Shown: positions 1-64,000 of the stretch, piece after piece
Numbering within the stretch: the stretch's first letter is position 1
Layout: each line of letters begins with the position of its first letter
Assembly: GCA_964634005.1 (NCBI GenBank)
Contig: CAZWKQ010000005.1
Location: forward strand, 40,655-104,654
Direction of reading: 5' to 3'
Length of the DNA: 64,000 nt
Source of the DNA: an uncultured Bacteroides sp.
Lineage (GTDB): Bacteria > Bacteroidota > Bacteroidia > Bacteroidales > JACABE01
Made by a program: the position numbers and the translations under genes
Notes under the pieces: generated by a model
The model's input: the letters and a program-made list of their open reading frames with translations, nothing else
Told to the model about the DNA's origin: nothing
The model's database searches: none

Positions 1-3000
1 CTTAAATACAACTTATCTTGTAGTATTGAAATACACGTTTGTTCCCGGTACTTCAGCATTAGATACTGTTTATTTGTACATAAATCCGTCACCTATTTTC
101 AATGAACCGACTACTCCTGTTATGAAACAATGGGTAAATACAGATGCAACTCAAATTACTGGGATATCGTTAAGACAAGGTTCATCGAGTTCTGCACCGA
201 CAGTTGAAATAGATGGAATAAGAGTGGCACAATCGTGGACTGATGCAGTAGGAGCAACTTCAACCATGCCCCCTGTTTGGACTTCAGGTTGGCCAAAGGT
301 TCAAAATATATTACCCACTTCATTTGAAGCTAAGGTAAATATTGATATACCGGGTATTGCATATTATGTAGTATTACCGAATAATTCAACCGCACCTAAT
401 GCAATACAAGTAAAATCGGGTTTAGATGCAAATAATAATTCCGTTCCTGCTAATATGAAAGGAAGTATTACTTGCAGTTTAGGGAATACTGAGTATTCAT
501 CAACTGTAAGCGGACTATCATCCAATACAACCTACAATGTTTACTTTATTGCCGAGGATAATAATAACAATCTTCAAGCTAATCCGGTAATGGTTTTAGC
601 AACAACAGCTTCAAGTTCTTCTGCACCTTCAATTTCAAACATATCTCCTGCATCAATAACACATAACTCAGCAGTTTTAGGAGGTAATATAACATCTGAC
701 GGCGGAGAGCAAATATTAAGCAGAGGTACAGTATGGAGTACAACTCCCGGTGTTACTATTAGCAATAACTATTTAGCAGAAGGCGGAACATCAACAGGCA
801 CTTTTAGTCACACTCGTTCTTCGCTTCCTTCAAAAACACAAATTTATTATAAAGCATTCGCAACAAATATAATTGGAACAACACTTACAACAGAATCCAG
901 CTTTTTTACTTTAGCAGAAAAACCTGTTTCTCATGTAACTGATTTTACTGCTATTGCCTATTCACCTACAGAAATAAATTTAACTTGGAACCCAACATTT
1001 GGTAATGACGGATATATAATAATTTCAAGAGTAGGAGCCTCAGCACCGACAGGAATGCCTGTTGATGCTACAGGTTATAATGTTGGCAGCGTAATCGGTA
1101 ATGGGACTGTTGCTGCTGTTTTAACAAATGGATCGGCAAATAGTATTTTAATAAGCGGATTAACCCCTATGACTCAATATACTTTTATAATTATTCCATT
1201 TGGTTATGACGGAGCTAATTATCAAACATTCAGTTACAATACCAACCCCACTATACCTCAAGCAGGAACAACAACTTTAGCACCACCAGCTATAACTTAT
1301 ACATGGAATACAACCAAAGGTTCGTGGACAGATGCAAATAACTGGAACCCGATAAGAACAACTCCTGCTACAAATGATATTTTAAAATTCAATAATGGTA
1401 ATATTGATACAATTACAAATGTTCCAACCCAAACCATAGGCCAAATTATTGTTGAAAACAACACACAAGTATTTTTACAAGCGGGAGGCACTAATACATT
1501 ATCAATTTCAGGATATACCGGAGTTGATTTAAGTGTAAGCAATGGTTCAATGCTTAACATTATTGGAACTAATGCATTAACATTAAAATTGCTTACAAAT
1601 GCAACCGGTAGTATATTCGGTTCTATGAATTTTGGCGGCGGAGCCCATAAATTAGAAGCTATCGATGCACTTTCTATTGAATTTAACAATGGCTCGTCAT
1701 TAACTCAAGATATTGGATGTACCGGAAACATTTTTAATAGCACAGGAACTGCTAATATAGTTACATTTAAAAACGGTTCAACTTTTATTCAAAGAGCAGG
1801 GTCTAACCCCTTTGCTTTAACAGCTCCAAGTTCAAAAGTTATTTTTGAGCCCAACAGTTTATTTAAATTGAATACAAATCTTACCCCCTCTTTCTCAGGC
1901 AGAACTTATGGTAATTTTGAATTAGATTTTGTAGGAGCTAATCCAAGTGTATCAGGAGCAAGTGCTGTAGTAATTAATAACTTAATTATTACAAACGGAA
2001 CTTTGAATTTTAACATGACAGCTAATCCAGGACATTCAATAAAGGGGAATATTACTGTTTCTTCGGGTGGAGTTTTGAACTTTGCACCTACTTCGGCTGC
2101 TGTTATTAATTTTGACGGAAGCACACAACAAATCATTGACGCTGCTAATCCTATCAGAATTAACCGTTTCGATACTATTATCGTAAATAACACAAATGGC
2201 TTAATCATAAATGATTCAATTATAATTAACGGAACATTAAAATTAAATGATGGAATTGTTATCCTAAACAACAGTATAACAATCGATTCAATTGGTCAAG
2301 TTATAACAAATAGTATCAATGAATTCATAGTTTTAAATAATAATTCAAAACTATTTAAAAAATTCCCTATTACAGGTGGCTCGTTTTTATATCCAATAGG
2401 AGAAAATCTTCCATTCTCAAAATATTTGCCAGTTAGCATAACTTTTAATTCAGGAACATTTATTCCAAATAATAACTTTGTAGGTTTGAATACTATTGCA
2501 ATGAAACATCCGAATGATTTGAGTACAGGAAACTACTTAAACAGATATTGGATTATTACCGGTTCAGGAATTTCTAACTTTTCAGCAAATATAAACTTCC
2601 AATATGACCTTAATGATATTGCAGGAAGTGAAGGATTAATTTATTGTAAAAATTTCACATCAAACCCAATTGAGATGTTTAATGCAGCTGATGTAAACAA
2701 CCATCAGTTAAATGCAACAGGAGTTACATCTTTTGGTGAATTTGGAGGAGGAGAAAATTTATCAAATAAGACCCTTACCATAAATGCAATCTTAGAAGGA
2801 TTATTTAACGGAACAAATATGAATCCTGTTCAGGACGATATGGGAGATCATATTGGTCCTAATGCTGCTGATTATATTGATGTTGAACTTCATAACTCAA
2901 CAAATCCATCTATAATTGAAGCATCATTTACAAATCAAATATTAGGGACAAACGGAGTTTGCCAAATTACAATTCCATCTTCTTTATCAGATGCATATTA

Positions 3001-3340
3001 TATAGTTATAAAACACAGAAATTCAATAGCAACTTGGAGTGCAATTCCTATTTCATTTAACGGACAAAATATATTCTATAATTTTACAGACGCTGTAAAC
3101 AGAGCTTATGGCGACAATCTAAAACAGGTTGCATCGGGAGTTTATGCCATTTTTGTAGGAGATGTAAACCAGGATGAACTTGTTGATGGAAGTGATATGT
3201 CAGAAACCGAAATTGATAATAATAACTTTATTTCAGGTTATGTATCAACTGATGTTAATGGAGACGGTTTAGTTGATGGTAGTGATATGTCATTAGTTGA
3301 AAATTCAAATAATTCATTTGTTTCAGTAATAAATCCTTAA
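1..3340 (+). CDS. Large secreted/surface protein, 5'-truncated by the window edge. It has FN3/Ig-like segments, a beta-strand-rich core and a C-terminal dockerin-like module.
   Basis: Frame 2 is open from nt 2, with no stop upstream of the TTG at 26, so the true N-terminus lies outside the window. Composition is rich in S/T/N/G. The C-terminus carries two Ca-binding-loop-like repeats, DVNQDELVDGSDM and DVNGDGLVDGSDM. Confidence 0.8.
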   Translation, partial: LNTTYLVVLKYTFVPGTSALDTVYLYINPSPIFNEPTTPVMKQWVNTDATQITGISLRQGSSSSAPTVEIDGIRVAQSWTDAVGATSTMPPVWTSGWPKVQNILPTSFEAKVNIDIPGIAYYVVLPNNSTAPNAIQVKSGLDANNNSVPANMKGSITCSLGNTEYSSTVSGLSSNTTYNVYFIAEDNNNNLQANPVMVLATTASSSSAPSISNISPASITHNSAVLGGNITSDGGEQILSRGTVWSTTPGVTISNNYLAEGGTSTGTFSHTRSSLPSKTQIYYKAFATNIIGTTLTTESSFFTLAEKPVSHVTDFTAIAYSPTEINLTWNPTFGNDGYIIISRVGASAPTGMPVDATGYNVGSVIGNGTVAAVLTNGSANSILISGLTPMTQYTFIIIPFGYDGANYQTFSYNTNPTIPQAGTTTLAPPAITYTWNTTKGSWTDANNWNPIRTTPATNDILKFNNGNIDTITNVPTQTIGQIIVENNTQVFLQAGGTNTLSISGYTGVDLSVSNGSMLNIIGTNALTLKLLTNATGSIFGSMNFGGGAHKLEAIDALSIEFNNGSSLTQDIGCTGNIFNSTGTANIVTFKNGSTFIQRAGSNPFALTAPSSKVIFEPNSLFKLNTNLTPSFSGRTYGNFELDFVGANPSVSGASAVVINNLIITNGTLNFNMTANPGHSIKGNITVSSGGVLNFAPTSAAVINFDGSTQQIIDAANPIRINRFDTIIVNNTNGLIINDSIIINGTLKLNDGIVILNNSITIDSIGQVITNSINEFIVLNNNSKLFKKFPITGGSFLYPIGENLPFSKYLPVSITFNSGTFIPNNNFVGLNTIAMKHPNDLSTGNYLNRYWIITGSGISNFSANINFQYDLNDIAGSEGLIYCKNFTSNPIEMFNAADVNNHQLNATGVTSFGEFGGGENLSNKTLTINAILEGLFNGTNMNPVQDDMGDHIGPNAADYIDVELHNSTNPSIIEASFTNQILGTNGVCQITIPSSLSDAYYIVIKHRNSIATWSAIPISFNGQNIFYNFTDAVNRAYGDNLKQVASGVYAIFVGDVNQDELVDGSDMSETEIDNNNFISGYVSTDVNGDGLVDGSDMSLVENSNNSFVSVINP
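2774..3337 (+). other. 188-aa C-terminal module (Ig-like segment plus a dockerin-like repeat pair). It is paralogous to the module at 25523..26086.
   Basis: My gapless hand alignment with the C-terminus of the 25520..33925 protein gives about 129/188 identical residues (LEGLFNG.NMNPVQDDMGDH ... DAYYIV.KHRNSI.TWS ... AYGDNLK ... GDVNQD.LVDGSDMS ... DVNGDG.VDGSDMS). Confidence 0.7.
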
Positions 3341-3389
3341 AAAAAATAAACTTTACTATAATTTATAAATGTTAATAAAATAAAACACT

Positions 3390-6300
3390 ATGAAAATGAA
3401 AAAAATTATTACGATTATTTTGCTGATTATAGCGTCAGCTATGAAGGTTACTTACGCCGATGTTCATCCGACAGACCCAAATCTCCCAACTTATAGGTTG
3501 ATTTTAAAAAACGATAGTCAGATAACATCAAATATTTACAGTTTCGAAATATGGATTAGTTCAGTATCTTCTGTAGTTCCATTAAATTTAAGGCAATGGC
3601 AAGCAGGGATTAATTATAACACAGCATTTCTTAACGGTGGGACAGTTACTGGCAGTTTAGATTATACAGGCTCGATACTACTTGCTTTTAATGATATGTA
3701 TCCGCAATCTTTAAATGTTGCTACTGCAGGGTCAATTAAAATTGCAGCAAAGTTAGGTGCAGTAACATCTTATATTCTCATTCCAAATACAGGAGTTGAA
3801 TATAAATTAGTAAAGGTTACTCTCACAAATTCTGTTAATTTTGCCCAAGTACAGCCTAATTTATCATGGAACTTCTCAGTATCTCCATACCCAACAAAAG
3901 TTTTTTCATGGTTATCAACATCAACCCCAAACGCTCAAGTTACAATGCCAAATAATGCTCCAGGACCTGTTATTCAATCATGGCATACAACTGACCAATT
4001 AAATAATCATATTTTTAACACTTATCCTCAAATTTACAATGTTACAGGTACAAGTTCATATTGTTCATCAGGTAGTGGAGGTTCTGTTACATTAGTAAAC
4101 TCAGAAACAGGTGTTTTATATGAGCTTATTAAAAATAATATTCCAACGGGATTATTTTACTCGGGGAATGGTAGTGCAATTACATGGAATAATCTTAATT
4201 TTGGTACCTATAAAGTTAATGCACGAAAAATAGGAACAAGCTTAACCAGTCTAATGGCTGATTCTGTAATAATTAATGAAATTACCGGCTTACCCGGTGT
4301 TGCCGGAGCAATAAACGGCAGTAATACTATTTGTCAAGGAACATCTGCAGCTAATTATAGCGTTGCACCAATTTCTAATGCTGAAAATTATATATGGTCT
4401 TACACGGGAACAGGTGTAACAATTAATGGTACTTCTGAGAACGTTATTTTAAACTTTTCATCAAATGCTACCGGAGGGAATCTAACAGTAACAGGCTCTA
4501 ATGCTTGCGGACAAGGAACTACTTCATCACCTTTGGTGATTTCAGTAAGCGACTTGCCTAGTGCTGCAGGGGCAATTACAGGTGTATCTTCTGTAAGTCC
4601 AGGGCAAAATGCAGTTGCTTATTCAGTTCCTGCAATAAATGGTGCCGTTACTTATACATGGACCTATTCAGGGCAGGGAGCAACAATAAATGGCAACTCA
4701 AATTCCATTACGATTGATTTTGGAGCCAATGCAACCCCCGGTTTCTTAACAGTAAGCGGAACAAATTCGTGCGGAAATGGTACTCCATCTCCTGCTTTCG
4801 CTATTAATGTTAATTCTGTACCGGGTGCAGCAGGAAATATTACAGGTACATCTTCTGTTTGTCCGGGCGTAAATAATGTTATGTACACAGTTCCGGAAAT
4901 TTTAGGAGCCGATACTTACTTATGGGAATACACCGGTACAGGCGTTACCATTGATTCAATTCTTGGAGATACAGCATATATTAACTTTTCGATGAATGCC
5001 ACCTCTGGAGTTTTAACAGTAAAAGGTCATAACACTTTTGGATACGGCAATGTTTCTCCTAACTTTATCATTACAGTAAATCCATTTCCTGAAGCAGCAG
5101 GAACAATCAGCGGAAATGACACAGTTTGCAAGAGTTCAAATTCTATTTATACCGTACCTGTTATTCAATATGCAACATCATACGTATGGACACTTCCAAC
5201 AGGAGCAACCGGAACAAGTACTACAAATAGTATAAATGTAAACTTTGGAACTAGTGCTGTAAATGGTAACATTACTGTAAAAGGTCTTAATTCATGCGGT
5301 GAAGGAGCCTCATCTACTAAAGCAATTACTGTAAATACAGTTCCAGCAGCAGCAGGTGCTATCTCGGGACAATCTACTGTTTGTCAAGGCGCAAACAATA
5401 TTACTTATACTGTACCTGCTATAAGTGGTGCAACATCTTATTTATGGACTTTACCAACAGGTGCAACCGGCTCAAGTACTACCAACTCTATAACTGTTAA
5501 CTATTCAACAACAGCAATAAGCGGACAAGTTACTGTCAGAGGAGTTAACGCATGTGGTAATGGTACAGCATCAGCACTTTCTATTACTGTTAACCCATTA
5601 CCGGCCAATGCAGGAACAATTACAGGTTTAACTACTGTTTGTCAAGGACAAAGCGGTGTTGTTTATACTGTACCTTCAATTTCAAATGCAACATCCTATA
5701 TTTGGACAAAACCAAACGGTACAACAGGAACAAGCACTACAAATACAATAACAATTGGTTACACTAATACAGCAGTTAGTGGAAATATTACAGTTAGAGG
5801 AAGTAACTCTTGCGGTCAAGGAAATCTCTCAACGTTAGCCGTAACAGTTAATCCACTTCCTGATTCTGCTAAAGTTGTAACCGGACCTACCACTGTTTGT
5901 AAAAATGAAACCGGCGTTGTTTATAAAGTTCAACCTATTAATAATGCTACTTATTATAGTTGGACATTACCAAACGGTATAATTGGTAGCAGTATAACTG
6001 ATAGCATAGTAGTAAATATTACAAACACAGCTGTTTCAGGCAGCATAATAGTTAAAGGTATGAATTCTTGTGGCGAAGGCGTTGCAACAAGTTATGCTGT
6101 TACTGTAAACAGTGTTCCAGCAGCAGCCGGAACTATATCAGGTACTTCCTCAGTATGTAAAGGTCAAAGCAACAATGTTGTATATACAGTTCCTGCTATA
6201 GCCGGAGCTACCTCATATATATGGACACTACCTACAGGCTTTACAGGAACAAGTACAACTAACTCAATTACTGTGAGTGTAACAGCAAATGCAATCTCAG

Positions 6301-7940
6301 GAAATATTACAGTTAAAGGTTCAAATACTTGTGGTTTTGGAGCTGAGTCAACTTTCCCTGTAACAGTTAATACAATACCGGATTCTGCAGGAGTAATAAC
6401 AGGATTAACCTCTGTTTGTCAAGGTCAAAATAGTGTTACTTATACAGTACCTACTATTAATGGTGCTACTGCTTATTCATGGACATTACCTGCAGGTGCT
6501 ACCGGAACAAGTACTACAAATTCAATTACTGTCAATTATGCAAGCTATGCTGTTTCAGGCACAGTAAAAGTTAAAGGACAAAATACTTGCGGTTTTGGTG
6601 GCGAATCATCTCTTTCTGTTACAGTTAATCCATTGCCAAGCAACGCAGGTGCTATTACCGGTCCTGCATTAGTTTGTAAAGGACAAACCGGTGTAACATT
6701 TACTGTTCCTGCAATAAATAATGCGACTTCATATAGTTGGACATTCCCGACAGGATTTACCGGAACAAGTACAACTAATTCAATTACAGTTGATGTAACT
6801 AATACAGCTGTTTCTGGAAATATCACTGTTAAAGGAGTTAATTCTTGCGGTGAAGGTCAGGCTTCAATAAAAACTATTACTGTTAGTACAGTTCCAAATG
6901 CTCCAACATCAATCACCGGACCGGATAACGTTTGTCAAGGAGCTCAAAATCAACAATATTCTGTTCCAACTGTAACCGGTGCAACTTCTTATAGCTGGAC
7001 ATTACCATCAGGTGCAACCGGTACAAGTTCAACAAACAGTATTTTTGTTAATTTCAGCAATACAGCCACTTCTGGCAATATTGTAGTTAAAGCTCAAAAT
7101 GTTTGTGGAATCGGCGATTCAATTGCAAAATTCATAACTGTAAACTCTGCTGCAGCCGCTGCAGGTGCAATTACCGGTTCAGCAACTGTTTGCCAAGGTC
7201 AAAATAATGTAGTTTATAACGTACCTGCTATTTTAGGTGCAACATCTTATGTTTGGACATTGCCTAATGGCTTTACAGGTTCAAGCACTACAAACTCAAT
7301 TTCAGTTAATATAGCAAACAACGCAACTAACGGAACTATCTCTGTTTATGGAACAAATACCTGCGGTGATGGTGCTCCGTCTAATTTTGCTGTTACCGTT
7401 AATCCTTTACCTGATGCTGCCGGTAATATAACAGGTGCCGACTCTGTTTGCCAAGGAGATATTAATATTCAGTATTCAGTCGCTTCAATTCCTAATGCTG
7501 TAAGTTATATTTGGGAATTCAGCGGAACAGGTGCAACAATTTCTTCTAACACAAATATTGTTACAATTAACTTTTCTTCTACAGCTACATCAGGAAATCT
7601 GACAGTTAAAGGAAATAATGCTTGCGGTGATGGTGTCGTTTCTGCAAACTTCCCAATAGTTGTTAAAAACTGCGTAGGTATTAATGAAAATAATGATATC
7701 AGTTACTCAATTTATCCTAATCCGACTAAAGGAATTATTTATTTGAATATTGATGCAGTTTCGTTAAAATTAGAAATTCAAATAACTGATGTAAAAGGCG
7801 AAGTAATTTCTACCGACAAATTAAGTGTTGATAAACATTTCTCAAAAGAAATCGATTTATCGGCATACTCAAAAGGAATTTACTTTGTAAAAATTATAAA
7901 TGATAAGTTTGTTAAAGTAGAGAAAGTTATACTTCAGTAG
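3390..7940 (+). CDS. T9SS-sorted cell-surface protein. It has a signal peptide, a beta-sandwich N-domain, 13 tandem Cys-containing Ig/PKD-like repeats and a Por/T9SS C-terminal domain.
   Basis: 1516-aa ORF. The N-terminus MKMKKIITIILLIIASAM looks like a signal peptide. A repeated unit (CxG...Y.V......Y.W..P.G..G.S.TNSI.V.......G...V.G.N.CG.G) follows. The C-terminus YPNPTKGIIYLNI...GIYFVKI matches the T9SS sorting-domain pattern. Confidence 0.9.
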   Translation: MKMKKIITIILLIIASAMKVTYADVHPTDPNLPTYRLILKNDSQITSNIYSFEIWISSVSSVVPLNLRQWQAGINYNTAFLNGGTVTGSLDYTGSILLAFNDMYPQSLNVATAGSIKIAAKLGAVTSYILIPNTGVEYKLVKVTLTNSVNFAQVQPNLSWNFSVSPYPTKVFSWLSTSTPNAQVTMPNNAPGPVIQSWHTTDQLNNHIFNTYPQIYNVTGTSSYCSSGSGGSVTLVNSETGVLYELIKNNIPTGLFYSGNGSAITWNNLNFGTYKVNARKIGTSLTSLMADSVIINEITGLPGVAGAINGSNTICQGTSAANYSVAPISNAENYIWSYTGTGVTINGTSENVILNFSSNATGGNLTVTGSNACGQGTTSSPLVISVSDLPSAAGAITGVSSVSPGQNAVAYSVPAINGAVTYTWTYSGQGATINGNSNSITIDFGANATPGFLTVSGTNSCGNGTPSPAFAINVNSVPGAAGNITGTSSVCPGVNNVMYTVPEILGADTYLWEYTGTGVTIDSILGDTAYINFSMNATSGVLTVKGHNTFGYGNVSPNFIITVNPFPEAAGTISGNDTVCKSSNSIYTVPVIQYATSYVWTLPTGATGTSTTNSINVNFGTSAVNGNITVKGLNSCGEGASSTKAITVNTVPAAAGAISGQSTVCQGANNITYTVPAISGATSYLWTLPTGATGSSTTNSITVNYSTTAISGQVTVRGVNACGNGTASALSITVNPLPANAGTITGLTTVCQGQSGVVYTVPSISNATSYIWTKPNGTTGTSTTNTITIGYTNTAVSGNITVRGSNSCGQGNLSTLAVTVNPLPDSAKVVTGPTTVCKNETGVVYKVQPINNATYYSWTLPNGIIGSSITDSIVVNITNTAVSGSIIVKGMNSCGEGVATSYAVTVNSVPAAAGTISGTSSVCKGQSNNVVYTVPAIAGATSYIWTLPTGFTGTSTTNSITVSVTANAISGNITVKGSNTCGFGAESTFPVTVNTIPDSAGVITGLTSVCQGQNSVTYTVPTINGATAYSWTLPAGATGTSTTNSITVNYASYAVSGTVKVKGQNTCGFGGESSLSVTVNPLPSNAGAITGPALVCKGQTGVTFTVPAINNATSYSWTFPTGFTGTSTTNSITVDVTNTAVSGNITVKGVNSCGEGQASIKTITVSTVPNAPTSITGPDNVCQGAQNQQYSVPTVTGATSYSWTLPSGATGTSSTNSIFVNFSNTATSGNIVVKAQNVCGIGDSIAKFITVNSAAAAAGAITGSATVCQGQNNVVYNVPAILGATSYVWTLPNGFTGSSTTNSISVNIANNATNGTISVYGTNTCGDGAPSNFAVTVNPLPDAAGNITGADSVCQGDINIQYSVASIPNAVSYIWEFSGTGATISSNTNIVTINFSSTATSGNLTVKGNNACGDGVVSANFPIVVKNCVGINENNDISYSIYPNPTKGIIYLNIDAVSLKLEIQITDVKGEVISTDKLSVDKHFSKEIDLSAYSKGIYFVKIINDKFVKVEKVILQ
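4302..7673 (+). repeat. 13 tandem in-frame coding repeats of about 86 aa (about 259 nt) each.
   Basis: Each unit starts with AG.I(T/S)G....VC.G and ends with N.CG.G......(I/V)TVN..P. I counted 13 units by eye in the translation. The copies are diverged rather than identical. Confidence 0.9.
7698..7937 (+). other. Type IX secretion system C-terminal sorting domain (about 80 aa).
   Basis: ISYSIYPNPTKGIIYLNIDA...LSAYSKGIYFVKIINDKFVKVEKVILQ. The YPNP...G and GIYF.K motifs are typical of Bacteroidota T9SS CTDs. Confidence 0.8.
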
Positions 7941-7954
7941 TAGAACTTTATAAA

Positions 7955-7990
7955 ATAAAAAAAGGCTGCCTTTTAAGACAGCCTTTTTTT
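7955..7990. terminator. Bidirectional rho-independent terminator between convergent genes.
   Basis: Stem aaggctg (7962-7968) pairs with cagcctt (7979-7985). A T-run follows on the + strand and an A-run precedes it, which gives a T-run on the - strand. Confidence 0.6.
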
Positions 7991-8192
7991 ATTCCCCGAT
8001 ATTTTCCAATTCTTTTAAAATTGATTTTACATCTTCTTCGGTAGATATAAGTTTTTCTTTGCATAATTTTATTAAAAAGCCCGCGCGTTTCACTTTTTCA
8101 GATAACTCATCAATCTCAATTTCGCCTATTTCAAGGCTTTTTACAATTTCCTGCAATTCTGCAAATGCCTCTTTATATGTAATTTCATTCAT
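7989..8192 (-). CDS. xseB: Exodeoxyribonuclease VII small subunit.
   Basis: 67-aa helical protein (YKEAFAELQEIVKSLE...). Its start overlaps the xseA stop in a TAATG arrangement. Confidence 0.85.
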   Translation of the reverse strand: MNEITYKEAFAELQEIVKSLEIGEIEIDELSEKVKRAGFLIKLCKEKLISTEEDVKSILKELENIGE

Positions 8193-9493
8193 TATTTAAG
8201 AGTTTTATTATTATTCTTTAAAATTCTTTTAACTTGACTTTCAATAATACCATCTATTAATATTGTTTCAATTATATCATTTTCTTTGAATTTATCTACA
8301 GTTTTAGATATTTTACCAAAATTTCTTGTTATTGAATATCCCCTTTTAAAAATTAAAACCGGATCATAATTATTAATTTCATTATTCAGAACCTCGAGTT
8401 TATGTTTTCTTTCGATAAAAAATTTATCACTAAAATTACTTAATTCGCGACATTTTTCTGTGAGTTTAACACCATTTCTTTCGATAATTATATTTGATTT
8501 TAGCGGCAAATTCTTGATTATTGAGTTTAGTTTTGAGTTATTCAGGTTTGAAAGATTAATTGAAAAATTAGTTATTTTGTTTAAGTATTCACTTAAAATT
8601 AATTTCCTTTTTTGTGAATAAGCAAATGAATTCATTTTAAATATTTTAGAATAATGTGAAAGATCAACTTTCCGAATATTTAATAAATTCATAACTCTAT
8701 TTTTTATAGAAAGTTGAGCATCAGTTAAAGGCTTATTAAAATCATGAAACTTTTGAATAAGAAAGTCGGCAAGCTCAGTGGGGGTTATTGCATTTTTATA
8801 TGCAACCATTTCTGCAACAGTTTCATTGGTTGCATGCCCTATACCTGTTATAACAGGAATTGAGAAAAGTGCTATTTCCTTTGCCAATTGATAATTATTA
8901 AAAGCCGATAGCCCTAAATCACCTCCCCCACCCCTAATAATAGCAACTAAATCGAAATGTTGCTTTACTTTATCAATTCTTTTCAGTTGAGCAATTATTT
9001 CTGTAATTGCTTTTTCTCCTTGTAAAAGAGAGGGAAACAACATATAAAAAAATTTATATCCCCATGGGTTATTATCAATAATTTCTTTAAAATCGGCAAA
9101 TCCTTTACTTGTTTCAACTGAAATAATTGCTATTCTTTTGGGCAATAGTGGTAATATCAACGATTTATTATTATAAAAAAGACCTTCTTCTTTAAGTTTA
9201 GATATTGTGAGCTGTTTTTCCTTTTCGAGTTCACCGAGCGAATATGAAGGGTCTATGTCTAATATTATTAATTGAAGGCCATATTGTAAATCGAAATTAA
9301 TCTTAGCAAAGAAAAGGATTTTTATTCCGTCTTTCAATTTCTCGCCTAATACAGAAATAAAGTTTTTATTTATTCTTTCAAAATCGCTTCTCCACAAATT
9401 TGCTCTTATGTGAATATTTGAATTATCCTCCATTCTCTCGACAATCTCGGGATAACAATGGCCTGATTTTGGATAATAATTTAATTTATTCAT
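8192..9493 (-). CDS. xseA: Exodeoxyribonuclease VII large subunit. The annotated ORF lacks the first beta-strands of the OB fold (see the frameshift finding).
   Basis: SGHCYPEIVE, IIRGGGGDLGLSAFNNY and TGIGHATNETVAEMVA are XseA hallmarks. A long coiled C-terminal part follows. Confidence 0.85.
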   Translation of the reverse strand: MNKLNYYPKSGHCYPEIVERMEDNSNIHIRANLWRSDFERINKNFISVLGEKLKDGIKILFFAKINFDLQYGLQLIILDIDPSYSLGELEKEKQLTISKLKEEGLFYNNKSLILPLLPKRIAIISVETSKGFADFKEIIDNNPWGYKFFYMLFPSLLQGEKAITEIIAQLKRIDKVKQHFDLVAIIRGGGGDLGLSAFNNYQLAKEIALFSIPVITGIGHATNETVAEMVAYKNAITPTELADFLIQKFHDFNKPLTDAQLSIKNRVMNLLNIRKVDLSHYSKIFKMNSFAYSQKRKLILSEYLNKITNFSINLSNLNNSKLNSIIKNLPLKSNIIIERNGVKLTEKCRELSNFSDKFFIERKHKLEVLNNEINNYDPVLIFKRGYSITRNFGKISKTVDKFKENDIIETILIDGIIESQVKRILKNNNKTLK

Positions 9494-9652
9494 TTCAGCT
9501 TTTACCCAAAAAGCCGATTTATAGCGATTTGAAATTGTTCTTTGAACACTTGAATACTTCTTTCAAAGTATAAACCTTTTTTTCTCCAATTTCTTCGGGC
9601 ATTTTTTAGGTAAAGTTAATAAAGTTTATGTTGAATTATAATTTTTCTGTAC

Positions 9653-9660
9653 TAATTTTG
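9653..9660 (+). promoter_or_regulatory. Bacteroidota-type -7 promoter box (TAnnTTTG).
   Basis: TAATTTTG lies 13 nt upstream of the ATG at 9674. Confidence 0.4.
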
Positions 9661-9673
9661 TAAAAAAAATAAA

Positions 9674-10465
9674 ATGAATCTTCAGAATTTATGTTTTGAC
9701 GTAATAGAAATCTGCAAAGACGTAAGAGAATTTATACTAAATGAACGTAGGAATTTTACTCAAGATAATGTAGAAACTAAGGGAAGGCACGATTTTGTTA
9801 GCTATGTAGATAAACAAGCCGAAATGAAACTTGTATCGGCTTTAAGCAAGATTTTACCCGATTCAGGCTTTATAGTCGAAGAAAATACTACTTCAAAAAA
9901 AAGCGAAAAATGGACTTGGATAATCGATCCATTGGACGGAACAACAAATTTTATTCACGGGGTACCCCTTTACTCTATTAGTATTGCTCTTCAAGAAAAA
10001 AACAAAATTGTTTTAGGAATTGTTTATGAGCTAAACCTTGATGAATGCTTTTATGCATGGGAAAACGGCAAAGCTTTTCTAAACGGTAAAGAAATTAGTG
10101 TTTCTGATACTAAAACTATAAATGACAGCTTAATTGCCACAGGTTTTCCATATTACGATTACTCACGACTTGATGAATATAACGAAATATTTCTTTATCT
10201 TCTCAAAAACTCAAGAGGAATAAGAAGATTAGGTTCAGCAGCCGTTGATCTTGCTTATGTGGCATGCGGCAGATTTGATGTATTCTACGAGTACGGTCTT
10301 AGACCATGGGATGTAGCTGCAGGAGCATTTATAGTCCAACAAGCTGGTGGAGCCAATTTTGATTTTACTGGTAACAATAATTTTATTTACGGTAAAGAAA
10401 TTATTAGTACAAATAGTTCCTTATCTGAAGAATTTTTAAATATTTGTAAAATTTATTTCAAATAA
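9674..10465 (+). CDS. Inositol monophosphatase family protein (SuhB/IMPase-like).
   Basis: The WIIDPLDGTTNFIHG motif and the GSAAVDLAYVACGRFD C-terminal motif are present. Confidence 0.85.
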   Translation: MNLQNLCFDVIEICKDVREFILNERRNFTQDNVETKGRHDFVSYVDKQAEMKLVSALSKILPDSGFIVEENTTSKKSEKWTWIIDPLDGTTNFIHGVPLYSISIALQEKNKIVLGIVYELNLDECFYAWENGKAFLNGKEISVSDTKTINDSLIATGFPYYDYSRLDEYNEIFLYLLKNSRGIRRLGSAAVDLAYVACGRFDVFYEYGLRPWDVAAGAFIVQQAGGANFDFTGNNNFIYGKEIISTNSSLSEEFLNICKIYFK

Positions 10466-10466
10466 A

Positions 10467-11828
10467 ATGAAGAACATAATTTTTATAATCCTTAATTTTT
10501 TAATAATACACTCTTTCGCTAACGACACTCTATTACTTAAAAATCAAAATATTGATAAAAAAGTAATATATACATTTGATATAAAGGAAGAAATAGCACC
10601 TCCTGTTGTAAGAAAAACTGAAAAAGCGTTAAAAGAAGCAGAGAAAATCAAAGCCGATGTGATAATTATACAGATGAATACCTTTGGAGGAATGTTGGAT
10701 GCTGCAGATAAAATACGAACTTTATTGCTTGAATCAAAAATTCCTGTTTACGTATTGATTGATAATAATGCAGCTTCAGCAGGTGCATTAATTTCAATAG
10801 CCTGCGACAGCATTTATATGAGAAAAGGTGCAAGCATTGGAGCTGCTACAGTTGTTAATCAAACTGGCGAAGTATTACCCGATAAATATCAATCTTATAT
10901 GCGTTCGATGATGCGTTCTACTGCAGAAACAAATGGACGTAACCCGGAAATTGCCGAAGCTATGGTCGATCCATCCGTTTATATTGAGGGGATAATAGAT
11001 TCGGGGAAAGTATTGACATTTACGACTTCCGAAGCCATAAAAAACGGATACTGTGAAGGAACTGCAGAGAATATTTCTGAAGTGCTTAAACTTGCCAATA
11101 TTCAAAACTACGAAATAAAAGAACAAAAACTAACTCCTATTGATAAATTTATCGGTTTCCTTATTAACCCTATTGTGAGCGGGATATTGATAATGATTAT
11201 CATTGGTGGTATTTACTTTGAACTGCAAACGCCCGGCGTCGGCTTCCCTTTAGCAGCTTCAATAACAGCAGCCATACTATATTTTGCCCCATTATATCTC
11301 GAAGGCTTAGCATCAAACTGGGAAATTCTCGTATTTATTATTGGTATTATTTTATTGGCTGTCGAAATATTTGTCATTCCCGGCTTTGGTGTTACGGGAA
11401 TTTTAGGAATTACCCTAATAATATCAGGACTTACATTAAGTTTAATTGATAACATTGGTTTCGATTTCAAGGGTGTTCCCATGAATGGAATTATAAAATC
11501 ACTACTTACTGTTGTAATATCAATATTTTTAGGTTTTATTGCTTCGTTTTATTTAGGGAGGAAAGCGCTTACATCAAAATTTCTGGGACATCTTGCATTA
11601 CAAACTGTTCAGAATAAAGAAGAAGGATATTCCAGTGCATTTAACGACATTAATTCTATGATTGGTAAACAGGGCAAAGCTTATACTATTCTAAGACCGT
11701 CGGGAAAAATTATAATTGACAATGAAATTTACGATGCAACTGCAATTTCCGGTTTTATCGAAAAAGACGAAAAAATTGAAGTAATTAAATACGAAACATC
11801 ATCATTAATCGTTAAAAAATTAAATTAA
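10467..11828 (+). CDS. NfeD-family membrane-bound ClpP-class serine protease.
   Basis: The N-terminal ClpP-like domain is IIIQMNTFGGMLDAADKI...NNAASAGALISIACD. A multi-TM middle region and a C-terminal NfeD OB-like tail follow. Confidence 0.8.
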   Translation: MKNIIFIILNFLIIHSFANDTLLLKNQNIDKKVIYTFDIKEEIAPPVVRKTEKALKEAEKIKADVIIIQMNTFGGMLDAADKIRTLLLESKIPVYVLIDNNAASAGALISIACDSIYMRKGASIGAATVVNQTGEVLPDKYQSYMRSMMRSTAETNGRNPEIAEAMVDPSVYIEGIIDSGKVLTFTTSEAIKNGYCEGTAENISEVLKLANIQNYEIKEQKLTPIDKFIGFLINPIVSGILIMIIIGGIYFELQTPGVGFPLAASITAAILYFAPLYLEGLASNWEILVFIIGIILLAVEIFVIPGFGVTGILGITLIISGLTLSLIDNIGFDFKGVPMNGIIKSLLTVVISIFLGFIASFYLGRKALTSKFLGHLALQTVQNKEEGYSSAFNDINSMIGKQGKAYTILRPSGKIIIDNEIYDATAISGFIEKDEKIEVIKYETSSLIVKKLN

Positions 11829-11877
11829 ATCTACTAACTTTATTGATTTTTAATTGTTTATTAAAAAAATTATAAAA

Positions 11878-12384
11878 ATGGAAAGAATAGAAATTGTACA
11901 AGAAGATATAACTAAAATGGAAGTAGATGCAATTGTTAATGCAGCTAATACTTCACTTTTAGGGGGCGGTGGTGTCGATGGAGCAATCCATGAAGCAGCA
12001 GGTAAGGAACTTCTTGATGAATGCAGAAAGTTAGGAGGTTGCAATACAGGAGATGCTAAAATCACAAAAGGTTATAACCTTAAAGCAAAATTTGTAATTC
12101 ATACAGTTGGGCCAATATGGAACGGAGGTAATAATAATGAAGAAGAATTGCTTGCATCCTGTTATAGAAGAAGCCTTGAAACAGCTGTTGAAAATAAATG
12201 TAAAACAATAGCATTTCCAAATATCAGCACGGGAATTTACCATTTCCCGAAAGATTTAGCAGCTAAAATTGCTATTAATGAAACAATAAAATTTTTGTCT
12301 AATGACAATTTTATCGAGAAAGTATATTTTGTTTGTTATAGCAAAGAAAATTACAAACTATATAAATCAATTTTGAATAATTAG
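11878..12384 (+). CDS. Macro domain protein (O-acetyl-ADP-ribose deacetylase, YmdB-like).
   Basis: [43 protein letters not shown] preferred the ATG at 11878 because it aligns with macro-domain N-termini. The ORF track starts at 11854. Confidence 0.8.
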
Positions 12385-12454
12385 TTTATTATTGATTTTT
12401 ATAGAAAGAAACAAAATAAAAATATTTTCCTTTTAAATATATATCATTATTTTC

Positions 12455-12462
12455 TACTTTTG
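12455..12462 (+). promoter_or_regulatory. -7 promoter box (TAnnTTTG).
   Basis: TACTTTTG lies 14 nt upstream of the ATG at 12477. Confidence 0.4.
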
Positions 12463-12476
12463 CCAAAAATTAATAG

Positions 12477-13817
12477 ATGGCTGATTTAACTGAAGGAAAA
12501 GAAAGCAGTTTGATACTAAAGTTTGCACTCCCAATGTTGATGGGAAATGTTTTCCAACAGTTATATACAATAATTAATAGTGTAATAGTAGGCAACTATC
12601 TGGGTAAAACTGCATTAGCAGCAGTTGGAGCTTCCTTCCCTATTATCTTTATGCTAATCTCAATGCTTATAGGGGTCGCAACAGGTTCTACTATTGTTAT
12701 AGCACAGTACTTTGGAGCAAAAGACACCGAAAAAGTCCGCAGTGCAATCGAAACAATGTATATATATCTTTTCTGGGCATCTATTATTATTAGCATTATC
12801 GGGATAATTTTTAGTGAAGCTATATTTCGTTTAACAGGACTTCCTGAAGAAGTAATTCCTGAAGCTAAAACTTACTTCAATATCTATATTGCAGGGATAA
12901 TATTTGCATTTGGGTTTAATGGAACCAGTGCCGCATTAAGAGGACTTGGCGATTCAAAAACACCTCTTTACTACCTTATTGCCTCCAATATTGCAAATAT
13001 TATTCTTGATTTACTGTTTATTTTAGTTCTTAAAATGGGTGTAGAGGGTGCCGCGTTGGGTTCAATAATATCGCAAGGTGGTGCATTTCTTTTTATGATT
13101 TTTCATTTAAATCGTAAAGATAGCCTAGTTAAACTACAGGCTTTTAAACTGAAATTCAATAAAGAAATTTTCTTCAAAAGTATTAAAATTGGCGTTCCAA
13201 CCGGTTTTCAACAAACATTCGTAGCATTGGGAATGGTTGCATTATACGGAATTGTAAACCGTTTCGGAACAGATGTAATTGCCGCCTATAGCGTTGCTTC
13301 ACGTATAGATTCTTTTGCATCACTGCCGGCAATGAATTTTGGAGCAGCCCTTTCTGCTTTTGTTGGGCAAAACTTAGGTGCAAATAAGCTAAATAGGGTT
13401 AAAAACGGGTTTAAAGCTACTTTGTTAATGACTACAATAATTTCTGTATCTGTTAGCCTTATTACCGTTATTTTCGGTAAACATATCATGATGCTTTTCA
13501 CTAAAGATATAAATGTAATAAATATCGGATATGAATATTTAGTTATCGTTAGCTCTTTTTATGTGGTCTTTTCCACTATGTTTATTGTTGGAGGAGTTAT
13601 GCGTGGTGCAGGCGATACTCTTATTCCAATGTTTATTACCCTTTTTGCACTTTGGATTGTAAGAATACCATTAGCATATATTTTAGCCCCAAAAATAGGT
13701 GAAATTGGAATTTGGTGGGCAATTCCAATAGGTTGGTTTTTCGGCATGAGTTTATCTTATCTTTATTACTTAACCGGAAGATGGAAAACTAAAACCGTAA
13801 TTAAGTTTTCTGAATAA
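12477..13817 (+). CDS. MATE family efflux transporter.
   Basis: 446 aa with a 12-TM profile. The N-terminus ILKFALPMLMGNVFQQLYTIINSVIVGNYLG is typical of the MatE family. Confidence 0.85.
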   Translation: MADLTEGKESSLILKFALPMLMGNVFQQLYTIINSVIVGNYLGKTALAAVGASFPIIFMLISMLIGVATGSTIVIAQYFGAKDTEKVRSAIETMYIYLFWASIIISIIGIIFSEAIFRLTGLPEEVIPEAKTYFNIYIAGIIFAFGFNGTSAALRGLGDSKTPLYYLIASNIANIILDLLFILVLKMGVEGAALGSIISQGGAFLFMIFHLNRKDSLVKLQAFKLKFNKEIFFKSIKIGVPTGFQQTFVALGMVALYGIVNRFGTDVIAAYSVASRIDSFASLPAMNFGAALSAFVGQNLGANKLNRVKNGFKATLLMTTIISVSVSLITVIFGKHIMMLFTKDINVINIGYEYLVIVSSFYVVFSTMFIVGGVMRGAGDTLIPMFITLFALWIVRIPLAYILAPKIGEIGIWWAIPIGWFFGMSLSYLYYLTGRWKTKTVIKFSE

Positions 13818-13827
13818 ATCACTCTTT

Positions 13828-15444
13828 TTAAACTGATATTTTTTTCAGATTTTCAATCACTCTTATATACTCTTCACTTTTATCCAGATTGCTTTTTAAA
13901 GCATTTTCTATTGTTATAATCTCTTTTTTGATATTTATTAGAGTCTCATCTTTTAAATTATCTATGGTTTTATTAATTATTTCAGTATAGTCAGAAGTTA
14001 TTCTGTGAATGTTCTTATCAACTTCATCGGGTATTTGCTTTAAAAAATATTTTTTGAAAAGCTTTTTGAAAATTATCATAGGAAATATAAACCATAGAAG
14101 ATCCAAATGATTATCAAATGCCCTATAAATTGAAATATCAGGTCTTTTTATCCTTTTAAACTCAATATTCCATTCATTAGAAGATATGCTTATACCTAAA
14201 GTGGTTTTGATATTGTTACTTAATCGTTCTCTAAATGACCTTGAAAAAAAATTAAAATGTTTGTTAATATCTTCAAGAACACTTTCGATCTTATTGCTTT
14301 CAATATCAGCTATCAATGAAATTTTTTCAGATAAAGTATATTTTAACCAAAATTCATATTTTCTTGTCAATTTGTAAAGATTGCCATTCCAGCTATCATA
14401 AACTGTAATGAACTGATTTGAAACTTCCTCAATAATTTCATTTTTATGAGCATTTAAGATATTATAAATTTTATCTCTCATATTATTCTTTATATCTGTC
14501 GAGAATAATACGATTTCATGGTTAATAAATGTAAAATTTGTTTTCTCATCAAATATCTTTGACGCAATTATTTTTTTTTCTTCTTCGGTTTTCTGTGCAG
14601 ATTTTAATGAAATTTCAAAAAAAGCGTTACAATATCTTACTAATAGATTTAATTTATTTTTTATAATCAACTGATACTCTGATTCAAATTTTTGAATTAA
14701 TTTATCAAGCACTTCAACTTCGAAGATGTTTTTGTATCTATCAGTTTCTTTTATAGTTGAATAATTATAAACTTCAATTTCAATATTAAATTTGCGTTTC
14801 AAAGTAGATTTAACAAAATCGTTAATTTCTGAGATTTCCTTTAAATTAAACAAATCAACTTTTGTAATCAAACAAATAACCTTATAAGAATTTGCTATTA
14901 GTTCTTCAAAAAGCGTTATATCAGTCTCCGAAAGTGGCCGTTCGGCACTCACGCATACTATGGCAATGTTTGTTTCAATAAAAGTGCTTTCTGTTGTTTC
15001 GTTATTATTTTTATGAACACTTCCTAATCCCGGAGTATCGGTAAAACATAAGCCTTTGAATTTTGCTGTTTCAGGGAGTTCAATTAACGCTATATCAACA
15101 TTTTTTGAATTGCCGGGATTTTTGTTTTCGGTTATATATTCTTCTAATTCATTTTCGGAAATTTCTTTTTTTCTTTTATCATTAAAATATATTGTTATTC
15201 TTTGATTTTCGCCGTAAATTATTTTAGTAATTATGGATGTTGCAGGTAAAACCGAAGTAGGCAAAATTTTTTTATTAACTAAACTGTTAATAAATGAGCT
15301 TTTACCGGCTTTAAATTGTCCAAATACAGCAATATCGATATATTTGTTCTTTGATGATAGTTCTATTGAATTTATAAGCTTTTCAACAGAGTTGATTTCA
15401 TATTCTTCACAAATTGATTTTAGTTCATTTAGTATTTTTTCCAT
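13828..15444 (-). CDS. Dynamin-family (bacterial dynamin-like) GTPase.
   Basis: Motifs seen are the P-loop FGQFKAGKSSFINSL, G2-region LPATS, G3 DTPGLGS and G4 TKVD. A long helical C-terminal half follows. Confidence 0.75.
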   Translation of the reverse strand: MEKILNELKSICEEYEINSVEKLINSIELSSKNKYIDIAVFGQFKAGKSSFINSLVNKKILPTSVLPATSIITKIIYGENQRITIYFNDKRKKEISENELEEYITENKNPGNSKNVDIALIELPETAKFKGLCFTDTPGLGSVHKNNNETTESTFIETNIAIVCVSAERPLSETDITLFEELIANSYKVICLITKVDLFNLKEISEINDFVKSTLKRKFNIEIEVYNYSTIKETDRYKNIFEVEVLDKLIQKFESEYQLIIKNKLNLLVRYCNAFFEISLKSAQKTEEEKKIIASKIFDEKTNFTFINHEIVLFSTDIKNNMRDKIYNILNAHKNEIIEEVSNQFITVYDSWNGNLYKLTRKYEFWLKYTLSEKISLIADIESNKIESVLEDINKHFNFFSRSFRERLSNNIKTTLGISISSNEWNIEFKRIKRPDISIYRAFDNHLDLLWFIFPMIIFKKLFKKYFLKQIPDEVDKNIHRITSDYTEIINKTIDNLKDETLINIKKEIITIENALKSNLDKSEEYIRVIENLKKISV

Positions 15445-15847
15445 AACTTAATAATTCAACTAAATTAAGCAAATTAACAATATCATTATCATATTCGTCT
15501 ATAAAATCTACCTCTAATTTTCCATAGCCCTTCATTCTTTCTGATTTGGAATCCATCAACATTTCCCAAATTTTACTTTTCTTAGAATTAATAAATTGAT
15601 AAAAAGAAATTTTTACCGGCGATAAATTATATTTCTGTTTTAATAAAAGAATTTCTTTTTTGATTTGATTTAAAACTTTTATAATCTCTTCAATTTCAGC
15701 TTTATCTAAATCTTTTTCGATTTGAAACAAATATCTGTCTTTTTCCTGTGTAAGTTCATTATAAATATCTTCAACATAATCCTCAATTAAAAATAATACA
15801 GAAGTAAGTGACCTTTTATAATTTTCAGGGAGTTCTTTATAATTCAT
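15425..15847 (-). CDS. Hypothetical small helical/coiled-coil protein, translationally coupled to the dynamin-like GTPase.
   Basis: 140-aa ORF rich in E/K/L. Its 3' end overlaps the GTPase start by 20 nt. I recognise no family motif. Confidence 0.55.
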   Translation of the reverse strand: MNYKELPENYKRSLTSVLFLIEDYVEDIYNELTQEKDRYLFQIEKDLDKAEIEEIIKVLNQIKKEILLLKQKYNLSPVKISFYQFINSKKSKIWEMLMDSKSERMKGYGKLEVDFIDEYDNDIVNLLNLVELLSYGKNTK

Positions 15848-15851
15848 TTTT

Positions 15852-16325
15852 TTAATTTCTGAGAGTAGCTTTTATTCGTAATGGATTATTAATTAATTCA
15901 AGAGCATCAATTATACTAAAACAAACTATATCGGCAGAATTTATTGCATTTACGGAGGCTCCTTCTTTTTGTATAACAGAAATGCCTATTATCGAATTTT
16001 TCAACATCAAACTATCATTAAATCCGTTGCCTATGCATATAGTTTTGCTCGAATTTATAGAGTTCAGGAAATTTAATTTAGCCTCCGATTGATTTGTTGA
16101 TTCTAATATTTTTAAATTACAAGGTATATTTTTTAATTGGGCTTTAACTAAACCGAAAGTATCTGCAGTAATGATATAAATGTTTAATTTTTTAGATATT
16201 TCAATTAACATTTCTTCTACTTTCGGTATTAGTACCCCATCAATAGCAAGAGTACCATTATAATCAAGCATCAGATTTTCAATTTCTATAGGCTTTTTAT
16301 ATTGTGGCAAGTCAATTGTAATCAT
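15852..16325 (-). CDS. HAD-superfamily protein resembling soluble P-type-ATPase domains (COG4087-like).
   Basis: LDYNGTLA (a DxxGT-type motif I, compare DKTGT) and GNGFNDSLML (compare GDGxND). I chose the start at 16325 (MITIDL...) to avoid overlapping the CYTH gene. The ORF track extends to 16445. Confidence 0.7.
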   Translation of the reverse strand: MITIDLPQYKKPIEIENLMLDYNGTLAIDGVLIPKVEEMLIEISKKLNIYIITADTFGLVKAQLKNIPCNLKILESTNQSEAKLNFLNSINSSKTICIGNGFNDSLMLKNSIIGISVIQKEGASVNAINSADIVCFSIIDALELINNPLRIKATLRN

Positions 16326-16341
16326 ATAATAAATATTAAGA

Positions 16342-16806
16342 CTATTCCCAGTAAATATACGGATTTTGCGCAAGATAAGAATTATAGTATCTCGAATCAT
16401 ACGAAACTTCTTTTTCCACCCAGTCAGGGATTTCAATTTTTTCATTTTCAGAATTAAGTTCTATTTCGGCAATAATCAATCCGGCGTTTTCTCCAAGAAA
16501 TTCATCTATTTCCCATTTTTTCCCCGAGTATTCAACAAAGTATCTGTTTTTTTCTATTTGAACTTCAGTAAATTTTTCGATTAATTCTTTTGCAATTTTA
16601 TTATCAATAACAAATTCATATTCTTCGCGAGATAATTTTTGTGTTTTTCCTTTTATGGTTAAATAGCCTTTTTCTCCCATTATTCTTGCTCTGACTGACA
16701 TTTTATCATTAACAAACAAATAACCTTGCAATATATACTGACAACTCTCTTTGGTCAATAACTTCCATTTTTGCTTATTAACCAAAAATTTTCTTTCAAT
16801 TTCCAT
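16342..16806 (-). CDS. CYTH-domain (triphosphate tunnel metalloenzyme) protein.
   Basis: The N-terminus MEIERKFLV carries the ExExK signature. Size is 154 aa, with the C-terminal motifs EIDEF...AEIEL. Confidence 0.8.
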   Translation of the reverse strand: MEIERKFLVNKQKWKLLTKESCQYILQGYLFVNDKMSVRARIMGEKGYLTIKGKTQKLSREEYEFVIDNKIAKELIEKFTEVQIEKNRYFVEYSGKKWEIDEFLGENAGLIIAEIELNSENEKIEIPDWVEKEVSYDSRYYNSYLAQNPYIYWE

Positions 16807-16807
16807 A

Positions 16808-17233
16808 TTATTTTCTAATAATCAATACATTACATTTAGCGTTTTCACTTACTTTATCGGCAACTTGACCCAAACTATTACCCCATAAATTTGAATGACC
16901 TCTACAGCCAATTACCAACAAATCAATGTGGTTATTTTGGGCAAATTCAACAATAAGTTTTGCAGGATTGCCTTGTAAATATACAAAATCTATTTCAATA
17001 TTTTCTTGTTTGGAAATGTTTTGCAGTTCTTTATTTATTTTTGCGGCGTAAATTAAAATCGATTTATTCTCTTCTTCAATTTCTGCAACAGTTTCATGAT
17101 AATAAGACCTATATCCGCCAATCCAAATGGCAGTCAATTTTGAATTAAATGCTTTTGTTATACTTATTGCATGATTTAAAGCATTTTTTGAACCTGCTGA
17201 ACCATCATAAGCTATTAAAATATTGTTGTACAT
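16808..17233 (-). CDS. Universal stress protein (UspA family).
   Basis: ILIAYDGS..S..AL..A ... DLLVIGCRGHS ... GSV..KV pattern. It is preceded by AAAGGAGGTTATT-ATG. Confidence 0.85.
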   Translation of the reverse strand: MYNNILIAYDGSAGSKNALNHAISITKAFNSKLTAIWIGGYRSYYHETVAEIEEENKSILIYAAKINKELQNISKQENIEIDFVYLQGNPAKLIVEFAQNNHIDLLVIGCRGHSNLWGNSLGQVADKVSENAKCNVLIIRK

Positions 17234-17250
17234 AATAACCTCCTTTGATA

Positions 17251-18441
17251 TTATTTATTTTTACTTTTTTTAATTCTTCTTAATCTCCCCCATGCAAGCA
17301 TTGTTAATAATGACGGTTGATAAAACTTTTGAGCAATTAGAGTAGGTACAATAGCACTCAAAATTACCACAGTTACAAGTATTGTATATTGTTCCTGATT
17401 TATTATGTTATTATTAAGTCCAAAAAGAGCCGAAATAGTTCCAAATGTAAGACCTGTAGCCATAAGTAATGTAGTGTACTTTGCTTCTCTTTTTCTCATT
17501 TTCTGCATTCTTGCCAAAGGATATACTCCAATAATTTTTGTAATTATTTTAACAATTAATAAAATCAGTATTATTCCCGATGAAATGACAATGATTTTTA
17601 ATGAAACATACAAACCTGCTTTTAAAAAATAAAAAGGAGTGAAAATACTAAAAGCAATTGTTCGCATTCTATTGACTAAAGTTTTGTCGGTAACAAACAC
17701 ACCTGCCACAACCAATCCAATAAGGTAAGCAGGTAAAACAGCCTCGCTCTTGGCAGTTGTAGCCAAACCACCCATTAAAAACAGTATAAGTAAAATAAAT
17801 TTAACTTCCGGTTGACTGACTCTTGACGTACCTAATTGACCTATTATAAATTTTGTCCATTTAGGCATAAACCAAAGAACTATGGTCAAAAGAACAATAA
17901 AAATTAACATCCAGATATTAAAATCGGCAAACAACACTCCTAAAGCCAAAACTGTACCGAAATCAGTAATAAAGCATGCAGCTAAGATCATTTTACCCAA
18001 GTTTGTATCACTTAATCCTCCTTCAATCATAACTGCGTAAACAACAGCTACAGAAGTCGTTGATAGAGCGATACCTGCAATTTGAGCTTGGCGTAAGTCC
18101 CATCCTAAAACATATTGAGTAAATAACCAAACACTTATAAATGGGACTAAAAATGACAAAACGCCTATTAAAGTACTCGATAAAAGATTTTCTTTCAAAG
18201 ACTTAGGATCAATTTCAGCACCTGCAAGAAAAGTCAATACCCCACTGCCCAACATAGCTAAAAAATCTATCCACTGTGTAGTTTGGTGGATCCCTAAAAA
18301 ATTCCCGGCAATAACTCCTACAAGTATTTCAATTAATGCAACAGATATTCCTAATCTAATCGAAATTAAACTTGCGATAAAAGCCAGCCCCATCCATATA
18401 GCGGCGACCAGCCAGATATTTTGTAACAAACCATCGAACAT
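17251..18441 (-). CDS. Cation:proton antiporter (CPA2/Kef-type sodium/hydrogen exchanger family).
   Basis: 396 aa with about 11-12 TM segments. The pattern is typical of Na_H_Exchanger proteins (GLAFIASLISIRLGISVALIEILVGVIAGNFLG). Confidence 0.8.
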   Translation of the reverse strand: MFDGLLQNIWLVAAIWMGLAFIASLISIRLGISVALIEILVGVIAGNFLGIHQTTQWIDFLAMLGSGVLTFLAGAEIDPKSLKENLLSSTLIGVLSFLVPFISVWLFTQYVLGWDLRQAQIAGIALSTTSVAVVYAVMIEGGLSDTNLGKMILAACFITDFGTVLALGVLFADFNIWMLIFIVLLTIVLWFMPKWTKFIIGQLGTSRVSQPEVKFILLILFLMGGLATTAKSEAVLPAYLIGLVVAGVFVTDKTLVNRMRTIAFSIFTPFYFLKAGLYVSLKIIVISSGIILILLIVKIITKIIGVYPLARMQKMRKREAKYTTLLMATGLTFGTISALFGLNNNIINQEQYTILVTVVILSAIVPTLIAQKFYQPSLLTMLAWGRLRRIKKSKNK

Positions 18442-18477
18442 AATAACTCCTTTCTCATTTTAATTAATTAGAGATTA

Positions 18478-18524
18478 GTAGGAGTTATCAGCGAAAATTG
18501 CATTTTTGGCGAACTCCATCGCCA
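18478..18524 (-). promoter_or_regulatory. Fluoride riboswitch aptamer (crcB RNA motif).
   Basis: The minus-strand RNA is UGGCGAUGGAGUUCGCCAAAAAUGCAAUUUUCGCUGAUAACUCCUAC. It has a GGCG/CGCC helix, a pseudoknot between loop GGAGUU and 3' AACUCC, an A-rich joiner and a CCUAC tail. Caveat: the internal P3 helix is weak (2 bp plus a mismatch). Confidence 0.85.
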
Positions 18525-18535
18525 TTTTTTATAAA

Positions 18536-18901
18536 TTAATCATACCATTGTTTTTTCTTCCCTGTATGATGTAATATTATTTCAATTTCTTCTATTGTAA
18601 TCAGATAGCCACTTTTAACTTTCTCAAAGAATGGTTTGATATTTTCAACAAAACTTTTGATTTTTTCTTTTTCATCAATAATTTCAACGACAATAGGAAT
18701 TTTTTCGGTAAATTCCCAAAATGTTGCTGATTTTATTATTCCACTCGAACCGTATCCCATTATACCTTTTAAAACAGTGGCTCCCGATATTCCGTATCTT
18801 CTTGCTGCATGCACTATAGCATCAGATAATGGAGTATGTTTAAATTTATCGGTATTACTGATGTATATCCTCAACAAACAAACTTTAGAGTTTCTATCCA
18901 T
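18536..18901 (-). CDS. DUF190-family protein (PII-like small protein commonly linked to crcB).
   Basis: LLRIYISNTDKFKHTPLSDAIVHAARRYGISGATVLKGIMGYG resembles DUF190/UPF0166. It lies immediately downstream of crcB. Confidence 0.75.
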   Translation of the reverse strand: MDRNSKVCLLRIYISNTDKFKHTPLSDAIVHAARRYGISGATVLKGIMGYGSSGIIKSATFWEFTEKIPIVVEIIDEKEKIKSFVENIKPFFEKVKSGYLITIEEIEIILHHTGKKKQWYD

Positions 18902-18903
18902 GA

Positions 18904-19281
18904 TTAAATAATTTTAGTTAATAAAACTCCAAGATAAGTCGATAAAATTCCTAAAAAAACACTTAAAGTGGAATAAATTGTAAAAAAGAAAAAGTTACCA
19001 TCCTTTATTAAAGCAAGATTTTCGTTAGCAAAAGTAGAAAAAGTCGTAAACCCGCCACAAAACCCTACAGCCAAAAGCAGCTTGAGTTCTGCACTTAATA
19101 ATGTTCCTTTTTGGGAGATACCAAATATCAATCCGATTATAAAACAACCTACTATGTTAACTACAAATGTTGGATATGGAAATGTTGAAATTATTGACCC
19201 TTGTACATATTTTGAAAGTAAATATCTTGAAATTCCGCCAAAAAAACTACCAAATCCGACTATCAAAATATTCTTAATCAT
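18904..19281 (-). CDS. crcB: Fluoride ion channel CrcB/Fluc.
   Basis: 125 aa with 4 TM segments. Motifs GGISRYLL and GFCGGFTTFSTF are present. Confidence 0.9.
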   Translation of the reverse strand: MIKNILIVGFGSFFGGISRYLLSKYVQGSIISTFPYPTFVVNIVGCFIIGLIFGISQKGTLLSAELKLLLAVGFCGGFTTFSTFANENLALIKDGNFFFFTIYSTLSVFLGILSTYLGVLLTKII

Positions 19282-19305
19282 TTATATATAAGGTTATTCT
19301 ATTGA

Positions 19306-19313
19306 CAAATTTA
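19306..19313 (-). promoter_or_regulatory. -7 promoter box (TAnnTTTG) for crcB.
   Basis: The minus strand reads TAAATTTG 24 nt upstream of the crcB ATG. Confidence 0.4.
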
Positions 19314-19353
19314 GTATAAAATAACGTGAATTGGCAGTTTTAATTGTATTTTG

Positions 19354-19401
19354 ACCCAAATTTTTAATTAGGAACTAAGTGAACTAATTAAATTAATTGG
19401 G
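19354..19401. repeat. Copy A of a conserved 48-nt palindromic intergenic element.
   Basis: acccaaatttttAattaggaacTAagtgaactaatTaaattaattGgg matches 20843..20890 at 43/48 positions. Confidence 0.7.
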
Positions 19402-19417
19402 ATTAATGTAAAAAAAG

Positions 19418-19492
19418 TGGGCTGTACGGGACTCGAACCTGTGACTTCCACCCTGTCAAGGTGACACTCTAAACCAACTGAGTTAACAGCCC
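19418..19492 (-). tRNA. tRNA-Val (anticodon GAC).
   Basis: I folded it by hand as a cloverleaf. The acceptor stem is GGGCUGU/ACAGCCC, the D stem ACUC/GAGU, the anticodon loop UUGACAG and the T-loop UUCGAGU. There is one A-C mismatch in the T stem. CCA is not encoded, and a T-run follows. Confidence 0.85.
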
Positions 19493-19517
19493 AATTAAAA
19501 CACAAAATTAATAAAAA

Positions 19518-20792
19518 TTATTGAACATTTATCAAACTTTTAAAATCTGAACCACTTGGATTTTGAAAAATTTGCAAATCAAACATTGGAACTACCGCTA
19601 ATATATGATCAAAAATATCGGAAATAACATCTTCGTATTTTGCCCATTCAGTAACTTTGCTAAAAACATATATTTCAACAGGTAAACCTCTTTCGGTTGG
19701 AGGCAATTGTCGAACAAGTAAAGTATGCTCTTTTGAAATTTTATCATTATCGGCTAAATAATTCTGAATATATTTTCTGAAAACTCCGAGATTAGTTTGT
19801 CTTCTTCCATTTATCAACTGACTGTTGTCAATAATATGAGTTTTGTTATATTCTTCCAGTTCTTTTTGTTTTTCAATAATATACTCTTTTATCAATTGAA
19901 ATTTCTTAAATCTTTCCAGCATTTCGTCATTACAAAACTTAACACTGTTCATATTTAATATTAACGACCTTTTTATCCTTCTAACGCCTGATTCTTCCAT
20001 TCCCCTCCAATTCTGAAATGCATCGGAAATTAAAGAATAAGTAGGAACTGTTGTTATCGTTTTATCGAAATTTTCAATTTTTACTGTTGTAAGATTTATA
20101 TCCTTTACGGTACCGTCGGCACCAAACTTATTAACAGTAATCCAATCGCCGGGACGAAGCATATCATTGCTCGAAAGCTGAATACTGGCTACAAACCCTA
20201 ATAATGTATCCTTGAAAACCAACATTAATACTGCCGATAATGCACCTAAACCACCAAGCAAGTATAATGGTGATTGCCCTACAAGTATTGATATTATTAT
20301 AATTGCAGCTATGAGGTAAATTATTATTTTTACAATTTGGATATAACCCTTAATTGGTTTATATTTTGATATTTCAAAATCGTTGTATATTTCAATTATT
20401 GCGTTGAAAAAAGCATCAATTACAACAACTACAATAATTACCATATAAATCTTTAATGCCCCTTGAATGAGATTTACCCAAAATTCGTATTTAACATTTG
20501 TCAAAATTTCGGGCATTAATGAATGAATAAGCATTGCTGGAGCTAAATATGCCAATCTGTGAAATACTCTCTTTTCGACTAAAATATCATCCCATGTAGT
20601 TTCAGTGCGTTTTGATATCTCTTTTAGAACTTTAACTATCAGTTTTCGGGCTATTATGAAAACTATATAACTTAAAATAAAAATCCCAACAACGACAATT
20701 ATGCTTTTTACAAAAAAAGCATAATCCTCTGAAACTCCCATCTTTATAAGCCACGATATTATTTTTGTTCCAAAAGTCTCTTCAATTTTCAT
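19518..20792 (-). CDS. Mechanosensitive ion channel family protein (MscS-like).
   Basis: TM helices are followed by LRPGDWITVNKFGADGTVKDINLTTVKIENFDKTITTVP, an MscS beta-domain signature. Confidence 0.85.
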   Translation of the reverse strand: MKIEETFGTKIISWLIKMGVSEDYAFFVKSIIVVVGIFILSYIVFIIARKLIVKVLKEISKRTETTWDDILVEKRVFHRLAYLAPAMLIHSLMPEILTNVKYEFWVNLIQGALKIYMVIIVVVVIDAFFNAIIEIYNDFEISKYKPIKGYIQIVKIIIYLIAAIIIISILVGQSPLYLLGGLGALSAVLMLVFKDTLLGFVASIQLSSNDMLRPGDWITVNKFGADGTVKDINLTTVKIENFDKTITTVPTYSLISDAFQNWRGMEESGVRRIKRSLILNMNSVKFCNDEMLERFKKFQLIKEYIIEKQKELEEYNKTHIIDNSQLINGRRQTNLGVFRKYIQNYLADNDKISKEHTLLVRQLPPTERGLPVEIYVFSKVTEWAKYEDVISDIFDHILAVVPMFDLQIFQNPSGSDFKSLINVQ

Positions 20793-20808
20793 ATTAATAA
20801 TTTTATCA

Positions 20809-20816
20809 AAATTCGT
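20809..20816 (-). promoter_or_regulatory. -7 promoter box (TAnnTTTG) for the MscS-like gene.
   Basis: The minus strand reads TAGTTTTG 16 nt upstream of the ATG at 20792. Confidence 0.4.
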
Positions 20817-20842
20817 TGCAAAACTATAAAAAAACTAATTTA

Positions 20843-20923
20843 ACCCAAATTTTTCATTAGGAACGCAGTGAACTAATGAAATTAATTAGGACAACCCCGA
20901 TTTAGAAAATTTTGGGTTTAAAT
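20843..20923. repeat. Copy B of the palindromic intergenic element (core 20843..20890) plus the right arm (20905..20923) of the outer inverted repeat that begins at 20838.
   Basis: The core is acccaaatttttCattaggaacGCagtgaactaatGaaattaattAgg. The outer arms are atttaacccaaatttttc (20838-20855) and gaaaattttgggtttaaat (20905-20923). Confidence 0.7.
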
Positions 20924-20956
20924 AAAAAAAGGCTGCCTTTTTGGTTGACAGCCTTT
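20921..20956 (-). terminator. Rho-independent terminator after rplS.
   Basis: The minus strand reads aaaggctg-(13 nt)-cagccttt followed by a T-run. Confidence 0.65.
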
Positions 20957-20978
20957 TGTAAAATATGAAAAACAAAAA

Positions 20979-21332
20979 CTACATTTTCTTTTCTTTAATT
21001 CTTGCTTTTTTACCTCTTAATTGACGTAAATAGAAAATACGTGCTCTTCTGACAACACCTTTTTTATTTACTTCAATAGAATCAATAAAAGGTGAAGAAA
21101 ATGGAAATATTCTTTCAACGCCGGTATTACCGGAAATTTTTCTTACGGTAAAAGTTTGTGTAGAACCGCTTCCGCTTATTTGCAGTACAACACCCTGAAA
21201 TTGCTGGATACGTTCTTTATTTCCTTCTTTTATTTTATAAGATACAGTAATTGTATCACCAGCTTGGAATTTTGGAAACTCTTTTCTTTCTACCAAGCTA
21301 TCTACATATTGCATTAATTCCGATTTGCTCAT
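20979..21332 (-). CDS. rplS: 50S ribosomal protein L19.
   Basis: [29 protein letters not shown]...RRARIFYLR. Confidence 0.95.
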
Positions 21333-21427
21333 GACTTTATTTTTTTATGTTTTTTAGGAATTAAATTTTATTGAATTAATTCCAATTAAAAATATTTTAA
21401 ATTATCGAAGAGGCAACAATTGCCATT

Positions 21428-21775
21428 TTAATTTTTTACTAATTCTACAATAGCTTTGAATGCTTCGGGATGATTCATTGCTAAATCAGCTAACACTTTA
21501 CGATTAAGCGAAATATTCTTTTTATGAACTGCACCCATAAATACCGAATACGACATTCCGTATGGTCTTACTCCGGCATTAATACGTGTTATCCATAAAT
21601 TTCTGAAATTACGCTTTTTATTTCTTCGATCTCTGTAAGCGTACTGCAAACCCTTTTCTAAAGAATTTTTTGCAACTGTCCAGACATTTTTTCTGCGTCC
21701 AAATTGACCTTTGGTCAACTTTAACATTTTTTTCCTTCTTGCCCTTGAGGCAACTGAATTTACTGATCTTGGCAT
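21428..21775 (-). CDS. rplT: 50S ribosomal protein L20.
   Basis: [30 protein letters not shown]...[12 protein letters not shown]. Confidence 0.95.
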
Positions 21776-21864
21776 AGTTTTTTAATTTTTTTGTTTAAGC
21801 GTTCCGTCTTAAAGGACTCTTTTTTGCATTAAACAAGGTTAATACTAATTTTTAAATTACACAA

Positions 21865-22059
21865 TTAATTTGAAAGCATTTCTTTTACGCGTTTTTCGTC
21901 TGCTTTATCGACTAATGTAGCATAAGTTAAATTACGTTTACGTTTAGTTGATTTTTTAGTCAAAATATGACTTTTATAAGCATGCTTTCTTTTAATTTTT
22001 CCACTGCCTGTTACAGTGAATCTTTTTTTTGCACTTGATTTGCTTTTTGTTTTTGGCAT
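21865..22059 (-). CDS. rpmI: 50S ribosomal protein L35.
   Basis: [36 protein letters not shown]. Confidence 0.95.
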
Positions 22060-22095
22060 CTTTATAATATTTATATTATTTACAATTAGTTAATT

Positions 22096-22662
22096 TTATT
22101 TTTTTGGAGCAATAATCATCATCATTCTTTTTCCTTCCAATTTCGGCATCATTTCGGGTTTACCATATTCTAAAAGAGCTTCTGCAAACTTCAATAAAAT
22201 TATTTCGCCTTGTTCTTTATAAACTATTGTTCTACCTTTAAAAAAAACATCAACTTTTACCTTAGCCCCGTCTTGCAGAAATTTTTTTGCATGGTTTAGT
22301 TTAAAATTAAAATCATGTTCATCAGTTTGAGGCCCTAGCCTTATTTCTTTAACAACAACTTTCGCCGATTTTGCTTTTATTTCTTTTTGTTTGCGTTTTT
22401 GCTCATAAAGAAATTTTTTATAATCGATTATTTTACAAACAGGCGGATTGGCATTAGGAGAAATTTCTACTAAATCCAACTCTTGTTCATTAGCCATTTT
22501 AAGAGCATCTTTCAAACTATATATACCTTGTTCAACATTATCGCCAACAACTCTGACAACGGGTGAAGTAATATAGTTATTAATTTTGTGTTGGTCCTCG
22601 TTTTTCTTTTCGAACTGGTTTTGCCCTTTATTACGATTAAAAACTGGTGTAGCTATAATTAT
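22096..22662 (-). CDS. infC: Translation initiation factor IF-3, with a probable non-AUG (ATA/ATT) start.
   Basis: The IF-3 N-domain ([56 protein letters not shown]) continues in frame upstream of the ORF-track start. The only start-like codons after the in-frame stop at 22677-22675 are ATA (22662), ATT (22659) and ATA (22656), just after GGAGGA. Confidence 0.85.
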
Positions 22663-22694
22663 GTTCCTCCAATATTAGTTAATAATTTATTTTA

Positions 22695-24629
22695 TTATCC
22701 GATTAAATTTGAAATTTCTTTTAATACTTCTTTTGCAAAGTCATCAATTGACAAATTGCCAATATCACCTACTCCCTGCTTTCTGACTGAAACCGTTCCC
22801 TGATTTTCTTCCTTTTCACCCACTATAAGCATATACGGAATACGTTGTAACTCAGCATCTCTGATCTTCTTCCCTGTTTTTTCGTTTCTTTCGTCAATTG
22901 AGCCGCGAAGTTCGTAATTTTTTAGCAAATACAAAACTTTTTTTGCATAATCTGAATATTTCTCACTGATAGGCAATATAATAAACTGTTCAGGAGTTAG
23001 CCACAAAGGAAATTTACCGGCAGTATGCTCAATAAGAACTGCAATAAATCTTTCCATTGAACCGAAAGGCGCCCTGTGAATCATCACAGGTCTATGCTTT
23101 TGATTATCACTACCAACGTATTCCAAATCGAATCTTTCAGGTAAATTATAATCCACTTGAATAGTTCCTAACTGCCATTTACGACCTAAAGCATCCCTAA
23201 CCATAAAATCGAGTTTAGGTCCATAAAAAGCAGCTTCGCCGTATTCAATTATAGTATTCAAGCCTTTTTCCCGGGCAGCTTCTATAATTGCATTTTCGGC
23301 TTTTTCCCAATTTTCATCAGTACCTATATACTTATCGGGATTATTTTTATCTCTTAAAGATATTTGAGTAATAAAATCTTTGAAATCAAGAGTTTTAAAA
23401 ATATATAATACAATGTCAATTACGGCAATAAATTCGTCTTTCAATTGGTCGGGGCGACAGAAAATATGAGCATCATCCTGAGTAAAACTTCTAACACGTG
23501 TTAAGCCGTGCAATTCGCCACTCTGTTCATATCTATAAACTGTTCCGAATTCAGCGAGTCTAATTGGTAAGTCTTTGTAAGATCGAGGTTTTGTTTTATA
23601 TATTTCGCAATGATGGGGACAATTCATAGGTTTTAAGAAAAAGGACTCTCCTTCTATTGGAGTTGAAATGGGTTGAAACGAATCTTTTCCGTATTTGGAA
23701 AAATGCCCCGATGTTTTATATAAATCAACATTACCAATATGAGGTGTAATAACCTGCTCATAACCACCTTGTTTCTGAATTTTCTTCAAAAAGTTTTCAA
23801 GACGTTCGCGTAAAGCAGCACCTTTAGGAAGCCAAATTGGTAATCCCTGACCTACTTTCTGAGAAAATGTAAACAATTCTAATTCTTTGCCTAACTTTCT
23901 GTGATCGCGTTTTTTTGCTTCTTCAAGTATGGTTAAATAATCAGTAAGTTCTTTTTGTTTTGGGAATGTAATACCATAAATTCTGGTAAGTTGCTTACGT
24001 TTTTCATCGCCTCTCCAATAAGCACCTGCGGTATTAAGTAATTTTACAGCTTTGATAAAACTTGTATCAGGAATATGCGGACCTCGACATAAATCGACAA
24101 AATTTCCTGTCTGATAGAAAGTAATCTGACCATCATTCAGTTCACTGATAAGTTCTAATTTATATTCATCACCCTTAGCTTTAAAAAATTCTTCAGCTTC
24201 TTTCTTGCTAACTTCTTTTCTGATAAATTTTTGATTTCCTTTGGCAAGTTCAAGCATTTTTTCTTCAATCTTCGGGAAATCGTCGGAAGAAATGCTGTAA
24301 TCCATAAAATCAATATCGTAGTAAAAGCCATTTTCAATATCAGGTCCAATACCAAATTTTACACCCGGATACAAGATTTCAATAGCCTCAGCCATTAAAT
24401 GCGCTGAAGAGTGCCACATTGCAGCCTTACCCTCAGTATCATTCCATGTATATAATTTTATGTTGGCATCATTATATATTGGTCGAGTTGCATCCCATAT
24501 TTCATCATTAACCTTAACAGCCAAAACGTTACGAGCTAACCCTTCGCTTATACTTTTTGCGATTTCAAGAGCAGTAACCCCTTTCTCATATTGCCTTACA
24601 GAATTATCAGGTAATGTTATATTTATCAT
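22695..24629 (-). CDS. thrS: Threonine--tRNA ligase.
   Basis: 644 aa. It has a TGS N-domain, HSSAHLMA (editing-domain zinc motif), class II core motifs ([16 protein letters not shown]) and an anticodon-binding C-terminus. Confidence 0.95.
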
Positions 24630-24782
24630 ATATTTGTGAAATACAATAATTTATATTTTTTTTCTTATAGTTATAAAAAGTCTGCAAATTTAAACAATAT
24701 TTAAATTATAATAACATCTTATTTTAATCTTTTTTATTTTTGATAACATAAGTTTAATTTTGCTGAATATAATAATAAAAAA

Positions 24783-25463
24783 ATGAACTATATTTTTGGT
24801 ATTAAAACCATAGAAAATGATGAGTTTTCTAATAATTTAGAGGCTTTATTCGATTTAATTCCTGAATGCGAAAGGGCTAAATATTTAATTATAAAAAATA
24901 CTGAAACTCTTCAACGTTCATTATTAGGTGAGGTCCTGACAAGATATATACTACAAAAATATTATAATATTGAATTAAAAAATACCGAACTTAAAAGAAA
25001 TCAATGGGGTAAACCTTATTTTGATGAAATTTCGGTACATTTTAATATCTCTCACTCTGGGAAATGGGTTTTAGTTTGTTTTTCTGATAAACCTATTGGT
25101 ATAGATATTGAAAAAATAAGAGATTTAAAATATAATGTAGCTAATAAATATTTTTCAGAAGAAGAATTATTTTTGCTTGAAAATGAAGAAGATATAAATA
25201 TTAAAAGAGAATTATTTTATAAAATTTGGACTTCAAAAGAAGCATACGTAAAAATGCTTGGCAAAGGAATTACATATTCTTTCCAAAAATTCAGTGTAAA
25301 AATATTTAACAATCAAGGAGAAATAAAAGACAAATCAATAAAAGAAAAGGCTTTTATAAAATATTACCATATAGAAGCATGCTATATCATTGCATGTTGT
25401 TCTATTTCAAATACATTTGTTAATTCCCCTAAAATAATTACTTTAAAAGAATTAATAAAATGA
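24783..25463 (+). CDS. 4'-phosphopantetheinyl transferase (Sfp type).
   Basis: GKPYFDE..VHFNISHSGKWVLV, GIDIEKI and WTSKEAYVKMLGKG motifs are present. Confidence 0.8.
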   Translation: MNYIFGIKTIENDEFSNNLEALFDLIPECERAKYLIIKNTETLQRSLLGEVLTRYILQKYYNIELKNTELKRNQWGKPYFDEISVHFNISHSGKWVLVCFSDKPIGIDIEKIRDLKYNVANKYFSEEELFLLENEEDINIKRELFYKIWTSKEAYVKMLGKGITYSFQKFSVKIFNNQGEIKDKSIKEKAFIKYYHIEACYIIACCSISNTFVNSPKIITLKELIK

Positions 25464-25494
25464 GGCTGCCCTATTTTTAAGACAGCCTCATTTA
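25461..25494. terminator. Bidirectional hairpin terminator between convergent genes.
   Basis: tgaggctg (25461-25468) pairs with cagcctca (25483-25490). T-rich runs flank it on both strands. It overlaps the PPTase TGA stop. Confidence 0.6.
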
Positions 25495-25519
25495 TAAAAT
25501 CATTTTATTAAATAGAGAT

Positions 25520-28500
25520 TTACGGTTCGATTGCTCCTATAAAGTTGTTATTATTTGTTTCAACAATTGACATGTCAGAACCATCAACAATGCCATCACC
25601 GTTAACATCTGCAACTATATATCCAGAAGCAAAATTATTATTTTCTAACTCAATATCAGACATATCACTACCATCAACTAATCCATCTTGATTTACATCA
25701 CCTACATATATCGCGTAAACGCCGGTTGCAACTTCTTTCAGATTATCGCCATAAGCAGATGAAGCAGAATTAGTAAAGTTGTAATTGATTACCGAACCAG
25801 TAAATGACAGAGGAACTGAGCTCCAAGTTTGAATACTGTTTCGATGTTTAACTACTATGTAATAAGCATCGCCTAAAGTAGATGGTATTGTTATTGAACA
25901 CAAACCATTTGTAGAAAGCAATTGACCGGTGAATGAAGCAGCTGTTACAGAAGGATCTAAAGCATTTCTGAGCTCAACTGTTATTTGATCTGCAATGTTA
26001 GAACCAAAATGATCTCCCATATCATCTTGAACAGGGTTCATATTTACTCCATTAAACAGACCTTCTAGGAAAACTGTAATATTAAGTGTCTTACTTGCTA
26101 AATATTCATCAGCACCTATTGTTGGTAATGGTCCTCTTGCTTGTCCGTCAATATCATCAGTTACTTCGGGAACACTTGTTCCTTTTTCAGTTAATGCAAT
26201 ATTATTAATATGTAAATCCATAATTGAATCAGTAAATTGAGGATACACATTAATAGAGAATGCATCTCTGCCACTTGCTGCTTGATAAGCTGCCAATGTA
26301 GCTCTTGCACTTGTCCAATATGCTATATTTGCTCCTGTAGTAAATAAACAGTTGTAATTGCTCGAATCAAGTATTGTACTGCTGAAATATACAGCATAAC
26401 CACCACCGGTATTCGAGAATACGTTATTCAATAATTGCATACCTGTTGTAGTTCCAGTTTGATAATAGCCATAATTTGTCGTGCTGCCTTTAGTAATACT
26501 TATACTATTATTATAGAATTTAGTATATTTTGTATTGCTGTTATAAATAGCATAAACACTTCCTGTTCCAACAGATTGAGCTACAAAATTATTTGCAATT
26601 AAACTATTTCCGGTAGAGGAATTATTATAATACAGATACATACCATAACAAGTACTTGTACCCCTCAGATAAATTTGATTTTTAGAAATAATAACATTAT
26701 CGTTGTAATAAGAGCTCAAACCATATTGAGTAGAAGCAGTGGTTCTATTTAACAAATAATTACCCTCTATTATTGTATTATTTTGATAATAAGAATAAAT
26801 ACCGTAATAGAAGAAGTCAATTATTCTGTTATTTCTGATAATATTATTTGATTCTTTAACAGTAGAACTGGTTCCTGATAAATATACTCCATAATAACCA
26901 TTTCGTATAACATTGTTTTCGATAACCATATTGCTATCAATACCGGTAGCTGAATAAATACCCGCAGTTGTAGATGCAGTACCTGTTAGTGAACTTTCAA
27001 TAATATTATTAGCAATTCTCACGAAATTGGTACCACCTAGCATATCAATTGCTCTTCCGTATGTTACACCTCTGTTTTGTATTGTTAGATGTTTTAAAGT
27101 AACATAATCTGCACCATTTAATCTTATAACATAATTATCTGTAGAAGTCAAAGAAGAATCGCTGATTACTACAGATGTACTGTCGAGGTTCTGAGACTGG
27201 AATGTAATTGTTTTATTTGCTGCTACTCCCTCAACATGGTTGATTATTAGTTTCTCATTGTAGATTCCGGGGAGAATATTAAATACGACATTTCCACTTA
27301 TTCCAACTGTATTCAGCACATTTACCGCTGAATTGATTGTAGGAAAGTCTCCGCCAGTTCCTATTGTATATGAACCGTTTAAGCTCACAATAATTGTACC
27401 TGTGGCAGTATCATTTATTGCATAATTATCAACAGAACCATTAGGATTATATGGCCATGCTTTAATTGATAATATTCCTGAATTTGTCAGTAGTTTATTA
27501 GCAATAGTAACTTCACCGCTAACATTTCCTTGGGTAATGTTTCCTGTCCAAGAGTATGGAGTTTGTAATGCTCCGTTTATTGACCAGCCAATCATTACAG
27601 ATGTAAGATTTGCAGAACCGTAATTTTTAATCTTAACTTTAATAGGAACTGTTGAGCCTGCACTTACAGAAGTTGTCGGAAGAATAAGTGTATCAACACC
27701 TGCATCATTTGCTGGTATATTGGAAATATTAACTTGTAACGGAACTCTATTGCTCTCACAAGTACTTGCAGTTCCTGTTGTTACTATCCAGTTATAAGCA
27801 TTATACCAGTAGTTTTGTCCCGAAGAAAAAGTATTACCGGTTATAGAAATTACATTAGGAACAGTATAAGGATAAACGGCACCTGCAGAATTTCTGAAAA
27901 AGCTTGGACCAGAAGTATATCCTAATCGGTAGCCTGTACCTTGAGGAATATCGAAGTTTAGAGTTACAGTTTCAGGTAGGCTGCTTCCAACAGTAGTTGT
28001 ACCATTGTAAGAACGAATTACATTTCCGCCTGCATCTTTTATTACTAATACATAAGCAGAACCTGATGTAGCAGGATATATTTTTACTGATTTTAAAGTT
28101 ATTCCACCAGGTGCTAATACATCAAATACCTGATCATAAGAAGTAGCTCCAATGGTTCCGCCGGCACCTATAGTACTGTCTGCCGGTCCGACTTGATACT
28201 GATTAAAAGTATTTTTTGATGAAGCTAAATAATATGTCTTGTGATTGAATAATATTGGAGTGGTATAAGTACTGCCAAGTTTCAATGGAACAGTATCATT
28301 AAGTGCATTGTACCATCTGATACTATCTGTTGAAGTTGCAGATAATGTAGTTGATGTTGCATAAGGTATAGAAACTGGGCTAACAAATGTAGGAGCAGGT
28401 GGAGTATAACCGGATGTAACACTCTTTGAAAGAGTATCGTTTATACGCAAAGGATCGTTTATCAAATCTGTCCAAGCTGTAATTAAATAATTAACATCAG

Positions 28501-31500
28501 CTGTAGGAGCAGGTAAGTTAGCTTGTGTACTAAAAGTAAAGTTTACAGAACCTTGTGCAGGAATATCTAAATTTACATTCTGAGTAACAACTGTACCATT
28601 ATCAATTCTATAGCTTGCAGTTAAACTATTTTGAGAAGCTAAAATTGGTTGTGAACCTTCATTTTTAATTTTAATAGTAACACTTTGATTATTTAATGCA
28701 CAGCCTGATGATGGATTAACAATCTGGACAACTGAAGCATCCTTAGTTGCAGGATCACCTACAACTGCAGCTATCATAAACCTTCCCCATGTTAGAGACT
28801 CAACAGGAGTAAAACCAGTTAAACCACTGCTGTAATAATAAGCACCTCTTCTGGTCGGTGTTTCAGCCTGGCATGATATTGGATAATAAGCTGCAGCATT
28901 TGCTACTTGAGCAATACCAACATAAACAAAATTATTTGTTGTAGAAGTTGATGATGGATGTAAGAAATCAAAAGTTACCCATGTGTTTAAATCACTTGAA
29001 GTTATAGTTTTTCTGAAAGAAGTATCCATTAAAACTCCATTATTGTTGAAAATTACTCCATAAAGTGATTTTCCGACAGTAGCACTATTAGTTATAAATA
29101 CTTTGGTTGAATATATTTGTTTAGTACCATTAATAGTGTATTTATTTACAAAATACCCTGCATTTGTTCCAAAGCCTATACTTGTTGCAACAATTGCGGT
29201 ATCAGAATAGTTAAATGTATTATTTGTAACTTCTTGACGATAGTTCAGTTGGTTATTAGTGTTTACCTCATCATTTGGAACAGATACTTTTACATTATTT
29301 AAGCCTAATGCAGTTGGAGTAAAGCCATTAAATATTACTGTATCAACTGCACCGGATGCTAAACTTGCAATTGTTTTAACATTTGTGAATGTATTAGCTC
29401 CTGTAATATTAAGTGTTACGTTAATATTAGACTGAGCATTTGTACCATTATTTTCTATTAATGCACTAACAAAATGAGGTGCTCCAGTTTGTAATGGTAA
29501 TTGACCAAGTGTATAAAGAGCTTTAACTTTAATATCATTAGAAGGAATTATAAACTCATCTGCTCCTATACAAGGATTTACTCCTCTTAAATCTCCGTCT
29601 ATATCATCATTAATTCCTGATATTTGTACTCCGGCATTAAGTAATTGCATATTATTAACAACATGCAAATCATTATTAGCTGCAAATAAAGGATTTACAT
29701 TTTTAGAATTTGCATCCTGAGTTGAAGAAGCCTGCCAATCGGCAAGTGTTGCCTTATCAGCACCGTAAAATCCTAATACACCATAAGTACCACTTACGAA
29801 ATAATTATTGTAATTAATATTTGCAAATGAAACTCCACTTACAACATAAGCTGCATAGCTCTTTGATCCGCTTACAGAGAAATTAGTAGAGTTTGCAAAA
29901 ATATTATTTCTTACATCCATACCGGTTGCTGTTGTTACTGTAACAACAAGAGCGGCCGACATACCTGCAGAGCTACCGGTTGTTACATTGCCATATAAAT
30001 TTATTGAGTTAAAATAAATTTTATGATTAGTTCCACCTGTAACTCTGATACCGAATGCATTGTAAATAGTACTTGATGTAGAGTAATTAACAGTTATCAG
30101 GTCATAAATCATATTATTTACTATGTTAATATTGCTTGTTGATGTTGAAGAGATATTGATACCGAACGCTCCATATCCTGATGATGATGTGGAATATATA
30201 CCATAAATTTTGTTCTTACTTATAACAGCATCAGTAACATTTGCGCCTAAATCGATACCGGCAATATTAATAGAAGAAGATGTTTTTAGATTAAAGATTG
30301 TATTCTTTTCAACTAAAGGTGCTGTGGTATTACTCAAAGCAACTCCTCTGAAAATAACATAGTCATTTGCATTTTCAGATCCTACAACATTGCCTGAAAT
30401 TGTTAATCCGGTTAAAAGACCGGTTGAAGCAACTCCTGATGCATAAATACCATAATAAGTCCTTTGGATAGTATTATTCTGAATAGTTAAGTTGTTATTA
30501 TCGGCACCTGTTCCTGATGTAGAAATACTTGTTCCTCCGACATAAATACCGAATGTTGAAGTTACTGTATTACTACCGGCTTTGATAATACAATTCTTTA
30601 TTATATTGTTAGTAGCACCTAAACCGGCTCCAAGACTTGAAACCCAAATAGCGGCAGTGTTAGTTGAAGTTGAAGTATTTTCTATTGTAAGACTGTTACC
30701 TCCACTGTTTAAACCGTCTATTATAAGATTTTTATTTCCGTTTAGTTTTATCAAAGCACTTGCAATATTACCGGTTATTACTCTTGCCCCTTGCGGTTGT
30801 ATTATTAATGTATAGTTACTGTTAGCAGGATATTCATTCCAAGAATTAATTGAAACTGTTGCAGTTTCTGTTATATCACTTATAATTTTTGCAGTAACAT
30901 TTCCCATTAGACCTAATTGATTAACATCTGCGAAAAATGCCGATAATGTTGAATAATCACCTCCTGTACCTATCTGATAAATACCACTTAAAGGAGTTCT
31001 GATTGTCCTTGTACCATTAGGAGCACCATTAACCGGTTGGTAATTGTTACCATTAATATTAACATCAACAACTTCAGCATCTACAACATTTAAATTAGTA
31101 GCTGAGGAGTTAATATTATAGGTCAACCAAAAATAATTTATACCTGTATTTAAAGTAACCGGCAAACCGGTTCCTGTATTAATTTGGAATAAATTATTAG
31201 GGTTGTTGTAAGTATTGCCAATCTGTGTAGCATTAGCAAAATTGTTTACATTTCCCGAACTCCACAATTTAGCATTTTCGATGTCATTTAGAGGGTTAGA
31301 ACTTCCATTAGTATTAAAAGTAATACCTTCTAAACTTAGTGGGTTAAGAGAATTACTTGTATGTACAGCTATTCTTAGTATAACATTATTTGCAGAACCT
31401 GTAGCTACCGATGCTAAAACAGGATGAGTTACTGTTATTGAATCCAATACCATAGTTGATGGAGTAAATTCATCTGCTCCCATATCGGTAGGATTATTCC

Positions 31501-33925
31501 TCAATTGACTGTCAATATCATCCGGAACTTCGGGCAACTGCATACATGAGCCGTTTAAAGCCATTTCTGAAATATGCAAGTCTGTTGATGAAATAAATGC
31601 AGGATTTACTGAAATTGAATTTGCATCTTTTCCGGTTGTTGATTTCCAAGTATTTAAGTTATTTACAACAGCTGCAGTATTATAATACCCAATATTTGTT
31701 CCTGTTGAAAATATATCGTTATAATCCATAGTAGTTATATAACCAAGTGTAACAGCTCCCGATGTAATATAAACAGCATATCCGCCATTAGTATTAGCAA
31801 AAATATTATTTCTAACATCTACATTGCCATACGTTCCTGAAGTAGCAGATGTTGCATAAAAAGCAACACCGCCTGTTGCAGATCCTGCAGCAATATTTAC
31901 ACTGTTATGATATATTTTCTGATAATTTCCATAATTTGAGTAAAGACCGTAAGCAGTTCCGGTTGATTGAGTAATAGTTACGAAATTATTAGCAATAAGA
32001 ATTTCTTGTCCTGCTATACCATCACAATAATAAGGATATAAAGCATAAGTTGTTGAAGTACCTCTTGCATGAATTTTATTGCTTAAAACTGTTGTGATAT
32101 TGTCACAATAAGCAAGATAAACGCCATACTCCGTTGCATTTACTCCTCTACCTGTTACTGTATTTTTTTCAACTTTAATGCCATCTTGTGCATATAAATA
32201 CACTCCGTAATTGTTCCAGTCAACAATAGTGTTATTGATTATTTTATTACCTGTTTCCAATGCAGTAGTTGAACCACCATAGATATATAATCCGTAGGAA
32301 CCATATTGAATATAATTATTCTGAATGGTCAGGTTATTACACATGTTCGCGGTACCTGATTGAAAATAGATGGCTGAATAAGCAGTTCCGGTTGTTGTTC
32401 CGGTAAATCCAATAATTCTGTTTCCAAGTAATGTTATATACTCACTCATTCCTATACCATTAACGACACAAGCATAAGAACCAATTGTACCTGTTAATTG
32501 AATAGTAATATTCTTAACTGTAGTATAATCAGCACCATCAAACTGTAGAACATAGTTTGCTGATGAAGTTGGAGTGGCCTGCAGTATAACATCATTAGGA
32601 TTTCCGGTTAAAGACTGAAATAATACCGGATTAGAAACAGAAACACCGGGAAACTGAGTTAAATTCACCTGCTCGGTATAGGTTCCGGATGCAATATTGA
32701 AAGTAACGCCACCTGTTCCTACACCGACAGAATTCAACGCCGCCAAAGCATCGGCAAAAGTTTGGAAGTTATTTCCTGATGTAGGAAGTGCTGAATTAAT
32801 TGTTTTAACACCTGTTAATGGATACCTTACAATTCTTCCCGGACCGGGATTTGTAACAGTAGGTATTTTTGTTCCTGCGCCTGTTAAAGTAAATGTCGTA
32901 CATTCAGCATCTAATACATTTCCATCGGCGGTACCAGGTGCAACATCATAAGTCAACCAAAAATAATTGCTCCCGCTTGCCAAAGTATTATTTGTTGTTG
33001 GGGTAAAAGTAAAAGAACCGCTTGGATTTAAAATATCACTGCCTAATTGAACTGCATTAGAAAAAGTCGGAGAATTTGTATAAAATAATTGAGCCTTAGC
33101 AATATTTGAAGTGTTTGTTGTTCCATTTGTATTGAATGTTACAGATGTTAAACTGAATGGTGATTGATTACCAGTAACATTAACCTTTAGTGCAGCTATA
33201 ACCTGTTGAGTTTGAACACCCATAATTGGCGAAGTTATTGGCTGTATTGTAGTAGCTGAATCATAAACCATAGGTTGATTAGGCATTGTATACCATATTT
33301 GAATATTCGGACGATGTTTATATCCAGCAACAGAACCATTTAAAGTTGCAGCAGGAGTAGTTGATGTAGAAGTACCACCAATAATGTAATCTGCGGTAGG
33401 AGTTGAATATTGCCATTTAAAAGCATCAGTAGGCTTTGTTCCTGAACCAACATACCATAAGAAAGCTATTTCTAAGTTTCCGCCTGTATAAGTAAAAGGA
33501 TTAATTGGAAATTCAATCCATCCTATAGTCGAAGGAACTGTTTGGGCACTATTATCATACACCAACGTATGTCCGGCAGTAATTGATGCCCATGTTGTTG
33601 AAGTAGAAAGAGGTGGTGTTAATGAACTGTTTTTCATATAGATTTTAAAAGAGCCATTAGCCGTAGTTGCGGCATTATTGGTCTTATAAAAAGCTAACTT
33701 AGAAATTATCGCTCCGGTTGTTATACCAACAGCGGCCAATTCCGACTGTGTGTAAAGAATATCTGAATTTATTGTTAAAGTAGTTGATGTGCTACTATAA
33801 CAATAAATAGGCGCATACAAAGTATTTGCAGGAACTTCCGTACCTATCCCTATCTGCACCTGCGCATTTAGAAAAGTTACTCCCGTAAAAAGTAACATAA
33901 ACAAAAAGATAATTTTCTTTCTCAT
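25520..33925 (-). CDS. Giant (about 2800 aa) secreted right-handed beta-helix adhesin-like protein with a C-terminal dockerin-like module.
   Basis: The signal peptide MRKKIIFLFMLLFTGVTFLNAQ begins at 33925 (the ORF track begins at 34027). Three blocks of parallel-beta-helix-like repeats (N..I.NN.I...YG(I/V)Y) are present, each preceded by a G.Y.IG.GGD(F/Y)...... segment. The C-terminus carries the 188-aa shared module. Confidence 0.85.
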   Translation of the reverse strand: MRKKIIFLFMLLFTGVTFLNAQVQIGIGTEVPANTLYAPIYCYSSTSTTLTINSDILYTQSELAAVGITTGAIISKLAFYKTNNAATTANGSFKIYMKNSSLTPPLSTSTTWASITAGHTLVYDNSAQTVPSTIGWIEFPINPFTYTGGNLEIAFLWYVGSGTKPTDAFKWQYSTPTADYIIGGTSTSTTPAATLNGSVAGYKHRPNIQIWYTMPNQPMVYDSATTIQPITSPIMGVQTQQVIAALKVNVTGNQSPFSLTSVTFNTNGTTNTSNIAKAQLFYTNSPTFSNAVQLGSDILNPSGSFTFTPTTNNTLASGSNYFWLTYDVAPGTADGNVLDAECTTFTLTGAGTKIPTVTNPGPGRIVRYPLTGVKTINSALPTSGNNFQTFADALAALNSVGVGTGGVTFNIASGTYTEQVNLTQFPGVSVSNPVLFQSLTGNPNDVILQATPTSSANYVLQFDGADYTTVKNITIQLTGTIGSYACVVNGIGMSEYITLLGNRIIGFTGTTTGTAYSAIYFQSGTANMCNNLTIQNNYIQYGSYGLYIYGGSTTALETGNKIINNTIVDWNNYGVYLYAQDGIKVEKNTVTGRGVNATEYGVYLAYCDNITTVLSNKIHARGTSTTYALYPYYCDGIAGQEILIANNFVTITQSTGTAYGLYSNYGNYQKIYHNSVNIAAGSATGGVAFYATSATSGTYGNVDVRNNIFANTNGGYAVYITSGAVTLGYITTMDYNDIFSTGTNIGYYNTAAVVNNLNTWKSTTGKDANSISVNPAFISSTDLHISEMALNGSCMQLPEVPDDIDSQLRNNPTDMGADEFTPSTMVLDSITVTHPVLASVATGSANNVILRIAVHTSNSLNPLSLEGITFNTNGSSNPLNDIENAKLWSSGNVNNFANATQIGNTYNNPNNLFQINTGTGLPVTLNTGINYFWLTYNINSSATNLNVVDAEVVDVNINGNNYQPVNGAPNGTRTIRTPLSGIYQIGTGGDYSTLSAFFADVNQLGLMGNVTAKIISDITETATVSINSWNEYPANSNYTLIIQPQGARVITGNIASALIKLNGNKNLIIDGLNSGGNSLTIENTSTSTNTAAIWVSSLGAGLGATNNIIKNCIIKAGSNTVTSTFGIYVGGTSISTSGTGADNNNLTIQNNTIQRTYYGIYASGVASTGLLTGLTISGNVVGSENANDYVIFRGVALSNTTAPLVEKNTIFNLKTSSSINIAGIDLGANVTDAVISKNKIYGIYSTSSSGYGAFGINISSTSTSNINIVNNMIYDLITVNYSTSSTIYNAFGIRVTGGTNHKIYFNSINLYGNVTTGSSAGMSAALVVTVTTATGMDVRNNIFANSTNFSVSGSKSYAAYVVSGVSFANINYNNYFVSGTYGVLGFYGADKATLADWQASSTQDANSKNVNPLFAANNDLHVVNNMQLLNAGVQISGINDDIDGDLRGVNPCIGADEFIIPSNDIKVKALYTLGQLPLQTGAPHFVSALIENNGTNAQSNINVTLNITGANTFTNVKTIASLASGAVDTVIFNGFTPTALGLNNVKVSVPNDEVNTNNQLNYRQEVTNNTFNYSDTAIVATSIGFGTNAGYFVNKYTINGTKQIYSTKVFITNSATVGKSLYGVIFNNNGVLMDTSFRKTITSSDLNTWVTFDFLHPSSTSTTNNFVYVGIAQVANAAAYYPISCQAETPTRRGAYYYSSGLTGFTPVESLTWGRFMIAAVVGDPATKDASVVQIVNPSSGCALNNQSVTIKIKNEGSQPILASQNSLTASYRIDNGTVVTQNVNLDIPAQGSVNFTFSTQANLPAPTADVNYLITAWTDLINDPLRINDTLSKSVTSGYTPPAPTFVSPVSIPYATSTTLSATSTDSIRWYNALNDTVPLKLGSTYTTPILFNHKTYYLASSKNTFNQYQVGPADSTIGAGGTIGATSYDQVFDVLAPGGITLKSVKIYPATSGSAYVLVIKDAGGNVIRSYNGTTTVGSSLPETVTLNFDIPQGTGYRLGYTSGPSFFRNSAGAVYPYTVPNVISITGNTFSSGQNYWYNAYNWIVTTGTASTCESNRVPLQVNISNIPANDAGVDTLILPTTSVSAGSTVPIKVKIKNYGSANLTSVMIGWSINGALQTPYSWTGNITQGNVSGEVTIANKLLTNSGILSIKAWPYNPNGSVDNYAINDTATGTIIVSLNGSYTIGTGGDFPTINSAVNVLNTVGISGNVVFNILPGIYNEKLIINHVEGVAANKTITFQSQNLDSTSVVISDSSLTSTDNYVIRLNGADYVTLKHLTIQNRGVTYGRAIDMLGGTNFVRIANNIIESSLTGTASTTAGIYSATGIDSNMVIENNVIRNGYYGVYLSGTSSTVKESNNIIRNNRIIDFFYYGIYSYYQNNTIIEGNYLLNRTTASTQYGLSSYYNDNVIISKNQIYLRGTSTCYGMYLYYNNSSTGNSLIANNFVAQSVGTGSVYAIYNSNTKYTKFYNNSISITKGSTTNYGYYQTGTTTGMQLLNNVFSNTGGGYAVYFSSTILDSSNYNCLFTTGANIAYWTSARATLAAYQAASGRDAFSINVYPQFTDSIMDLHINNIALTEKGTSVPEVTDDIDGQARGPLPTIGADEYLASKTLNITVFLEGLFNGVNMNPVQDDMGDHFGSNIADQITVELRNALDPSVTAASFTGQLLSTNGLCSITIPSTLGDAYYIVVKHRNSIQTWSSVPLSFTGSVINYNFTNSASSAYGDNLKEVATGVYAIYVGDVNQDGLVDGSDMSDIELENNNFASGYIVADVNGDGIVDGSDMSIVETNNNNFIGAIEP
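25523..26086 (-). other. 188-aa C-terminal module with a dockerin-like repeat pair. It is the paralog of 2774..3337.
   Basis: GDVNQDGLVDGSDMSDIE ... DVNGDGIVDGSDMSIVE. About 129/188 residues are identical to the gene-1 module by hand alignment. Confidence 0.7.
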
Positions 33926-34313
33926 AATAAAAAAATTGATTAATACTAAAATGTTTAAATTTAATTTAAATTCTATTTGATTAATTAAAAGCTCATTAAG
34001 AATAAAAAAATATTCTTTAGACCCCAAATTTTCAGCCTGTAAATATACTAAAAATTTTTACTAAATTTTAGTTTCTAAATTTTTTAACATTTTTTAATTC
34101 TTTTTTATAAATTTAGAAACTTAGAAACATCAAAAGAGCTATATGTTTTAATCATTCTAAAAATCAATAGTTGTTTTAGATGAAATTTATTAATTTGTCG
34201 AATAAAAATTGCAATTAGTCTATTTTAATAGGCAAATAAATATTTCAAATCCATACTTTTGCTTATCAAGTTAATTTTTTATTATTTTTGTTTTAATTTT
34301 AAGTAAAGAAACA

Positions 34314-34808
34314 ATGAAATATTTTAAAATTTCTCTTTTAATCTTATACATAATACTTTCTAAAACTTTAAATGCACAAAGCAAGAAAGATATAAGAAAT
34401 AATAAAATACAAACTTCAACATCAATAATTACTACTTTCGACAATGGGAATGAAGTAAGTTACAAAGATAACTATACCGTTTATGACAAAAACGGCAATA
34501 TTATTGAAGAAACTGAATATTTTAGTAATGGAACCATCAAGTTAAAAAAAAGCTACAAATACAATTCTGATAAAAATAAAACTGAAGAAACTGAATACGA
34601 CGGCAAAACAAAAAATACCATTAAAACTATTTTTTCATACAATTCAAATGGCTATAAAATTTCTGAGGTTGTATATGATGGTAATGGTAAGTTTTTAAGA
34701 AAAAGTATTTTTTTGTACGATAAAAACGGAATAAGAACTGAAAGGAAAACATTTGATGAAAACAATAAATTAATTTCAGTTAAAAAATACATTTATACTA
34801 AAAAATAA
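34314..34808 (+). CDS. Secreted hypothetical protein with short YD/MORN-like repeats.
   Basis: The signal peptide is MKYFKISLLILYIILSKTLNAQ. Repeated motifs include Y(D/N)KNGN...E..Y and YDGNGK. Its stop overlaps the next start (TAATG). Confidence 0.6.
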   Translation: MKYFKISLLILYIILSKTLNAQSKKDIRNNKIQTSTSIITTFDNGNEVSYKDNYTVYDKNGNIIEETEYFSNGTIKLKKSYKYNSDKNKTEETEYDGKTKNTIKTIFSYNSNGYKISEVVYDGNGKFLRKSIFLYDKNGIRTERKTFDENNKLISVKKYIYTKK

Positions 34809-35563
34809 TGCATTCATTCAAAAACATATTAAATGCATTTGAACCTATTTCGCTTGAACAAATGGATAATGTCAAGCTTTTAAATCGTTCTGATACAAAA
34901 TTTCTTTTTAGGATAGAACTTTTAGAAGAAATTTTAGAAAAGCTTAAAGATTATTTCTTTGTTCTTGATGTTAACGGAATCAGAGAAAATAATTATGAAA
35001 CTCTTTATTACGATACTTCAGATTTTAAATTCTACAATGATCATTTAAGAGGTAAAGCTAATAGAATAAAAGTCAGACACAGAATATATTCCGATTCGGG
35101 TCTTCAGTTTTTTGAAATAAAAAAGAAAAATAATAAAGGACGAACAATCAAAGAAAGGATTAAACTTAGTGAAATATATTATATTTTAAAAGGCAGACCT
35201 GATGAATATTTGTATGAAAAAACTCAAATAAAAGGTGAAGACTTAAAACCAATACTTTGGGGAAATTATACCAGAATAACTTTAGTCAACAAAACACAAC
35301 CTGAAAGACTTACTATCGATATTAACTTACATTTTAAAAACAATCAAAAAGAATATTCTATTCCTGATATTGTAATTGCGGAATTAAAACAAGACTTCAA
35401 TCACCGATCGATATTTAAAGAAATAATGATGCAATACCGAATTAAGGAGGTTTCAATAAGCAAATACTGTTTTGGCGTGATTAATCTTTACAATAACATA
35501 AAATGTAACGGGTTTAAAACAAAAATTTTAACTTTAAATAAATTGATTTATGCAAAAAATTAG
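34808..35563 (+). CDS. VTC-domain (polyphosphate-polymerase-like, CYTH superfamily) protein.
   Basis: RSDTKFLF, YYDT..F.FY..H..GK.NR.KVR.R.Y and FFEIKKKNNKGRT match the bacterial VTC-domain pattern as I remember it. Confidence 0.7.
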   Translation: MHSFKNILNAFEPISLEQMDNVKLLNRSDTKFLFRIELLEEILEKLKDYFFVLDVNGIRENNYETLYYDTSDFKFYNDHLRGKANRIKVRHRIYSDSGLQFFEIKKKNNKGRTIKERIKLSEIYYILKGRPDEYLYEKTQIKGEDLKPILWGNYTRITLVNKTQPERLTIDINLHFKNNQKEYSIPDIVIAELKQDFNHRSIFKEIMMQYRIKEVSISKYCFGVINLYNNIKCNGFKTKILTLNKLIYAKN

Positions 35564-36365
35564 GATTTTAATTTTTACTTTTTTTATTATTCTTTCATCG
35601 ATGCCATTAACTGTAATTTATGCTCAGGAAGCTATTAATAACAGTCCGTTCGATACAGAAACATCCCTGAGCGTTGATGAAACATCCAAAGACAAAAAGA
35701 AAGACAAAAAGAAAAAAGATGATAAAGATTATGTAAAAGAAAATGTTGAGATTAATCAATATTTTTTGATTAACTTTTTGATTAATTTAATAACTGTTAC
35801 TATTATTGTCGGATTAATATATTTTCCGAATTATCGCAAACAGGAAGTTTTTTTTACATACTTCCTGTTTAATATAGCCATTTTTTTACTGACATTTTTA
35901 TTAAATAAAATAAAGATATCAATTGGAGCGGCTTTCGGACTTTTTGCGGTTTTTTCGATGCTGCGATACAGAACAGAAGGAATATCAATGAAAGATATGA
36001 CATATCTTTTTATTGTTATTTCGGTCGGGTTGATAGGTGCAATCCAACTACCATATACCGATTTGCTTATTATTGACGGAATATTTATACTTTTCGTTTA
36101 TTTACTCGATGGAAATATCATTATCAGACGCGAATATTCCAAAGTGGTTTATTATGAGAAAATTGAAATGATTAAACCCGAAAAACACGATGAATTGATT
36201 GCTGATCTTAATGAAAGAACCGGTCTTAATATTCATCACATATCAATTGTAAGAATAGATTTCCTTAGAGACATTGCTATACTTAATGTCTATTATTACA
36301 ATAACAAATCAAAAACCGATAAATCTTCCGATTTATATATACCAGATGACGGTAATAATATTTAA
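35550..36365 (+). CDS. DUF4956-like membrane protein (the usual partner of bacterial VTC-domain genes).
   Basis: It has a K/D-rich linker and then 4-5 TM helices (AAFGLFAVFSMLRYRTEGISMKDMTYLF). It overlaps the VTC gene by 14 nt. Confidence 0.65.
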   Translation: MQKIRILIFTFFIILSSMPLTVIYAQEAINNSPFDTETSLSVDETSKDKKKDKKKKDDKDYVKENVEINQYFLINFLINLITVTIIVGLIYFPNYRKQEVFFTYFLFNIAIFLLTFLLNKIKISIGAAFGLFAVFSMLRYRTEGISMKDMTYLFIVISVGLIGAIQLPYTDLLIIDGIFILFVYLLDGNIIIRREYSKVVYYEKIEMIKPEKHDELIADLNERTGLNIHHISIVRIDFLRDIAILNVYYYNNKSKTDKSSDLYIPDDGNNI

Positions 36366-36488
36366 ATACTAAAAAAATTAGATTTAAAAATTGTCGTTTC
36401 GTATATAAAAATTTTTAAAACATCTATTATTATTGCTAATTAATACTTTTGATTTTAATTTTACAGGGTATTTTAAATCAAATAAAAA

Positions 36489-36743
36489 ATGGTTATAAAC
36501 AAGAGTATTGCAATTAGCGAAACAGGTTTAATTTTTAATCCCGTAACAGGTGAAACATTTGTTGTTAATCAAATGGGAATGGAAATAATAAATATGTTAA
36601 GAAAAAATTCAACCATTAAAGACATTCAAAAACAACTTAGCAAACAATATTCAATTGATTCAGAAGAAATTGATAAAGATTTAAATAGTTTTATTAATTT
36701 TATGAAAAGATATCATATTATTGAAGAAAATCAGCAAAATTGA
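36489..36743 (+). CDS. PqqD-family (RiPP-recognition-element-like) small protein.
   Basis: The 84-aa sequence IFNPVTGETFVVNQMGMEIINMLRKNSTIKDIQKQLSKQYSIDSEEIDKDLNSFINFMKRYHIIEE fits the PqqD winged-helix pattern. Confidence 0.7.
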   Translation: MVINKSIAISETGLIFNPVTGETFVVNQMGMEIINMLRKNSTIKDIQKQLSKQYSIDSEEIDKDLNSFINFMKRYHIIEENQQN

Positions 36744-36770
36744 CACTAATAATATATAACAACTTCCTTA

Positions 36771-37856
36771 ATGATTCTAAAAAAGAAAAGCGAAATATTA
36801 ATTCATATCTTAATATGGTTAATATTTTTTATTATATTTCCAATTTTGTTGTATATCGATTCAATGTATGATATTCCTTTTTTAAAAAGAACTCTTTTAC
36901 AAACTTTCTTTTATATTCTGATTTTTTATATTAATTATCTTATTCTGATTCCTTATATTTTTTTTAAAACTTCTAAGAAAATCAATTACTTTCTATCTTT
37001 AGTGATTTTAATAATATCATTTACGATTATATTCGACTTTACGGGTAATATCTTCCCAATTCACAAAAAACCTGAATTTGAAAACAAAAGACCTGAATTT
37101 TTTCAAAATGAAAGAAAAAAATTTCCAAAACCATCAAAAAGATGGCCAACATATAATTTTTTAATAACATCGGTACTTATTTCGGGGTTTGGCTTGGGTC
37201 TTAGATTTTCCGAAAAAATGATATACAATGAAAAACTCAGAAAAGAAGCCGAAAAAGAGAAATTACATTCTGAACTTACTTTTCTTAAAAACCAGATAAG
37301 CCCACATTTTTTCTTCAATACTCTAAACAATATTTATTCTCTTATAGAAATTGATGCAGAAGAGAGTAAAAAAGCCGTTTTACAACTATCGAAAATGATG
37401 CGATATTTGTTGTATGAATCCAACAGCAGTTTTACTTCACTTAGCAAAGAAATTGAATTCATGAAAAACTATGTTGAGCTAATGAGGCTCAGGTTATCAT
37501 ACAAAGTAAAATTAAAGGTAAGTTTTCCCGAGAAGTTTGAAAATATACAAATTCCCCCATTACTGTTTATTTCATTTATTGAGAATGCTTTCAAACATGG
37601 AATAAGCTATCGCGAACCTTCTTTTATTACAATTAATATGTCAGTTAATAATAAAGAAATTGTTTTCTGGTGTAGCAACAGTATTGTAAGCAATAACAAG
37701 AAAAATTCAGAAACAAACCAAAATTCAGGGATAGGCCTTGAAAATATAAAAAAAAGATTGGAACTGCTTTATCCTGAAAAACATAGTTTAGTTATTAGAA
37801 ACACTCCTGCATATTACAGTGTATTATTGAGTATAAATATTGCAAAAAACAAATAG
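36771..37856 (+). CDS. Sensor histidine kinase, LytS/YehU type (His_kinase plus HATPase).
   Basis: It has N-terminal TM helices, then FLKNQISPHFFFNTLNNIYSL, and a C-terminal GIGLENIKKRLELLY. Confidence 0.85.
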   Translation: MILKKKSEILIHILIWLIFFIIFPILLYIDSMYDIPFLKRTLLQTFFYILIFYINYLILIPYIFFKTSKKINYFLSLVILIISFTIIFDFTGNIFPIHKKPEFENKRPEFFQNERKKFPKPSKRWPTYNFLITSVLISGFGLGLRFSEKMIYNEKLRKEAEKEKLHSELTFLKNQISPHFFFNTLNNIYSLIEIDAEESKKAVLQLSKMMRYLLYESNSSFTSLSKEIEFMKNYVELMRLRLSYKVKLKVSFPEKFENIQIPPLLFISFIENAFKHGISYREPSFITINMSVNNKEIVFWCSNSIVSNNKKNSETNQNSGIGLENIKKRLELLYPEKHSLVIRNTPAYYSVLLSINIAKNK

Positions 37857-37858
37857 TT

Positions 37859-38569
37859 ATGATAAAAACAATTGCAATTGATGATGAACCCTTAGCATTG
37901 AAAATGCTTATAAGTTATATAAAAAAAACTCCATTTTTAGAACTTGCTGGACAATTTGATAATCCTATAAGTGCCCTCGAATTTTTAGAAAATAACAGTA
38001 TTGATTTAATTTTTTTGGATATTCATATGCCTGATCTTTTAGGTACTGAATTTGCAAAAGTCATTAATAAAAATACTAAAATAATTTTTACTACTGCCTA
38101 CGAGAAATACGCCATTGAAGGATATAAACTCGAAGCGATTGACTATTTACTAAAACCATATGGATACGATGATTTTTTGATATCAGCCCAAAAAGCTAAA
38201 AAGCAAATTGAGTTAGAGCAAAAAAACAATCAATCACTTTCAAAAAACGATTTTATCTTTTTGAAATCAGATTATAAAACTAAAAGAATTAATTTTGATG
38301 AAATAATATACATTGAAGGTCTCAAAGACTATATTAAAGTTTATATCCAAAATGAAACTAACCCTTTATTATCAATAAGTTCACTTAAATTGATGGAAGA
38401 AAAACTTCCAAAAGATAAATTCATGAGGGTACATAAATCATTTATAGTAAACCTTACAAAAGTAAAAACTATTGAACGTTCAAGAATTGTTTTTGGTAAA
38501 GACTATATACCTATAGGCGACCAATATAAAGATAATTTTCAGAAATTTCTGGAACAGAATCTACTATGA
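37859..38569 (+). CDS. LytTR-family response regulator.
   Basis: The REC domain (IAIDDEPLAL...DLIFLDIHMPDLLG) is followed by a LytTR domain (IYIEGLKDYIKVY...MRVHKSFIVNL). Confidence 0.9.
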   Translation: MIKTIAIDDEPLALKMLISYIKKTPFLELAGQFDNPISALEFLENNSIDLIFLDIHMPDLLGTEFAKVINKNTKIIFTTAYEKYAIEGYKLEAIDYLLKPYGYDDFLISAQKAKKQIELEQKNNQSLSKNDFIFLKSDYKTKRINFDEIIYIEGLKDYIKVYIQNETNPLLSISSLKLMEEKLPKDKFMRVHKSFIVNLTKVKTIERSRIVFGKDYIPIGDQYKDNFQKFLEQNLL

Positions 38570-38629
38570 GAAAACAAATTTAATCCTAAAAAGTATATTG
38601 TTCGAAAATGAATTTCTTAGCTCAAAAAA

Positions 38630-39922
38630 TCAAATAGATTGGGTTGTATCGAAATTTTCGAGCAATTCTTTAATTCTTTTAATAAATAGCCCTCCCATTC
38701 CGCCATCTACAACTCTGTGATCGTAAGAGAGCGCCAATATCATCATATGCCTGATTCCTATTGTATCTCCGGCAATTGTTTCTATTACAACAGGTTTCTT
38801 TTGAATAGCACCAACCGCAAGAATAGCAACCTGAGGTTGATTGATAACCGGAGTACCAGTTATTGAGCCAAAACTGCCAAGATTTGTAATTGTAAATGTA
38901 CCGCCTTGTATATCATCAGGATTTAACTTATTATTTCTGGCTCTATTAGCTAAGTCATTAACAATTTTTGTCAATCCAAGCAAATTTTTTTGATCGGCAT
39001 TCTTAATAACGGGGACAATTAAATTTCCGTTAGGTAATGCCGTTGCCATACCAATATTAATATTCTTCCGGTAAATAATACTGTTTCTGTCAACAGAAGC
39101 ATTTACTCCGGGAAATTCTTTTAAAGCTTTTGCCGTAGCTTCGAAAATAATAGGAGTAAAAGTTATTTTTTCATTTTCACGTTTTTCGAATTGTGTTTTT
39201 ATTTTTTCACGCCATAAAACAATGTTAGTCATATCCACCTCGATAAAAGATGTAACATGAGGCGATGTATGTTTTGACATAACCATGTGATCGGCAATAA
39301 TCCGCCTCATCCTGTCCATTTCAACTATTTGATCTCCATCCGACAAATTCAGAACAGGTTGTTGAATTGGAACTTTAGAAATATTTGGTTCTTCTTTTTT
39401 AATTTCAGTTATATTTACACTATCTCTTTTTTTACTTTCAATATATTTTAATAAATCTTCTTTTGTTAATCTGCCATCTTTTCCTGTGCCAATAATTTTA
39501 TCAAGCTCAGATTGATTAATATTCTCCTTTTTTGCAATATTTTTTACCAATGGGGAATAAAATCTTTCGCTAACATTACTTATTACAGCAACTTCCTCGT
39601 GGCTAATATCATGTTTTGTAGTCTCAACAGAATTATGTTTTTCTACCTCTTTAACAGTAGTTGATGGTTCAACAATGCTCTCTTCACCATTTATTGAAAT
39701 ATGAGCAATAACAGTCCCAACAGGTACTACATCACCCTCATTAAAAAGTTTTTTTACTAAGATACCTTCAACAGGAGATGGGATTTCCGAATCAACTTTA
39801 TCGGTAGCAATCTCTACAATAGCTTCATCTTCAGCAACTGAGTCTCCTTCTTGTTTTAACCACTTTGTTATTGTTGCTTCAATAATACTTTCACCTAATT
39901 TTGGCATTATTATTTCAAACAT
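38630..39922 (-). CDS. 2-oxoacid dehydrogenase E2 component (dihydrolipoamide acyltransferase).
   Basis: It has a lipoyl domain (EIATDKVDSEIPSP), an E3-binding domain (SPLVKNIAKKENI...GTGKDGRLTKEDL) and the catalytic motif SYDHRVVDG. Confidence 0.85.
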   Translation of the reverse strand: MFEIIMPKLGESIIEATITKWLKQEGDSVAEDEAIVEIATDKVDSEIPSPVEGILVKKLFNEGDVVPVGTVIAHISINGEESIVEPSTTVKEVEKHNSVETTKHDISHEEVAVISNVSERFYSPLVKNIAKKENINQSELDKIIGTGKDGRLTKEDLLKYIESKKRDSVNITEIKKEEPNISKVPIQQPVLNLSDGDQIVEMDRMRRIIADHMVMSKHTSPHVTSFIEVDMTNIVLWREKIKTQFEKRENEKITFTPIIFEATAKALKEFPGVNASVDRNSIIYRKNINIGMATALPNGNLIVPVIKNADQKNLLGLTKIVNDLANRARNNKLNPDDIQGGTFTITNLGSFGSITGTPVINQPQVAILAVGAIQKKPVVIETIAGDTIGIRHMMILALSYDHRVVDGGMGGLFIKRIKELLENFDTTQSI

Positions 39923-39997
39923 ATGATTTATTTTTTTAACAATACAACTATTAAACAGAATTAATCATATAATGTTTAAAGAAAAAAGTAAATAAAA

Positions 39998-41560
39998 CTA
40001 ATTGAACCAAATACCATCATTTAAGATAAATCTGATAATAATCAGAAGCAAAACTGTTATTATTAAACTCCATCGTAAAAAAGAATAGTTTTGTCTGGTT
40101 TTAATAATTACTATTTGTGTAGTCCTGTAACTCTCATAGTTAAACATTGATGGAATAATTATAAACAGTAATGATAACTGAAGAAGAATATTATAAAACG
40201 TAATGTTTGGAATCGAAAAAATGTTGATAATAGTTATTACTGTAATATACGGTAATAGTAATTGCATAAATTTATAATACGGCTTGTTTTTATTGGTTAT
40301 CAATAATTTTGTATCGGCTATAGTTAAAATAAAATGGGAAGCGAAATATCCTATAGCTATTAGTGCAATTACACTAGTCACCATAAAGATTATCTCCTCA
40401 ATATCAAACATATAACTAAAGAAAATCCACTCTGTAAAGTATATAAATCCGCTTCTGGTTACTGCACCAACAAGGTAAGCTCCAAAAAACATATTGAATG
40501 AAAAAATCATTCCCCAGAAAAAATACAATCTAAAATATTTAAATCTATCTTTTGAAATCTTATAAAATCTGTAGTATATTACAGCAAGTAATAACGAGAA
40601 GAAAGGAGCTGCCCCATTAATAACAATAATGTTGAAACGGTTCCATAAACTTGAATATGGACCTATTTGATAAATAATATCAAAATAGTATAGTACAGTA
40701 GGTATAGAAAACGCAGAACTAACAATTACAGTTATTAATTGGTTTAAATAATAAATACTTAAATAAGAGAATAGAAAAGCAGTAGTTGAATTAAAATAAG
40801 TGAATAACAATTTGTTTTTAAGCTCATTATCATTTCTTATTACTTTTATATAATCAATTATATTTCGCCAATTGTTTTTCGTTTTCCTGAAAAATGTTTT
40901 AAAATCTTTATAAAACTTTATTATTTCTTTCAAAGTTCTTGAAGGTAAAGTTTTAAAATTCATGTAAAATGTTCTGATTTGTTTCTTTCTTTTTTCGCGA
41001 AGCAAACGTTTTTTAATTATTTCGGAAGTGCTTTTTTTTCTGGCAAAATTTAATTTTGAATACCTTTTTAATCTTTCTTTTAAATCATTTATTCTTTTCT
41101 CGCGAAGTTTTTTCCTAAAAAAAATTTCGTCTTTACTTATATTTTTCTTTTTAAAAGTTAAGATTTCCTTAATCTCTTTAGCTAACTTTTCTTTTCTTTT
41201 CTTTTTAAATTTTTCTTCCAGTCTGATTTTTCTGATGCTTCGACTTTTTGGAGCTTGTTTTAATATGTTAAAACTGTTTTTAATGTCATTTAAAGAGTTT
41301 TCAAAAGCTCGCTTTAATATAAATTTTGTGCTTAAAGTATGGGCTTCTCTCGATTTTTTTCTTTTGCTGTTTACACGTTTGTTCCGATTAGTGTTTAAAA
41401 ATTTCTTTTGCCTAAAAATATCAATAAAATCGTTTAATATTTTTAATAGTATATTTTTCTTCTTTTTTCTGCTTCTTTTTTTACTATACCTGTAACGAAC
41501 CTCCGGAATTTCCCTTTTCCACTTTCCTTGAAAATTATAGTTGTTTTCTGTTTGCTCCAT
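39998..41560 (-). CDS. Hypothetical membrane protein with an extremely K/R-rich N-terminal region of about 270 aa and about 8 TM helices.
   Basis: I chose the start MEQTENNY at 41560. The longer ORF-track start at 41662 would run through the trxB terminator. I recognise no family. Confidence 0.55.
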   Translation of the reverse strand: MEQTENNYNFQGKWKREIPEVRYRYSKKRSRKKKKNILLKILNDFIDIFRQKKFLNTNRNKRVNSKRKKSREAHTLSTKFILKRAFENSLNDIKNSFNILKQAPKSRSIRKIRLEEKFKKKRKEKLAKEIKEILTFKKKNISKDEIFFRKKLREKRINDLKERLKRYSKLNFARKKSTSEIIKKRLLREKRKKQIRTFYMNFKTLPSRTLKEIIKFYKDFKTFFRKTKNNWRNIIDYIKVIRNDNELKNKLLFTYFNSTTAFLFSYLSIYYLNQLITVIVSSAFSIPTVLYYFDIIYQIGPYSSLWNRFNIIVINGAAPFFSLLLAVIYYRFYKISKDRFKYFRLYFFWGMIFSFNMFFGAYLVGAVTRSGFIYFTEWIFFSYMFDIEEIIFMVTSVIALIAIGYFASHFILTIADTKLLITNKNKPYYKFMQLLLPYITVITIINIFSIPNITFYNILLQLSLLFIIIPSMFNYESYRTTQIVIIKTRQNYSFLRWSLIITVLLLIIIRFILNDGIWFN

Positions 41561-41624
41561 GAAAAACAAAATTGTTCTAAATCTTAAACTGCAAATATAA
41601 TTAATTTTAGAAAAGAAGAATTTT

Positions 41625-41660
41625 AAAAAATAGAAAAGGCTGCCTTTAACAAGCAGCCTC
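41625..41660 (-). terminator. Rho-independent terminator after trxB.
   Basis: The minus strand reads aggctgc-(9 nt)-gcagcct followed by TTTCTATTTTTT. Confidence 0.65.
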
Positions 41661-41683
41661 AAAAATTAACGAAAAAAATATTT

Positions 41684-42622
41684 TTAATTAGACGATAAAA
41701 ATCTTTCTGCTTCAATTGCAGCCATACATCCTGAACCTGCAGCAGTAATTGCCTGACGATAATAATGGTCTTGTACGTCACCTGCGGCAAAAACTCCTTC
41801 AATATTTGTTTTGGTTGAACCCGGAATAGTTTTAATATATCCCATTTCATCCATTTCAATTTTTCCTTTAAAAATTTCAGTATTGGGTTCGTGTCCAATA
41901 GCTACAAAAAAGCCGTGTATGTCCAACTTTTTCTCTTCGCCGGTTTTAACATTCTGCAACAAAACTCCGTTAACCCCTGAAAAATCGCCTAAAATTTCTT
42001 TGGTAACGTGGTTCCAAAGAATCTCAATATTTGGAGTTTGCATTACTTTTTTTTGCATTGCCACCGAAGCACGCAATTGATCTCTTCTGACTATCATATA
42101 AACTTTATTGCATAATTTGGCAAGATATGTAGCCTCTTCAGCAGCAGTATCACCTCCACCGACTATGGCAACATCCTTTCCGCGATAAAAGAAACCATCG
42201 CAAGTAGCACAAGCAGAAACTCCCTGACCGTTGTATTTTTTTTCCGATTCTAAACCGAGCCATTTTGCAGATGCTCCTGTAGCAATTATAACTGTTTCAG
42301 CCATAATCTTTTTCCCATCATCGGCAAAAATTTTAAAAGGTCTTTCACTAAAATCTACTTCGGTAACAATTCCAAATCTTATATCGGCACCAAATCTTGC
42401 AGCCTGAGATTTTAGCTGTTCCATCATCTCCGGTCCGGTTATTCCTTCAGGGTATCCGGGGAAATTTTCTACTTCAGTTGTGGTTGTTAACTGTCCACCG
42501 GGCTGTAATCCCTGATAAACAATAGGTTGTAATCCCGCTCTTGATGCATAGATTGCAGCTGTATAGCCCGCAGGTCCTGAGCCGATAATAAGACATTTTG
42601 ACTTTTCAAAATCTTGATTCAT
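41684..42622 (-). CDS. trxB: Thioredoxin-disulfide reductase.
   Basis: GSGPAGYTAAIYA, the redox centre CATCDG and GGGDTAAEEA are present. Size is 312 aa. Confidence 0.95.
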   Translation of the reverse strand: MNQDFEKSKCLIIGSGPAGYTAAIYASRAGLQPIVYQGLQPGGQLTTTTEVENFPGYPEGITGPEMMEQLKSQAARFGADIRFGIVTEVDFSERPFKIFADDGKKIMAETVIIATGASAKWLGLESEKKYNGQGVSACATCDGFFYRGKDVAIVGGGDTAAEEATYLAKLCNKVYMIVRRDQLRASVAMQKKVMQTPNIEILWNHVTKEILGDFSGVNGVLLQNVKTGEEKKLDIHGFFVAIGHEPNTEIFKGKIEMDEMGYIKTIPGSTKTNIEGVFAAGDVQDHYYRQAITAAGSGCMAAIEAERFLSSN

Positions 42623-42830
42623 AAGTATATAAATTAATTGTAATTATTTTTCTTTGAAAAAATGCTATTACAAAATTACATAAAATTTAAATAATAACAC
42701 AAACGTGAAAAAATCATTTCAAAAAGTGTCTTATATAAACTAGGACAATGATCTATAAAAATTTCTTAATATAAAATACTGAAATACATTTTATTATAAA
42801 ATTATTCACATTTTACTCAATATGATAAGT

Positions 42831-42858
42831 AAAATTACTCAAAATACTGAGTAATTTT
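42831..42858. promoter_or_regulatory. Perfect 11-bp inverted repeat (candidate operator) overlapping the promoter of the AAA ATPase gene.
   Basis: aaaattactca-aaatac-tgagtaatttt. It is followed by two TAnnTTTG boxes (42852-42859 and 42860-42867) and the ATG at 42883. Confidence 0.45.
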
Positions 42859-42882
42859 GTATATTTGCAAAAAATATATATT

Positions 42883-44067
42883 ATGTTTGAAAGAAAGCAA
42901 TTACAAATATTAAAAAGCAGGCTTCTTGAACCAAGAAAATTTATTCAGGTAATTTTAGGACCACGGCAGGTTGGTAAAACTACTCTTGTAAAACAATTTA
43001 TTAAAGGTATTGATAGTCCTTATATTTTTGTATCGGCTGATGATGTGCCGGCTACCAATAATTTATGGATAGAACAACAATGGCAAGCAGCAAGAATCAG
43101 ATTAAAATCTGAAAATGCCAATTATATTATACTCATTATTGATGAAATACAAAAAATTCAAAACTGGAGCGAAGTAGTTAAGTATCAATGGGATAAAGAT
43201 ACTTATGAAAATATTCAGTTAAAACTTGTTCTTTTAGGTTCAGCAAAACTCACAATCCAAAAAGGCTTAACAGAATCATTAGCTGGAAGATTCGAAATTA
43301 TTGCAATGCCGCATTGGGATTATTTCGAAATGCAAGAAGCCTTTGATTTTACTGCTGAGCAATTCGTTTGGTTTGGAGGTTATCCCGGTGCTGCTTCACT
43401 TATTGGAGACGAAGAACGTTGGCGCGATTACATTTTAAACTCTTTGATTGAAACCACAATTTCAAAAGATATTTTAATGTTAACACGAATCGACAAACCC
43501 ATATTATTGAAAAGATTATTTGAATTGGGCTGTGCATATTCTGGGCAAATTCTTTCTTACACAAAATTGCTTGGTCAAATTCAGGATGCCGGGAACACAA
43601 CAACCTTAGCACATTATCTCAATTTGTTGGATGCCACAGGCTTAATATCAGGGTTGGAGAAATATTCTCACGAAAAAATACGCCAAAGAGCTTCGAGTCC
43701 TAAATTTCAGGTTCAGAACAATGCTTTATTTTCAGTAATGTGTGGACGAAGTTTTTCTCAATCTATTCAACAACCATCTTTATGGGGACGACATATAGAA
43801 ACTGCCATTGGAACACACTTGCTAAATGCAAGTAAAACCAAGCAAATTAATATATACTACTGGAGAGAACGTAATGATGAAATGGATTTTGTATTGGAAA
43901 AAAACAGTAAAATAATCGGTATTGAAGTTAAAAGCGGGAATACAGAAAAAAAAAGAGGAATTGAGAAATTTAAACAGCTTGTTAAACCCGACCACGTGTA
44001 TTTTATTAGTAATTCAGGATTAAGTTGGCAAGAATTTCTGAAAATGAATGTTCTGGATTTGTTTTAA
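42883..44067 (+). CDS. AAA-family ATPase (ATPase plus a DUF4143-like C-terminal domain).
   Basis: MFERKQLQILKSRL...ILGPRQVGKTTL (Walker A) and IIDEIQK (Walker B). I preferred the ATG at 42883 over the TTG at 42865. Confidence 0.8.
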   Translation: MFERKQLQILKSRLLEPRKFIQVILGPRQVGKTTLVKQFIKGIDSPYIFVSADDVPATNNLWIEQQWQAARIRLKSENANYIILIIDEIQKIQNWSEVVKYQWDKDTYENIQLKLVLLGSAKLTIQKGLTESLAGRFEIIAMPHWDYFEMQEAFDFTAEQFVWFGGYPGAASLIGDEERWRDYILNSLIETTISKDILMLTRIDKPILLKRLFELGCAYSGQILSYTKLLGQIQDAGNTTTLAHYLNLLDATGLISGLEKYSHEKIRQRASSPKFQVQNNALFSVMCGRSFSQSIQQPSLWGRHIETAIGTHLLNASKTKQINIYYWRERNDEMDFVLEKNSKIIGIEVKSGNTEKKRGIEKFKQLVKPDHVYFISNSGLSWQEFLKMNVLDLF

Positions 44068-44325
44068 AATAGCAAATTACGCATATTTTTATTCAAATAA
44101 AAATTTTCAAACATTCAGACTTAAGCTATCATTTTAAAAAAGTATCAGGTCTGCAACTATTAATTGTACAATATAATGTAAACACAAAATACTGAATATA
44201 AGGAATTAAAAGTGTTTTTAAAATTAGCTCTTTTATTTTGTTATTAATTTTAGGTTAATTTTTAAAAAAATGGTAGTTTTGCAAAAAAATTAAAATACTT
44301 ACTAACCCTTTAAAAACAGCGCAAA

Positions 44326-45576
44326 TTGGACATTTTTGACAAGATTAGCAAAAACTTTGGCCCGTTAGGTCAATATGCACAAAAAGCTCATGGTTATTAT
44401 ATGTTTCCTAAATTGGAAGGTGAAATTTCCAACAGAATGATTTTTAGAGGTAAGGAACGTTTGGTGTGGAGTTTGAACAATTATTTAGGTTTAGCAAATA
44501 TGCCCGAAGTAAGGGAAATAGACACGAAAGCCGCAAAAGAATGGGGCTTGGCCTACCCTATGGGTGCCAGAATGATGTCGGGGCAAACAAAATACCACGA
44601 ACAACTTGAAAACGAACTCGCCGATTTTGTAGGTAAAGAAAGTGCATATCTTCTTAATTTTGGCTATCAAGGCATGGTATCAATTATCGATACTTTAGTT
44701 GATAGAAAAGACGTAATTGTTTACGATTCTGAATCTCACGCATGCATTTTGGATGGGATGAGACTTCACATAGGTAAGCGCTTCGTTTTTCCTCATAATA
44801 ACATGGAAAGTTTCGAAAAACAACTTCAGAGAGCAACTAAAGTAGTCGAACAAACCGGAGGTGGTATTTTGGTAATTACAGAAGGAGTTTTCGGAATGAG
44901 CGGCGATATGGGTAATCTGAAAGCTATTACAAGTTTTAAAGAAAAGTACAAATTCAGACTATTAGTTGACGATGCACATGGTTTCGGGACAATGGGAAAA
45001 ACCGGAGCCGGCTCAGGTGAAGCTCAAGGAGTTCAAAATGAAATTGATATTTATTTTGGAACCTTTGCCAAAGCTATGGCCGGTATTGGTGCTTTCGTAG
45101 CAGGTGAAGAGAATGTAATCCGTTATTTGATGTATAATATGAGATCGCAAATTTTTGCGAAATCGCTCCCTATGCCGCTGGTTATTGGTTCTTTAAAACG
45201 ACTGGAGTTAATTCGCAGTCGCCCCGAACTCCGCGAAAAACTATGGACGATTGTAAATGCTTTGCAAAATGGCCTTAAAGAAAGAGGTTTCAATATAGGT
45301 AATACTCAATCTCCTGTAACACCTGTATTTCTCTCGGGAAGTGTTCCGGAAGCAACGCAGTTAACTTTTGATTTAAGGGAAAACTACAATATTTTCTGTT
45401 CAATTGTTGCTTATCCTGTAGTCCCGAAAGGAACAATTATCATAAGGTTAATCCCTACAGCAGTTCATACTATTGAAGATGTGGAATATACTCTTAATGC
45501 TTTTTCTGAAATTAAACATAAGCTCGACTCAGGAGAATATGCAAAAAGTGATATGGTTGATGCTTCTGTTTGGTAA
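44326..45576 (+). CDS. PLP-dependent alpha-oxoamine synthase family enzyme (Kbl / BioF / serine-palmitoyltransferase-like). The substrate is not determinable from sequence.
   Basis: NNYLGLANMPEV, DDAHGFG and a GTFAKA lysine region are present. It has a TTG start, and a TAGTTTTG -7 box lies at 44274-44281. Confidence 0.8.
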   Translation: MDIFDKISKNFGPLGQYAQKAHGYYMFPKLEGEISNRMIFRGKERLVWSLNNYLGLANMPEVREIDTKAAKEWGLAYPMGARMMSGQTKYHEQLENELADFVGKESAYLLNFGYQGMVSIIDTLVDRKDVIVYDSESHACILDGMRLHIGKRFVFPHNNMESFEKQLQRATKVVEQTGGGILVITEGVFGMSGDMGNLKAITSFKEKYKFRLLVDDAHGFGTMGKTGAGSGEAQGVQNEIDIYFGTFAKAMAGIGAFVAGEENVIRYLMYNMRSQIFAKSLPMPLVIGSLKRLELIRSRPELREKLWTIVNALQNGLKERGFNIGNTQSPVTPVFLSGSVPEATQLTFDLRENYNIFCSIVAYPVVPKGTIIIRLIPTAVHTIEDVEYTLNAFSEIKHKLDSGEYAKSDMVDASVW

Positions 45577-46686
45577 TTAACTTTGACTATTATTACTTTT
45601 CCTTTTCTCAAAATGTATTGAATCGCCCCACTCACCATAACCTATTTCGTCACCTGCTATATGTATACGAGCTTCAAGACAGTTTTTGCACTCGCTTGCT
45701 TCTTCGTCAATACATGGTTTATCTTCATAAAGTAAATAATTTTCTCTGTATTTAACCGGAGTTAAATTAGGCATTATTATATTGCTTCCGACTTTCAAAG
45801 CTTTTTCTCTACCCATCTTATCGAGAGTTTGCATAGCGGTGGTTGCGGCTATATTAATATCTTTCATTATTATTCTTAATAATGCCACCATTTTTAGTGA
45901 CAACTCAAATCTTTCTTGCTTTGAAATCAGCAAATTGCGATATTTGTATAATGGAGTATCTTCATGCTCGATATAAGGTCCCATACCGGCCATATCAATA
46001 TCGAACTCTTTAAAAAATATTAAATCATCTGCAAGATCTTCAATGGTTTGAAACGGTAATCCTATCATTACTCCTGACCCTACCTGATAATCAAGCTTCC
46101 TCAATAATTCTAACGATTTCAAACGAGTATTATAACTATGCAGTTCATTATCGGGGTGAAGTTTTTTATATAACGCGGGATTTGAAGTTTCAATTCTTAG
46201 CAAATACCTCCTCACCCCTGCTTCTTCTTTCCATTTCCTATATGTATCTTCGCTTTGTTCGCCTAATGATAAAGTAATACCCATTTCATTATTAGTAAGC
46301 TTGTTTATCTTAATTAAAAGTTGGGTAATTTGATCTACAAATCTTTTATTACTTCTTTCACCGGCTTGTATTACCAATGATGCATATTTATTTTCATAAG
46401 CATATTTAACTGCTTCTAAAACTTCATCTTCGGTAACATAATAACGCTTTAACTTTTTGTTTCCGCTTCTTATCCCGCAATAATAACAATTTTTTGCACA
46501 AATATTAGAAAACTCAATCAAACCCCTAAAGTAAACTTTATTACCTACATATTTCTTTTTAATCTCGGCAGCTTTGGCAAAAAGTTTTTTCTTGTCTTCA
46601 CCTTGGCAAGATAATAATTCCACCAATTCAGCCTTATTAAAACTATCTTTTTCAAGCAATTTATCTATGTTATTTTTTTCAACCAT
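45577..46686 (-). CDS. hydE: [FeFe]-hydrogenase maturase HydE (radical SAM).
   Basis: CAKNCYYCGIRSGNKKLKRY (CX3CX2C), followed by a BioB/HydE-like fold. It lies in an operon with hydF. Confidence 0.8.
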   Translation of the reverse strand: MVEKNNIDKLLEKDSFNKAELVELLSCQGEDKKKLFAKAAEIKKKYVGNKVYFRGLIEFSNICAKNCYYCGIRSGNKKLKRYYVTEDEVLEAVKYAYENKYASLVIQAGERSNKRFVDQITQLLIKINKLTNNEMGITLSLGEQSEDTYRKWKEEAGVRRYLLRIETSNPALYKKLHPDNELHSYNTRLKSLELLRKLDYQVGSGVMIGLPFQTIEDLADDLIFFKEFDIDMAGMGPYIEHEDTPLYKYRNLLISKQERFELSLKMVALLRIIMKDINIAATTAMQTLDKMGREKALKVGSNIIMPNLTPVKYRENYLLYEDKPCIDEEASECKNCLEARIHIAGDEIGYGEWGDSIHFEKRKSNNSQS

Positions 46687-46720
46687 AACTTTGGCATTTT
46701 ATTAATTTTAAATGTCAACA

Positions 46721-47005
46721 TTAAATTGCCATCACAAAACCCGGGATTTTTCTAATTTTTTCGTATAAATTATTCATCAACAGCTCCGATTCAACATTCA
46801 ATAAGATAGTATAACTGAAATAGTTCATACTTTTACTTTGGTTGACTTGTATTTCATTGTAATTCAAGCCGGCATCTTCAATTGCAATTCCAATATGAGT
46901 TCTATTTACAACATCAGGAAAAGTATTATTCATAATTACCTTCAAATTAATATTGACAGGATAATTTATTTTTGCACCACAAAAATTTTGTTCTTTTATG
47001 TTCAT
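46721..47005 (-). CDS. Small DUF493/YbeD-like (ACT-like fold) protein.
   Basis: YPVNINLKVIMNN ... NQSKSMNYFSYTILLNVESELLMNNLYEKIRKIPGFVMAI fits the DUF493 pattern. A TM1266-type hydrogenase-system regulator is an alternative assignment. Confidence 0.55.
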   Translation of the reverse strand: MNIKEQNFCGAKINYPVNINLKVIMNNTFPDVVNRTHIGIAIEDAGLNYNEIQVNQSKSMNYFSYTILLNVESELLMNNLYEKIRKIPGFVMAI

Positions 47006-47019
47006 ATATAATAATTTAA

Positions 47020-48249
47020 CTATAAATAATCTTCAGATAATTCGGTATTTTTTGTAAAGGGCGCAATAGCTCTATTGTAAATACCATGCATATAAGCTAT
47101 AGCCATGCCATAATTTGTAACAGGTATCCCTGCATCGACGGCAGCTTTTAATCTACTGATAATTTGCTTTTTAGTCAAAACACACCCACCGCATTGAATA
47201 ACAATTGCGTAGTCGTTTATGCTTCTTGGCAAAGAGCCTAATCCAGCTACTACGTCAAACTCGAGATTTTTACCTGTATAATTTGAAAGCCATCTGGGTA
47301 TTTTCATTCTTCCAATATCATCACACGATACGTGGTGAGTACAAGACTCTAATATCAATACCCTGTCACCCTCCTTGAGCTTTGAAATAAAAGGCGTCCC
47401 TTTAATATAATTATTGAAATCGCCCCTTTGACGGGCTAATAAAATGCTGAAACTTGTCAATGGGATGTCTTTTGGAATAGATGCATCAGCCTTTAAAAAA
47501 ACCTGACTGTCGGTAATGACAAGCTTGGGTTTGGGTTGCATTTTTTTAAAATATGAATCAACCTCCCTCTCTTTACAAACTACGGCAATTCCATCATTAT
47601 CCAAAATATCTCTTATTGCCTGAACCTGCGGCAAAATCATTCTCCCCTCGGGGGCTTCAATATCAATTGGAGTTATCAGCAAAACGGTATCTCCGTAATT
47701 AATCAAATCGCCTACTAACGACTTTGACAGATAAGCAGATTCGGGCATTCTATTTAAAATAGATGAAATTATCTTTTCTTTGTTTGCCTGATTAAATATA
47801 CTGAATGAAATGATATCCGTTTTATATTCCTGCTGCAATTGCTTCATTAAATTATCAGATAATTCAGTTATATCACTTTTATTGTGAATAATAATAAATG
47901 GCACAGAAAAGTCATTGAATGCCGAAATTAAATCTTTCTCTTCATTAGTAAAGTCATTGTTTGTAATAACAAGCAATGCAAAATCAATATGTTTTAAAAC
48001 TTCTTTTGTTTTTGCAACTCTCTTTTTGCCTAATTCGCCTATATCGTCAATTCCAGCAGTATCAATCAATATTACAGGCCCAAGGCCTGCTATTTCGATT
48101 GATTTTTTAACAGGATCGGTTGTAGTACCGGCGTAATCCGAAACAATAGCGACATCCTGTCCTGCAAGAGCATTAATTATAGAACTTTTCCCGTTATTAC
48201 GCTTGCCAAAAATTCCTATATGCGGTTTATTTTCTTTGCCTTTAATCAT
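47020..48249 (-). CDS. hydF: [FeFe]-hydrogenase maturation GTPase HydF.
   Basis: The GTPase motifs are GKRNNGKSSIINAL, DTAGIDD and NKSD. The C-terminal cluster motifs are CTHH...CGGC. Confidence 0.85.
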   Translation of the reverse strand: MIKGKENKPHIGIFGKRNNGKSSIINALAGQDVAIVSDYAGTTTDPVKKSIEIAGLGPVILIDTAGIDDIGELGKKRVAKTKEVLKHIDFALLVITNNDFTNEEKDLISAFNDFSVPFIIIHNKSDITELSDNLMKQLQQEYKTDIISFSIFNQANKEKIISSILNRMPESAYLSKSLVGDLINYGDTVLLITPIDIEAPEGRMILPQVQAIRDILDNDGIAVVCKEREVDSYFKKMQPKPKLVITDSQVFLKADASIPKDIPLTSFSILLARQRGDFNNYIKGTPFISKLKEGDRVLILESCTHHVSCDDIGRMKIPRWLSNYTGKNLEFDVVAGLGSLPRSINDYAIVIQCGGCVLTKKQIISRLKAAVDAGIPVTNYGMAIAYMHGIYNRAIAPFTKNTELSEDYL

Positions 48250-48264
48250 GTTTAGTTTTATTCA

Positions 48265-49710
48265 TCAATAATTGATAATATCTTCGATTGAAAACCCAGT
48301 TTTAAGTAAGTTTTCCGGTTTAAGAATATTCTCTAATCTATTTTCATCTATGTATTTCAAAATCCTGTTAGCTTCAAATACATCAATATTATTATTTTTC
48401 ATCAATTTAGCAATCTCCGAAGCTTTATTATAACCAATATATACTGATAAAGCTGTTGTTATCGCAGGACTTCTGAATAGTCGTTCTTTAGATATTGAAG
48501 GATTAATCTTTAAATTATCAAATATATTATTTGTTATTGTTTTATCGCAAGAAATCAGGAGTTGAATACTTTCTAACAAGCAATTTCCTATTAAAGGCAG
48601 ATAAGCGTTAAGCTCCAGACAACCTCTTGCCGATAATGAAGTTATAATAATATCATTTGCATAAATTTTTTGAGCTGCACTAATAACAAATTCAGGAATT
48701 ACCGGATTGACTTTTGCGGGCATAATAGAGCTTCCAACTTGTTTTTGAGGTAACTCAATTTCATGCGATCCATTCAAATCTGAAGCCAACAATCGCAAAT
48801 CGGAACACATTTTTTCCAAATTAGCAGCATGCGACTTGATAGTTGCGTGAATTTCAACAAAACTGTCAAGATTATTTGTAGCATCGGTAAGATTTTCGCT
48901 TCTTGTAACCGGTAATTTGGTAATATTTTGCAAATGTGAAACAACTTCCATAATAAAAAATCGAGGAACTCCGATACCTGTTCCTACAGCACTACCTCCA
49001 AGATTGACAACTTTTATTCTTTCGAAACATTTTGAAACTCTCCACCAATCACGCGAGAGAGCTTCGCTGTAAGAACTGAAAAGCTTGCCATATGACGTAG
49101 GTACTGCCTCCTGCATTTGAGTATAAGCTATTCTTAACTCATTTCTGTAACGGCTTTCATATTTTTCAACATTAGAACGCAATGTATTTATTGATTTTTC
49201 CAGTTCGTTGAGCAAATGCATTGTTGCTACTTTTAATGAAGTAGGTATTACATCATTTGTACTTTGATAAATATTAGCATGTTCAATAGGGTCGATTATT
49301 GAGTAATTCCCGGGCAAATGGCCTAATTTCTTCAAAGCAACATTGGCAATTATTTCATTTATATTCAAATTTATGCTTGTTCCTGCACCTCCTTGTATAG
49401 CCGGAACTATAAAACTATCGTAGTGCATACCGTTTGCAACTTCGGTTGCTGCTTCTATCAATGAATTTAAAATATTATCAGGAATTAGATTTATAGGTAA
49501 ATCGACATTGGCATACTTTTTACCTATTGCTTTTTTAAAGCTCTTGTAAGTATAATAACAGGCCAATTTTACTTCTCCGACAGAACGGTACCATCGGTTG
49601 TTGAATAGAGTGTTGTCGGGAAAATTTTCCCTTGCTCTTACTGAATGTATCCCGTAAAGAGCATCGTCAGGAATTTCAATTTTTCCTATAAAATCTATTT
49701 CTTCCCTCAT
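48265..49710 (-). CDS. Aspartate ammonia-lyase / class II fumarase family protein.
   Basis: The GSSIMPAKVNP signature, TNDVIPTS and an N-terminal DALYGIHSVRARENF are present. Confidence 0.8.
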   Translation of the reverse strand: MREEIDFIGKIEIPDDALYGIHSVRARENFPDNTLFNNRWYRSVGEVKLACYYTYKSFKKAIGKKYANVDLPINLIPDNILNSLIEAATEVANGMHYDSFIVPAIQGGAGTSINLNINEIIANVALKKLGHLPGNYSIIDPIEHANIYQSTNDVIPTSLKVATMHLLNELEKSINTLRSNVEKYESRYRNELRIAYTQMQEAVPTSYGKLFSSYSEALSRDWWRVSKCFERIKVVNLGGSAVGTGIGVPRFFIMEVVSHLQNITKLPVTRSENLTDATNNLDSFVEIHATIKSHAANLEKMCSDLRLLASDLNGSHEIELPQKQVGSSIMPAKVNPVIPEFVISAAQKIYANDIIITSLSARGCLELNAYLPLIGNCLLESIQLLISCDKTITNNIFDNLKINPSISKERLFRSPAITTALSVYIGYNKASEIAKLMKNNNIDVFEANRILKYIDENRLENILKPENLLKTGFSIEDIINY

Positions 49711-49871
49711 ACAATATTTTAATACATTTTAACAAACAAAGTTAATCTTTTGTTTTTAAACAACAATAGATAGTATTATTTCAAACAACAATCAAGTTGC
49801 AAGTTTTAAAAATGAGTTATTGATAAAATTTTTTGTGTATGTTTGTATATGATTATTTAAGCCGATTTCCG

Positions 49872-51164
49872 ATGGAAGAGAAATATGTTATTTTCTGGTT
49901 TAGACGCGATTTGAGATTGAATGATAATAAAGGATTATATCATGCATTGAATAGTGGATTTAAAGTTATTCCTCTTTATATTTTCGACGATTTATATTTT
50001 TCAAAATTTTCGATCTCAAATCTTAAGGTTGATTTTATAAACCATTATTTATCCGAAATTAATAAAAGCTTAAAAATATATAATACAGAACTGATTATAA
50101 AAAAAGGAAACATTATCGATGTATTTGATCAACTATTTCAGCAATACCGAATTAATGCAATTTATGCAAATCATGATTACGAACCATATTCAATAAAAAC
50201 AGATAGTGAAATTAGCAAATATTTTATAAACAAAGGCGTTGAATACAACACATATAAAGACCACGTTATTTTCGAAAAAAATGAAATTACAAAAGCAGAC
50301 GGTAAGCCTTATTCGGTATTTACTCCATACAAAAACAACTGGCTCAAAAGTTTCAAAAAAGAGTTTCTTTTTAAATATGATTCAGAAAACTTTTTGCATA
50401 ATTTCTTGACTATTAAGGCTAATCAAAATGATTTAATAATAGAAAACTCTAAAAATAATTTTCCTGATAAATCAATTTCAATAGAATTAATAAAAAATTA
50501 TCATAAAACACGCGATTACCCTGCTATTCCGACAAGTCTAATAGGGGTTCATCTAAGATACGGGACTGTAAGTATAAGAGATATGGTTGAAATTGCCCTT
50601 AAATACAATGAAACATTGCTAAATGAATTAATATGGAGAGAGTTCTTTATGCAAATATTATTTCACTACCCGTTTGTCGAAAACAGATCATTTAAAAAGA
50701 ATTATGATAACATTAAATGGAGAAACAATGAAAAGGAATTTGAACTTTGGTGTAAAGGTGAAACAGGTTATTCCATTGTTGATGCAGGAATGAGAGAATT
50801 GAACGAGACAGGTTTTATGCATAACAGAGTAAGAATGATTACTGCAAGTTTTTTGTGCAAACATCTTCTTATCGACTGGCGTTGGGGTGAAGCTTATTTT
50901 GCCGAGAAACTGCTTGATTATGAATTATCGGCAAATAACGGCAATTGGCAATGGTCTTCAGGAAGCGGTTGCGATTCAGTTCCTTATTTTAGAATTTTTA
51001 ATCCATATAATCAGATTTTAAAATTCGACCCCAATTATGAATATATTAAAAAATGGGTACCGGAGTATAATTCAATAAATTACAAACCTATTGTTGAACA
51101 CAATTTTGCAAGAGAACGCTGCTTAAAAGCTTATAAAGAAATATTAAATGAAAATATTACATAA
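49872..51164 (+). CDS. Deoxyribodipyrimidine photolyase / cryptochrome family protein.
   Basis: VIFWFRRDLRLNDNKGLYHAL, WREFF and NGNWQWSSGSGCDSVPYFRIFNP are present. I preferred the ATG at 49872. Confidence 0.85.
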   Translation: MEEKYVIFWFRRDLRLNDNKGLYHALNSGFKVIPLYIFDDLYFSKFSISNLKVDFINHYLSEINKSLKIYNTELIIKKGNIIDVFDQLFQQYRINAIYANHDYEPYSIKTDSEISKYFINKGVEYNTYKDHVIFEKNEITKADGKPYSVFTPYKNNWLKSFKKEFLFKYDSENFLHNFLTIKANQNDLIIENSKNNFPDKSISIELIKNYHKTRDYPAIPTSLIGVHLRYGTVSIRDMVEIALKYNETLLNELIWREFFMQILFHYPFVENRSFKKNYDNIKWRNNEKEFELWCKGETGYSIVDAGMRELNETGFMHNRVRMITASFLCKHLLIDWRWGEAYFAEKLLDYELSANNGNWQWSSGSGCDSVPYFRIFNPYNQILKFDPNYEYIKKWVPEYNSINYKPIVEHNFARERCLKAYKEILNENIT

Positions 51165-51189
51165 CTTTTATAAATACTCAAATAGTTTC

Positions 51190-53649
51190 ATGACAAAGTT
51201 TTTCACAATATTATTAATAATTAACGGATTCTTTTTTTCTATCAAAGCACAAACTATTGATACAACTTTTGTAAATCGTAATTACAGCGTTGATTTTTTT
51301 AAAAACCGCTATCTTCATAATAACTTTGAGCAATTTGCCGACAATTATCATGATTTTATTATATATCAAATAGAAACTACCGGCGATTTCTCATCACCCG
51401 ATCAATATGTATTTTCGATAAATGGCGGCAGCTATAAATGGAATAATTATAAATACAATAACTTTAAAATAAATGACCTTTTCTTTTCAGGAAATAGTTT
51501 ACATAAATTACAAATGTATGAAAACGATGTAAGTATTGATATTTACAACTCATCGGTAATTTTTAATCCAAGATTAAACTCAAATTCAAATGTTTTATTT
51601 CAATGGAACCACGGAACTCTTGGCGACAGAATACCAAATGCCGACAAAATAATAAATGAAATTACAGGGCATGTTTCTCCTTACGAAAGGCTGCTTAAAC
51701 CTATTGAATACAGGAGAAAAGTTAAAAATAACTTTCTGTTGAATATTAACAATAATTTTAAAATTAATAATCGAAGCTATTTTCAAAATATTTATCTAAA
51801 TTCGGGACAAAGAATGCTTACAGATTTCGATTACAGTGGAATAAGCAGCTATTATCCCGAAAACTATTTACAATTTCATATTAATGGTAATCTTCCAAGC
51901 ATTTCGAAAAAAATATTCGACGATAATTTTTACCTTTTTTCATATAACAACAGAGATAATTTATACGGTGAGTTTTACTATAATAAAAATGAAACGGCAA
52001 AATTAAACAGTTTTAATCTATCTGTTTTTGGTGTAAAAAATCAAAATTATACAACAGGATTAAATTTTTCTGCAAAAAGTATTATTCACAATAGTTTAAA
52101 TTTTTCAAGGAATTTTGCCGATATCGATGGCGAAGGATTTGAACCTTGGTTCACCGATGGGAAATCGCTTGAAATTGAATTCTATCATAATCAAGTTTAT
52201 AAATTGACAGATAAAATTGGTTTGTCAGCAGAACTTTCTAACGGATTAATCAATTTTTCACCAAAATACAACAATAGTTATAACACAATTTACTATCAAA
52301 CAAACGCTTCTGATTTTACTCCGCTTTATTATATCGAAAGCAAACACAGTTCTTTTAACAGTACTCTGCATGATAATAGTCTGGGGTTAACTATGAAAAA
52401 CATTTTCTTTAGAAATAAGCTGAATATTAATGGAATATTCAATTTTACAATCGATGGATTTACTACCGAAAAAGAAAGCTTTTTAAAGCCTTCATGGGAG
52501 TTGTTTTTTTATTCTAATTTAAAAATATTAAAAAATCTTTCTATAAACATAAATTTTGGGAAGAAGCAGTTACCTTTTGATTTCGAATACATTAAATTTT
52601 TCTCGGGCAATTATATGAGCGGCAAAATTTATTTTTGGAAAGATAACAACGATAATAACTTCACTGAAAATGAAAAAGGGCAGTTTTTCACTACCACAGG
52701 AGGAAATTATCATACTATAAGCCAAAATATGATACAGCCTAATGAAATATTTTTTGATATTCCCATTGAATGGAAGTTAAACTCGAAAAACATTTTTAGT
52801 ATAATAGGACAATACCGCCAGTACCGCGATTTATGGGGTATAGTTTATACAAAAGAACCATACGAGCAAGGATTTTTTATAAACGAAAATATCAATATTT
52901 ACAAAGATCAGAAACCTGAAATTAAGCCTGTATATTTCTTGAATAACTGGGAGATTTATTACACAACATCAAATAATTATTCGGAAAATATTAAGAAAGG
53001 GAATAATACAGATAATTGGCTATTCAGCAACCCTTTTTATGCCGGTTCTACTTTCAAATACGAATATCAAAGCAATAAACTTTATATATCGGCTTCAATA
53101 ACGGCATATATGCTTGTAGGGTACGGGTCGATGGGTAACGGGGTGCTGCATAACAACTTAAGTGTTTTATCAGAAAGTATGGCAAATCCGAATTCTTATT
53201 TCTATTATACCGGGCGCCTCGATGCTGACCGTTCGTATATTGGAAGGCTGTTAATATCGTATAAAATTAATGATAAATTAACTACAGCTTTTCAATTTAA
53301 ATATAAAGACGGTCAATCTTTCAATTCTTTCGGAACAAAGATATTTACAGACATAAACGGCAACAATCAAATTGCTATTTGGAACAGTAATGTCAAAGGA
53401 GATAATCCTTTTACCGGACAGCTTTCACGACGTGAGGATTGTTTCTATAATTCAGAAATCAGAATCAAATATTTATTACCTCTTAAAAACAAAAAAATTG
53501 AATTCAACGCTACCGTTTACAACTTACTAGACCTTGGCTTTCAGCTTGCTGAAGCCACTTTTCCGCCAATAACAGACAACGGGAACCGAAAAGTAATTGA
53601 TATTCAAATACCAAGAGGATTTTTAGTTTCTTTGACTTATCAATTCTGA
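51190..53649 (+). CDS. Hypothetical outer-membrane beta-barrel protein.
   Basis: The signal peptide is MTKFFTILLIINGFFFSIKAQ. Composition is rich in N/Y/F with alternating beta patterns, and the protein ends in a terminal aromatic (...LTYQF). Confidence 0.6.
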   Translation: MTKFFTILLIINGFFFSIKAQTIDTTFVNRNYSVDFFKNRYLHNNFEQFADNYHDFIIYQIETTGDFSSPDQYVFSINGGSYKWNNYKYNNFKINDLFFSGNSLHKLQMYENDVSIDIYNSSVIFNPRLNSNSNVLFQWNHGTLGDRIPNADKIINEITGHVSPYERLLKPIEYRRKVKNNFLLNINNNFKINNRSYFQNIYLNSGQRMLTDFDYSGISSYYPENYLQFHINGNLPSISKKIFDDNFYLFSYNNRDNLYGEFYYNKNETAKLNSFNLSVFGVKNQNYTTGLNFSAKSIIHNSLNFSRNFADIDGEGFEPWFTDGKSLEIEFYHNQVYKLTDKIGLSAELSNGLINFSPKYNNSYNTIYYQTNASDFTPLYYIESKHSSFNSTLHDNSLGLTMKNIFFRNKLNINGIFNFTIDGFTTEKESFLKPSWELFFYSNLKILKNLSININFGKKQLPFDFEYIKFFSGNYMSGKIYFWKDNNDNNFTENEKGQFFTTTGGNYHTISQNMIQPNEIFFDIPIEWKLNSKNIFSIIGQYRQYRDLWGIVYTKEPYEQGFFINENINIYKDQKPEIKPVYFLNNWEIYYTTSNNYSENIKKGNNTDNWLFSNPFYAGSTFKYEYQSNKLYISASITAYMLVGYGSMGNGVLHNNLSVLSESMANPNSYFYYTGRLDADRSYIGRLLISYKINDKLTTAFQFKYKDGQSFNSFGTKIFTDINGNNQIAIWNSNVKGDNPFTGQLSRREDCFYNSEIRIKYLLPLKNKKIEFNATVYNLLDLGFQLAEATFPPITDNGNRKVIDIQIPRGFLVSLTYQF

Positions 53650-53668
53650 TATATTTGTGCAAAAATTA

Positions 53669-54382
53669 TTATTTTTTCTTCGAATGCAATCCACATTCTT
53701 TTGATTCGGGATTTTCCCACCACCAGCGCCCTGCTCTTATGTCCTCTCCTTTTTTTATTGCTCTTGTGCAAGGTTGACAGCCTATACTCGGGAAACCCTC
53801 GTCATGAAGTTTATTGTATGGTATATTATTTTGCTTTACAAAACTCCAAACTTGTTCTTCAGTCCAATTAATTAATGGATTAATTTTTATTAACTTATTA
53901 GTATCATCCCATTCTATCAATTTCATCTCTTTGCGAGTAACCGATTGCTCTTTTCTTAATCCGCAAATCCATGCATCAAGTCCCGAAAAGGCTCTTTTTA
54001 AAGGTTCAATTTTTCTGATATTACAACACTCTTTTCTATTTTCGATACTATTATAAAACAAATTGATTCCTTTTTCATTTACCATCTTTTCAACTTCGGA
54101 ATTATCGGGAAAATATATCCGAATATTGATATCGAAAAACAATTTAGTTCTTTCAATTAAACTATAAGTCTCGGGAAATAACCGACCTGTATCTAAAGTG
54201 AAAACTTTAGTATTTTTATCGATTAATGCTATAAAATGCGTAATAATCTGATCTTCTGCACTCATACTCGATGCAAGTGCTATTCTGTTTTTATATTTAT
54301 CGATAAAAAATTTCAGTAATTCAAGAGGTGTTTTGTTTTCAAACTCCTCATTCCATAAATCAATATTCTTCAAAAGCTCCAT
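53669..54382 (-). CDS. cysH: Phosphoadenosine/adenosine phosphosulfate reductase (APS-reductase-type Cys motifs).
   Basis: KECCNIRKIEPL, SIGCQPCT and the C-terminal ECGLH are present. The CC...CxxC set is the Fe-S-type signature of APS reductases. Confidence 0.85.
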   Translation of the reverse strand: MELLKNIDLWNEEFENKTPLELLKFFIDKYKNRIALASSMSAEDQIITHFIALIDKNTKVFTLDTGRLFPETYSLIERTKLFFDINIRIYFPDNSEVEKMVNEKGINLFYNSIENRKECCNIRKIEPLKRAFSGLDAWICGLRKEQSVTRKEMKLIEWDDTNKLIKINPLINWTEEQVWSFVKQNNIPYNKLHDEGFPSIGCQPCTRAIKKGEDIRAGRWWWENPESKECGLHSKKK

Positions 54383-57054
54383 TAACTCAAATATTTTAGA
54401 ATAATATTACTTAACTCGTTAGATTTAAATGGTTTTGAAATATAATCGTCCATATCATTTTGACGATAAGTTTCCAAATCGTTTTTTAAGAAATTAGCCG
54501 TAAAAGCAATAATTGGGGTTCTTATTCGCGATTTATTGTTCTTTTCATAATTTCTTATTGCCTGAGTAGCAACTATACCATCCATTTCGGGCATTTGAAT
54601 ATCCATTAGTATAAGGTCATATTCATTTTTTAGAAATTTTTCGTATGCAACTTTACCATTTTCGGCAATTTCTACTTCATAACCCATTTTTTCAATTGCA
54701 TTTTTGGCAATTTTCTGATTCATAAGATTATCTTCAGCTAAAAGAATTCTTATTTTATTGCTGAACAATCTTTTAGGATAAGTTTGATTTTCTGTGAAAT
54801 CAATTTTTGATTGTTTCGATTTCTCAAAAACAACTGTAAACCAAAATTCAGAACCCTTATTAACCTCACTTTCAACTCCTATTTCACCACCTAATAACTC
54901 ACTTAACCTTTTACAAATAGCAAGTCCCAAACCTGTACCTTCGTATATTCTGTTTCTGCCCGAAAATTCCTGAGTAAATTCAGTAAAAAGTTTTGCTTTC
55001 AAATTCTCTGAAATTCCAATTCCGGTATCTTTTACAACAAATTTTAACTTTATATTCTTTTCGTTTTCAACTACTTTACTGCCTATTAGGCTAATCTTAC
55101 CTTGTTTTGTAAATTTAACGGCATTATTAAGTAAATTATTCAATATTTGTTCAAAACGATACGAGTCGCCCACAACATATTGAGGAATATCTATGGAAAA
55201 ACTTTCCTCAAATTCTAAATGTTTTTCAATAGATTTGTTTTTATAAACATTTACTAACTTATTCAATAATCCGATAATATCAAACTCTTGGGGTTTAAGT
55301 ATAAGTTTTCCGGTTTCAATATCCGAGAAATCTAATATATCGTTTATTATGGTCAAAAGACTATTTACCGAAGAATTAATAACTTCTAAATTTTCTTTTT
55401 GAGTTGTTGTAAGGTTATCAGAGTCAATCATTTCGACCATACCCATAATGTGATTTAGAGGAGTTTTGATTTCATGACTCATATTAGCAAGAAAACGGCT
55501 TTTTGCATAGGTTGCCTCTTCGGCCTTTTCTTTTGCTAATTGCAATTCATTTTCCACTAATTTTCTTTCGGTAATATCTAATATAGTACCCGATAATTTA
55601 ACAACTTCACCATCTTCAATTATTGGTTTACCTATTGCAAAAGCATATCTTAATGTTTTATCAGGTAAATAAAACCGATAATCGAGCTCATACGGAACTC
55701 CGAATTGTATTGCTTCGTTTATTGCACTAACAAACAAAGTTTTATCTTCGGGATAAACCATTGATATAAAATCTTCAAAAGTAGGAACTTTTTCAGTTGG
55801 AATTAACCCGAATATTTTGTAAACCTCATCCGATAATTTGAAATTTTTCGATTTTAAGTCGTAAATCCAGTTACCAAGATGTGCTATACTTTGTGATTCT
55901 TTTATAAAGCTTTCATTCGATTTGGCCTCTGCTTCCAACTCTTTCAATGTTGTAATATCTTGACATACAACCAAATACTCATTAATCTCATTTTTACTGT
56001 TGAAAACTGCCGTGTAAGTTGAATTTAACCACCTGAAATCGTTAACAGTAAATAATTTTACTCTATGTTCAATAGAAATTGACTTACTGTAAAAGTGTAA
56101 ACTTGCAATAGCGTTTTTTACATCAAAAAAATCATTTTCATGTACAAAGTTAAGAAATGAATTTCCTAAAACATTTTCGCTTCCTAAATTAAAAAATCCA
56201 TGAAATGCAGGATTGGCATAAGTAATTTTCATTTCCGAATTCATACGGAAAATAAGTACAGATTGATTTTCGACGAGATTTTTAAAACGTTTTTCGCTTT
56301 CTACCAGTGATATCTGAACTTGTTGTCGTTCTTTTATTTGTTTTTCAATCTCATACGATTTACTTTGACTTTCTAATAACTGTCTGTTCGACTTTTTATA
56401 AATAACTCTTATCGATACTAAACCAATCAAAAGAAATACAAAATGAATAAAATAAATTCCCGATAAATTAGGGGTTTTATAATATTTCCCTGCCAGAAAC
56501 CTCACACTTAAGGCTCCTTTAATATTGTTAGTATTAGAGCTTTCGGCATGACACTCAAAACAAGAATTATCCATCTTTAATGGAGTCATATACCTGAAAG
56601 ATGAATTTTCTTTTTCTCCAATTTTCTCAAAAATATTATTTTCTCCGGCAAGTAACTGATATAATGATCTTTTTTCCCAAGAGTCCGCATTTGGTAATTC
56701 CATCTGCGGATCAATTTTTATTACTTTATATTTTATGGTTCCTTCCTGATTCGAACTACTATACACCCATTTTTGAAGCAGATTTACATCCAAATCTCTC
56801 CAGTTTGTACCGGCAGATGAGGCACTTTGCGTAGTGTCTGAATAATTTCTATGTTGCTTTATATGAATTTCTTTCCAAAATTTATCTATTATTATTTGTT
56901 TGAATATCGAGTTTGAAATGTCTAATATGATTTGTTTGTTGTTGTTTTCAATTTTTTGATTTGAGCGTTTAACTGTATTAAGGTTATATATTAGTGACAG
57001 CACAATAATAACCAACCAACTTATTTGTAATAAGAGATAAATTTTTCTGTTCAT
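54382..57054 (-). CDS. Hybrid sensor histidine kinase/response regulator with a periplasmic CxxCH (heme c motif) sensor domain.
   Basis: The order is [21 protein letters not shown] (DUF3365/Tll0287-like), TM, two PAS-like regions, HisKA ([14 protein letters not shown]), HATPase ([10 protein letters not shown]) and REC (ILLAEDN...[14 protein letters not shown]). Confidence 0.85.
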
Positions 57055-57267
57055 TATACAGTTCTAAATATACAAATACTAATCATCAAATTATAGTCCA
57101 GCTATTGCTAAGATTAACTTTTGTTTAAAAAATTGTTAATACATTTTGTCAAATATTTGATTTTAAATCAAATATAAATATGTTATATTATAATACTTTT
57201 ATCTTTAAAGAAAAAAAAAACTCTATATTTTGTCCAAAATTGAAATTATATTTTCAATTTAAAAAAA

Positions 57268-58113
57268 TTATGGTCTAATTGCAAAAATAGGCAAGTTTGT
57301 TTCAAAAACATATTTCCTGCTGCTTTCTTTTCCTATAAGTCTTTGAAAGAAGTTTGCCTTGTGTGGCATAAATGCAATAGAATCAATATTATGTTTTTCG
57401 ATAAATGCATCTATTTCAATTTGTTTTTCATAACTTTCGAGAATCTCGTAATAAAATTTACCTTTTGAAATTTCATCTGCGAAATTATTAGAAAGTTCTT
57501 CTTTAATTGCGAATGCTTTCAGATGATTTCCATCTTCGACTAAATTGACACAATAGATATTTGGTTGATATAAATCGAGTAAATTGTATGTTTTTCTAAT
57601 AAGCAAACTGTTATTAGATATTGAGTCGGCAATAAACATAACATTTTCGGGGTGTTTTAAGTTTTCATTGGCAGGAACAACCAGAACGGGGAAACTTGAC
57701 CTGTTAAAAACTCTAATTGCCAAACTGCCAAAAAGTGATAGTGTTTCACCTTTCCCTTTAGAACCAACCACAATAAGAGACGGTAAATATTCGGAGCAGA
57801 ATTCGTTTAAATCATCTTCGAAATCACCTGAAGTAATATGCTCTTTAATAGTTATACCTTTCGATTTGCTTAAAAGAATTTCTTTCAACTCCAGCATTTC
57901 TTTCTGAACCAATTTTTCACTTTCTTTATCACTATCGATATAAGTATTTAATTCGAAAGAATCGCTAATACCGGGAGACGTCATATAATAACGTCTTGTA
58001 ATTGTGTGAAATAATACAATTTCGGAATTAAACTTTTGTGCTAAGTTAAGTGCATAATGGCAAACATGAATTGTGTGTGGAGAAAAATCAACTGTAACTA
58101 ATATTCTTTTCAT
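57268..58113 (-). CDS. Tandem universal stress protein.
   Basis: MKRILVTVDFSPHT...LIVVGSKGKG, followed by a second Usp-like half. I preferred the start at 58113 over the TTG at 58173. Confidence 0.75.
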   Translation of the reverse strand: MKRILVTVDFSPHTIHVCHYALNLAQKFNSEIVLFHTITRRYYMTSPGISDSFELNTYIDSDKESEKLVQKEMLELKEILLSKSKGITIKEHITSGDFEDDLNEFCSEYLPSLIVVGSKGKGETLSLFGSLAIRVFNRSSFPVLVVPANENLKHPENVMFIADSISNNSLLIRKTYNLLDLYQPNIYCVNLVEDGNHLKAFAIKEELSNNFADEISKGKFYYEILESYEKQIEIDAFIEKHNIDSIAFMPHKANFFQRLIGKESSRKYVFETNLPIFAIRP

Positions 58114-58129
58114 ATCTGATCCTTTCTTT

Positions 58130-58172
58130 AAAAAAATGTACCAAATAAAGCTTTTAAACTCTACTTGGTACA
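58130..58172 (-). terminator. Hairpin plus T7 run downstream of the DUF4476 gene.
   Basis: The minus strand reads tgtaccaa-(20 nt)-ttggtaca-TTTTTTT. It sits only 16 nt from the Usp ATG, so an attenuator or read-through role is possible. Confidence 0.45.
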
Positions 58173-58210
58173 AAGATAATAAATTAAAAACTTAAATCAG
58201 AAATTATTTT

Positions 58211-59224
58211 TTATTTAATATAACTATTTAATTCATCAATTGAAGATTCGAAATCGAAAGCATCGTTCAACTGATAATAATTACCTTTGTCATAAGTATA
58301 TCTATAAGCAAATTTCGCAATTTCAAGGCGAGAAGATTCAAAATCGAAAAGCCTGACAATTTCTTTCACTTGAGCAACTGTTAAACAATTATTAGAAATA
58401 ACTTGCTTAGCCACGGTTATTTTAGAACTTTCAAAAGATTTGGAACTAATTGATTTTTTTGCATCGGCAAAACTCTGATTACTCATAGGATTATTGCATC
58501 CGTAAGGGCCGTAATATCCAGGAACAGCATCTACTACCTGACGTTGATTATTTCTGTTGTTATACGGTTGATTAGGACGAATACGCGGTTCAGTAGGTGG
58601 CTGAACATTTGTTCCGGTAGTTGTTGTTGAAGAAGTGGTAGTTGTTGTAGTTGTAGTTGTAGAGGTAGTATTCGGTTGATTTATATTCCCGATATTAAGA
58701 TTGAAATTTGTTCCTGTAGTAGGGTCAGTTACACTAACACCAATAATAGGATTGTTCCCCGTAGGTTGTTGTGTTGAAGATTGTTGTTGAACTGTAGTAT
58801 TCTGCTGTGGCGTAACTGCATTAACCTGAGGTTCGGGATTAACAGGCTCTTCGGTCGAGAAAACATAGGAATTAGTATTTGCAGGAGCATTATTTACAGC
58901 AACTTCATTCATCCAGTTTATTACCCATTTCCCTTTGTTGTTTCTTTTAATAACATAGGTTGTTTCTGTACCAGGATTAATATAAACTGTTTTGTCTAAC
59001 TGTGGTAATGAAGTGTTTTTAAAAATAATTTTACATTTGTAAGACGGAGAAATTAAATCAGTAATTCTAACATTTGTACGAGGATCTCCATTTTGTTTTA
59101 TACCATTTATTATAACATAAAAGGGTTCTCCTTGCTCAGTAAAAAAAATCAAGTTCGACTTTTGTGCAAATCCGTAGAATTGTGTTACAAAAACTAACGA
59201 CAATAAAATAATAATCTTTCTCAT
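58211..59224 (-). CDS. DUF4476-domain secreted protein with a Thr/Ser/Gln-rich linker.
   Basis: It has a signal peptide and a linker TTSTTTTTTTTTSSTTTTG. The C-terminus is FADAKKSISSKSFESSKITVAKQVISNNCLTVAQVKEIVRLFDFESSRLEIAKFAY. Confidence 0.7.
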   Translation of the reverse strand: MRKIIILLSLVFVTQFYGFAQKSNLIFFTEQGEPFYVIINGIKQNGDPRTNVRITDLISPSYKCKIIFKNTSLPQLDKTVYINPGTETTYVIKRNNKGKWVINWMNEVAVNNAPANTNSYVFSTEEPVNPEPQVNAVTPQQNTTVQQQSSTQQPTGNNPIIGVSVTDPTTGTNFNLNIGNINQPNTTSTTTTTTTTTSSTTTTGTNVQPPTEPRIRPNQPYNNRNNQRQVVDAVPGYYGPYGCNNPMSNQSFADAKKSISSKSFESSKITVAKQVISNNCLTVAQVKEIVRLFDFESSRLEIAKFAYRYTYDKGNYYQLNDAFDFESSIDELNSYIK

Positions 59225-59381
59225 AGTTAAATAAATTTATTTTTTTATTAATTTTTAATTGCAAATATACTCTTTTCAATTTTTGTGCCAAAAATTCAAA
59301 GATATAAATTAACCTAATATTTTATATATTTGCCGTACTTTTAAAAAAATGAATTAAGAAAGCTAAAAAAAGAAGAAAAAA

Positions 59382-60695
59382 ATGAGTAACTACTTGGGAA
59401 TAAGACATGAAGATAAATATGCTATGGAAAGACGTGCACCACTTACTCCAAAGCACGTAAAAAGATTAATAGAACATCAAAAACTTGATATTATAGTACA
59501 ATCATCCCCCAAAAGAATTTTTAAAGACGAAGAGTATTTAAACGCCGGTGCATTAGTTGAAAAAGACCTTTCGAAATGTAATGTAATTTTAGGTGTTAAG
59601 GAAATTCCGTTAGATTTTTTCGAAAAAGGAAAGACATATGTTTTCTTCTCACATGTTATTAAAGGCCAATCTTATAATATGCCGATGCTAAAAAAAATGA
59701 TGGAATTAGAATGCAATCTTATTGATTATGAACGCATAGTTGATGAGCAAAACAAAAGATTGATTTTCTTCGGCAAATATGCAGGTTTGGCGGGAATGAT
59801 TAATTCATTATGGGCTTTAGGATTAAGATATAAATATTTGGGATACGACACTCCTTTCTTAGAAATCAAACAAGCTCACAATTACAACTCGCTAAAAGAA
59901 GCAAAAGATGTAGTTAGTAAAGTTGGTCAATATATTGCCGAAAACGGACTTCCAAAAGAAATTCAACCTATGGTTGTTGGATTTACCGGCTATGGCAATG
60001 TATCTCAGGGAGCACAGGAAATTCTCGGATTATTACCTAACAAAGAAATCTCTACCGAAAAACTATTAGAACTTAAAAACAGGAATAATTTCCCAAACAA
60101 TATTATTTTTAAAGTAGTTTTTAAAGAAAAACACATATCAGAACATAAAGAAGGAAAAGAGTTCGATTTATTCGATTATTATAATAATCCCCAGAATTAT
60201 GTAAGTAAATTTGAACAATATATTCCACACTTAACTGTTCTTATGAACTGTATGTATTGGGATTCTCGATATCCAAGGATAGTTACAAAAAAATATTTGA
60301 AAAAATTGTACTCTAAAGGAAATCCCAAACTTACCGTAATAGGTGATATTACTTGCGACCCCAACGGCTCTATAGAGTGTACTCATAAAGGAACTGAAAT
60401 TGAAGATCCAATTTTTGTTTACAATCCGCTAAATGACACTTATAAAATGGGTTATGAAGGCGAAGGCATTCTTGATATGGCTGTTGATATTCTTCCAAGC
60501 GAACTACCACGCGATTCGTCTGAAGGATTTGGAGATGTATTGGTGAACTTTGTTAAACCTCTTGTTTTTGCTGATTTTGACCAGCCTTATGACGATATTG
60601 ATTTACCAAAATCAATTAAAAAAGCGCTAATTCTGCATAAAGGGAAGTTAACCCATGAATACGAATATCTAACCCAATATTTAAAGAAAATATAA
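59382..60695 (+). CDS. Saccharopine dehydrogenase / lysine-ketoglutarate-reductase-like protein (alanine dehydrogenase/PNT fold).
   Basis: LGIRHEDKYAMERRAPLTPKHVKRL and VVGFTGYGNVSQGA (Rossmann) are present. Confidence 0.7.
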   Translation: MSNYLGIRHEDKYAMERRAPLTPKHVKRLIEHQKLDIIVQSSPKRIFKDEEYLNAGALVEKDLSKCNVILGVKEIPLDFFEKGKTYVFFSHVIKGQSYNMPMLKKMMELECNLIDYERIVDEQNKRLIFFGKYAGLAGMINSLWALGLRYKYLGYDTPFLEIKQAHNYNSLKEAKDVVSKVGQYIAENGLPKEIQPMVVGFTGYGNVSQGAQEILGLLPNKEISTEKLLELKNRNNFPNNIIFKVVFKEKHISEHKEGKEFDLFDYYNNPQNYVSKFEQYIPHLTVLMNCMYWDSRYPRIVTKKYLKKLYSKGNPKLTVIGDITCDPNGSIECTHKGTEIEDPIFVYNPLNDTYKMGYEGEGILDMAVDILPSELPRDSSEGFGDVLVNFVKPLVFADFDQPYDDIDLPKSIKKALILHKGKLTHEYEYLTQYLKKI

Positions 60696-60717
60696 CTGAT
60701 TATCATCAAAATACAAG

Positions 60718-62592
60718 GTGTTTAAGAATAAAATCAAATTCTTTATTATATTACTTTTTTTTACAAACGACTTATTTTGTCAGTCGTTTGATACTATTGC
60801 ACAAATAAGAAAGCAAACAAAATATTTTTTCGACACAAAGTATTCTTTTAATTTGCCTGAATATTATAGAATTGATACAGTTTTAAAAGGTACTCAACAA
60901 TACAATCCGTCATTCAACAGAGAATACTTTGGAGAATGGAGCGGAAATATAGGAAGACCTTCCAAATCAATGATATTTATTCCAAATCATTACACAGGAT
61001 TTGAATATGGGATTTATTCTTTAAACAATATCTTGATCGAACCGTTTTCAATACCATATTATCAGGTAAAAAAACCTTATACTTCAATTTTTTATATATC
61101 AGGCCCCGAAAAAGAAGATATTTTAAAAGTTACTCATAGTCAGAATATTAACAAAAGCTGGAATTTCTCGTTAAATTTTGATGTAACCGATTCATGGGGA
61201 AGCTATCAATGGCAGGCTTGCGATAATCGGCATTTTTCTATTAATACAAATTATTTTTCAAATTCGGGCAAATACAGATTAATGGCTTTGTATTACAATA
61301 ATAGTATAGATTTTCAGGAAAACGGCGGTATTACAAGCGATTCGATTTTTGAAAATCAAACAACACAACAAACTCTATCAGTACCCGTAAACTTACAAAA
61401 AGCCAACAACTTATTTAAATCAAAAGGTTTTTATATTAAACAATTATATAATTTCAGAATAGGGAAAAATGACAGTTTAAACAAAAAGAACTTTAGTTTA
61501 GGTTTTATTTCTCATACATTTCATTATAAAAGAGAATCGTTACTATATTCCGATTATGACGGAAAAAGTGGTTTTTATAAAAATATTTATTTTGATTCAA
61601 CCTATACTCACGATACTGTTTTCGGTCAAACAATAATAAATGATGTTTCATGGACTAACGGAGTAAATGAAAACCCATCAAACCCAAGCGCTTTCAATAT
61701 AATTTTTGGTGCAAAACACCAATTTATTGAAAGAAAAGACACAATATCAAAAAATACTTTTAATCAAATTATTCCATACTCTTCAATTTCTGTTTTTGCT
61801 TTTGGTAAGTTTTTTCTCAATTTAACAGGCGAATATGTAATAGGAGACTACAATGGCGGCGATTTTCTTTTAAAAGGTTTTGCAAAATATTCGTTATTTA
61901 AACAAAAACCCGAATTTGCGATTTTATCCGGTGAAATTTCATTCAATCAACGTCAAGCCGATTGGATATTAAAAAGCTATCATTCTAATTATTTTCAATG
62001 GGACAATAATTTTGAAAAAATACATCTTTTAAAAATTATTGCTAAGCTCAAGATTGGGAATTCACAAATTGAAGCACAACTTCATGAACTTAACAATTGG
62101 GTTTATCTTGATAAAAATTCAATACCTGCCCAACAGGATGAAATGTTGCATATTTCAATCGTAAAAATGAGCAATAATTTTAGTTTCAAAAAGTTACAGA
62201 TTGAAAACGACATAGTATTTCAAAACACATACAACAGCAAAGTAATCAATTTACCTCAACTTGCTGTTATGCAAAGCTGGTATATGAATTTAATGCTTTT
62301 TAATAAATATTTGTATATACAACCCGGGTTAACATTGTTCTACAATACAGCTTATTATGCTGATAATTACATGCCTGCACTTCGCATGTTTAATAATCAA
62401 GAAGATAAAAAAATCGGAAACTATATATATGCAGATGCATTTATAAATTTTCAAATAAAAAGAGCAAATATTTTCCTTTTATATCAACATATTAACAGTG
62501 GCTGGATTGGATACAAATATTATTTGGTACCCCATTATCCTCAACAATCGGCAGCATTGAAGCTTGGTATTACATGGAGGTTTTACGATTAA
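60718..62592 (+). CDS. Putative porin / outer-membrane beta-barrel protein.
   Basis: It has a GTG start and the signal peptide MFKNKIKFFIILLFFTNDLFCQ. The composition is Y/N/F-rich and beta-like, ending in GITWRFYD. Confidence 0.6.
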   Translation: MFKNKIKFFIILLFFTNDLFCQSFDTIAQIRKQTKYFFDTKYSFNLPEYYRIDTVLKGTQQYNPSFNREYFGEWSGNIGRPSKSMIFIPNHYTGFEYGIYSLNNILIEPFSIPYYQVKKPYTSIFYISGPEKEDILKVTHSQNINKSWNFSLNFDVTDSWGSYQWQACDNRHFSINTNYFSNSGKYRLMALYYNNSIDFQENGGITSDSIFENQTTQQTLSVPVNLQKANNLFKSKGFYIKQLYNFRIGKNDSLNKKNFSLGFISHTFHYKRESLLYSDYDGKSGFYKNIYFDSTYTHDTVFGQTIINDVSWTNGVNENPSNPSAFNIIFGAKHQFIERKDTISKNTFNQIIPYSSISVFAFGKFFLNLTGEYVIGDYNGGDFLLKGFAKYSLFKQKPEFAILSGEISFNQRQADWILKSYHSNYFQWDNNFEKIHLLKIIAKLKIGNSQIEAQLHELNNWVYLDKNSIPAQQDEMLHISIVKMSNNFSFKKLQIENDIVFQNTYNSKVINLPQLAVMQSWYMNLMLFNKYLYIQPGLTLFYNTAYYADNYMPALRMFNNQEDKKIGNYIYADAFINFQIKRANIFLLYQHINSGWIGYKYYLVPHYPQQSAALKLGITWRFYD

Positions 62593-63961
62593 AGCAAAAA
62601 GTAGGAATAAACGAACCCTTTTGTAAATTCTGAGATAACTTCCTGTTTTCAATGACTATTTTCCCTTTTTTTATAACTGTTTCGGCCTGTCCGCTTATTT
62701 TTATTCCCTCATAAATATTATTATCGCAACGCTGATGTTGGTTAGAAACACTTATAACATTGCTAAGAGAAGAATTCCAGATAACTATGTCGGCGTCATA
62801 ACCTTTCTTAATTTTACCCTTATTATTAAACCCAAATATTTCCGAAGGATTAGAAAAACAAAAATTTATCCATTGCTGCAGGTTTATTCTTTCCTTTAAT
62901 ACTCCATATTCATAAAGCAATTCTAATCGGTGTTCAATGCCTCCTGCACCGTTTGGTATCTTTGTAAAATCGTTTATTCCACTATCTTTTTGACCAATAA
63001 TATTAAACGGACAATGATCTGTACTTACTACATCTATCTTATTTTCAGATAAATATCGCCATAATGCGTCATTATCCTTTTTTTTACGTAATGGTGGGCT
63101 TATTATATATTTGGCAGTATCGGCAAAATTGTCGCTTTGATAAAGATCATCATATAAAATCAAGTATTGAGGGCAAGTTTCAACAAGCACATTTGGTAAG
63201 TTATAATCTGCAATTATCTTCATTGCTTCAGCTGATGATATATGAACCAGATAAACATTACAATTTGTTATTGCGGCCATTTTTATTACTTTTTCAACAG
63301 CAATTGCCTCAATTTCAGGCAAACGAGACAATGAATGATATTTTGGCAAAGTGTTACCTTCTGAGATTAATTTCTGTTGATTCATCAAAACCTTATCACC
63401 GTCTTCACAATGGACAAGTAATGTACCGTTATATTTCGATATAACTTTCATCAATTCAAACAATTCGTCATAATCGATACCAATAGTACCCTTATATGCT
63501 AAATATGCTTTAAATGAAGTTATACCTTCGTTTTCAATACATTGTTTGATTTCTTTCTTAAGTGATGAATGCCAATATGTAATCCCCATATGAAGCGAAT
63601 AGTCGCACAATACATCATTTGCAACTTCTTTTCTTTTATACAATGCATTGATTAATGATTCCCCCTTTTCGGGGGTAACAAAATCAATAAACACAGTTGT
63701 CCCCCCGAATAATGCTGCTATACTACCCGTATAAAAATTATCGGAAGAATTTCCGGCATTTGTAGGTAAATCTAAATGAACATGTGGGTCGATTGCTCCC
63801 GGAATTACTAACTTATTTTTGGCGTCTATTATTTTATATTCGAAACTTTCAGGAATATTATTTTCTATAGCGAATATCTTTCCGTTTTTGATTAATATAT
63901 CTTTTTCAAAAATTCTATTTTCGCCGGATATTTTACCGTTTTTAATAAGTATTGTTTCCAT
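62570..63961 (-). CDS. Dihydropyrimidinase / D-hydantoinase (cyclic amidohydrolase).
   Basis: PGAIDPHVHLDLP, SFKAYLAYKG (carbamylated Lys region), VHCEDGD, VHISSAEA and STDHCPF are present. Confidence 0.85.
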   Translation of the reverse strand: METILIKNGKISGENRIFEKDILIKNGKIFAIENNIPESFEYKIIDAKNKLVIPGAIDPHVHLDLPTNAGNSSDNFYTGSIAALFGGTTVFIDFVTPEKGESLINALYKRKEVANDVLCDYSLHMGITYWHSSLKKEIKQCIENEGITSFKAYLAYKGTIGIDYDELFELMKVISKYNGTLLVHCEDGDKVLMNQQKLISEGNTLPKYHSLSRLPEIEAIAVEKVIKMAAITNCNVYLVHISSAEAMKIIADYNLPNVLVETCPQYLILYDDLYQSDNFADTAKYIISPPLRKKKDNDALWRYLSENKIDVVSTDHCPFNIIGQKDSGINDFTKIPNGAGGIEHRLELLYEYGVLKERINLQQWINFCFSNPSEIFGFNNKGKIKKGYDADIVIWNSSLSNVISVSNQHQRCDNNIYEGIKISGQAETVIKKGKIVIENRKLSQNLQKGSFIPTFCFNRKTSM

Positions 63962-64000
63962 TTATTTTTGAAAAATATGAATAATGAAACAAAATTAAAA

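Follow-up and report, generated by a model that had tools for sequence, protein, structure and literature searches.

A protein with a cohesin-type fold and a T9SS sorting domain, encoded next to an X-dockerin-tailed protein, as a candidate anchoring scaffoldin of Bacteroidales

The window, a 64,000-nucleotide stretch of DNA from an uncultured Bacteroidales bacterium, encodes a protein that combines a cohesin fold with a T9SS sorting domain, directly behind the gene of a protein that ends in dockerin-type motifs. The same gene pair is conserved among relatives, and in some of them the two modules are fused. In our judgement, the cohesin-dockerin system takes a new form here, diverged in sequence and with T9SS anchoring. 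In the explanation that we favour, to which we assign a probability of about two in three, the 1516-aa protein would be a single-cohesin anchoring scaffoldin of its host. After Sec export it would be sorted by the T9SS, its C-terminal type A domain taking it to the cell surface, with 13 PKD_6 repeats serving as a stalk and the divergent cohesin-fold module placed at the tip. That module would bind the C-terminal X-dockerin dyad (X-Doc) of proteins that themselves lack a T9SS sorting domain. As its first candidate ligand we propose the product of the gene 49 nt upstream, a protein of 1278 aa, and a beta-helix protein of about 2800 aa (25520..34027) is a probable second. Binding is expected to depend on calcium, as implied by the two EF-hand-like loops of the dockerin. 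The outcome would be giant adhesin-like proteins displayed non-covalently on a covalently attached stalk.

The anchor protein and the fold of its N-terminal domain

The anchor gene is an ORF at 3390..7940 on the plus strand, and we confirmed its presence in the sequence. Direct reading shows a signal peptide, MKMKKIITIILLIIASAMKVTYA, at 3390..3458 (aa 1-23, with a putative cleavage site), after which the cohesin-fold module occupies 3459..4022. A short domain without significant Pfam match (approximately 4023..4290) connects this module to the stalk (approximately 4291..7700). The earlier note had claimed 13 stalk repeats and a T9SS sorting domain, and both were recovered. Pfam reports PKD_6 (PF19408) in 13 stretches with an E value of 8.6e-221. 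The sorting domain, which together with the stop codon fills 7710..7940, matches Por_Secre_tail (PF18962; aa 1441-1514, E 1.2e-13) and the NCBIfam model TIGR04183 (E 2.2e-10). With this domain at the extreme C terminus and a signal peptide at the N terminus, the protein is predicted to be a T9SS type A substrate, and hence probably attached to the cell surface.

An AlphaFold2 model of anchor residues 24-211, a check already foreseen in the earlier note, showed an all-beta domain with a pLDDT of 90.4 and a pTM of 0.88. This N-domain is a beta-sandwich of ~175 aa (aa ~30-205; structured core aa ~35-203), and its last strand is SWHTTDQ. A beta-sandwich had been proposed for aa 24-175; the fold type stood, but the domain is slightly longer. 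Because the fold extends to about aa 203, its end lies near nt 4000-4020 and not at 3914. Likewise, the segments IYSFEIWISS, LNLRQWQAGIN, SIKI and EYKLVKVTLTN, which had been read as strands by eye, are strands in the model, whereas LSWNF forms only a two-residue bridge.

When the model was compared with the PDB using Foldseek, all 33 matches with E<=1e-3 were cohesins (probability 1.00), and types I, II and III were all among them. The best match was 6kgf_C, with an E value of 4.6e-6 and a TM score of 0.65-0.67 normalised to the target. A second, independent model, that of the 36%-identical family member P0033, again matched cohesins. The original assignment, made from a visual pattern, is thus supported by the model, in which the N-domain conforms to the nine-stranded beta jelly-roll of cohesins (PF00963; CATH 2.60.40.680). 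The similarity is moderate: the query-normalised TM is 0.53, the domain has ~40 extra residues, and its sequence identity to the matched cohesins is 8-15%.

Such values would also fit a generic beta-sandwich match without biological meaning, or an ORF with a mis-annotated start. We strongly disfavour this explanation and consider it very improbable. Two high-confidence models (the window N-domain and P0033) agree, cohesins account for every one of the 33 matches, and the very same protein is encoded on 14 contigs that stem from several samples. Moreover, a search of 1.84 billion cluster representatives returned 265 relatives of the N-domain at E<=1e-3 (counted at 50% clustering), 76 of which reached E<=1e-10, so the domain is not a chance pattern.

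Sequence comparison gave a different picture. The N-domain had no sequence match in Pfam, NCBIfam or the PDB. The check by hmmscan, also proposed earlier, revealed no rival family, but PF00963 itself was missing as well: it matched neither the window protein nor, at E<=1, any of 40 family members, and the Pfam scan of these 40 yielded no other family. The PDB sequence search gave no relevant match with the single N-domain sequence and no cohesin with the family profile, and hhalign found no similarity between the N-domain family and CipA Coh7 (1aoh; probability 0.05). A word-indexed homologue search with the N-domain yielded a single 252-aa fragment and, with the family alignment, four proteins, none of them named; in the only source to give the window protein a name, it is called 'hypothetical protein'. 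Judged by family profiles, the N-domain would not be recognised as a cohesin. In the models it has a cohesin fold, one invisible to sequence databases.

These results also bear on another explanation, in which the jelly roll forms the tip of an ordinary T9SS adhesin and binds a ligand or carbohydrate there, and its adjacency to X-Doc merely reflects co-regulated islands of surface-protein genes. The failure to match cohesins in sequence would agree with such a tip, as would the weaker Foldseek matches, which include CBM2 (1exg, E 1.1e-3) and GH9-attached modules. All matches within E<=1e-3, however, were cohesins and not CBMs. We consider an adhesin tip unlikely, also in view of the gene order described below.

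X-Doc modules in the window

The gene upstream of the anchor is cut by the start of the window, so that its 3' part lies at 2..3340 on the plus strand; a full-length copy (locus L001) encodes 1278 aa with a signal peptide of its own. A Pfam scan of this cargo protein detected weak fn3 only and no T9SS sorting domain. Its C terminus is an X-Doc module (2768..3337, plus strand) composed of an X module at ~2768-3150 and a dockerin-like tail at 3158-3337. The last 60 aa contain two DxNxDxxxDxxD calcium loops, DVNQDELVDGSD and DVNGDGLVDGSD, at a spacing of 30 residues. As the earlier note had said, the anchor gene follows closely behind this dockerin-tailed gene: the upstream stop codon ends at 3340, leaving an AT-rich gap of 49 nt (3341..3389) in which we found no terminator-like site. 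The cargo and anchor genes are probably co-transcribed.

A second giant protein of 2835 aa, encoded at 25520..34027 on the minus strand, has a signal peptide and BNR_assoc_N, beta-helix, CARDB and Ig_7 domains. Its X-Doc module (25523..26092, minus strand) is 69% identical to the first over 190 aa, and the protein is likely another ligand of the same anchor.

Dockerins consist of a duplicated segment of ~22 residues, in which a 12-residue calcium loop (DxNxDGxxDxxD) is followed by a helix, and they are located at the C terminus. Both X-Doc tails of the window fit this pattern, with two loops 30 residues apart at the extreme C terminus. In the P0033 model, helices 326-337 and 357-369 of the homologous tail come after the loops. 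When the tails were scanned alone with Dockerin_1 (PF00404), that of the upstream protein scored 22.1 bits, just below the Pfam gathering cut-off of 22.9 bits, and that of the 2835-aa protein scored 23.6 bits, above it; the tail at another locus (L011) reached 26.7 bits.

The X-Doc is a conserved 187-aa unit comprising a beta module and the two DxNxDxxxDxxD calcium loops. The module of the upstream cargo matched 100 homologues, many of which carry a precomputed PF00404 hit. An HMM of the 187-aa unit matched end to end in nearly all Bacteroidales loci, whereas hits in Ignavibacteria lacked the first 23-43 positions. The X region is all-beta in the P0033 model. The X-Doc thus agrees with the X-dockerin dyad of types II and III, in which a beta-sandwich X module directly precedes the dockerin and is conserved with it as a unit.

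Linkage of the cohesin-like and X-Doc families

We compared 18 independent loci; at 17 of them, the ORF with the N-terminal cohesin-like domain is immediately preceded by one that ends in X-Doc. Fifteen of the 18 came from a search of about 10 Bacteroidales MAGs with a mainstream sub-alignment of the cohesin-like family, and at 14 of these 15 the X-Doc ORF is directly upstream on the same strand. A single MAG, KR5_bin-778, accounts for eight loci. The remaining three are the window, L028 and L029, all of which contain the pair; a metagenome scan with the window's own N-domain as the query confirmed no locus. In the paired loci, the downstream partner opens with a signal peptide followed by the cohesin-like domain. 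At L028, whose orthologue is 79% identical to that of the window, the pair is conserved although the other flanks differ. At L018, a cohesin-like anchor stands alone after relA.

We rejected two trivial origins of this arrangement. A split-gene artefact does not account for it, since at every locus the first gene ends in a genuine stop codon and the second, after a gap of 49 nt, begins with a signal peptide of its own. Nor does adjacency come from Coh...X-Doc paralogues arrayed in tandem: most upstream genes are without the cohesin-like domain and most downstream genes without X-Doc.

The two domains also occur fused in a single polypeptide, namely in 30 of 150 family representatives. The model of the minimal fusion P0033 (pLDDT 93.2, pTM 0.87) found its top PDB matches in the CohI9-X-DocII fragments of CipA, 4fl4_C and 3kcp_A (Foldseek, E 5e-8); its pTM does not imply contact between the dockerin and the cohesin face. 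Cohesin-like modules were far fewer than X-Doc tails. Co-occurrence with dockerin-bearing proteins, often in tandem on scaffoldins, characterises cohesins, and the N-domain family behaves accordingly. A mirror-tree comparison of 15 adjacent pairs gave r 0.80, a value not reached in any of 5000 permutations, but we give it little weight because it is confounded by shared ancestry.

If the module were the tip of an ordinary adhesin, the pairing would have to stem from the density of X-Doc gene clusters. Such clusters are indeed dense, adjacency by chance is accordingly more likely, and the solitary anchor at L018 would be no surprise. Island density alone, however, hardly explains a strict order and strand at 17 of 18 loci together with a fusion rate of 20%, nor the retention of the pair at L028 while its other flanks changed relative to the window.

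A further explanation invokes the same binding as our favoured anchoring scaffoldin, but in a different place and for a different purpose. The cohesin-like module would meet X-Doc while both are still in the periplasm, after which the X-Doc protein would cross the T9SS translocon with its sorting-domain partner; proteins possessing both modules would build surface fibres by head-to-tail polymerisation. X-Doc does occupy the position normally taken by the Bacteroidota sorting domain, in proteins without a T9SS sorting domain, and the near one-to-one order of cargo and then anchor is closer to dedicated carrier pairs than to a multi-enzyme scaffoldin. P0033, P0040, P0062 and P0085, which consist minimally of signal peptide, Coh and X-Doc and are free of cargo and anchor, would suit fibre assembly. 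We nevertheless regard this explanation as doubtful, as X-Doc genes outnumber cohesin-like genes and are often distant from any, the second X-Doc of the window being an example. In addition, we know of no precedent for piggy-backing on the T9SS, and our literature search for one found none, which counts against the idea. In its general form, the proposal is that Bacteroidota and Ignavibacteria use X-Doc at the C terminus as a second kind of sorting tag, bound in the periplasm and co-translocated through the T9SS, with dual-module proteins forming head-to-tail fibres. This we hold to be quite improbable; if true, the tag would constitute a second, non-covalent tier of T9SS substrate selection.

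Relation to cellulosomes and to orphan dockerins

A cellulosome comprises dockerin-bearing enzymes that degrade plant cell walls and a scaffoldin bearing a CBM. Neither part is present here: Pfam detected no glycoside hydrolase or CBM in the cargo proteins of the window, whose domains are fn3, BNR_assoc_N, Beta_helix, CARDB and Ig_7, and relatives of the cargo have He_PIG, GEVED, Sortilin/BNR, BACON and Peptidase_S8 domains. The earlier suggestion of a cellulosome-style display is therefore retained for the architecture only, because the cargo is non-enzymatic (fn3, beta-helix, BNR_assoc_N, CARDB) and not made up of CAZymes.

Among the closest parallels are the anchoring scaffoldins of clostridial and ruminococcal cellulosomes. 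In C. thermocellum, the type II cohesins of SdbA and OlpB bind the X-DocII dyad of CipA (PDB 2b59, 3kcp, 4fl4). Common to both systems are a cohesin jelly-roll fold on a cell-anchored protein (anchoring is predicted for that of the window) and a partner, putative in our case, with a C-terminal dyad of X module and dockerin with two calcium loops. In the fused relatives, Coh and X-Doc are arranged in the order of the CipA C terminus, their top Foldseek match, and dockerins outnumber cohesins here as they do in cellulosome producers. In contrast, the host of the window protein is a Gram-negative Bacteroidales bacterium, its cohesin family shows no detectable sequence similarity to PF00963, and a T9SS sorting domain takes the place of SLH domains or sortase. 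Giant non-enzymatic repeat and beta-helix proteins replace the CAZyme cargo, and the gene of the anchor is conserved as the neighbour of that of the cargo.

Dockerins of the PF00404 type have long been reported on Bacteroidales proteins without a cohesin partner, because PF00963 finds none in these genomes; examples are rumen Prevotella and Bacteroides (PMC6487960) and cockroach-gut Bacteroidales (PMC10266427). Whereas those reports name no partner, the cohesin-like family described here, with at least several hundred cluster representatives, provides a concrete candidate for the missing one. A simple genomic rule, with the X-Doc-tail gene first and the cohesin-like-head gene next, predicts specific binding pairs. 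If confirmed, these pairs would extend cohesin-dockerin assembly to a phylum dominant in the environment and in the gut, where it would serve to display giant adhesins and proteases through T9SS anchors; one would then have to ask how those X-Doc proteins that have no sorting domain traverse the outer membrane. Protein engineering, too, would gain new orthogonal Coh-Doc pairs.

For Ca. Stygibacter, of the Cloacimonadota, Williams et al. 2021 (PMC8542988) inferred a scaffoldin-like protein that combines cohesins and CBMs with a T9SS C-terminal domain. There, too, in a member of the FCB group, a T9SS C-terminal domain was inferred to anchor a cohesin protein for dockerin-tailed secreted proteins. 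InterProScan identified the cohesins and the dockerins in that case, whereas the cohesin family of the window is invisible to sequence models. The Stygibacter scaffoldin has tandem cohesins, CBMs and hydrolase cargo (PMC8542988), as opposed to a single cohesin-like copy and one upstream cargo gene in the window. Tandem cohesin-like modules in two or three copies do exist among relatives of the window protein (for example P0004, P0008, P0012, P0016 and P0047), and PKD/Ig stalks with a C-terminal Por_Secre_tail recur behind the cohesin-like heads of family members.

The anchor protein and its N-terminal domain

The anchor protein (3390..7940, +; 1516 aa) opens with a signal peptide of typical type (aa 1-23) and continues into 13 PKD_6 repeats (PF19408, Pfam E 8.6e-221) and a C-terminal Por_Secre_tail (aa 1441-1514; Pfam E 1.2e-13, NCBIfam TIGR04183 E 2.2e-10). 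Its first ~280 residues matched nothing in Pfam, NCBIfam or PDB sequences. The cohesin-like module is separated from the first PKD_6 repeat by a domain of ~90 aa (4023..4290, +) that had no significant Pfam match, the top one being He_PIG at E 0.12. Together with the loops seen in the upstream product, these matches bear out the earlier note's description of 13 repeats, a sorting domain and a dockerin-tailed upstream gene. GC content is ~31%. The remaining window is ordinary chromosome encoding xseA, inositol monophosphatase, NfeD, MatE, ThrRS and others; amid these housekeeping genes lies a dynamin-family GTPase gene (13828..15444, -; Dynamin_N E 2.6e-26), unrelated to the cohesin/X-Doc finding.

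When aa 24-211 were searched exhaustively with phmmer through 1.84 billion cluster representatives, 265 proteins passed E<=1e-3, of which 76 also passed E<=1e-10. The domain measures ~165 aa, directly follows the signal peptide in 138 of the 150 members listed, and occurs in two or three copies in some proteins. When 40 members were aligned, no Pfam family, Cohesin PF00963 included, matched even at E<=1; neither the family profile searched against PDB sequences nor hhalign against CipA Coh7 found anything. AlphaFold2, supplied with the family alignment, predicted an all-beta fold for the window's own domain (pLDDT 90.4, pTM 0.88). Its strands coincide with the segments quoted in the earlier note, which had correctly placed a beta domain here but ended it at ~aa 175, whereas the predicted fold runs to ~aa 203.

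All 33 Foldseek matches of this high-confidence model in the PDB at E<=1e-3 were cohesins, with types I (C. acetobutylicum CohA2, P. cellulosolvens ScaB), II (A. cellulolyticus ScaA/ScaB, C. thermocellum SdbA) and III (R. flavefaciens ScaC) all represented. The top match reached E 4.6e-6; its TM was 0.53 when normalised to the query and 0.65-0.67 when normalised to the target. A CBM2 at E 1.1e-3 headed the non-cohesins. The phmmer matches thus make this a genuine family and the model gives good support to its cohesin fold; a meaningless beta-sandwich match is scarcely credible. The cohesin assignment first made by eye therefore holds for the fold, whereas assignment to the sequence family PF00963 lacks support.

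X-dockerin tails and their linkage to the cohesin-like module

The upstream ORF extends past the window start; in an identical metagenome contig it is seen in full, encoding 1278 aa that begin with a separate signal peptide. Its stop lies at 3340 and the anchor ATG 49 nt later, with no terminator-like site found in the gap. The final 60 aa of its product contain two 12-residue loops, DVNQDELVDGSD and DVNGDGLVDGSD, spaced 30 residues, and such a pair also ends a giant secreted protein (~2800 aa) encoded at 25520..34027 (-). Searching with the last 190 aa yielded 100 homologues, which come from MAGs of Bacteroidales and Ignavibacteria; for many of them a PF00404 match had been precomputed. The conserved unit (2768..3337 in the upstream gene) comprises 187 aa, invariably at the extreme C-terminus, and combines a beta-rich X part (LEGLY...VELH...YYIVIKHRNS) with two calcium loops. 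Scanned alone against Dockerin_1 (cut-off 22.9 bits), the tails scored 22.1 bits in the upstream protein, 23.6 in the ~2800-aa protein and 26.7 in a relative at locus L011. Within each protein the dockerin halves resemble one another, as do those of dual-binding dockerins. Judged by sequence, the upstream tail is an X-dockerin dyad (X-Doc).

Besides its terminal X-Doc, 69% identical to the upstream one, the ~2800-aa protein carries two BNR_assoc_N domains, four beta-helix stretches, CARDB and Ig_7. No cohesin-like gene adjoins its gene, whose listed TTG start is probably wrong, since a sequence typical of signal peptides (MRKKIIFLFMLLF...) starts 34 codons further on.

A scan that took a single genome for each species and used a sub-alignment drawn from the cohesin-like family gave 15 loci from ~10 MAGs of Bacteroidales and Paludibacter, one of which contributed eight loci; the six-frame translations of the loci were scanned with HMMs for both modules. 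At 14 of the 15, an X-Doc-ending ORF lay directly upstream of the cohesin-like-headed ORF on the same strand, mostly with 20-270 nt between stop-to-stop frames; only L018 departs from this, with a Coh-fn3/PKD-sorting-domain gene that stands by itself after relA. The identical order occurs in the window, in L028 (an orthologue with 79% identity but otherwise different flanking genes) and in L029, the locus of the natural fusion P0033. L022 and L023 also show it but, as duplicates of L014, were not counted separately. In 30 of the 150 family representatives listed, X-Doc is within the same polypeptide, including ~380-aa proteins with a signal peptide, the two modules and nothing else. The downstream proteins recurrently have PKD/Ig stalks and end in Por_Secre_tail; the upstream proteins are large, with He_PIG, fn3, GEVED, Sortilin/BNR and similar domains, and they lack a T9SS sorting domain. 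There is thus genetic linkage between the two modules, and the cohesin-fold module is unlikely to be a ligand-binding tip that does not recognise X-Doc.

Eight separate cohesin-like loci (among L007-L021) lie in the single Bacteroidales MAG KR5_bin-778. Among loci, dockerin loop positions 10-11, which set specificity in clostridial dockerins, vary (GS, GT, GG, LG, LS, IS, IT).

A candidate surface-display system

We infer, with a probability of roughly two in three, that the anchor works as an anchoring scaffoldin, sorted by the T9SS and raised on a PKD stalk. The cohesin-fold module at its end would bind X-dockerin dyads, in a calcium-dependent manner, on proteins that have no sorting domain, and giant adhesin-like proteins would so be displayed on the cell surface. 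The first ligand would be the upstream 1278-aa protein, its gene presumably co-transcribed with that of the putative surface anchor; the 2800-aa beta-helix protein 22 kb away is probably another.

Such a system would work like the type II/III cohesin and X-dockerin anchoring pairs. It differs from them in its Gram-negative Bacteroidales host, T9SS sorting domain as anchor, non-CAZyme cargo, module without PF00963 signal and conserved cargo-anchor gene pair. In Cloacimonadota, a scaffoldin that combines cohesin with a T9SS domain has been inferred from InterPro-detectable domains (PMC8542988), and earlier work on Bacteroidetes has noted dockerins unaccompanied by cohesins (PMC6487960, PMC10266427). 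The literature that we searched contained no account of the cohesin-like family or its pairing with X-Doc genes.

P0033, modelled with a mixed alignment (382 residues, pLDDT 93.2, pTM 0.87), showed a helix after each calcium loop. Its top PDB matches, followed by single cohesins, were CohI9-X-DocII fragments of C. thermocellum CipA (4fl4_C/L/I, 3kcp_A; E 5e-8 to 3e-7). These align across the whole chain but at low TM (0.30-0.37), indicating the same module order with a different inter-domain geometry. As a prediction, the model confirms the Coh-X-Doc module identities, as distinct from the Coh-Doc interface.

Module numbers and minimal proteins

Starting from X-Doc proteins, we found their genes in dense tandem clusters, with cargo such as Peptidase_S8, BACON, FG-GAP, GEVED and Sortilin. 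Since 13 X-Doc modules were counted in ~50 kb against just one cohesin-like module nearby, X-Doc greatly outnumbers its presumed partner, much as dockerins exceed cohesins in cellulosome producers. Tandem clusters were seen at L024 and L025 (Bacteroidales) and L026 and L027 (Ignavibacteria); none of their X-Doc proteins has a T9SS sorting domain. At the two Ignavibacteria loci the X part lacks its first 23-43 positions, and no cohesin-like module was seen nearby.

Identical Coh/X-Doc binding might instead serve hitchhiker secretion through the T9SS or head-to-tail fibre assembly, which we consider improbable. Four minimal proteins (P0033, P0040, P0062, P0085; ~380-410 aa) comprise just a signal peptide followed by a single cohesin-like module and a single X-Doc, and could be adaptors or head-to-tail polymers; another X-Doc-ending ORF precedes P0033. 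Some large cargo proteins (L015 6278-11350; L017 2057-6205 and 6284-11359; P0024, P0106, P0107, P0134, P0137) have an internal cohesin-like module ~100 aa before their own C-terminal X-Doc and could daisy-chain; by eye, the spacer looks like a BACON domain (WTA.SNQ.WCTV...ITV).

Follow-up and report, generated by a model that had tools for sequence, protein, structure and literature searches.

A fluoride aptamer that lies between two genes pointing the same way raises the question of which gene it controls and by what step. The element examined here is found in a 64,000 nt stretch of DNA, the whole of which is referred to below as the window, and it occupies the junction between a DUF190 gene and an antiporter gene on the minus strand. 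An earlier note, made from the letters of the window, had described it as a fluoride riboswitch acting as a translational ON switch through sequestration of a Shine-Dalgarno (SD) sequence, and had called its placement unusual. The observation itself and most of this interpretation hold up against our analyses, while the length of the switching helix, the role of the SD sequence and the supposed rarity of the placement had to be revised.

The aptamer and the genes around it

An Rfam scan of the whole 64-kb window returned two matches, one to a tRNA and one to the fluoride riboswitch family RF01734, and the latter is the only fluoride aptamer in the window. The covariance-model search, which the earlier note had proposed as a check, placed the element at 53.4 bits (E 5.6e-12, model positions 1-64 of 64), above the RF01734 gathering score of 34. 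A second covariance model (R1), built in this analysis and trained on 23 Rfam-validated aptamers, likewise matched it (Table 1). The minus-strand RNA from 18524 to 18478 reads UGGCGAUGGAGUUCGCCAAAAAUGCAAUUUUCGCUGAUAACUCCUAC, just as it had been quoted. The Rfam match begins 3 nt past the DUF190 stop codon (18538-18536); counted from U18524, at the start of the P1 stem, the aptamer opens 11 nt past that stop, which is the distance originally given. No second fluoride aptamer was found in 18400-19700 with a permissive Rfam scan (E<=10), in agreement with the statement that the 136 nt spacer between the tRNA gene and crcB contains none.

All ten pairs of P1 and the pseudoknot are satisfied by the window sequence. 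The pseudoknot is absent from Rfam's RF01734 model and was scored on our own alignment of 124 aptamer sequences from related loci, with pair statistics calculated across 123. In these 123 aptamers standard pairs fill 99.4% of the cells of P1 and the pseudoknot, and compensatory (two-sided) changes occur in 7 of the 10 pairs; none of 500 shuffles reached the observed values. P1, which encloses the GAUGG.GUU loop, is paired in 100% of the aptamers, with compensatory changes in three of its four pairs. The pseudoknot is paired in 99.1% and has such changes in four of six, including the GGUAU/AUACC variant of the two closest relatives (L087 and L100). P3, formed between the A-rich joiner and the CUGAU linker, had been described as weak, and is so in the Rfam alignment, where two Watson-Crick pairs (GC/CG) are followed by an A18499/C18493 mismatch. 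A short P3 of 3 bp is also found in three other loci (L096, L148 and L156), all of which score above the RF01734 gathering score, and in the sister lineage L162 a C18493->U substitution turns the A/C mismatch into an A-U pair.

The window element shares with the RF01734 motif its P1, the pseudoknot between loop and 3' strand, the GAUGG...CUGAU.ACUCCUAC core and the presence of fluoride-resistance genes as neighbours. It differs in having a minimal P3, and in that the motif is usually found in a 5' leader whereas the aptamer of the window is located between two co-directional genes. The structure of a fluoride aptamer from Thermotoga petrophila was reportedly described by Ren and colleagues in 2012. 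By its sequence and pairing the element at 18472-18532 is a crcB-motif fluoride aptamer, as had been proposed, and it would be expected to bind fluoride, which the aptamers of this family do selectively by way of Mg2+ and backbone phosphates. The crcB motif was described as a fluoride riboswitch by Baker et al. 2012 (as cited in PMC11139923).

The crcB transcription unit is bounded upstream by the tRNA-Val(GAC) gene, together with the T7 run that follows it. The minus-strand genes listed in Table 1 are separated by gaps of a few nucleotides or overlap. DUF190 begins 2 nt past the crcB stop, and the 94 nt between DUF190 and the antiporter gene hold the aptamer and its expression platform. The genes adjoining the aptamer are fluoride-toxicity genes, namely crcB, DUF190, the NapA-like antiporter and Usp. 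Because of the tight co-directional spacing and the layouts seen in relatives, the genes in 13828-16806 are probably further members of the crcB unit.

The antiporter gene is most likely the one under direct control of the switch. Its product aligns over the full length with Thermus NapA (4bwz, 5bz2, 5bz3), and homologues that are 65-84% identical are found over more than 10 phyla (Bacteroidota, Ignavibacteria, Verrucomicrobiota, Bacillota, Spirochaetota, Acidobacteriota and others), almost always behind a fluoride aptamer. Judged from these comparisons, the antiporter of the window is a typical member of a highly conserved and widely transferred subfamily. The riboswitch-associated Na+/H+ antiporters already described (PMC11139923) show no essential difference, being NapA-like CPA2 proteins encoded behind an aptamer and followed by Usp.

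Table 1. Coordinates of the genes, RNA elements and sequence strands discussed in the text (window numbering)
Feature	Coordinates	Strand	Remarks
MscS-like channel	19518-20792	-	gene upstream of tRNA-Val
tRNA-Val(GAC)	19417-19492	-	ARAGORN; Rfam tRNA 58.8 bits; followed by a T7 run
Candidate promoter TAAATTTG	19306-19313	-	perfect TAnnTTTG, Bacteroidota -7 consensus; 25 nt before crcB ATG
crcB (Fluc fluoride channel)	18904-19281	-	Pfam CRCB 99.8 bits; without upstream aptamer
DUF190 (P-II-like)	18536-18901	-	Pfam DUF190 103.3 bits; PDB relatives 2dcl, 1o51
Fluoride riboswitch aptamer	18472-18532	-	RF01734 53.4 bits; covariance model R1 62.3 bits
Aptamer P1	G18523-C18508, G18522-C18509, C18521-G18510, G18520-C18511	-	all 4 pairs present
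Aptamer pseudoknot	GGAGUU 18517-18512 with AACUCC 18486-18481	-	6/6 pairs
Aptamer P3	18501-18499 with 18493-18491	-	G18501-C18491, C18500-G18492, A18499/C18493 mismatch
Switching strand UGAUAACUCCU	18480-18490	-	pairs with aptamer loop or with antiporter initiation region
Initiation-region strand AGGAGUUAUUA	18441-18451	-	SD-like AGGAG, spacer and A of AUG
NapA-like CPA2 cation:proton antiporter	17251-18441	-	Pfam Na_H_Exchanger 137.2 bits
Usp (universal stress protein)	16808-17233	-	Pfam Usp 91.1 bits; 17 nt past antiporter stop
CYTH protein	16342-16806	-	probable downstream unit member
HAD-like protein	about 15852-16400, start uncertain	-	probable downstream unit member
orf140 (140-aa ORF)	15425-15847	-	probable downstream unit member
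Dynamin-family GTPase	13828-15444	-	probable downstream unit member

The switch helix and its conservation

An alternative helix that buries the start region of the antiporter gene, and that is mutually exclusive with the aptamer fold, is present in the window. The earlier note had reported an 8-nt complement here, and AUAACUCC (18488-18481) is indeed the perfect complement of GGAGUUAU (18450-18443), with the GGAG correctly placed 5 nt upstream of the antiporter ATG at 18441. The helix is longer than that, since UGAUAACUCCU (18490-18480) and AGGAGUUAUUA (18451-18441) form 11 contiguous pairs, one of them G-U, with a duplex energy of -14.5 kcal/mol, and these take in the A of the AUG. Among the 1959 ATGs of the window, only 4 can pair with the switching strand over an unbroken stretch of 11 bp or more. 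The sequence past the switch helix is U-rich (UUAUUAUGUU).

Both P1 and the 11-bp helix are present in the minimum free energy (MFE) fold of 18535-18425 (z = -3.5 against shuffles). The bound state was mimicked by blocking both pseudoknot strands, a crude device, the folding tools used being unable to represent a pseudoknot; under it the mean unpaired probability of AGGAG, which is 0.014 in the apo model, rises to 0.49. The MFE is -26.6 kcal/mol for the apo model and -11.5 kcal/mol with the pseudoknot strands blocked, the OFF helix being about 15 kcal/mol stabler than the blocked state in the folding model.

Comparative loci were gathered by way of antiporter homologues, 80 from genomes and 75 from metagenomes. 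A fluoride aptamer is found upstream of the antiporter on the same strand at 74 of the 80 genome loci and at most of the 75 metagenome loci. In close-coupled relatives the gap between aptamer and start codon is mostly 11-40 nt, which is too short for a separate terminator. Among 67 unique close-coupled aptamers, 70% have a 3' strand that forms a helix of 7 bp or more with the cognate initiation region; of 124 non-cognate starts from the same loci, 12% have such a helix (Mann-Whitney p = 2.7e-17).

The closest relatives, L087 and L100, encode antiporters 84% and 80% identical to that of the window and have 30% GC. Their variant pseudoknot still passes the Rfam threshold, and the partner strand ahead of the AUG (UAGUAGGUA and GGGUAU, respectively) has changed along with it; neither partner is SD-like. 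The sister lineage L162 shares the crcB-DUF190-aptamer-antiporter layout and has an antiporter 98% identical to that of the window. It differs by 7 substitutions in 116 nt, which leave P1, the pseudoknot and the switch helix untouched and, apart from the P3 change already mentioned, fall in the leader or the hairpin loop. Because the arrangement of the window recurs in six independent assemblies, including GCA_030154545.1, it is not an assembly artefact.

An aptamer with a weak, mismatched P3 at an atypical operon position could be the decaying, non-functional relic of an operon rearrangement. That reading is hardly credible given the high Rfam score, the intact P1 and pseudoknot, the presence of the 11-bp switch helix and the fact that L162 keeps every paired position while loops and leader vary. 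Rather, the cognate-specific pairing, the covarying partner strand and the conservation in L162 point to a switch that turns translation ON, the pseudoknot strand pairing either within the aptamer or with the initiation region. This reading, already that of the earlier note, is well supported by the comparative data and remains the best one.

Whether control might instead be exerted on transcription depends on what follows the aptamer. In the OFF hairpin of the Bacillus cereus crcB riboswitch, the 3' pseudoknot strand and its tail (ACUCCUAC...) presumably pair with a downstream ...GUAGGAGU, as in the window. The hairpin of B. cereus is an intrinsic terminator with a U-tract, while that of the window has a long loop, lacks a U-tract and has as its 3' strand the initiation region of the regulated gene. 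The B. cereus element is a transcriptional ON switch (PMC11754884). For the window, control mainly by intrinsic or Rho-dependent termination past the aptamer appears distinctly improbable. The U-rich sequence after the helix would suit it, as would the run of U6-7 that follows the same hairpin in Verrucomicrobiota relatives, and an antiporter ORF left untranslated would be exposed to Rho. However, a search of the minus strand in 16500-19700 found no terminator-like site, in keeping with the original remark that no hairpin and U-tract follow the aptamer. The helix also has a 29-nt loop and an AU-rich stem, lacks an uninterrupted U-tract and reaches into the start codon with its 3' strand. A terminator-like site on the plus strand (18507-18524) was set aside, being the reverse complement of P1 and the A-rich leader at a place where no plus-strand gene ends.

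The Shine-Dalgarno question in a Bacteroidales host

The translational reading leaves the question of what exactly is hidden from the ribosome. The host is a Bacteroidales bacterium. Homologues of the threonyl-tRNA synthetase at 78-86% identity are labelled Bacteroidales, Bacteroidota or Lentimicrobium, and one protein encoded by the window carries a T9SS sorting domain. Ribosomes of Bacteroidia are reported to be blind to SD sequences (PMC7797042, PMC9976891, PMC13000453), and some Bacteroidia genes, such as rpsU, nevertheless have a functional SD (PMC9976891, PMC13000453). An SD-like motif occurs at 4 of 41 gene starts in the window, and the two strong ones belong to the antiporter and Usp. 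The initiation regions of these two genes are nearly identical (AAAGGAG(G)UUAUUAUGU for the pair, AAAGGAG(G)UUAUUAUG for Usp), and those of L162 are identical to them. In Bacteroidota relatives where the antiporter gene is internal to the operon and away from the aptamer, it lacks any SD.

The simplest reading of these observations is that GGAG would be present as the forced complement of the conserved ACUCC of the aptamer. The sequestered GGAG probably does not function as an SD in this host, and control is probably exerted on how accessible the A-rich start region and the AUG physically are. Occlusion of this kind is preferred over SD/anti-SD pairing because the host is SD-poor and because the partner strand in L087 and L100 is not SD-like. 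Of the SD sequestration originally proposed, the pairing of the pseudoknot strand with the ribosome-binding region is retained, and the strict SD role is not, given the scarcity of such motifs in the window and the relatives without one.

In the strict form of that proposal AGGAG would pair with the anti-SD of 16S rRNA and fluoride would free a functional SD. Several facts speak for it: the perfect AGGAG stands 5 nt from the AUG, which is an ideal spacing, the same design with AGGAGU is found in SD-using phyla such as Verrucomicrobiota, Usp carries a near-identical GGAGG initiation region, and functional SDs do exist in some Bacteroidia genes, e.g. rpsU (PMC9976891, PMC13000453). We nonetheless regard it as improbable for a Bacteroidales host with SD-like motifs at so few starts and ribosomes reported not to recognise them (PMC7797042), the more so as the antiporter is SD-free in Bacteroidota relatives when not beside an aptamer, and as the partner strand in L087 and L100 follows the variant pseudoknot.

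The rpsU gene of Flavobacterium johnsoniae offers the nearest parallel, as it too has a strong SD-like element in an SD-lacking lineage (PMC9976891, PMC13000453). There autoregulation works through bS21-free ribosomes that read the SD (PMC9976891, PMC13000453), unlike in the window, where the SD-like sequence is accounted for by complementarity to the aptamer. By analogy, the freed AGGAG could be a working SD and the antiporter and Usp could be translated preferentially by bS21-free ribosomes, which we consider highly improbable. If this were true, induction by fluoride would have to pass two gates, the riboswitch and the heterogeneity of the ribosomes, and the switch inside the operon would divide one mRNA between an exporter made constitutively and a stress module made on induction.

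The 3' end of the antiporter gene and the sequence after it contain no local anti-SD that could close off the start of Usp in a translational coupling hairpin. Recent horizontal transfer was considered as a source of the SD-like boxes. There is no GC anomaly across 13-23 kb, and the antiporter genes of Bacteroidota relatives are SD-free; transfer is therefore not supported for the antiporter, while it may still apply to Usp.

Operon layout, transcript and proposed mechanism

Among the gene classes associated with fluoride riboswitches, Na+/H+ antiporters rank second in frequency, and only about 15% of Fluc/crcB genes are under riboswitch control (PMC11139923), so that neither a crcB without such control nor an antiporter under it is out of the ordinary. 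Among the approximately 155 loci surveyed, the dominant layout is aptamer-crcB-DUF190-antiporter-Usp. Shorter versions are aptamer-antiporter-Usp and aptamer-DUF190-antiporter-Usp, and longer ones in Bacteroidota and Ignavibacteria add enolase and the dynamin-family GTPase. The canonical operons of Bacteroidota-like loci (such as L094/L152, L105, L146 and L001) contain the same genes in the same order as the window, and it is there that all six window genes have their best protein matches; CrcB, DUF190, Usp, CYTH and the HAD-like protein find theirs in canonical low-GC loci such as L094/L152 and L105. In these operons the aptamer stands at the head, just after a perfect TAnnTTTG box, and only about 12 nt separate DUF190 from the antiporter, whereas the window has an aptamer-free head and 94 nt between the two genes. 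Because its proteins best match canonical loci, the cluster of the window is, as far as such comparisons tell, a derivative of the canonical operon with the aptamer at the DUF190/antiporter junction and not at the head.

The exact layout of the window was found only in the window and L162 among the surveyed loci. Three others (L005, L006 and L065) have an aptamer downstream of crcB-DUF190, with other genes or spacing intervening. By crude ORF calls, 11 of 122 aptamers lie within 30 nt of a co-directional upstream ORF and 24 of 122 within 60 nt, and several of the intercistronic aptamers sit just past a Usp stop codon. Intercistronic placement is a recurring minority pattern, seen in about 9-20% of surveyed aptamers; a literature search for intercistronic riboswitch precedents gave nothing specific. 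The description of the placement as unusual thus goes too far, as control of the antiporter is common and intercistronic aptamers recur. Only this particular operon position is specific to the lineage, and the layout is a lineage-specific rearrangement of the canonical operon and does not make the system one of a new kind.

The transcript to which the aptamer belongs depends on where transcription starts. The sequence TAnnTTTG was found 127 times in the AT-rich window against 116.5+-10.1 expected, which is chance frequency, and it was dropped as a stand-alone promoter predictor; only positional comparison with relatives was used. Of 10 Bacteroidota-like relatives, 8 have a perfect box immediately ahead of the aptamer, about 6-8 nt from P1 in six of them and about 17 nt in L087 and L100, and by this comparison a promoter-aptamer unit is conserved among Bacteroidota-like relatives. 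The counterpart in the window, TAATTTAT (18538-18531), overlaps the DUF190 stop and has two mismatches in the TTTG part. Besides the box ahead of crcB, the other nearby perfect minus-strand box lies within crcB (19036-19029).

A weak promoter in the 3' end of DUF190 (TAATTTAT) might drive an antiporter-Usp mRNA headed by the aptamer, in which case the riboswitch would be an ordinary 5'-UTR element that merely abuts crcB-DUF190. The degenerate box does lie just as far from P1 as the perfect boxes of several relatives do, and the closest relatives L087 and L096 have promoter-aptamer-antiporter units. Yet its mismatches affect the conserved TTTG part, the box of L162 at that position is still more degenerate, and the minus strand is free of exact TAnnTTTG matches from 19029 to 18441, all of which makes this alternative the less likely one, though a serious competitor. 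Moreover, with no terminator between DUF190 and the aptamer, read-through transcripts would be expected in any case. Since there is neither such a terminator nor a consensus promoter in that interval, transcription of the aptamer by read-through from upstream is the best inference and seems reasonably likely. The earlier suggestion of one transcript from the crcB promoter box stays plausible as to read-through, while the TAnnTTTG box on its own is weak evidence for the start.

In the mechanism that we favour, the aptamer would most likely be carried, by read-through from the crcB promoter, on one mRNA of the form crcB-DUF190-aptamer-antiporter-Usp and onward. When fluoride is absent, UGAUAACUCCU, which comprises the 3' pseudoknot strand and its tail, would pair with AGGAGUUAUUA and bury the initiation region together with the A of the AUG. 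When fluoride is present, the pseudoknot (18517-18512 with 18486-18481), bound to Mg2+ and F-, would hold the switching strand, leaving the initiation region exposed, and the antiporter would be translated. The downstream genes would probably follow by coupling or by relief of polarity. The choice between the two states is assumed to be kinetic and probably made during transcription of the 26-nt spacer, because the OFF helix is predicted to be far stabler than the 6-bp pseudoknot and a thermodynamic switch would stick in the OFF state. We infer, then, a kinetic regime, co-transcription and an effect on the downstream genes. The net result would be a crcB channel free of riboswitch control and an antiporter/stress module made only as fluoride accumulates. 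Taken as a whole, this account of a translational ON fluoride switch inside an operon, acting on the antiporter by occlusion and transcribed by read-through, appears quite probable.

On the sequence evidence the locus presents a well-formed fluoride riboswitch with a translational platform, ahead of a gene whose class was known before to be controlled in this way. It is an ordinary member of its family, set apart only by its place in the middle of a fluoride-resistance operon and by a host whose ribosomes normally pass over the SD signal that the switch appears to hide. Its practical value is modest, as a natural example of a fluoride riboswitch between cistrons. For the organism, the switch would uncouple a constitutive fluoride channel from a fluoride-induced antiporter/stress module, probably on one mRNA. 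Across hosts, one conserved strand of the aptamer appears to be reused in terminators, in SD-sequestering hairpins and, in SD-blind Bacteroidia, in start-site occlusion, and the apparent SD of the window is best explained as a side effect of complementarity. In the survey, the highly conserved NapA-like antiporter, Usp and a bacterial dynamin-like GTPase recur as uncharacterised members of the fluoride regulon.

Initiation regions of the antiporter and Usp genes

The initiation regions of the NapA-like antiporter gene and of Usp are near-identical, while the rest of the genome is SD-less, and the sister lineage of the window, L162, keeps both of them (listed site L162 1990-2008). The Usp region is a second possible partner of the aptamer switching strand, with a predicted pairing energy of -11.3 kcal/mol. 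A local anti-SD for Usp was sought within and after the 3' end of the antiporter gene, and none was found there.

Among related loci, a GGAG(G) box 5' of Usp is retained in many SD-poor Bacteroidota-like relatives (L001, L003, L004, L005 and L096). In those SD-poor relatives the antiporter gene, which lies 5' of Usp, has no such box, unlike Usp itself. The Usp box is not universal in relatives of this kind, the comparison set being L087, L089, L097 and L100.

Features in the window and in related loci with antiporter homologues
Feature	Location	Strand	Remark
Antiporter initiation region	window 18453-18436	minus	AAAGGAG-UUAUUAUGU
Usp initiation region	window 17246-17228	minus	AAAGGAGGUUAUUAUGU
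Variant fluoride aptamer	L087 2875-2937		41.2 bits, above Rfam threshold
Variant fluoride aptamer	L100 235-297		49.9 bits, above Rfam threshold
Dynamin-family GTPase	window 13828-15444		tail of co-directional fluoride cluster
140-aa ORF, small partner of the GTPase	window 15425-15847
Bacterial dynamin-like GTPase	L002 269-2029		immediately 3' of fluoride aptamer
Bacterial dynamin-like GTPase	L005 2317-4020		immediately 3' of fluoride aptamer
Bacterial dynamin-like GTPase	L001 2368-4002		within riboswitch-headed operon

Variation in and around the aptamer

In the natural aptamers of L087 and L100 the pseudoknot is doubly compensated, GGUAU/AUACC replacing GGAGU/ACUCC. Upstream of the aptamer, a perfect Bacteroidota -7 box, TAnnTTTG, ends about 6-8 nt 5' of the P1 stem, at a fixed distance, in six loci (L094, L105, L146, L128, L001 and L096); in L087 and L100 a perfect box is also found, farther off, ending about 17 nt 5' of P1. 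This placement implies that transcripts in these eight loci would begin almost exactly at the aptamer.

Ten verrucomicrobial loci (L039, L040, L048, L052-L054, L059, L069, L070 and L072) carry an OFF hairpin, GACUCCUUCC...GGAAGGAGUU; U6-7 comes next, with the AUG immediately after it. This single hairpin looks like an SD-sequestering stem as well as an intrinsic terminator. A terminator scan of the window returned a plus-strand hairpin and T-run at 18507-18524, which was rejected as the reverse complement of aptamer P1 and its A-rich leader, no plus-strand gene ending at that site.

Fluoride clusters and conservation of the antiporter

Several clusters contain 2-4 fluoride aptamers (L141 at 2725-2906, L143 at 180-659, L010, L014, L015, L129 and L133), among them tandem pairs 5' of the antiporter gene and pairs that diverge from opposite strands. 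Fluoride clusters also repeatedly include a bacterial dynamin-like GTPase and a small partner ORF (the window, L001, L002 and L005); a search of the accessible literature found no function of dynamin-like proteins in fluoride stress.

The NapA-like antiporter (window 17251-18441; L001-L161) is unusually conserved, homologues from over 10 phyla being 65-84% identical, whereas CrcB, DUF190 and Usp of the same operons share only 30-67%. This difference suggests that the antiporter, an uncharacterised transporter dedicated to fluoride, is under strong constraint and often horizontally transferred.
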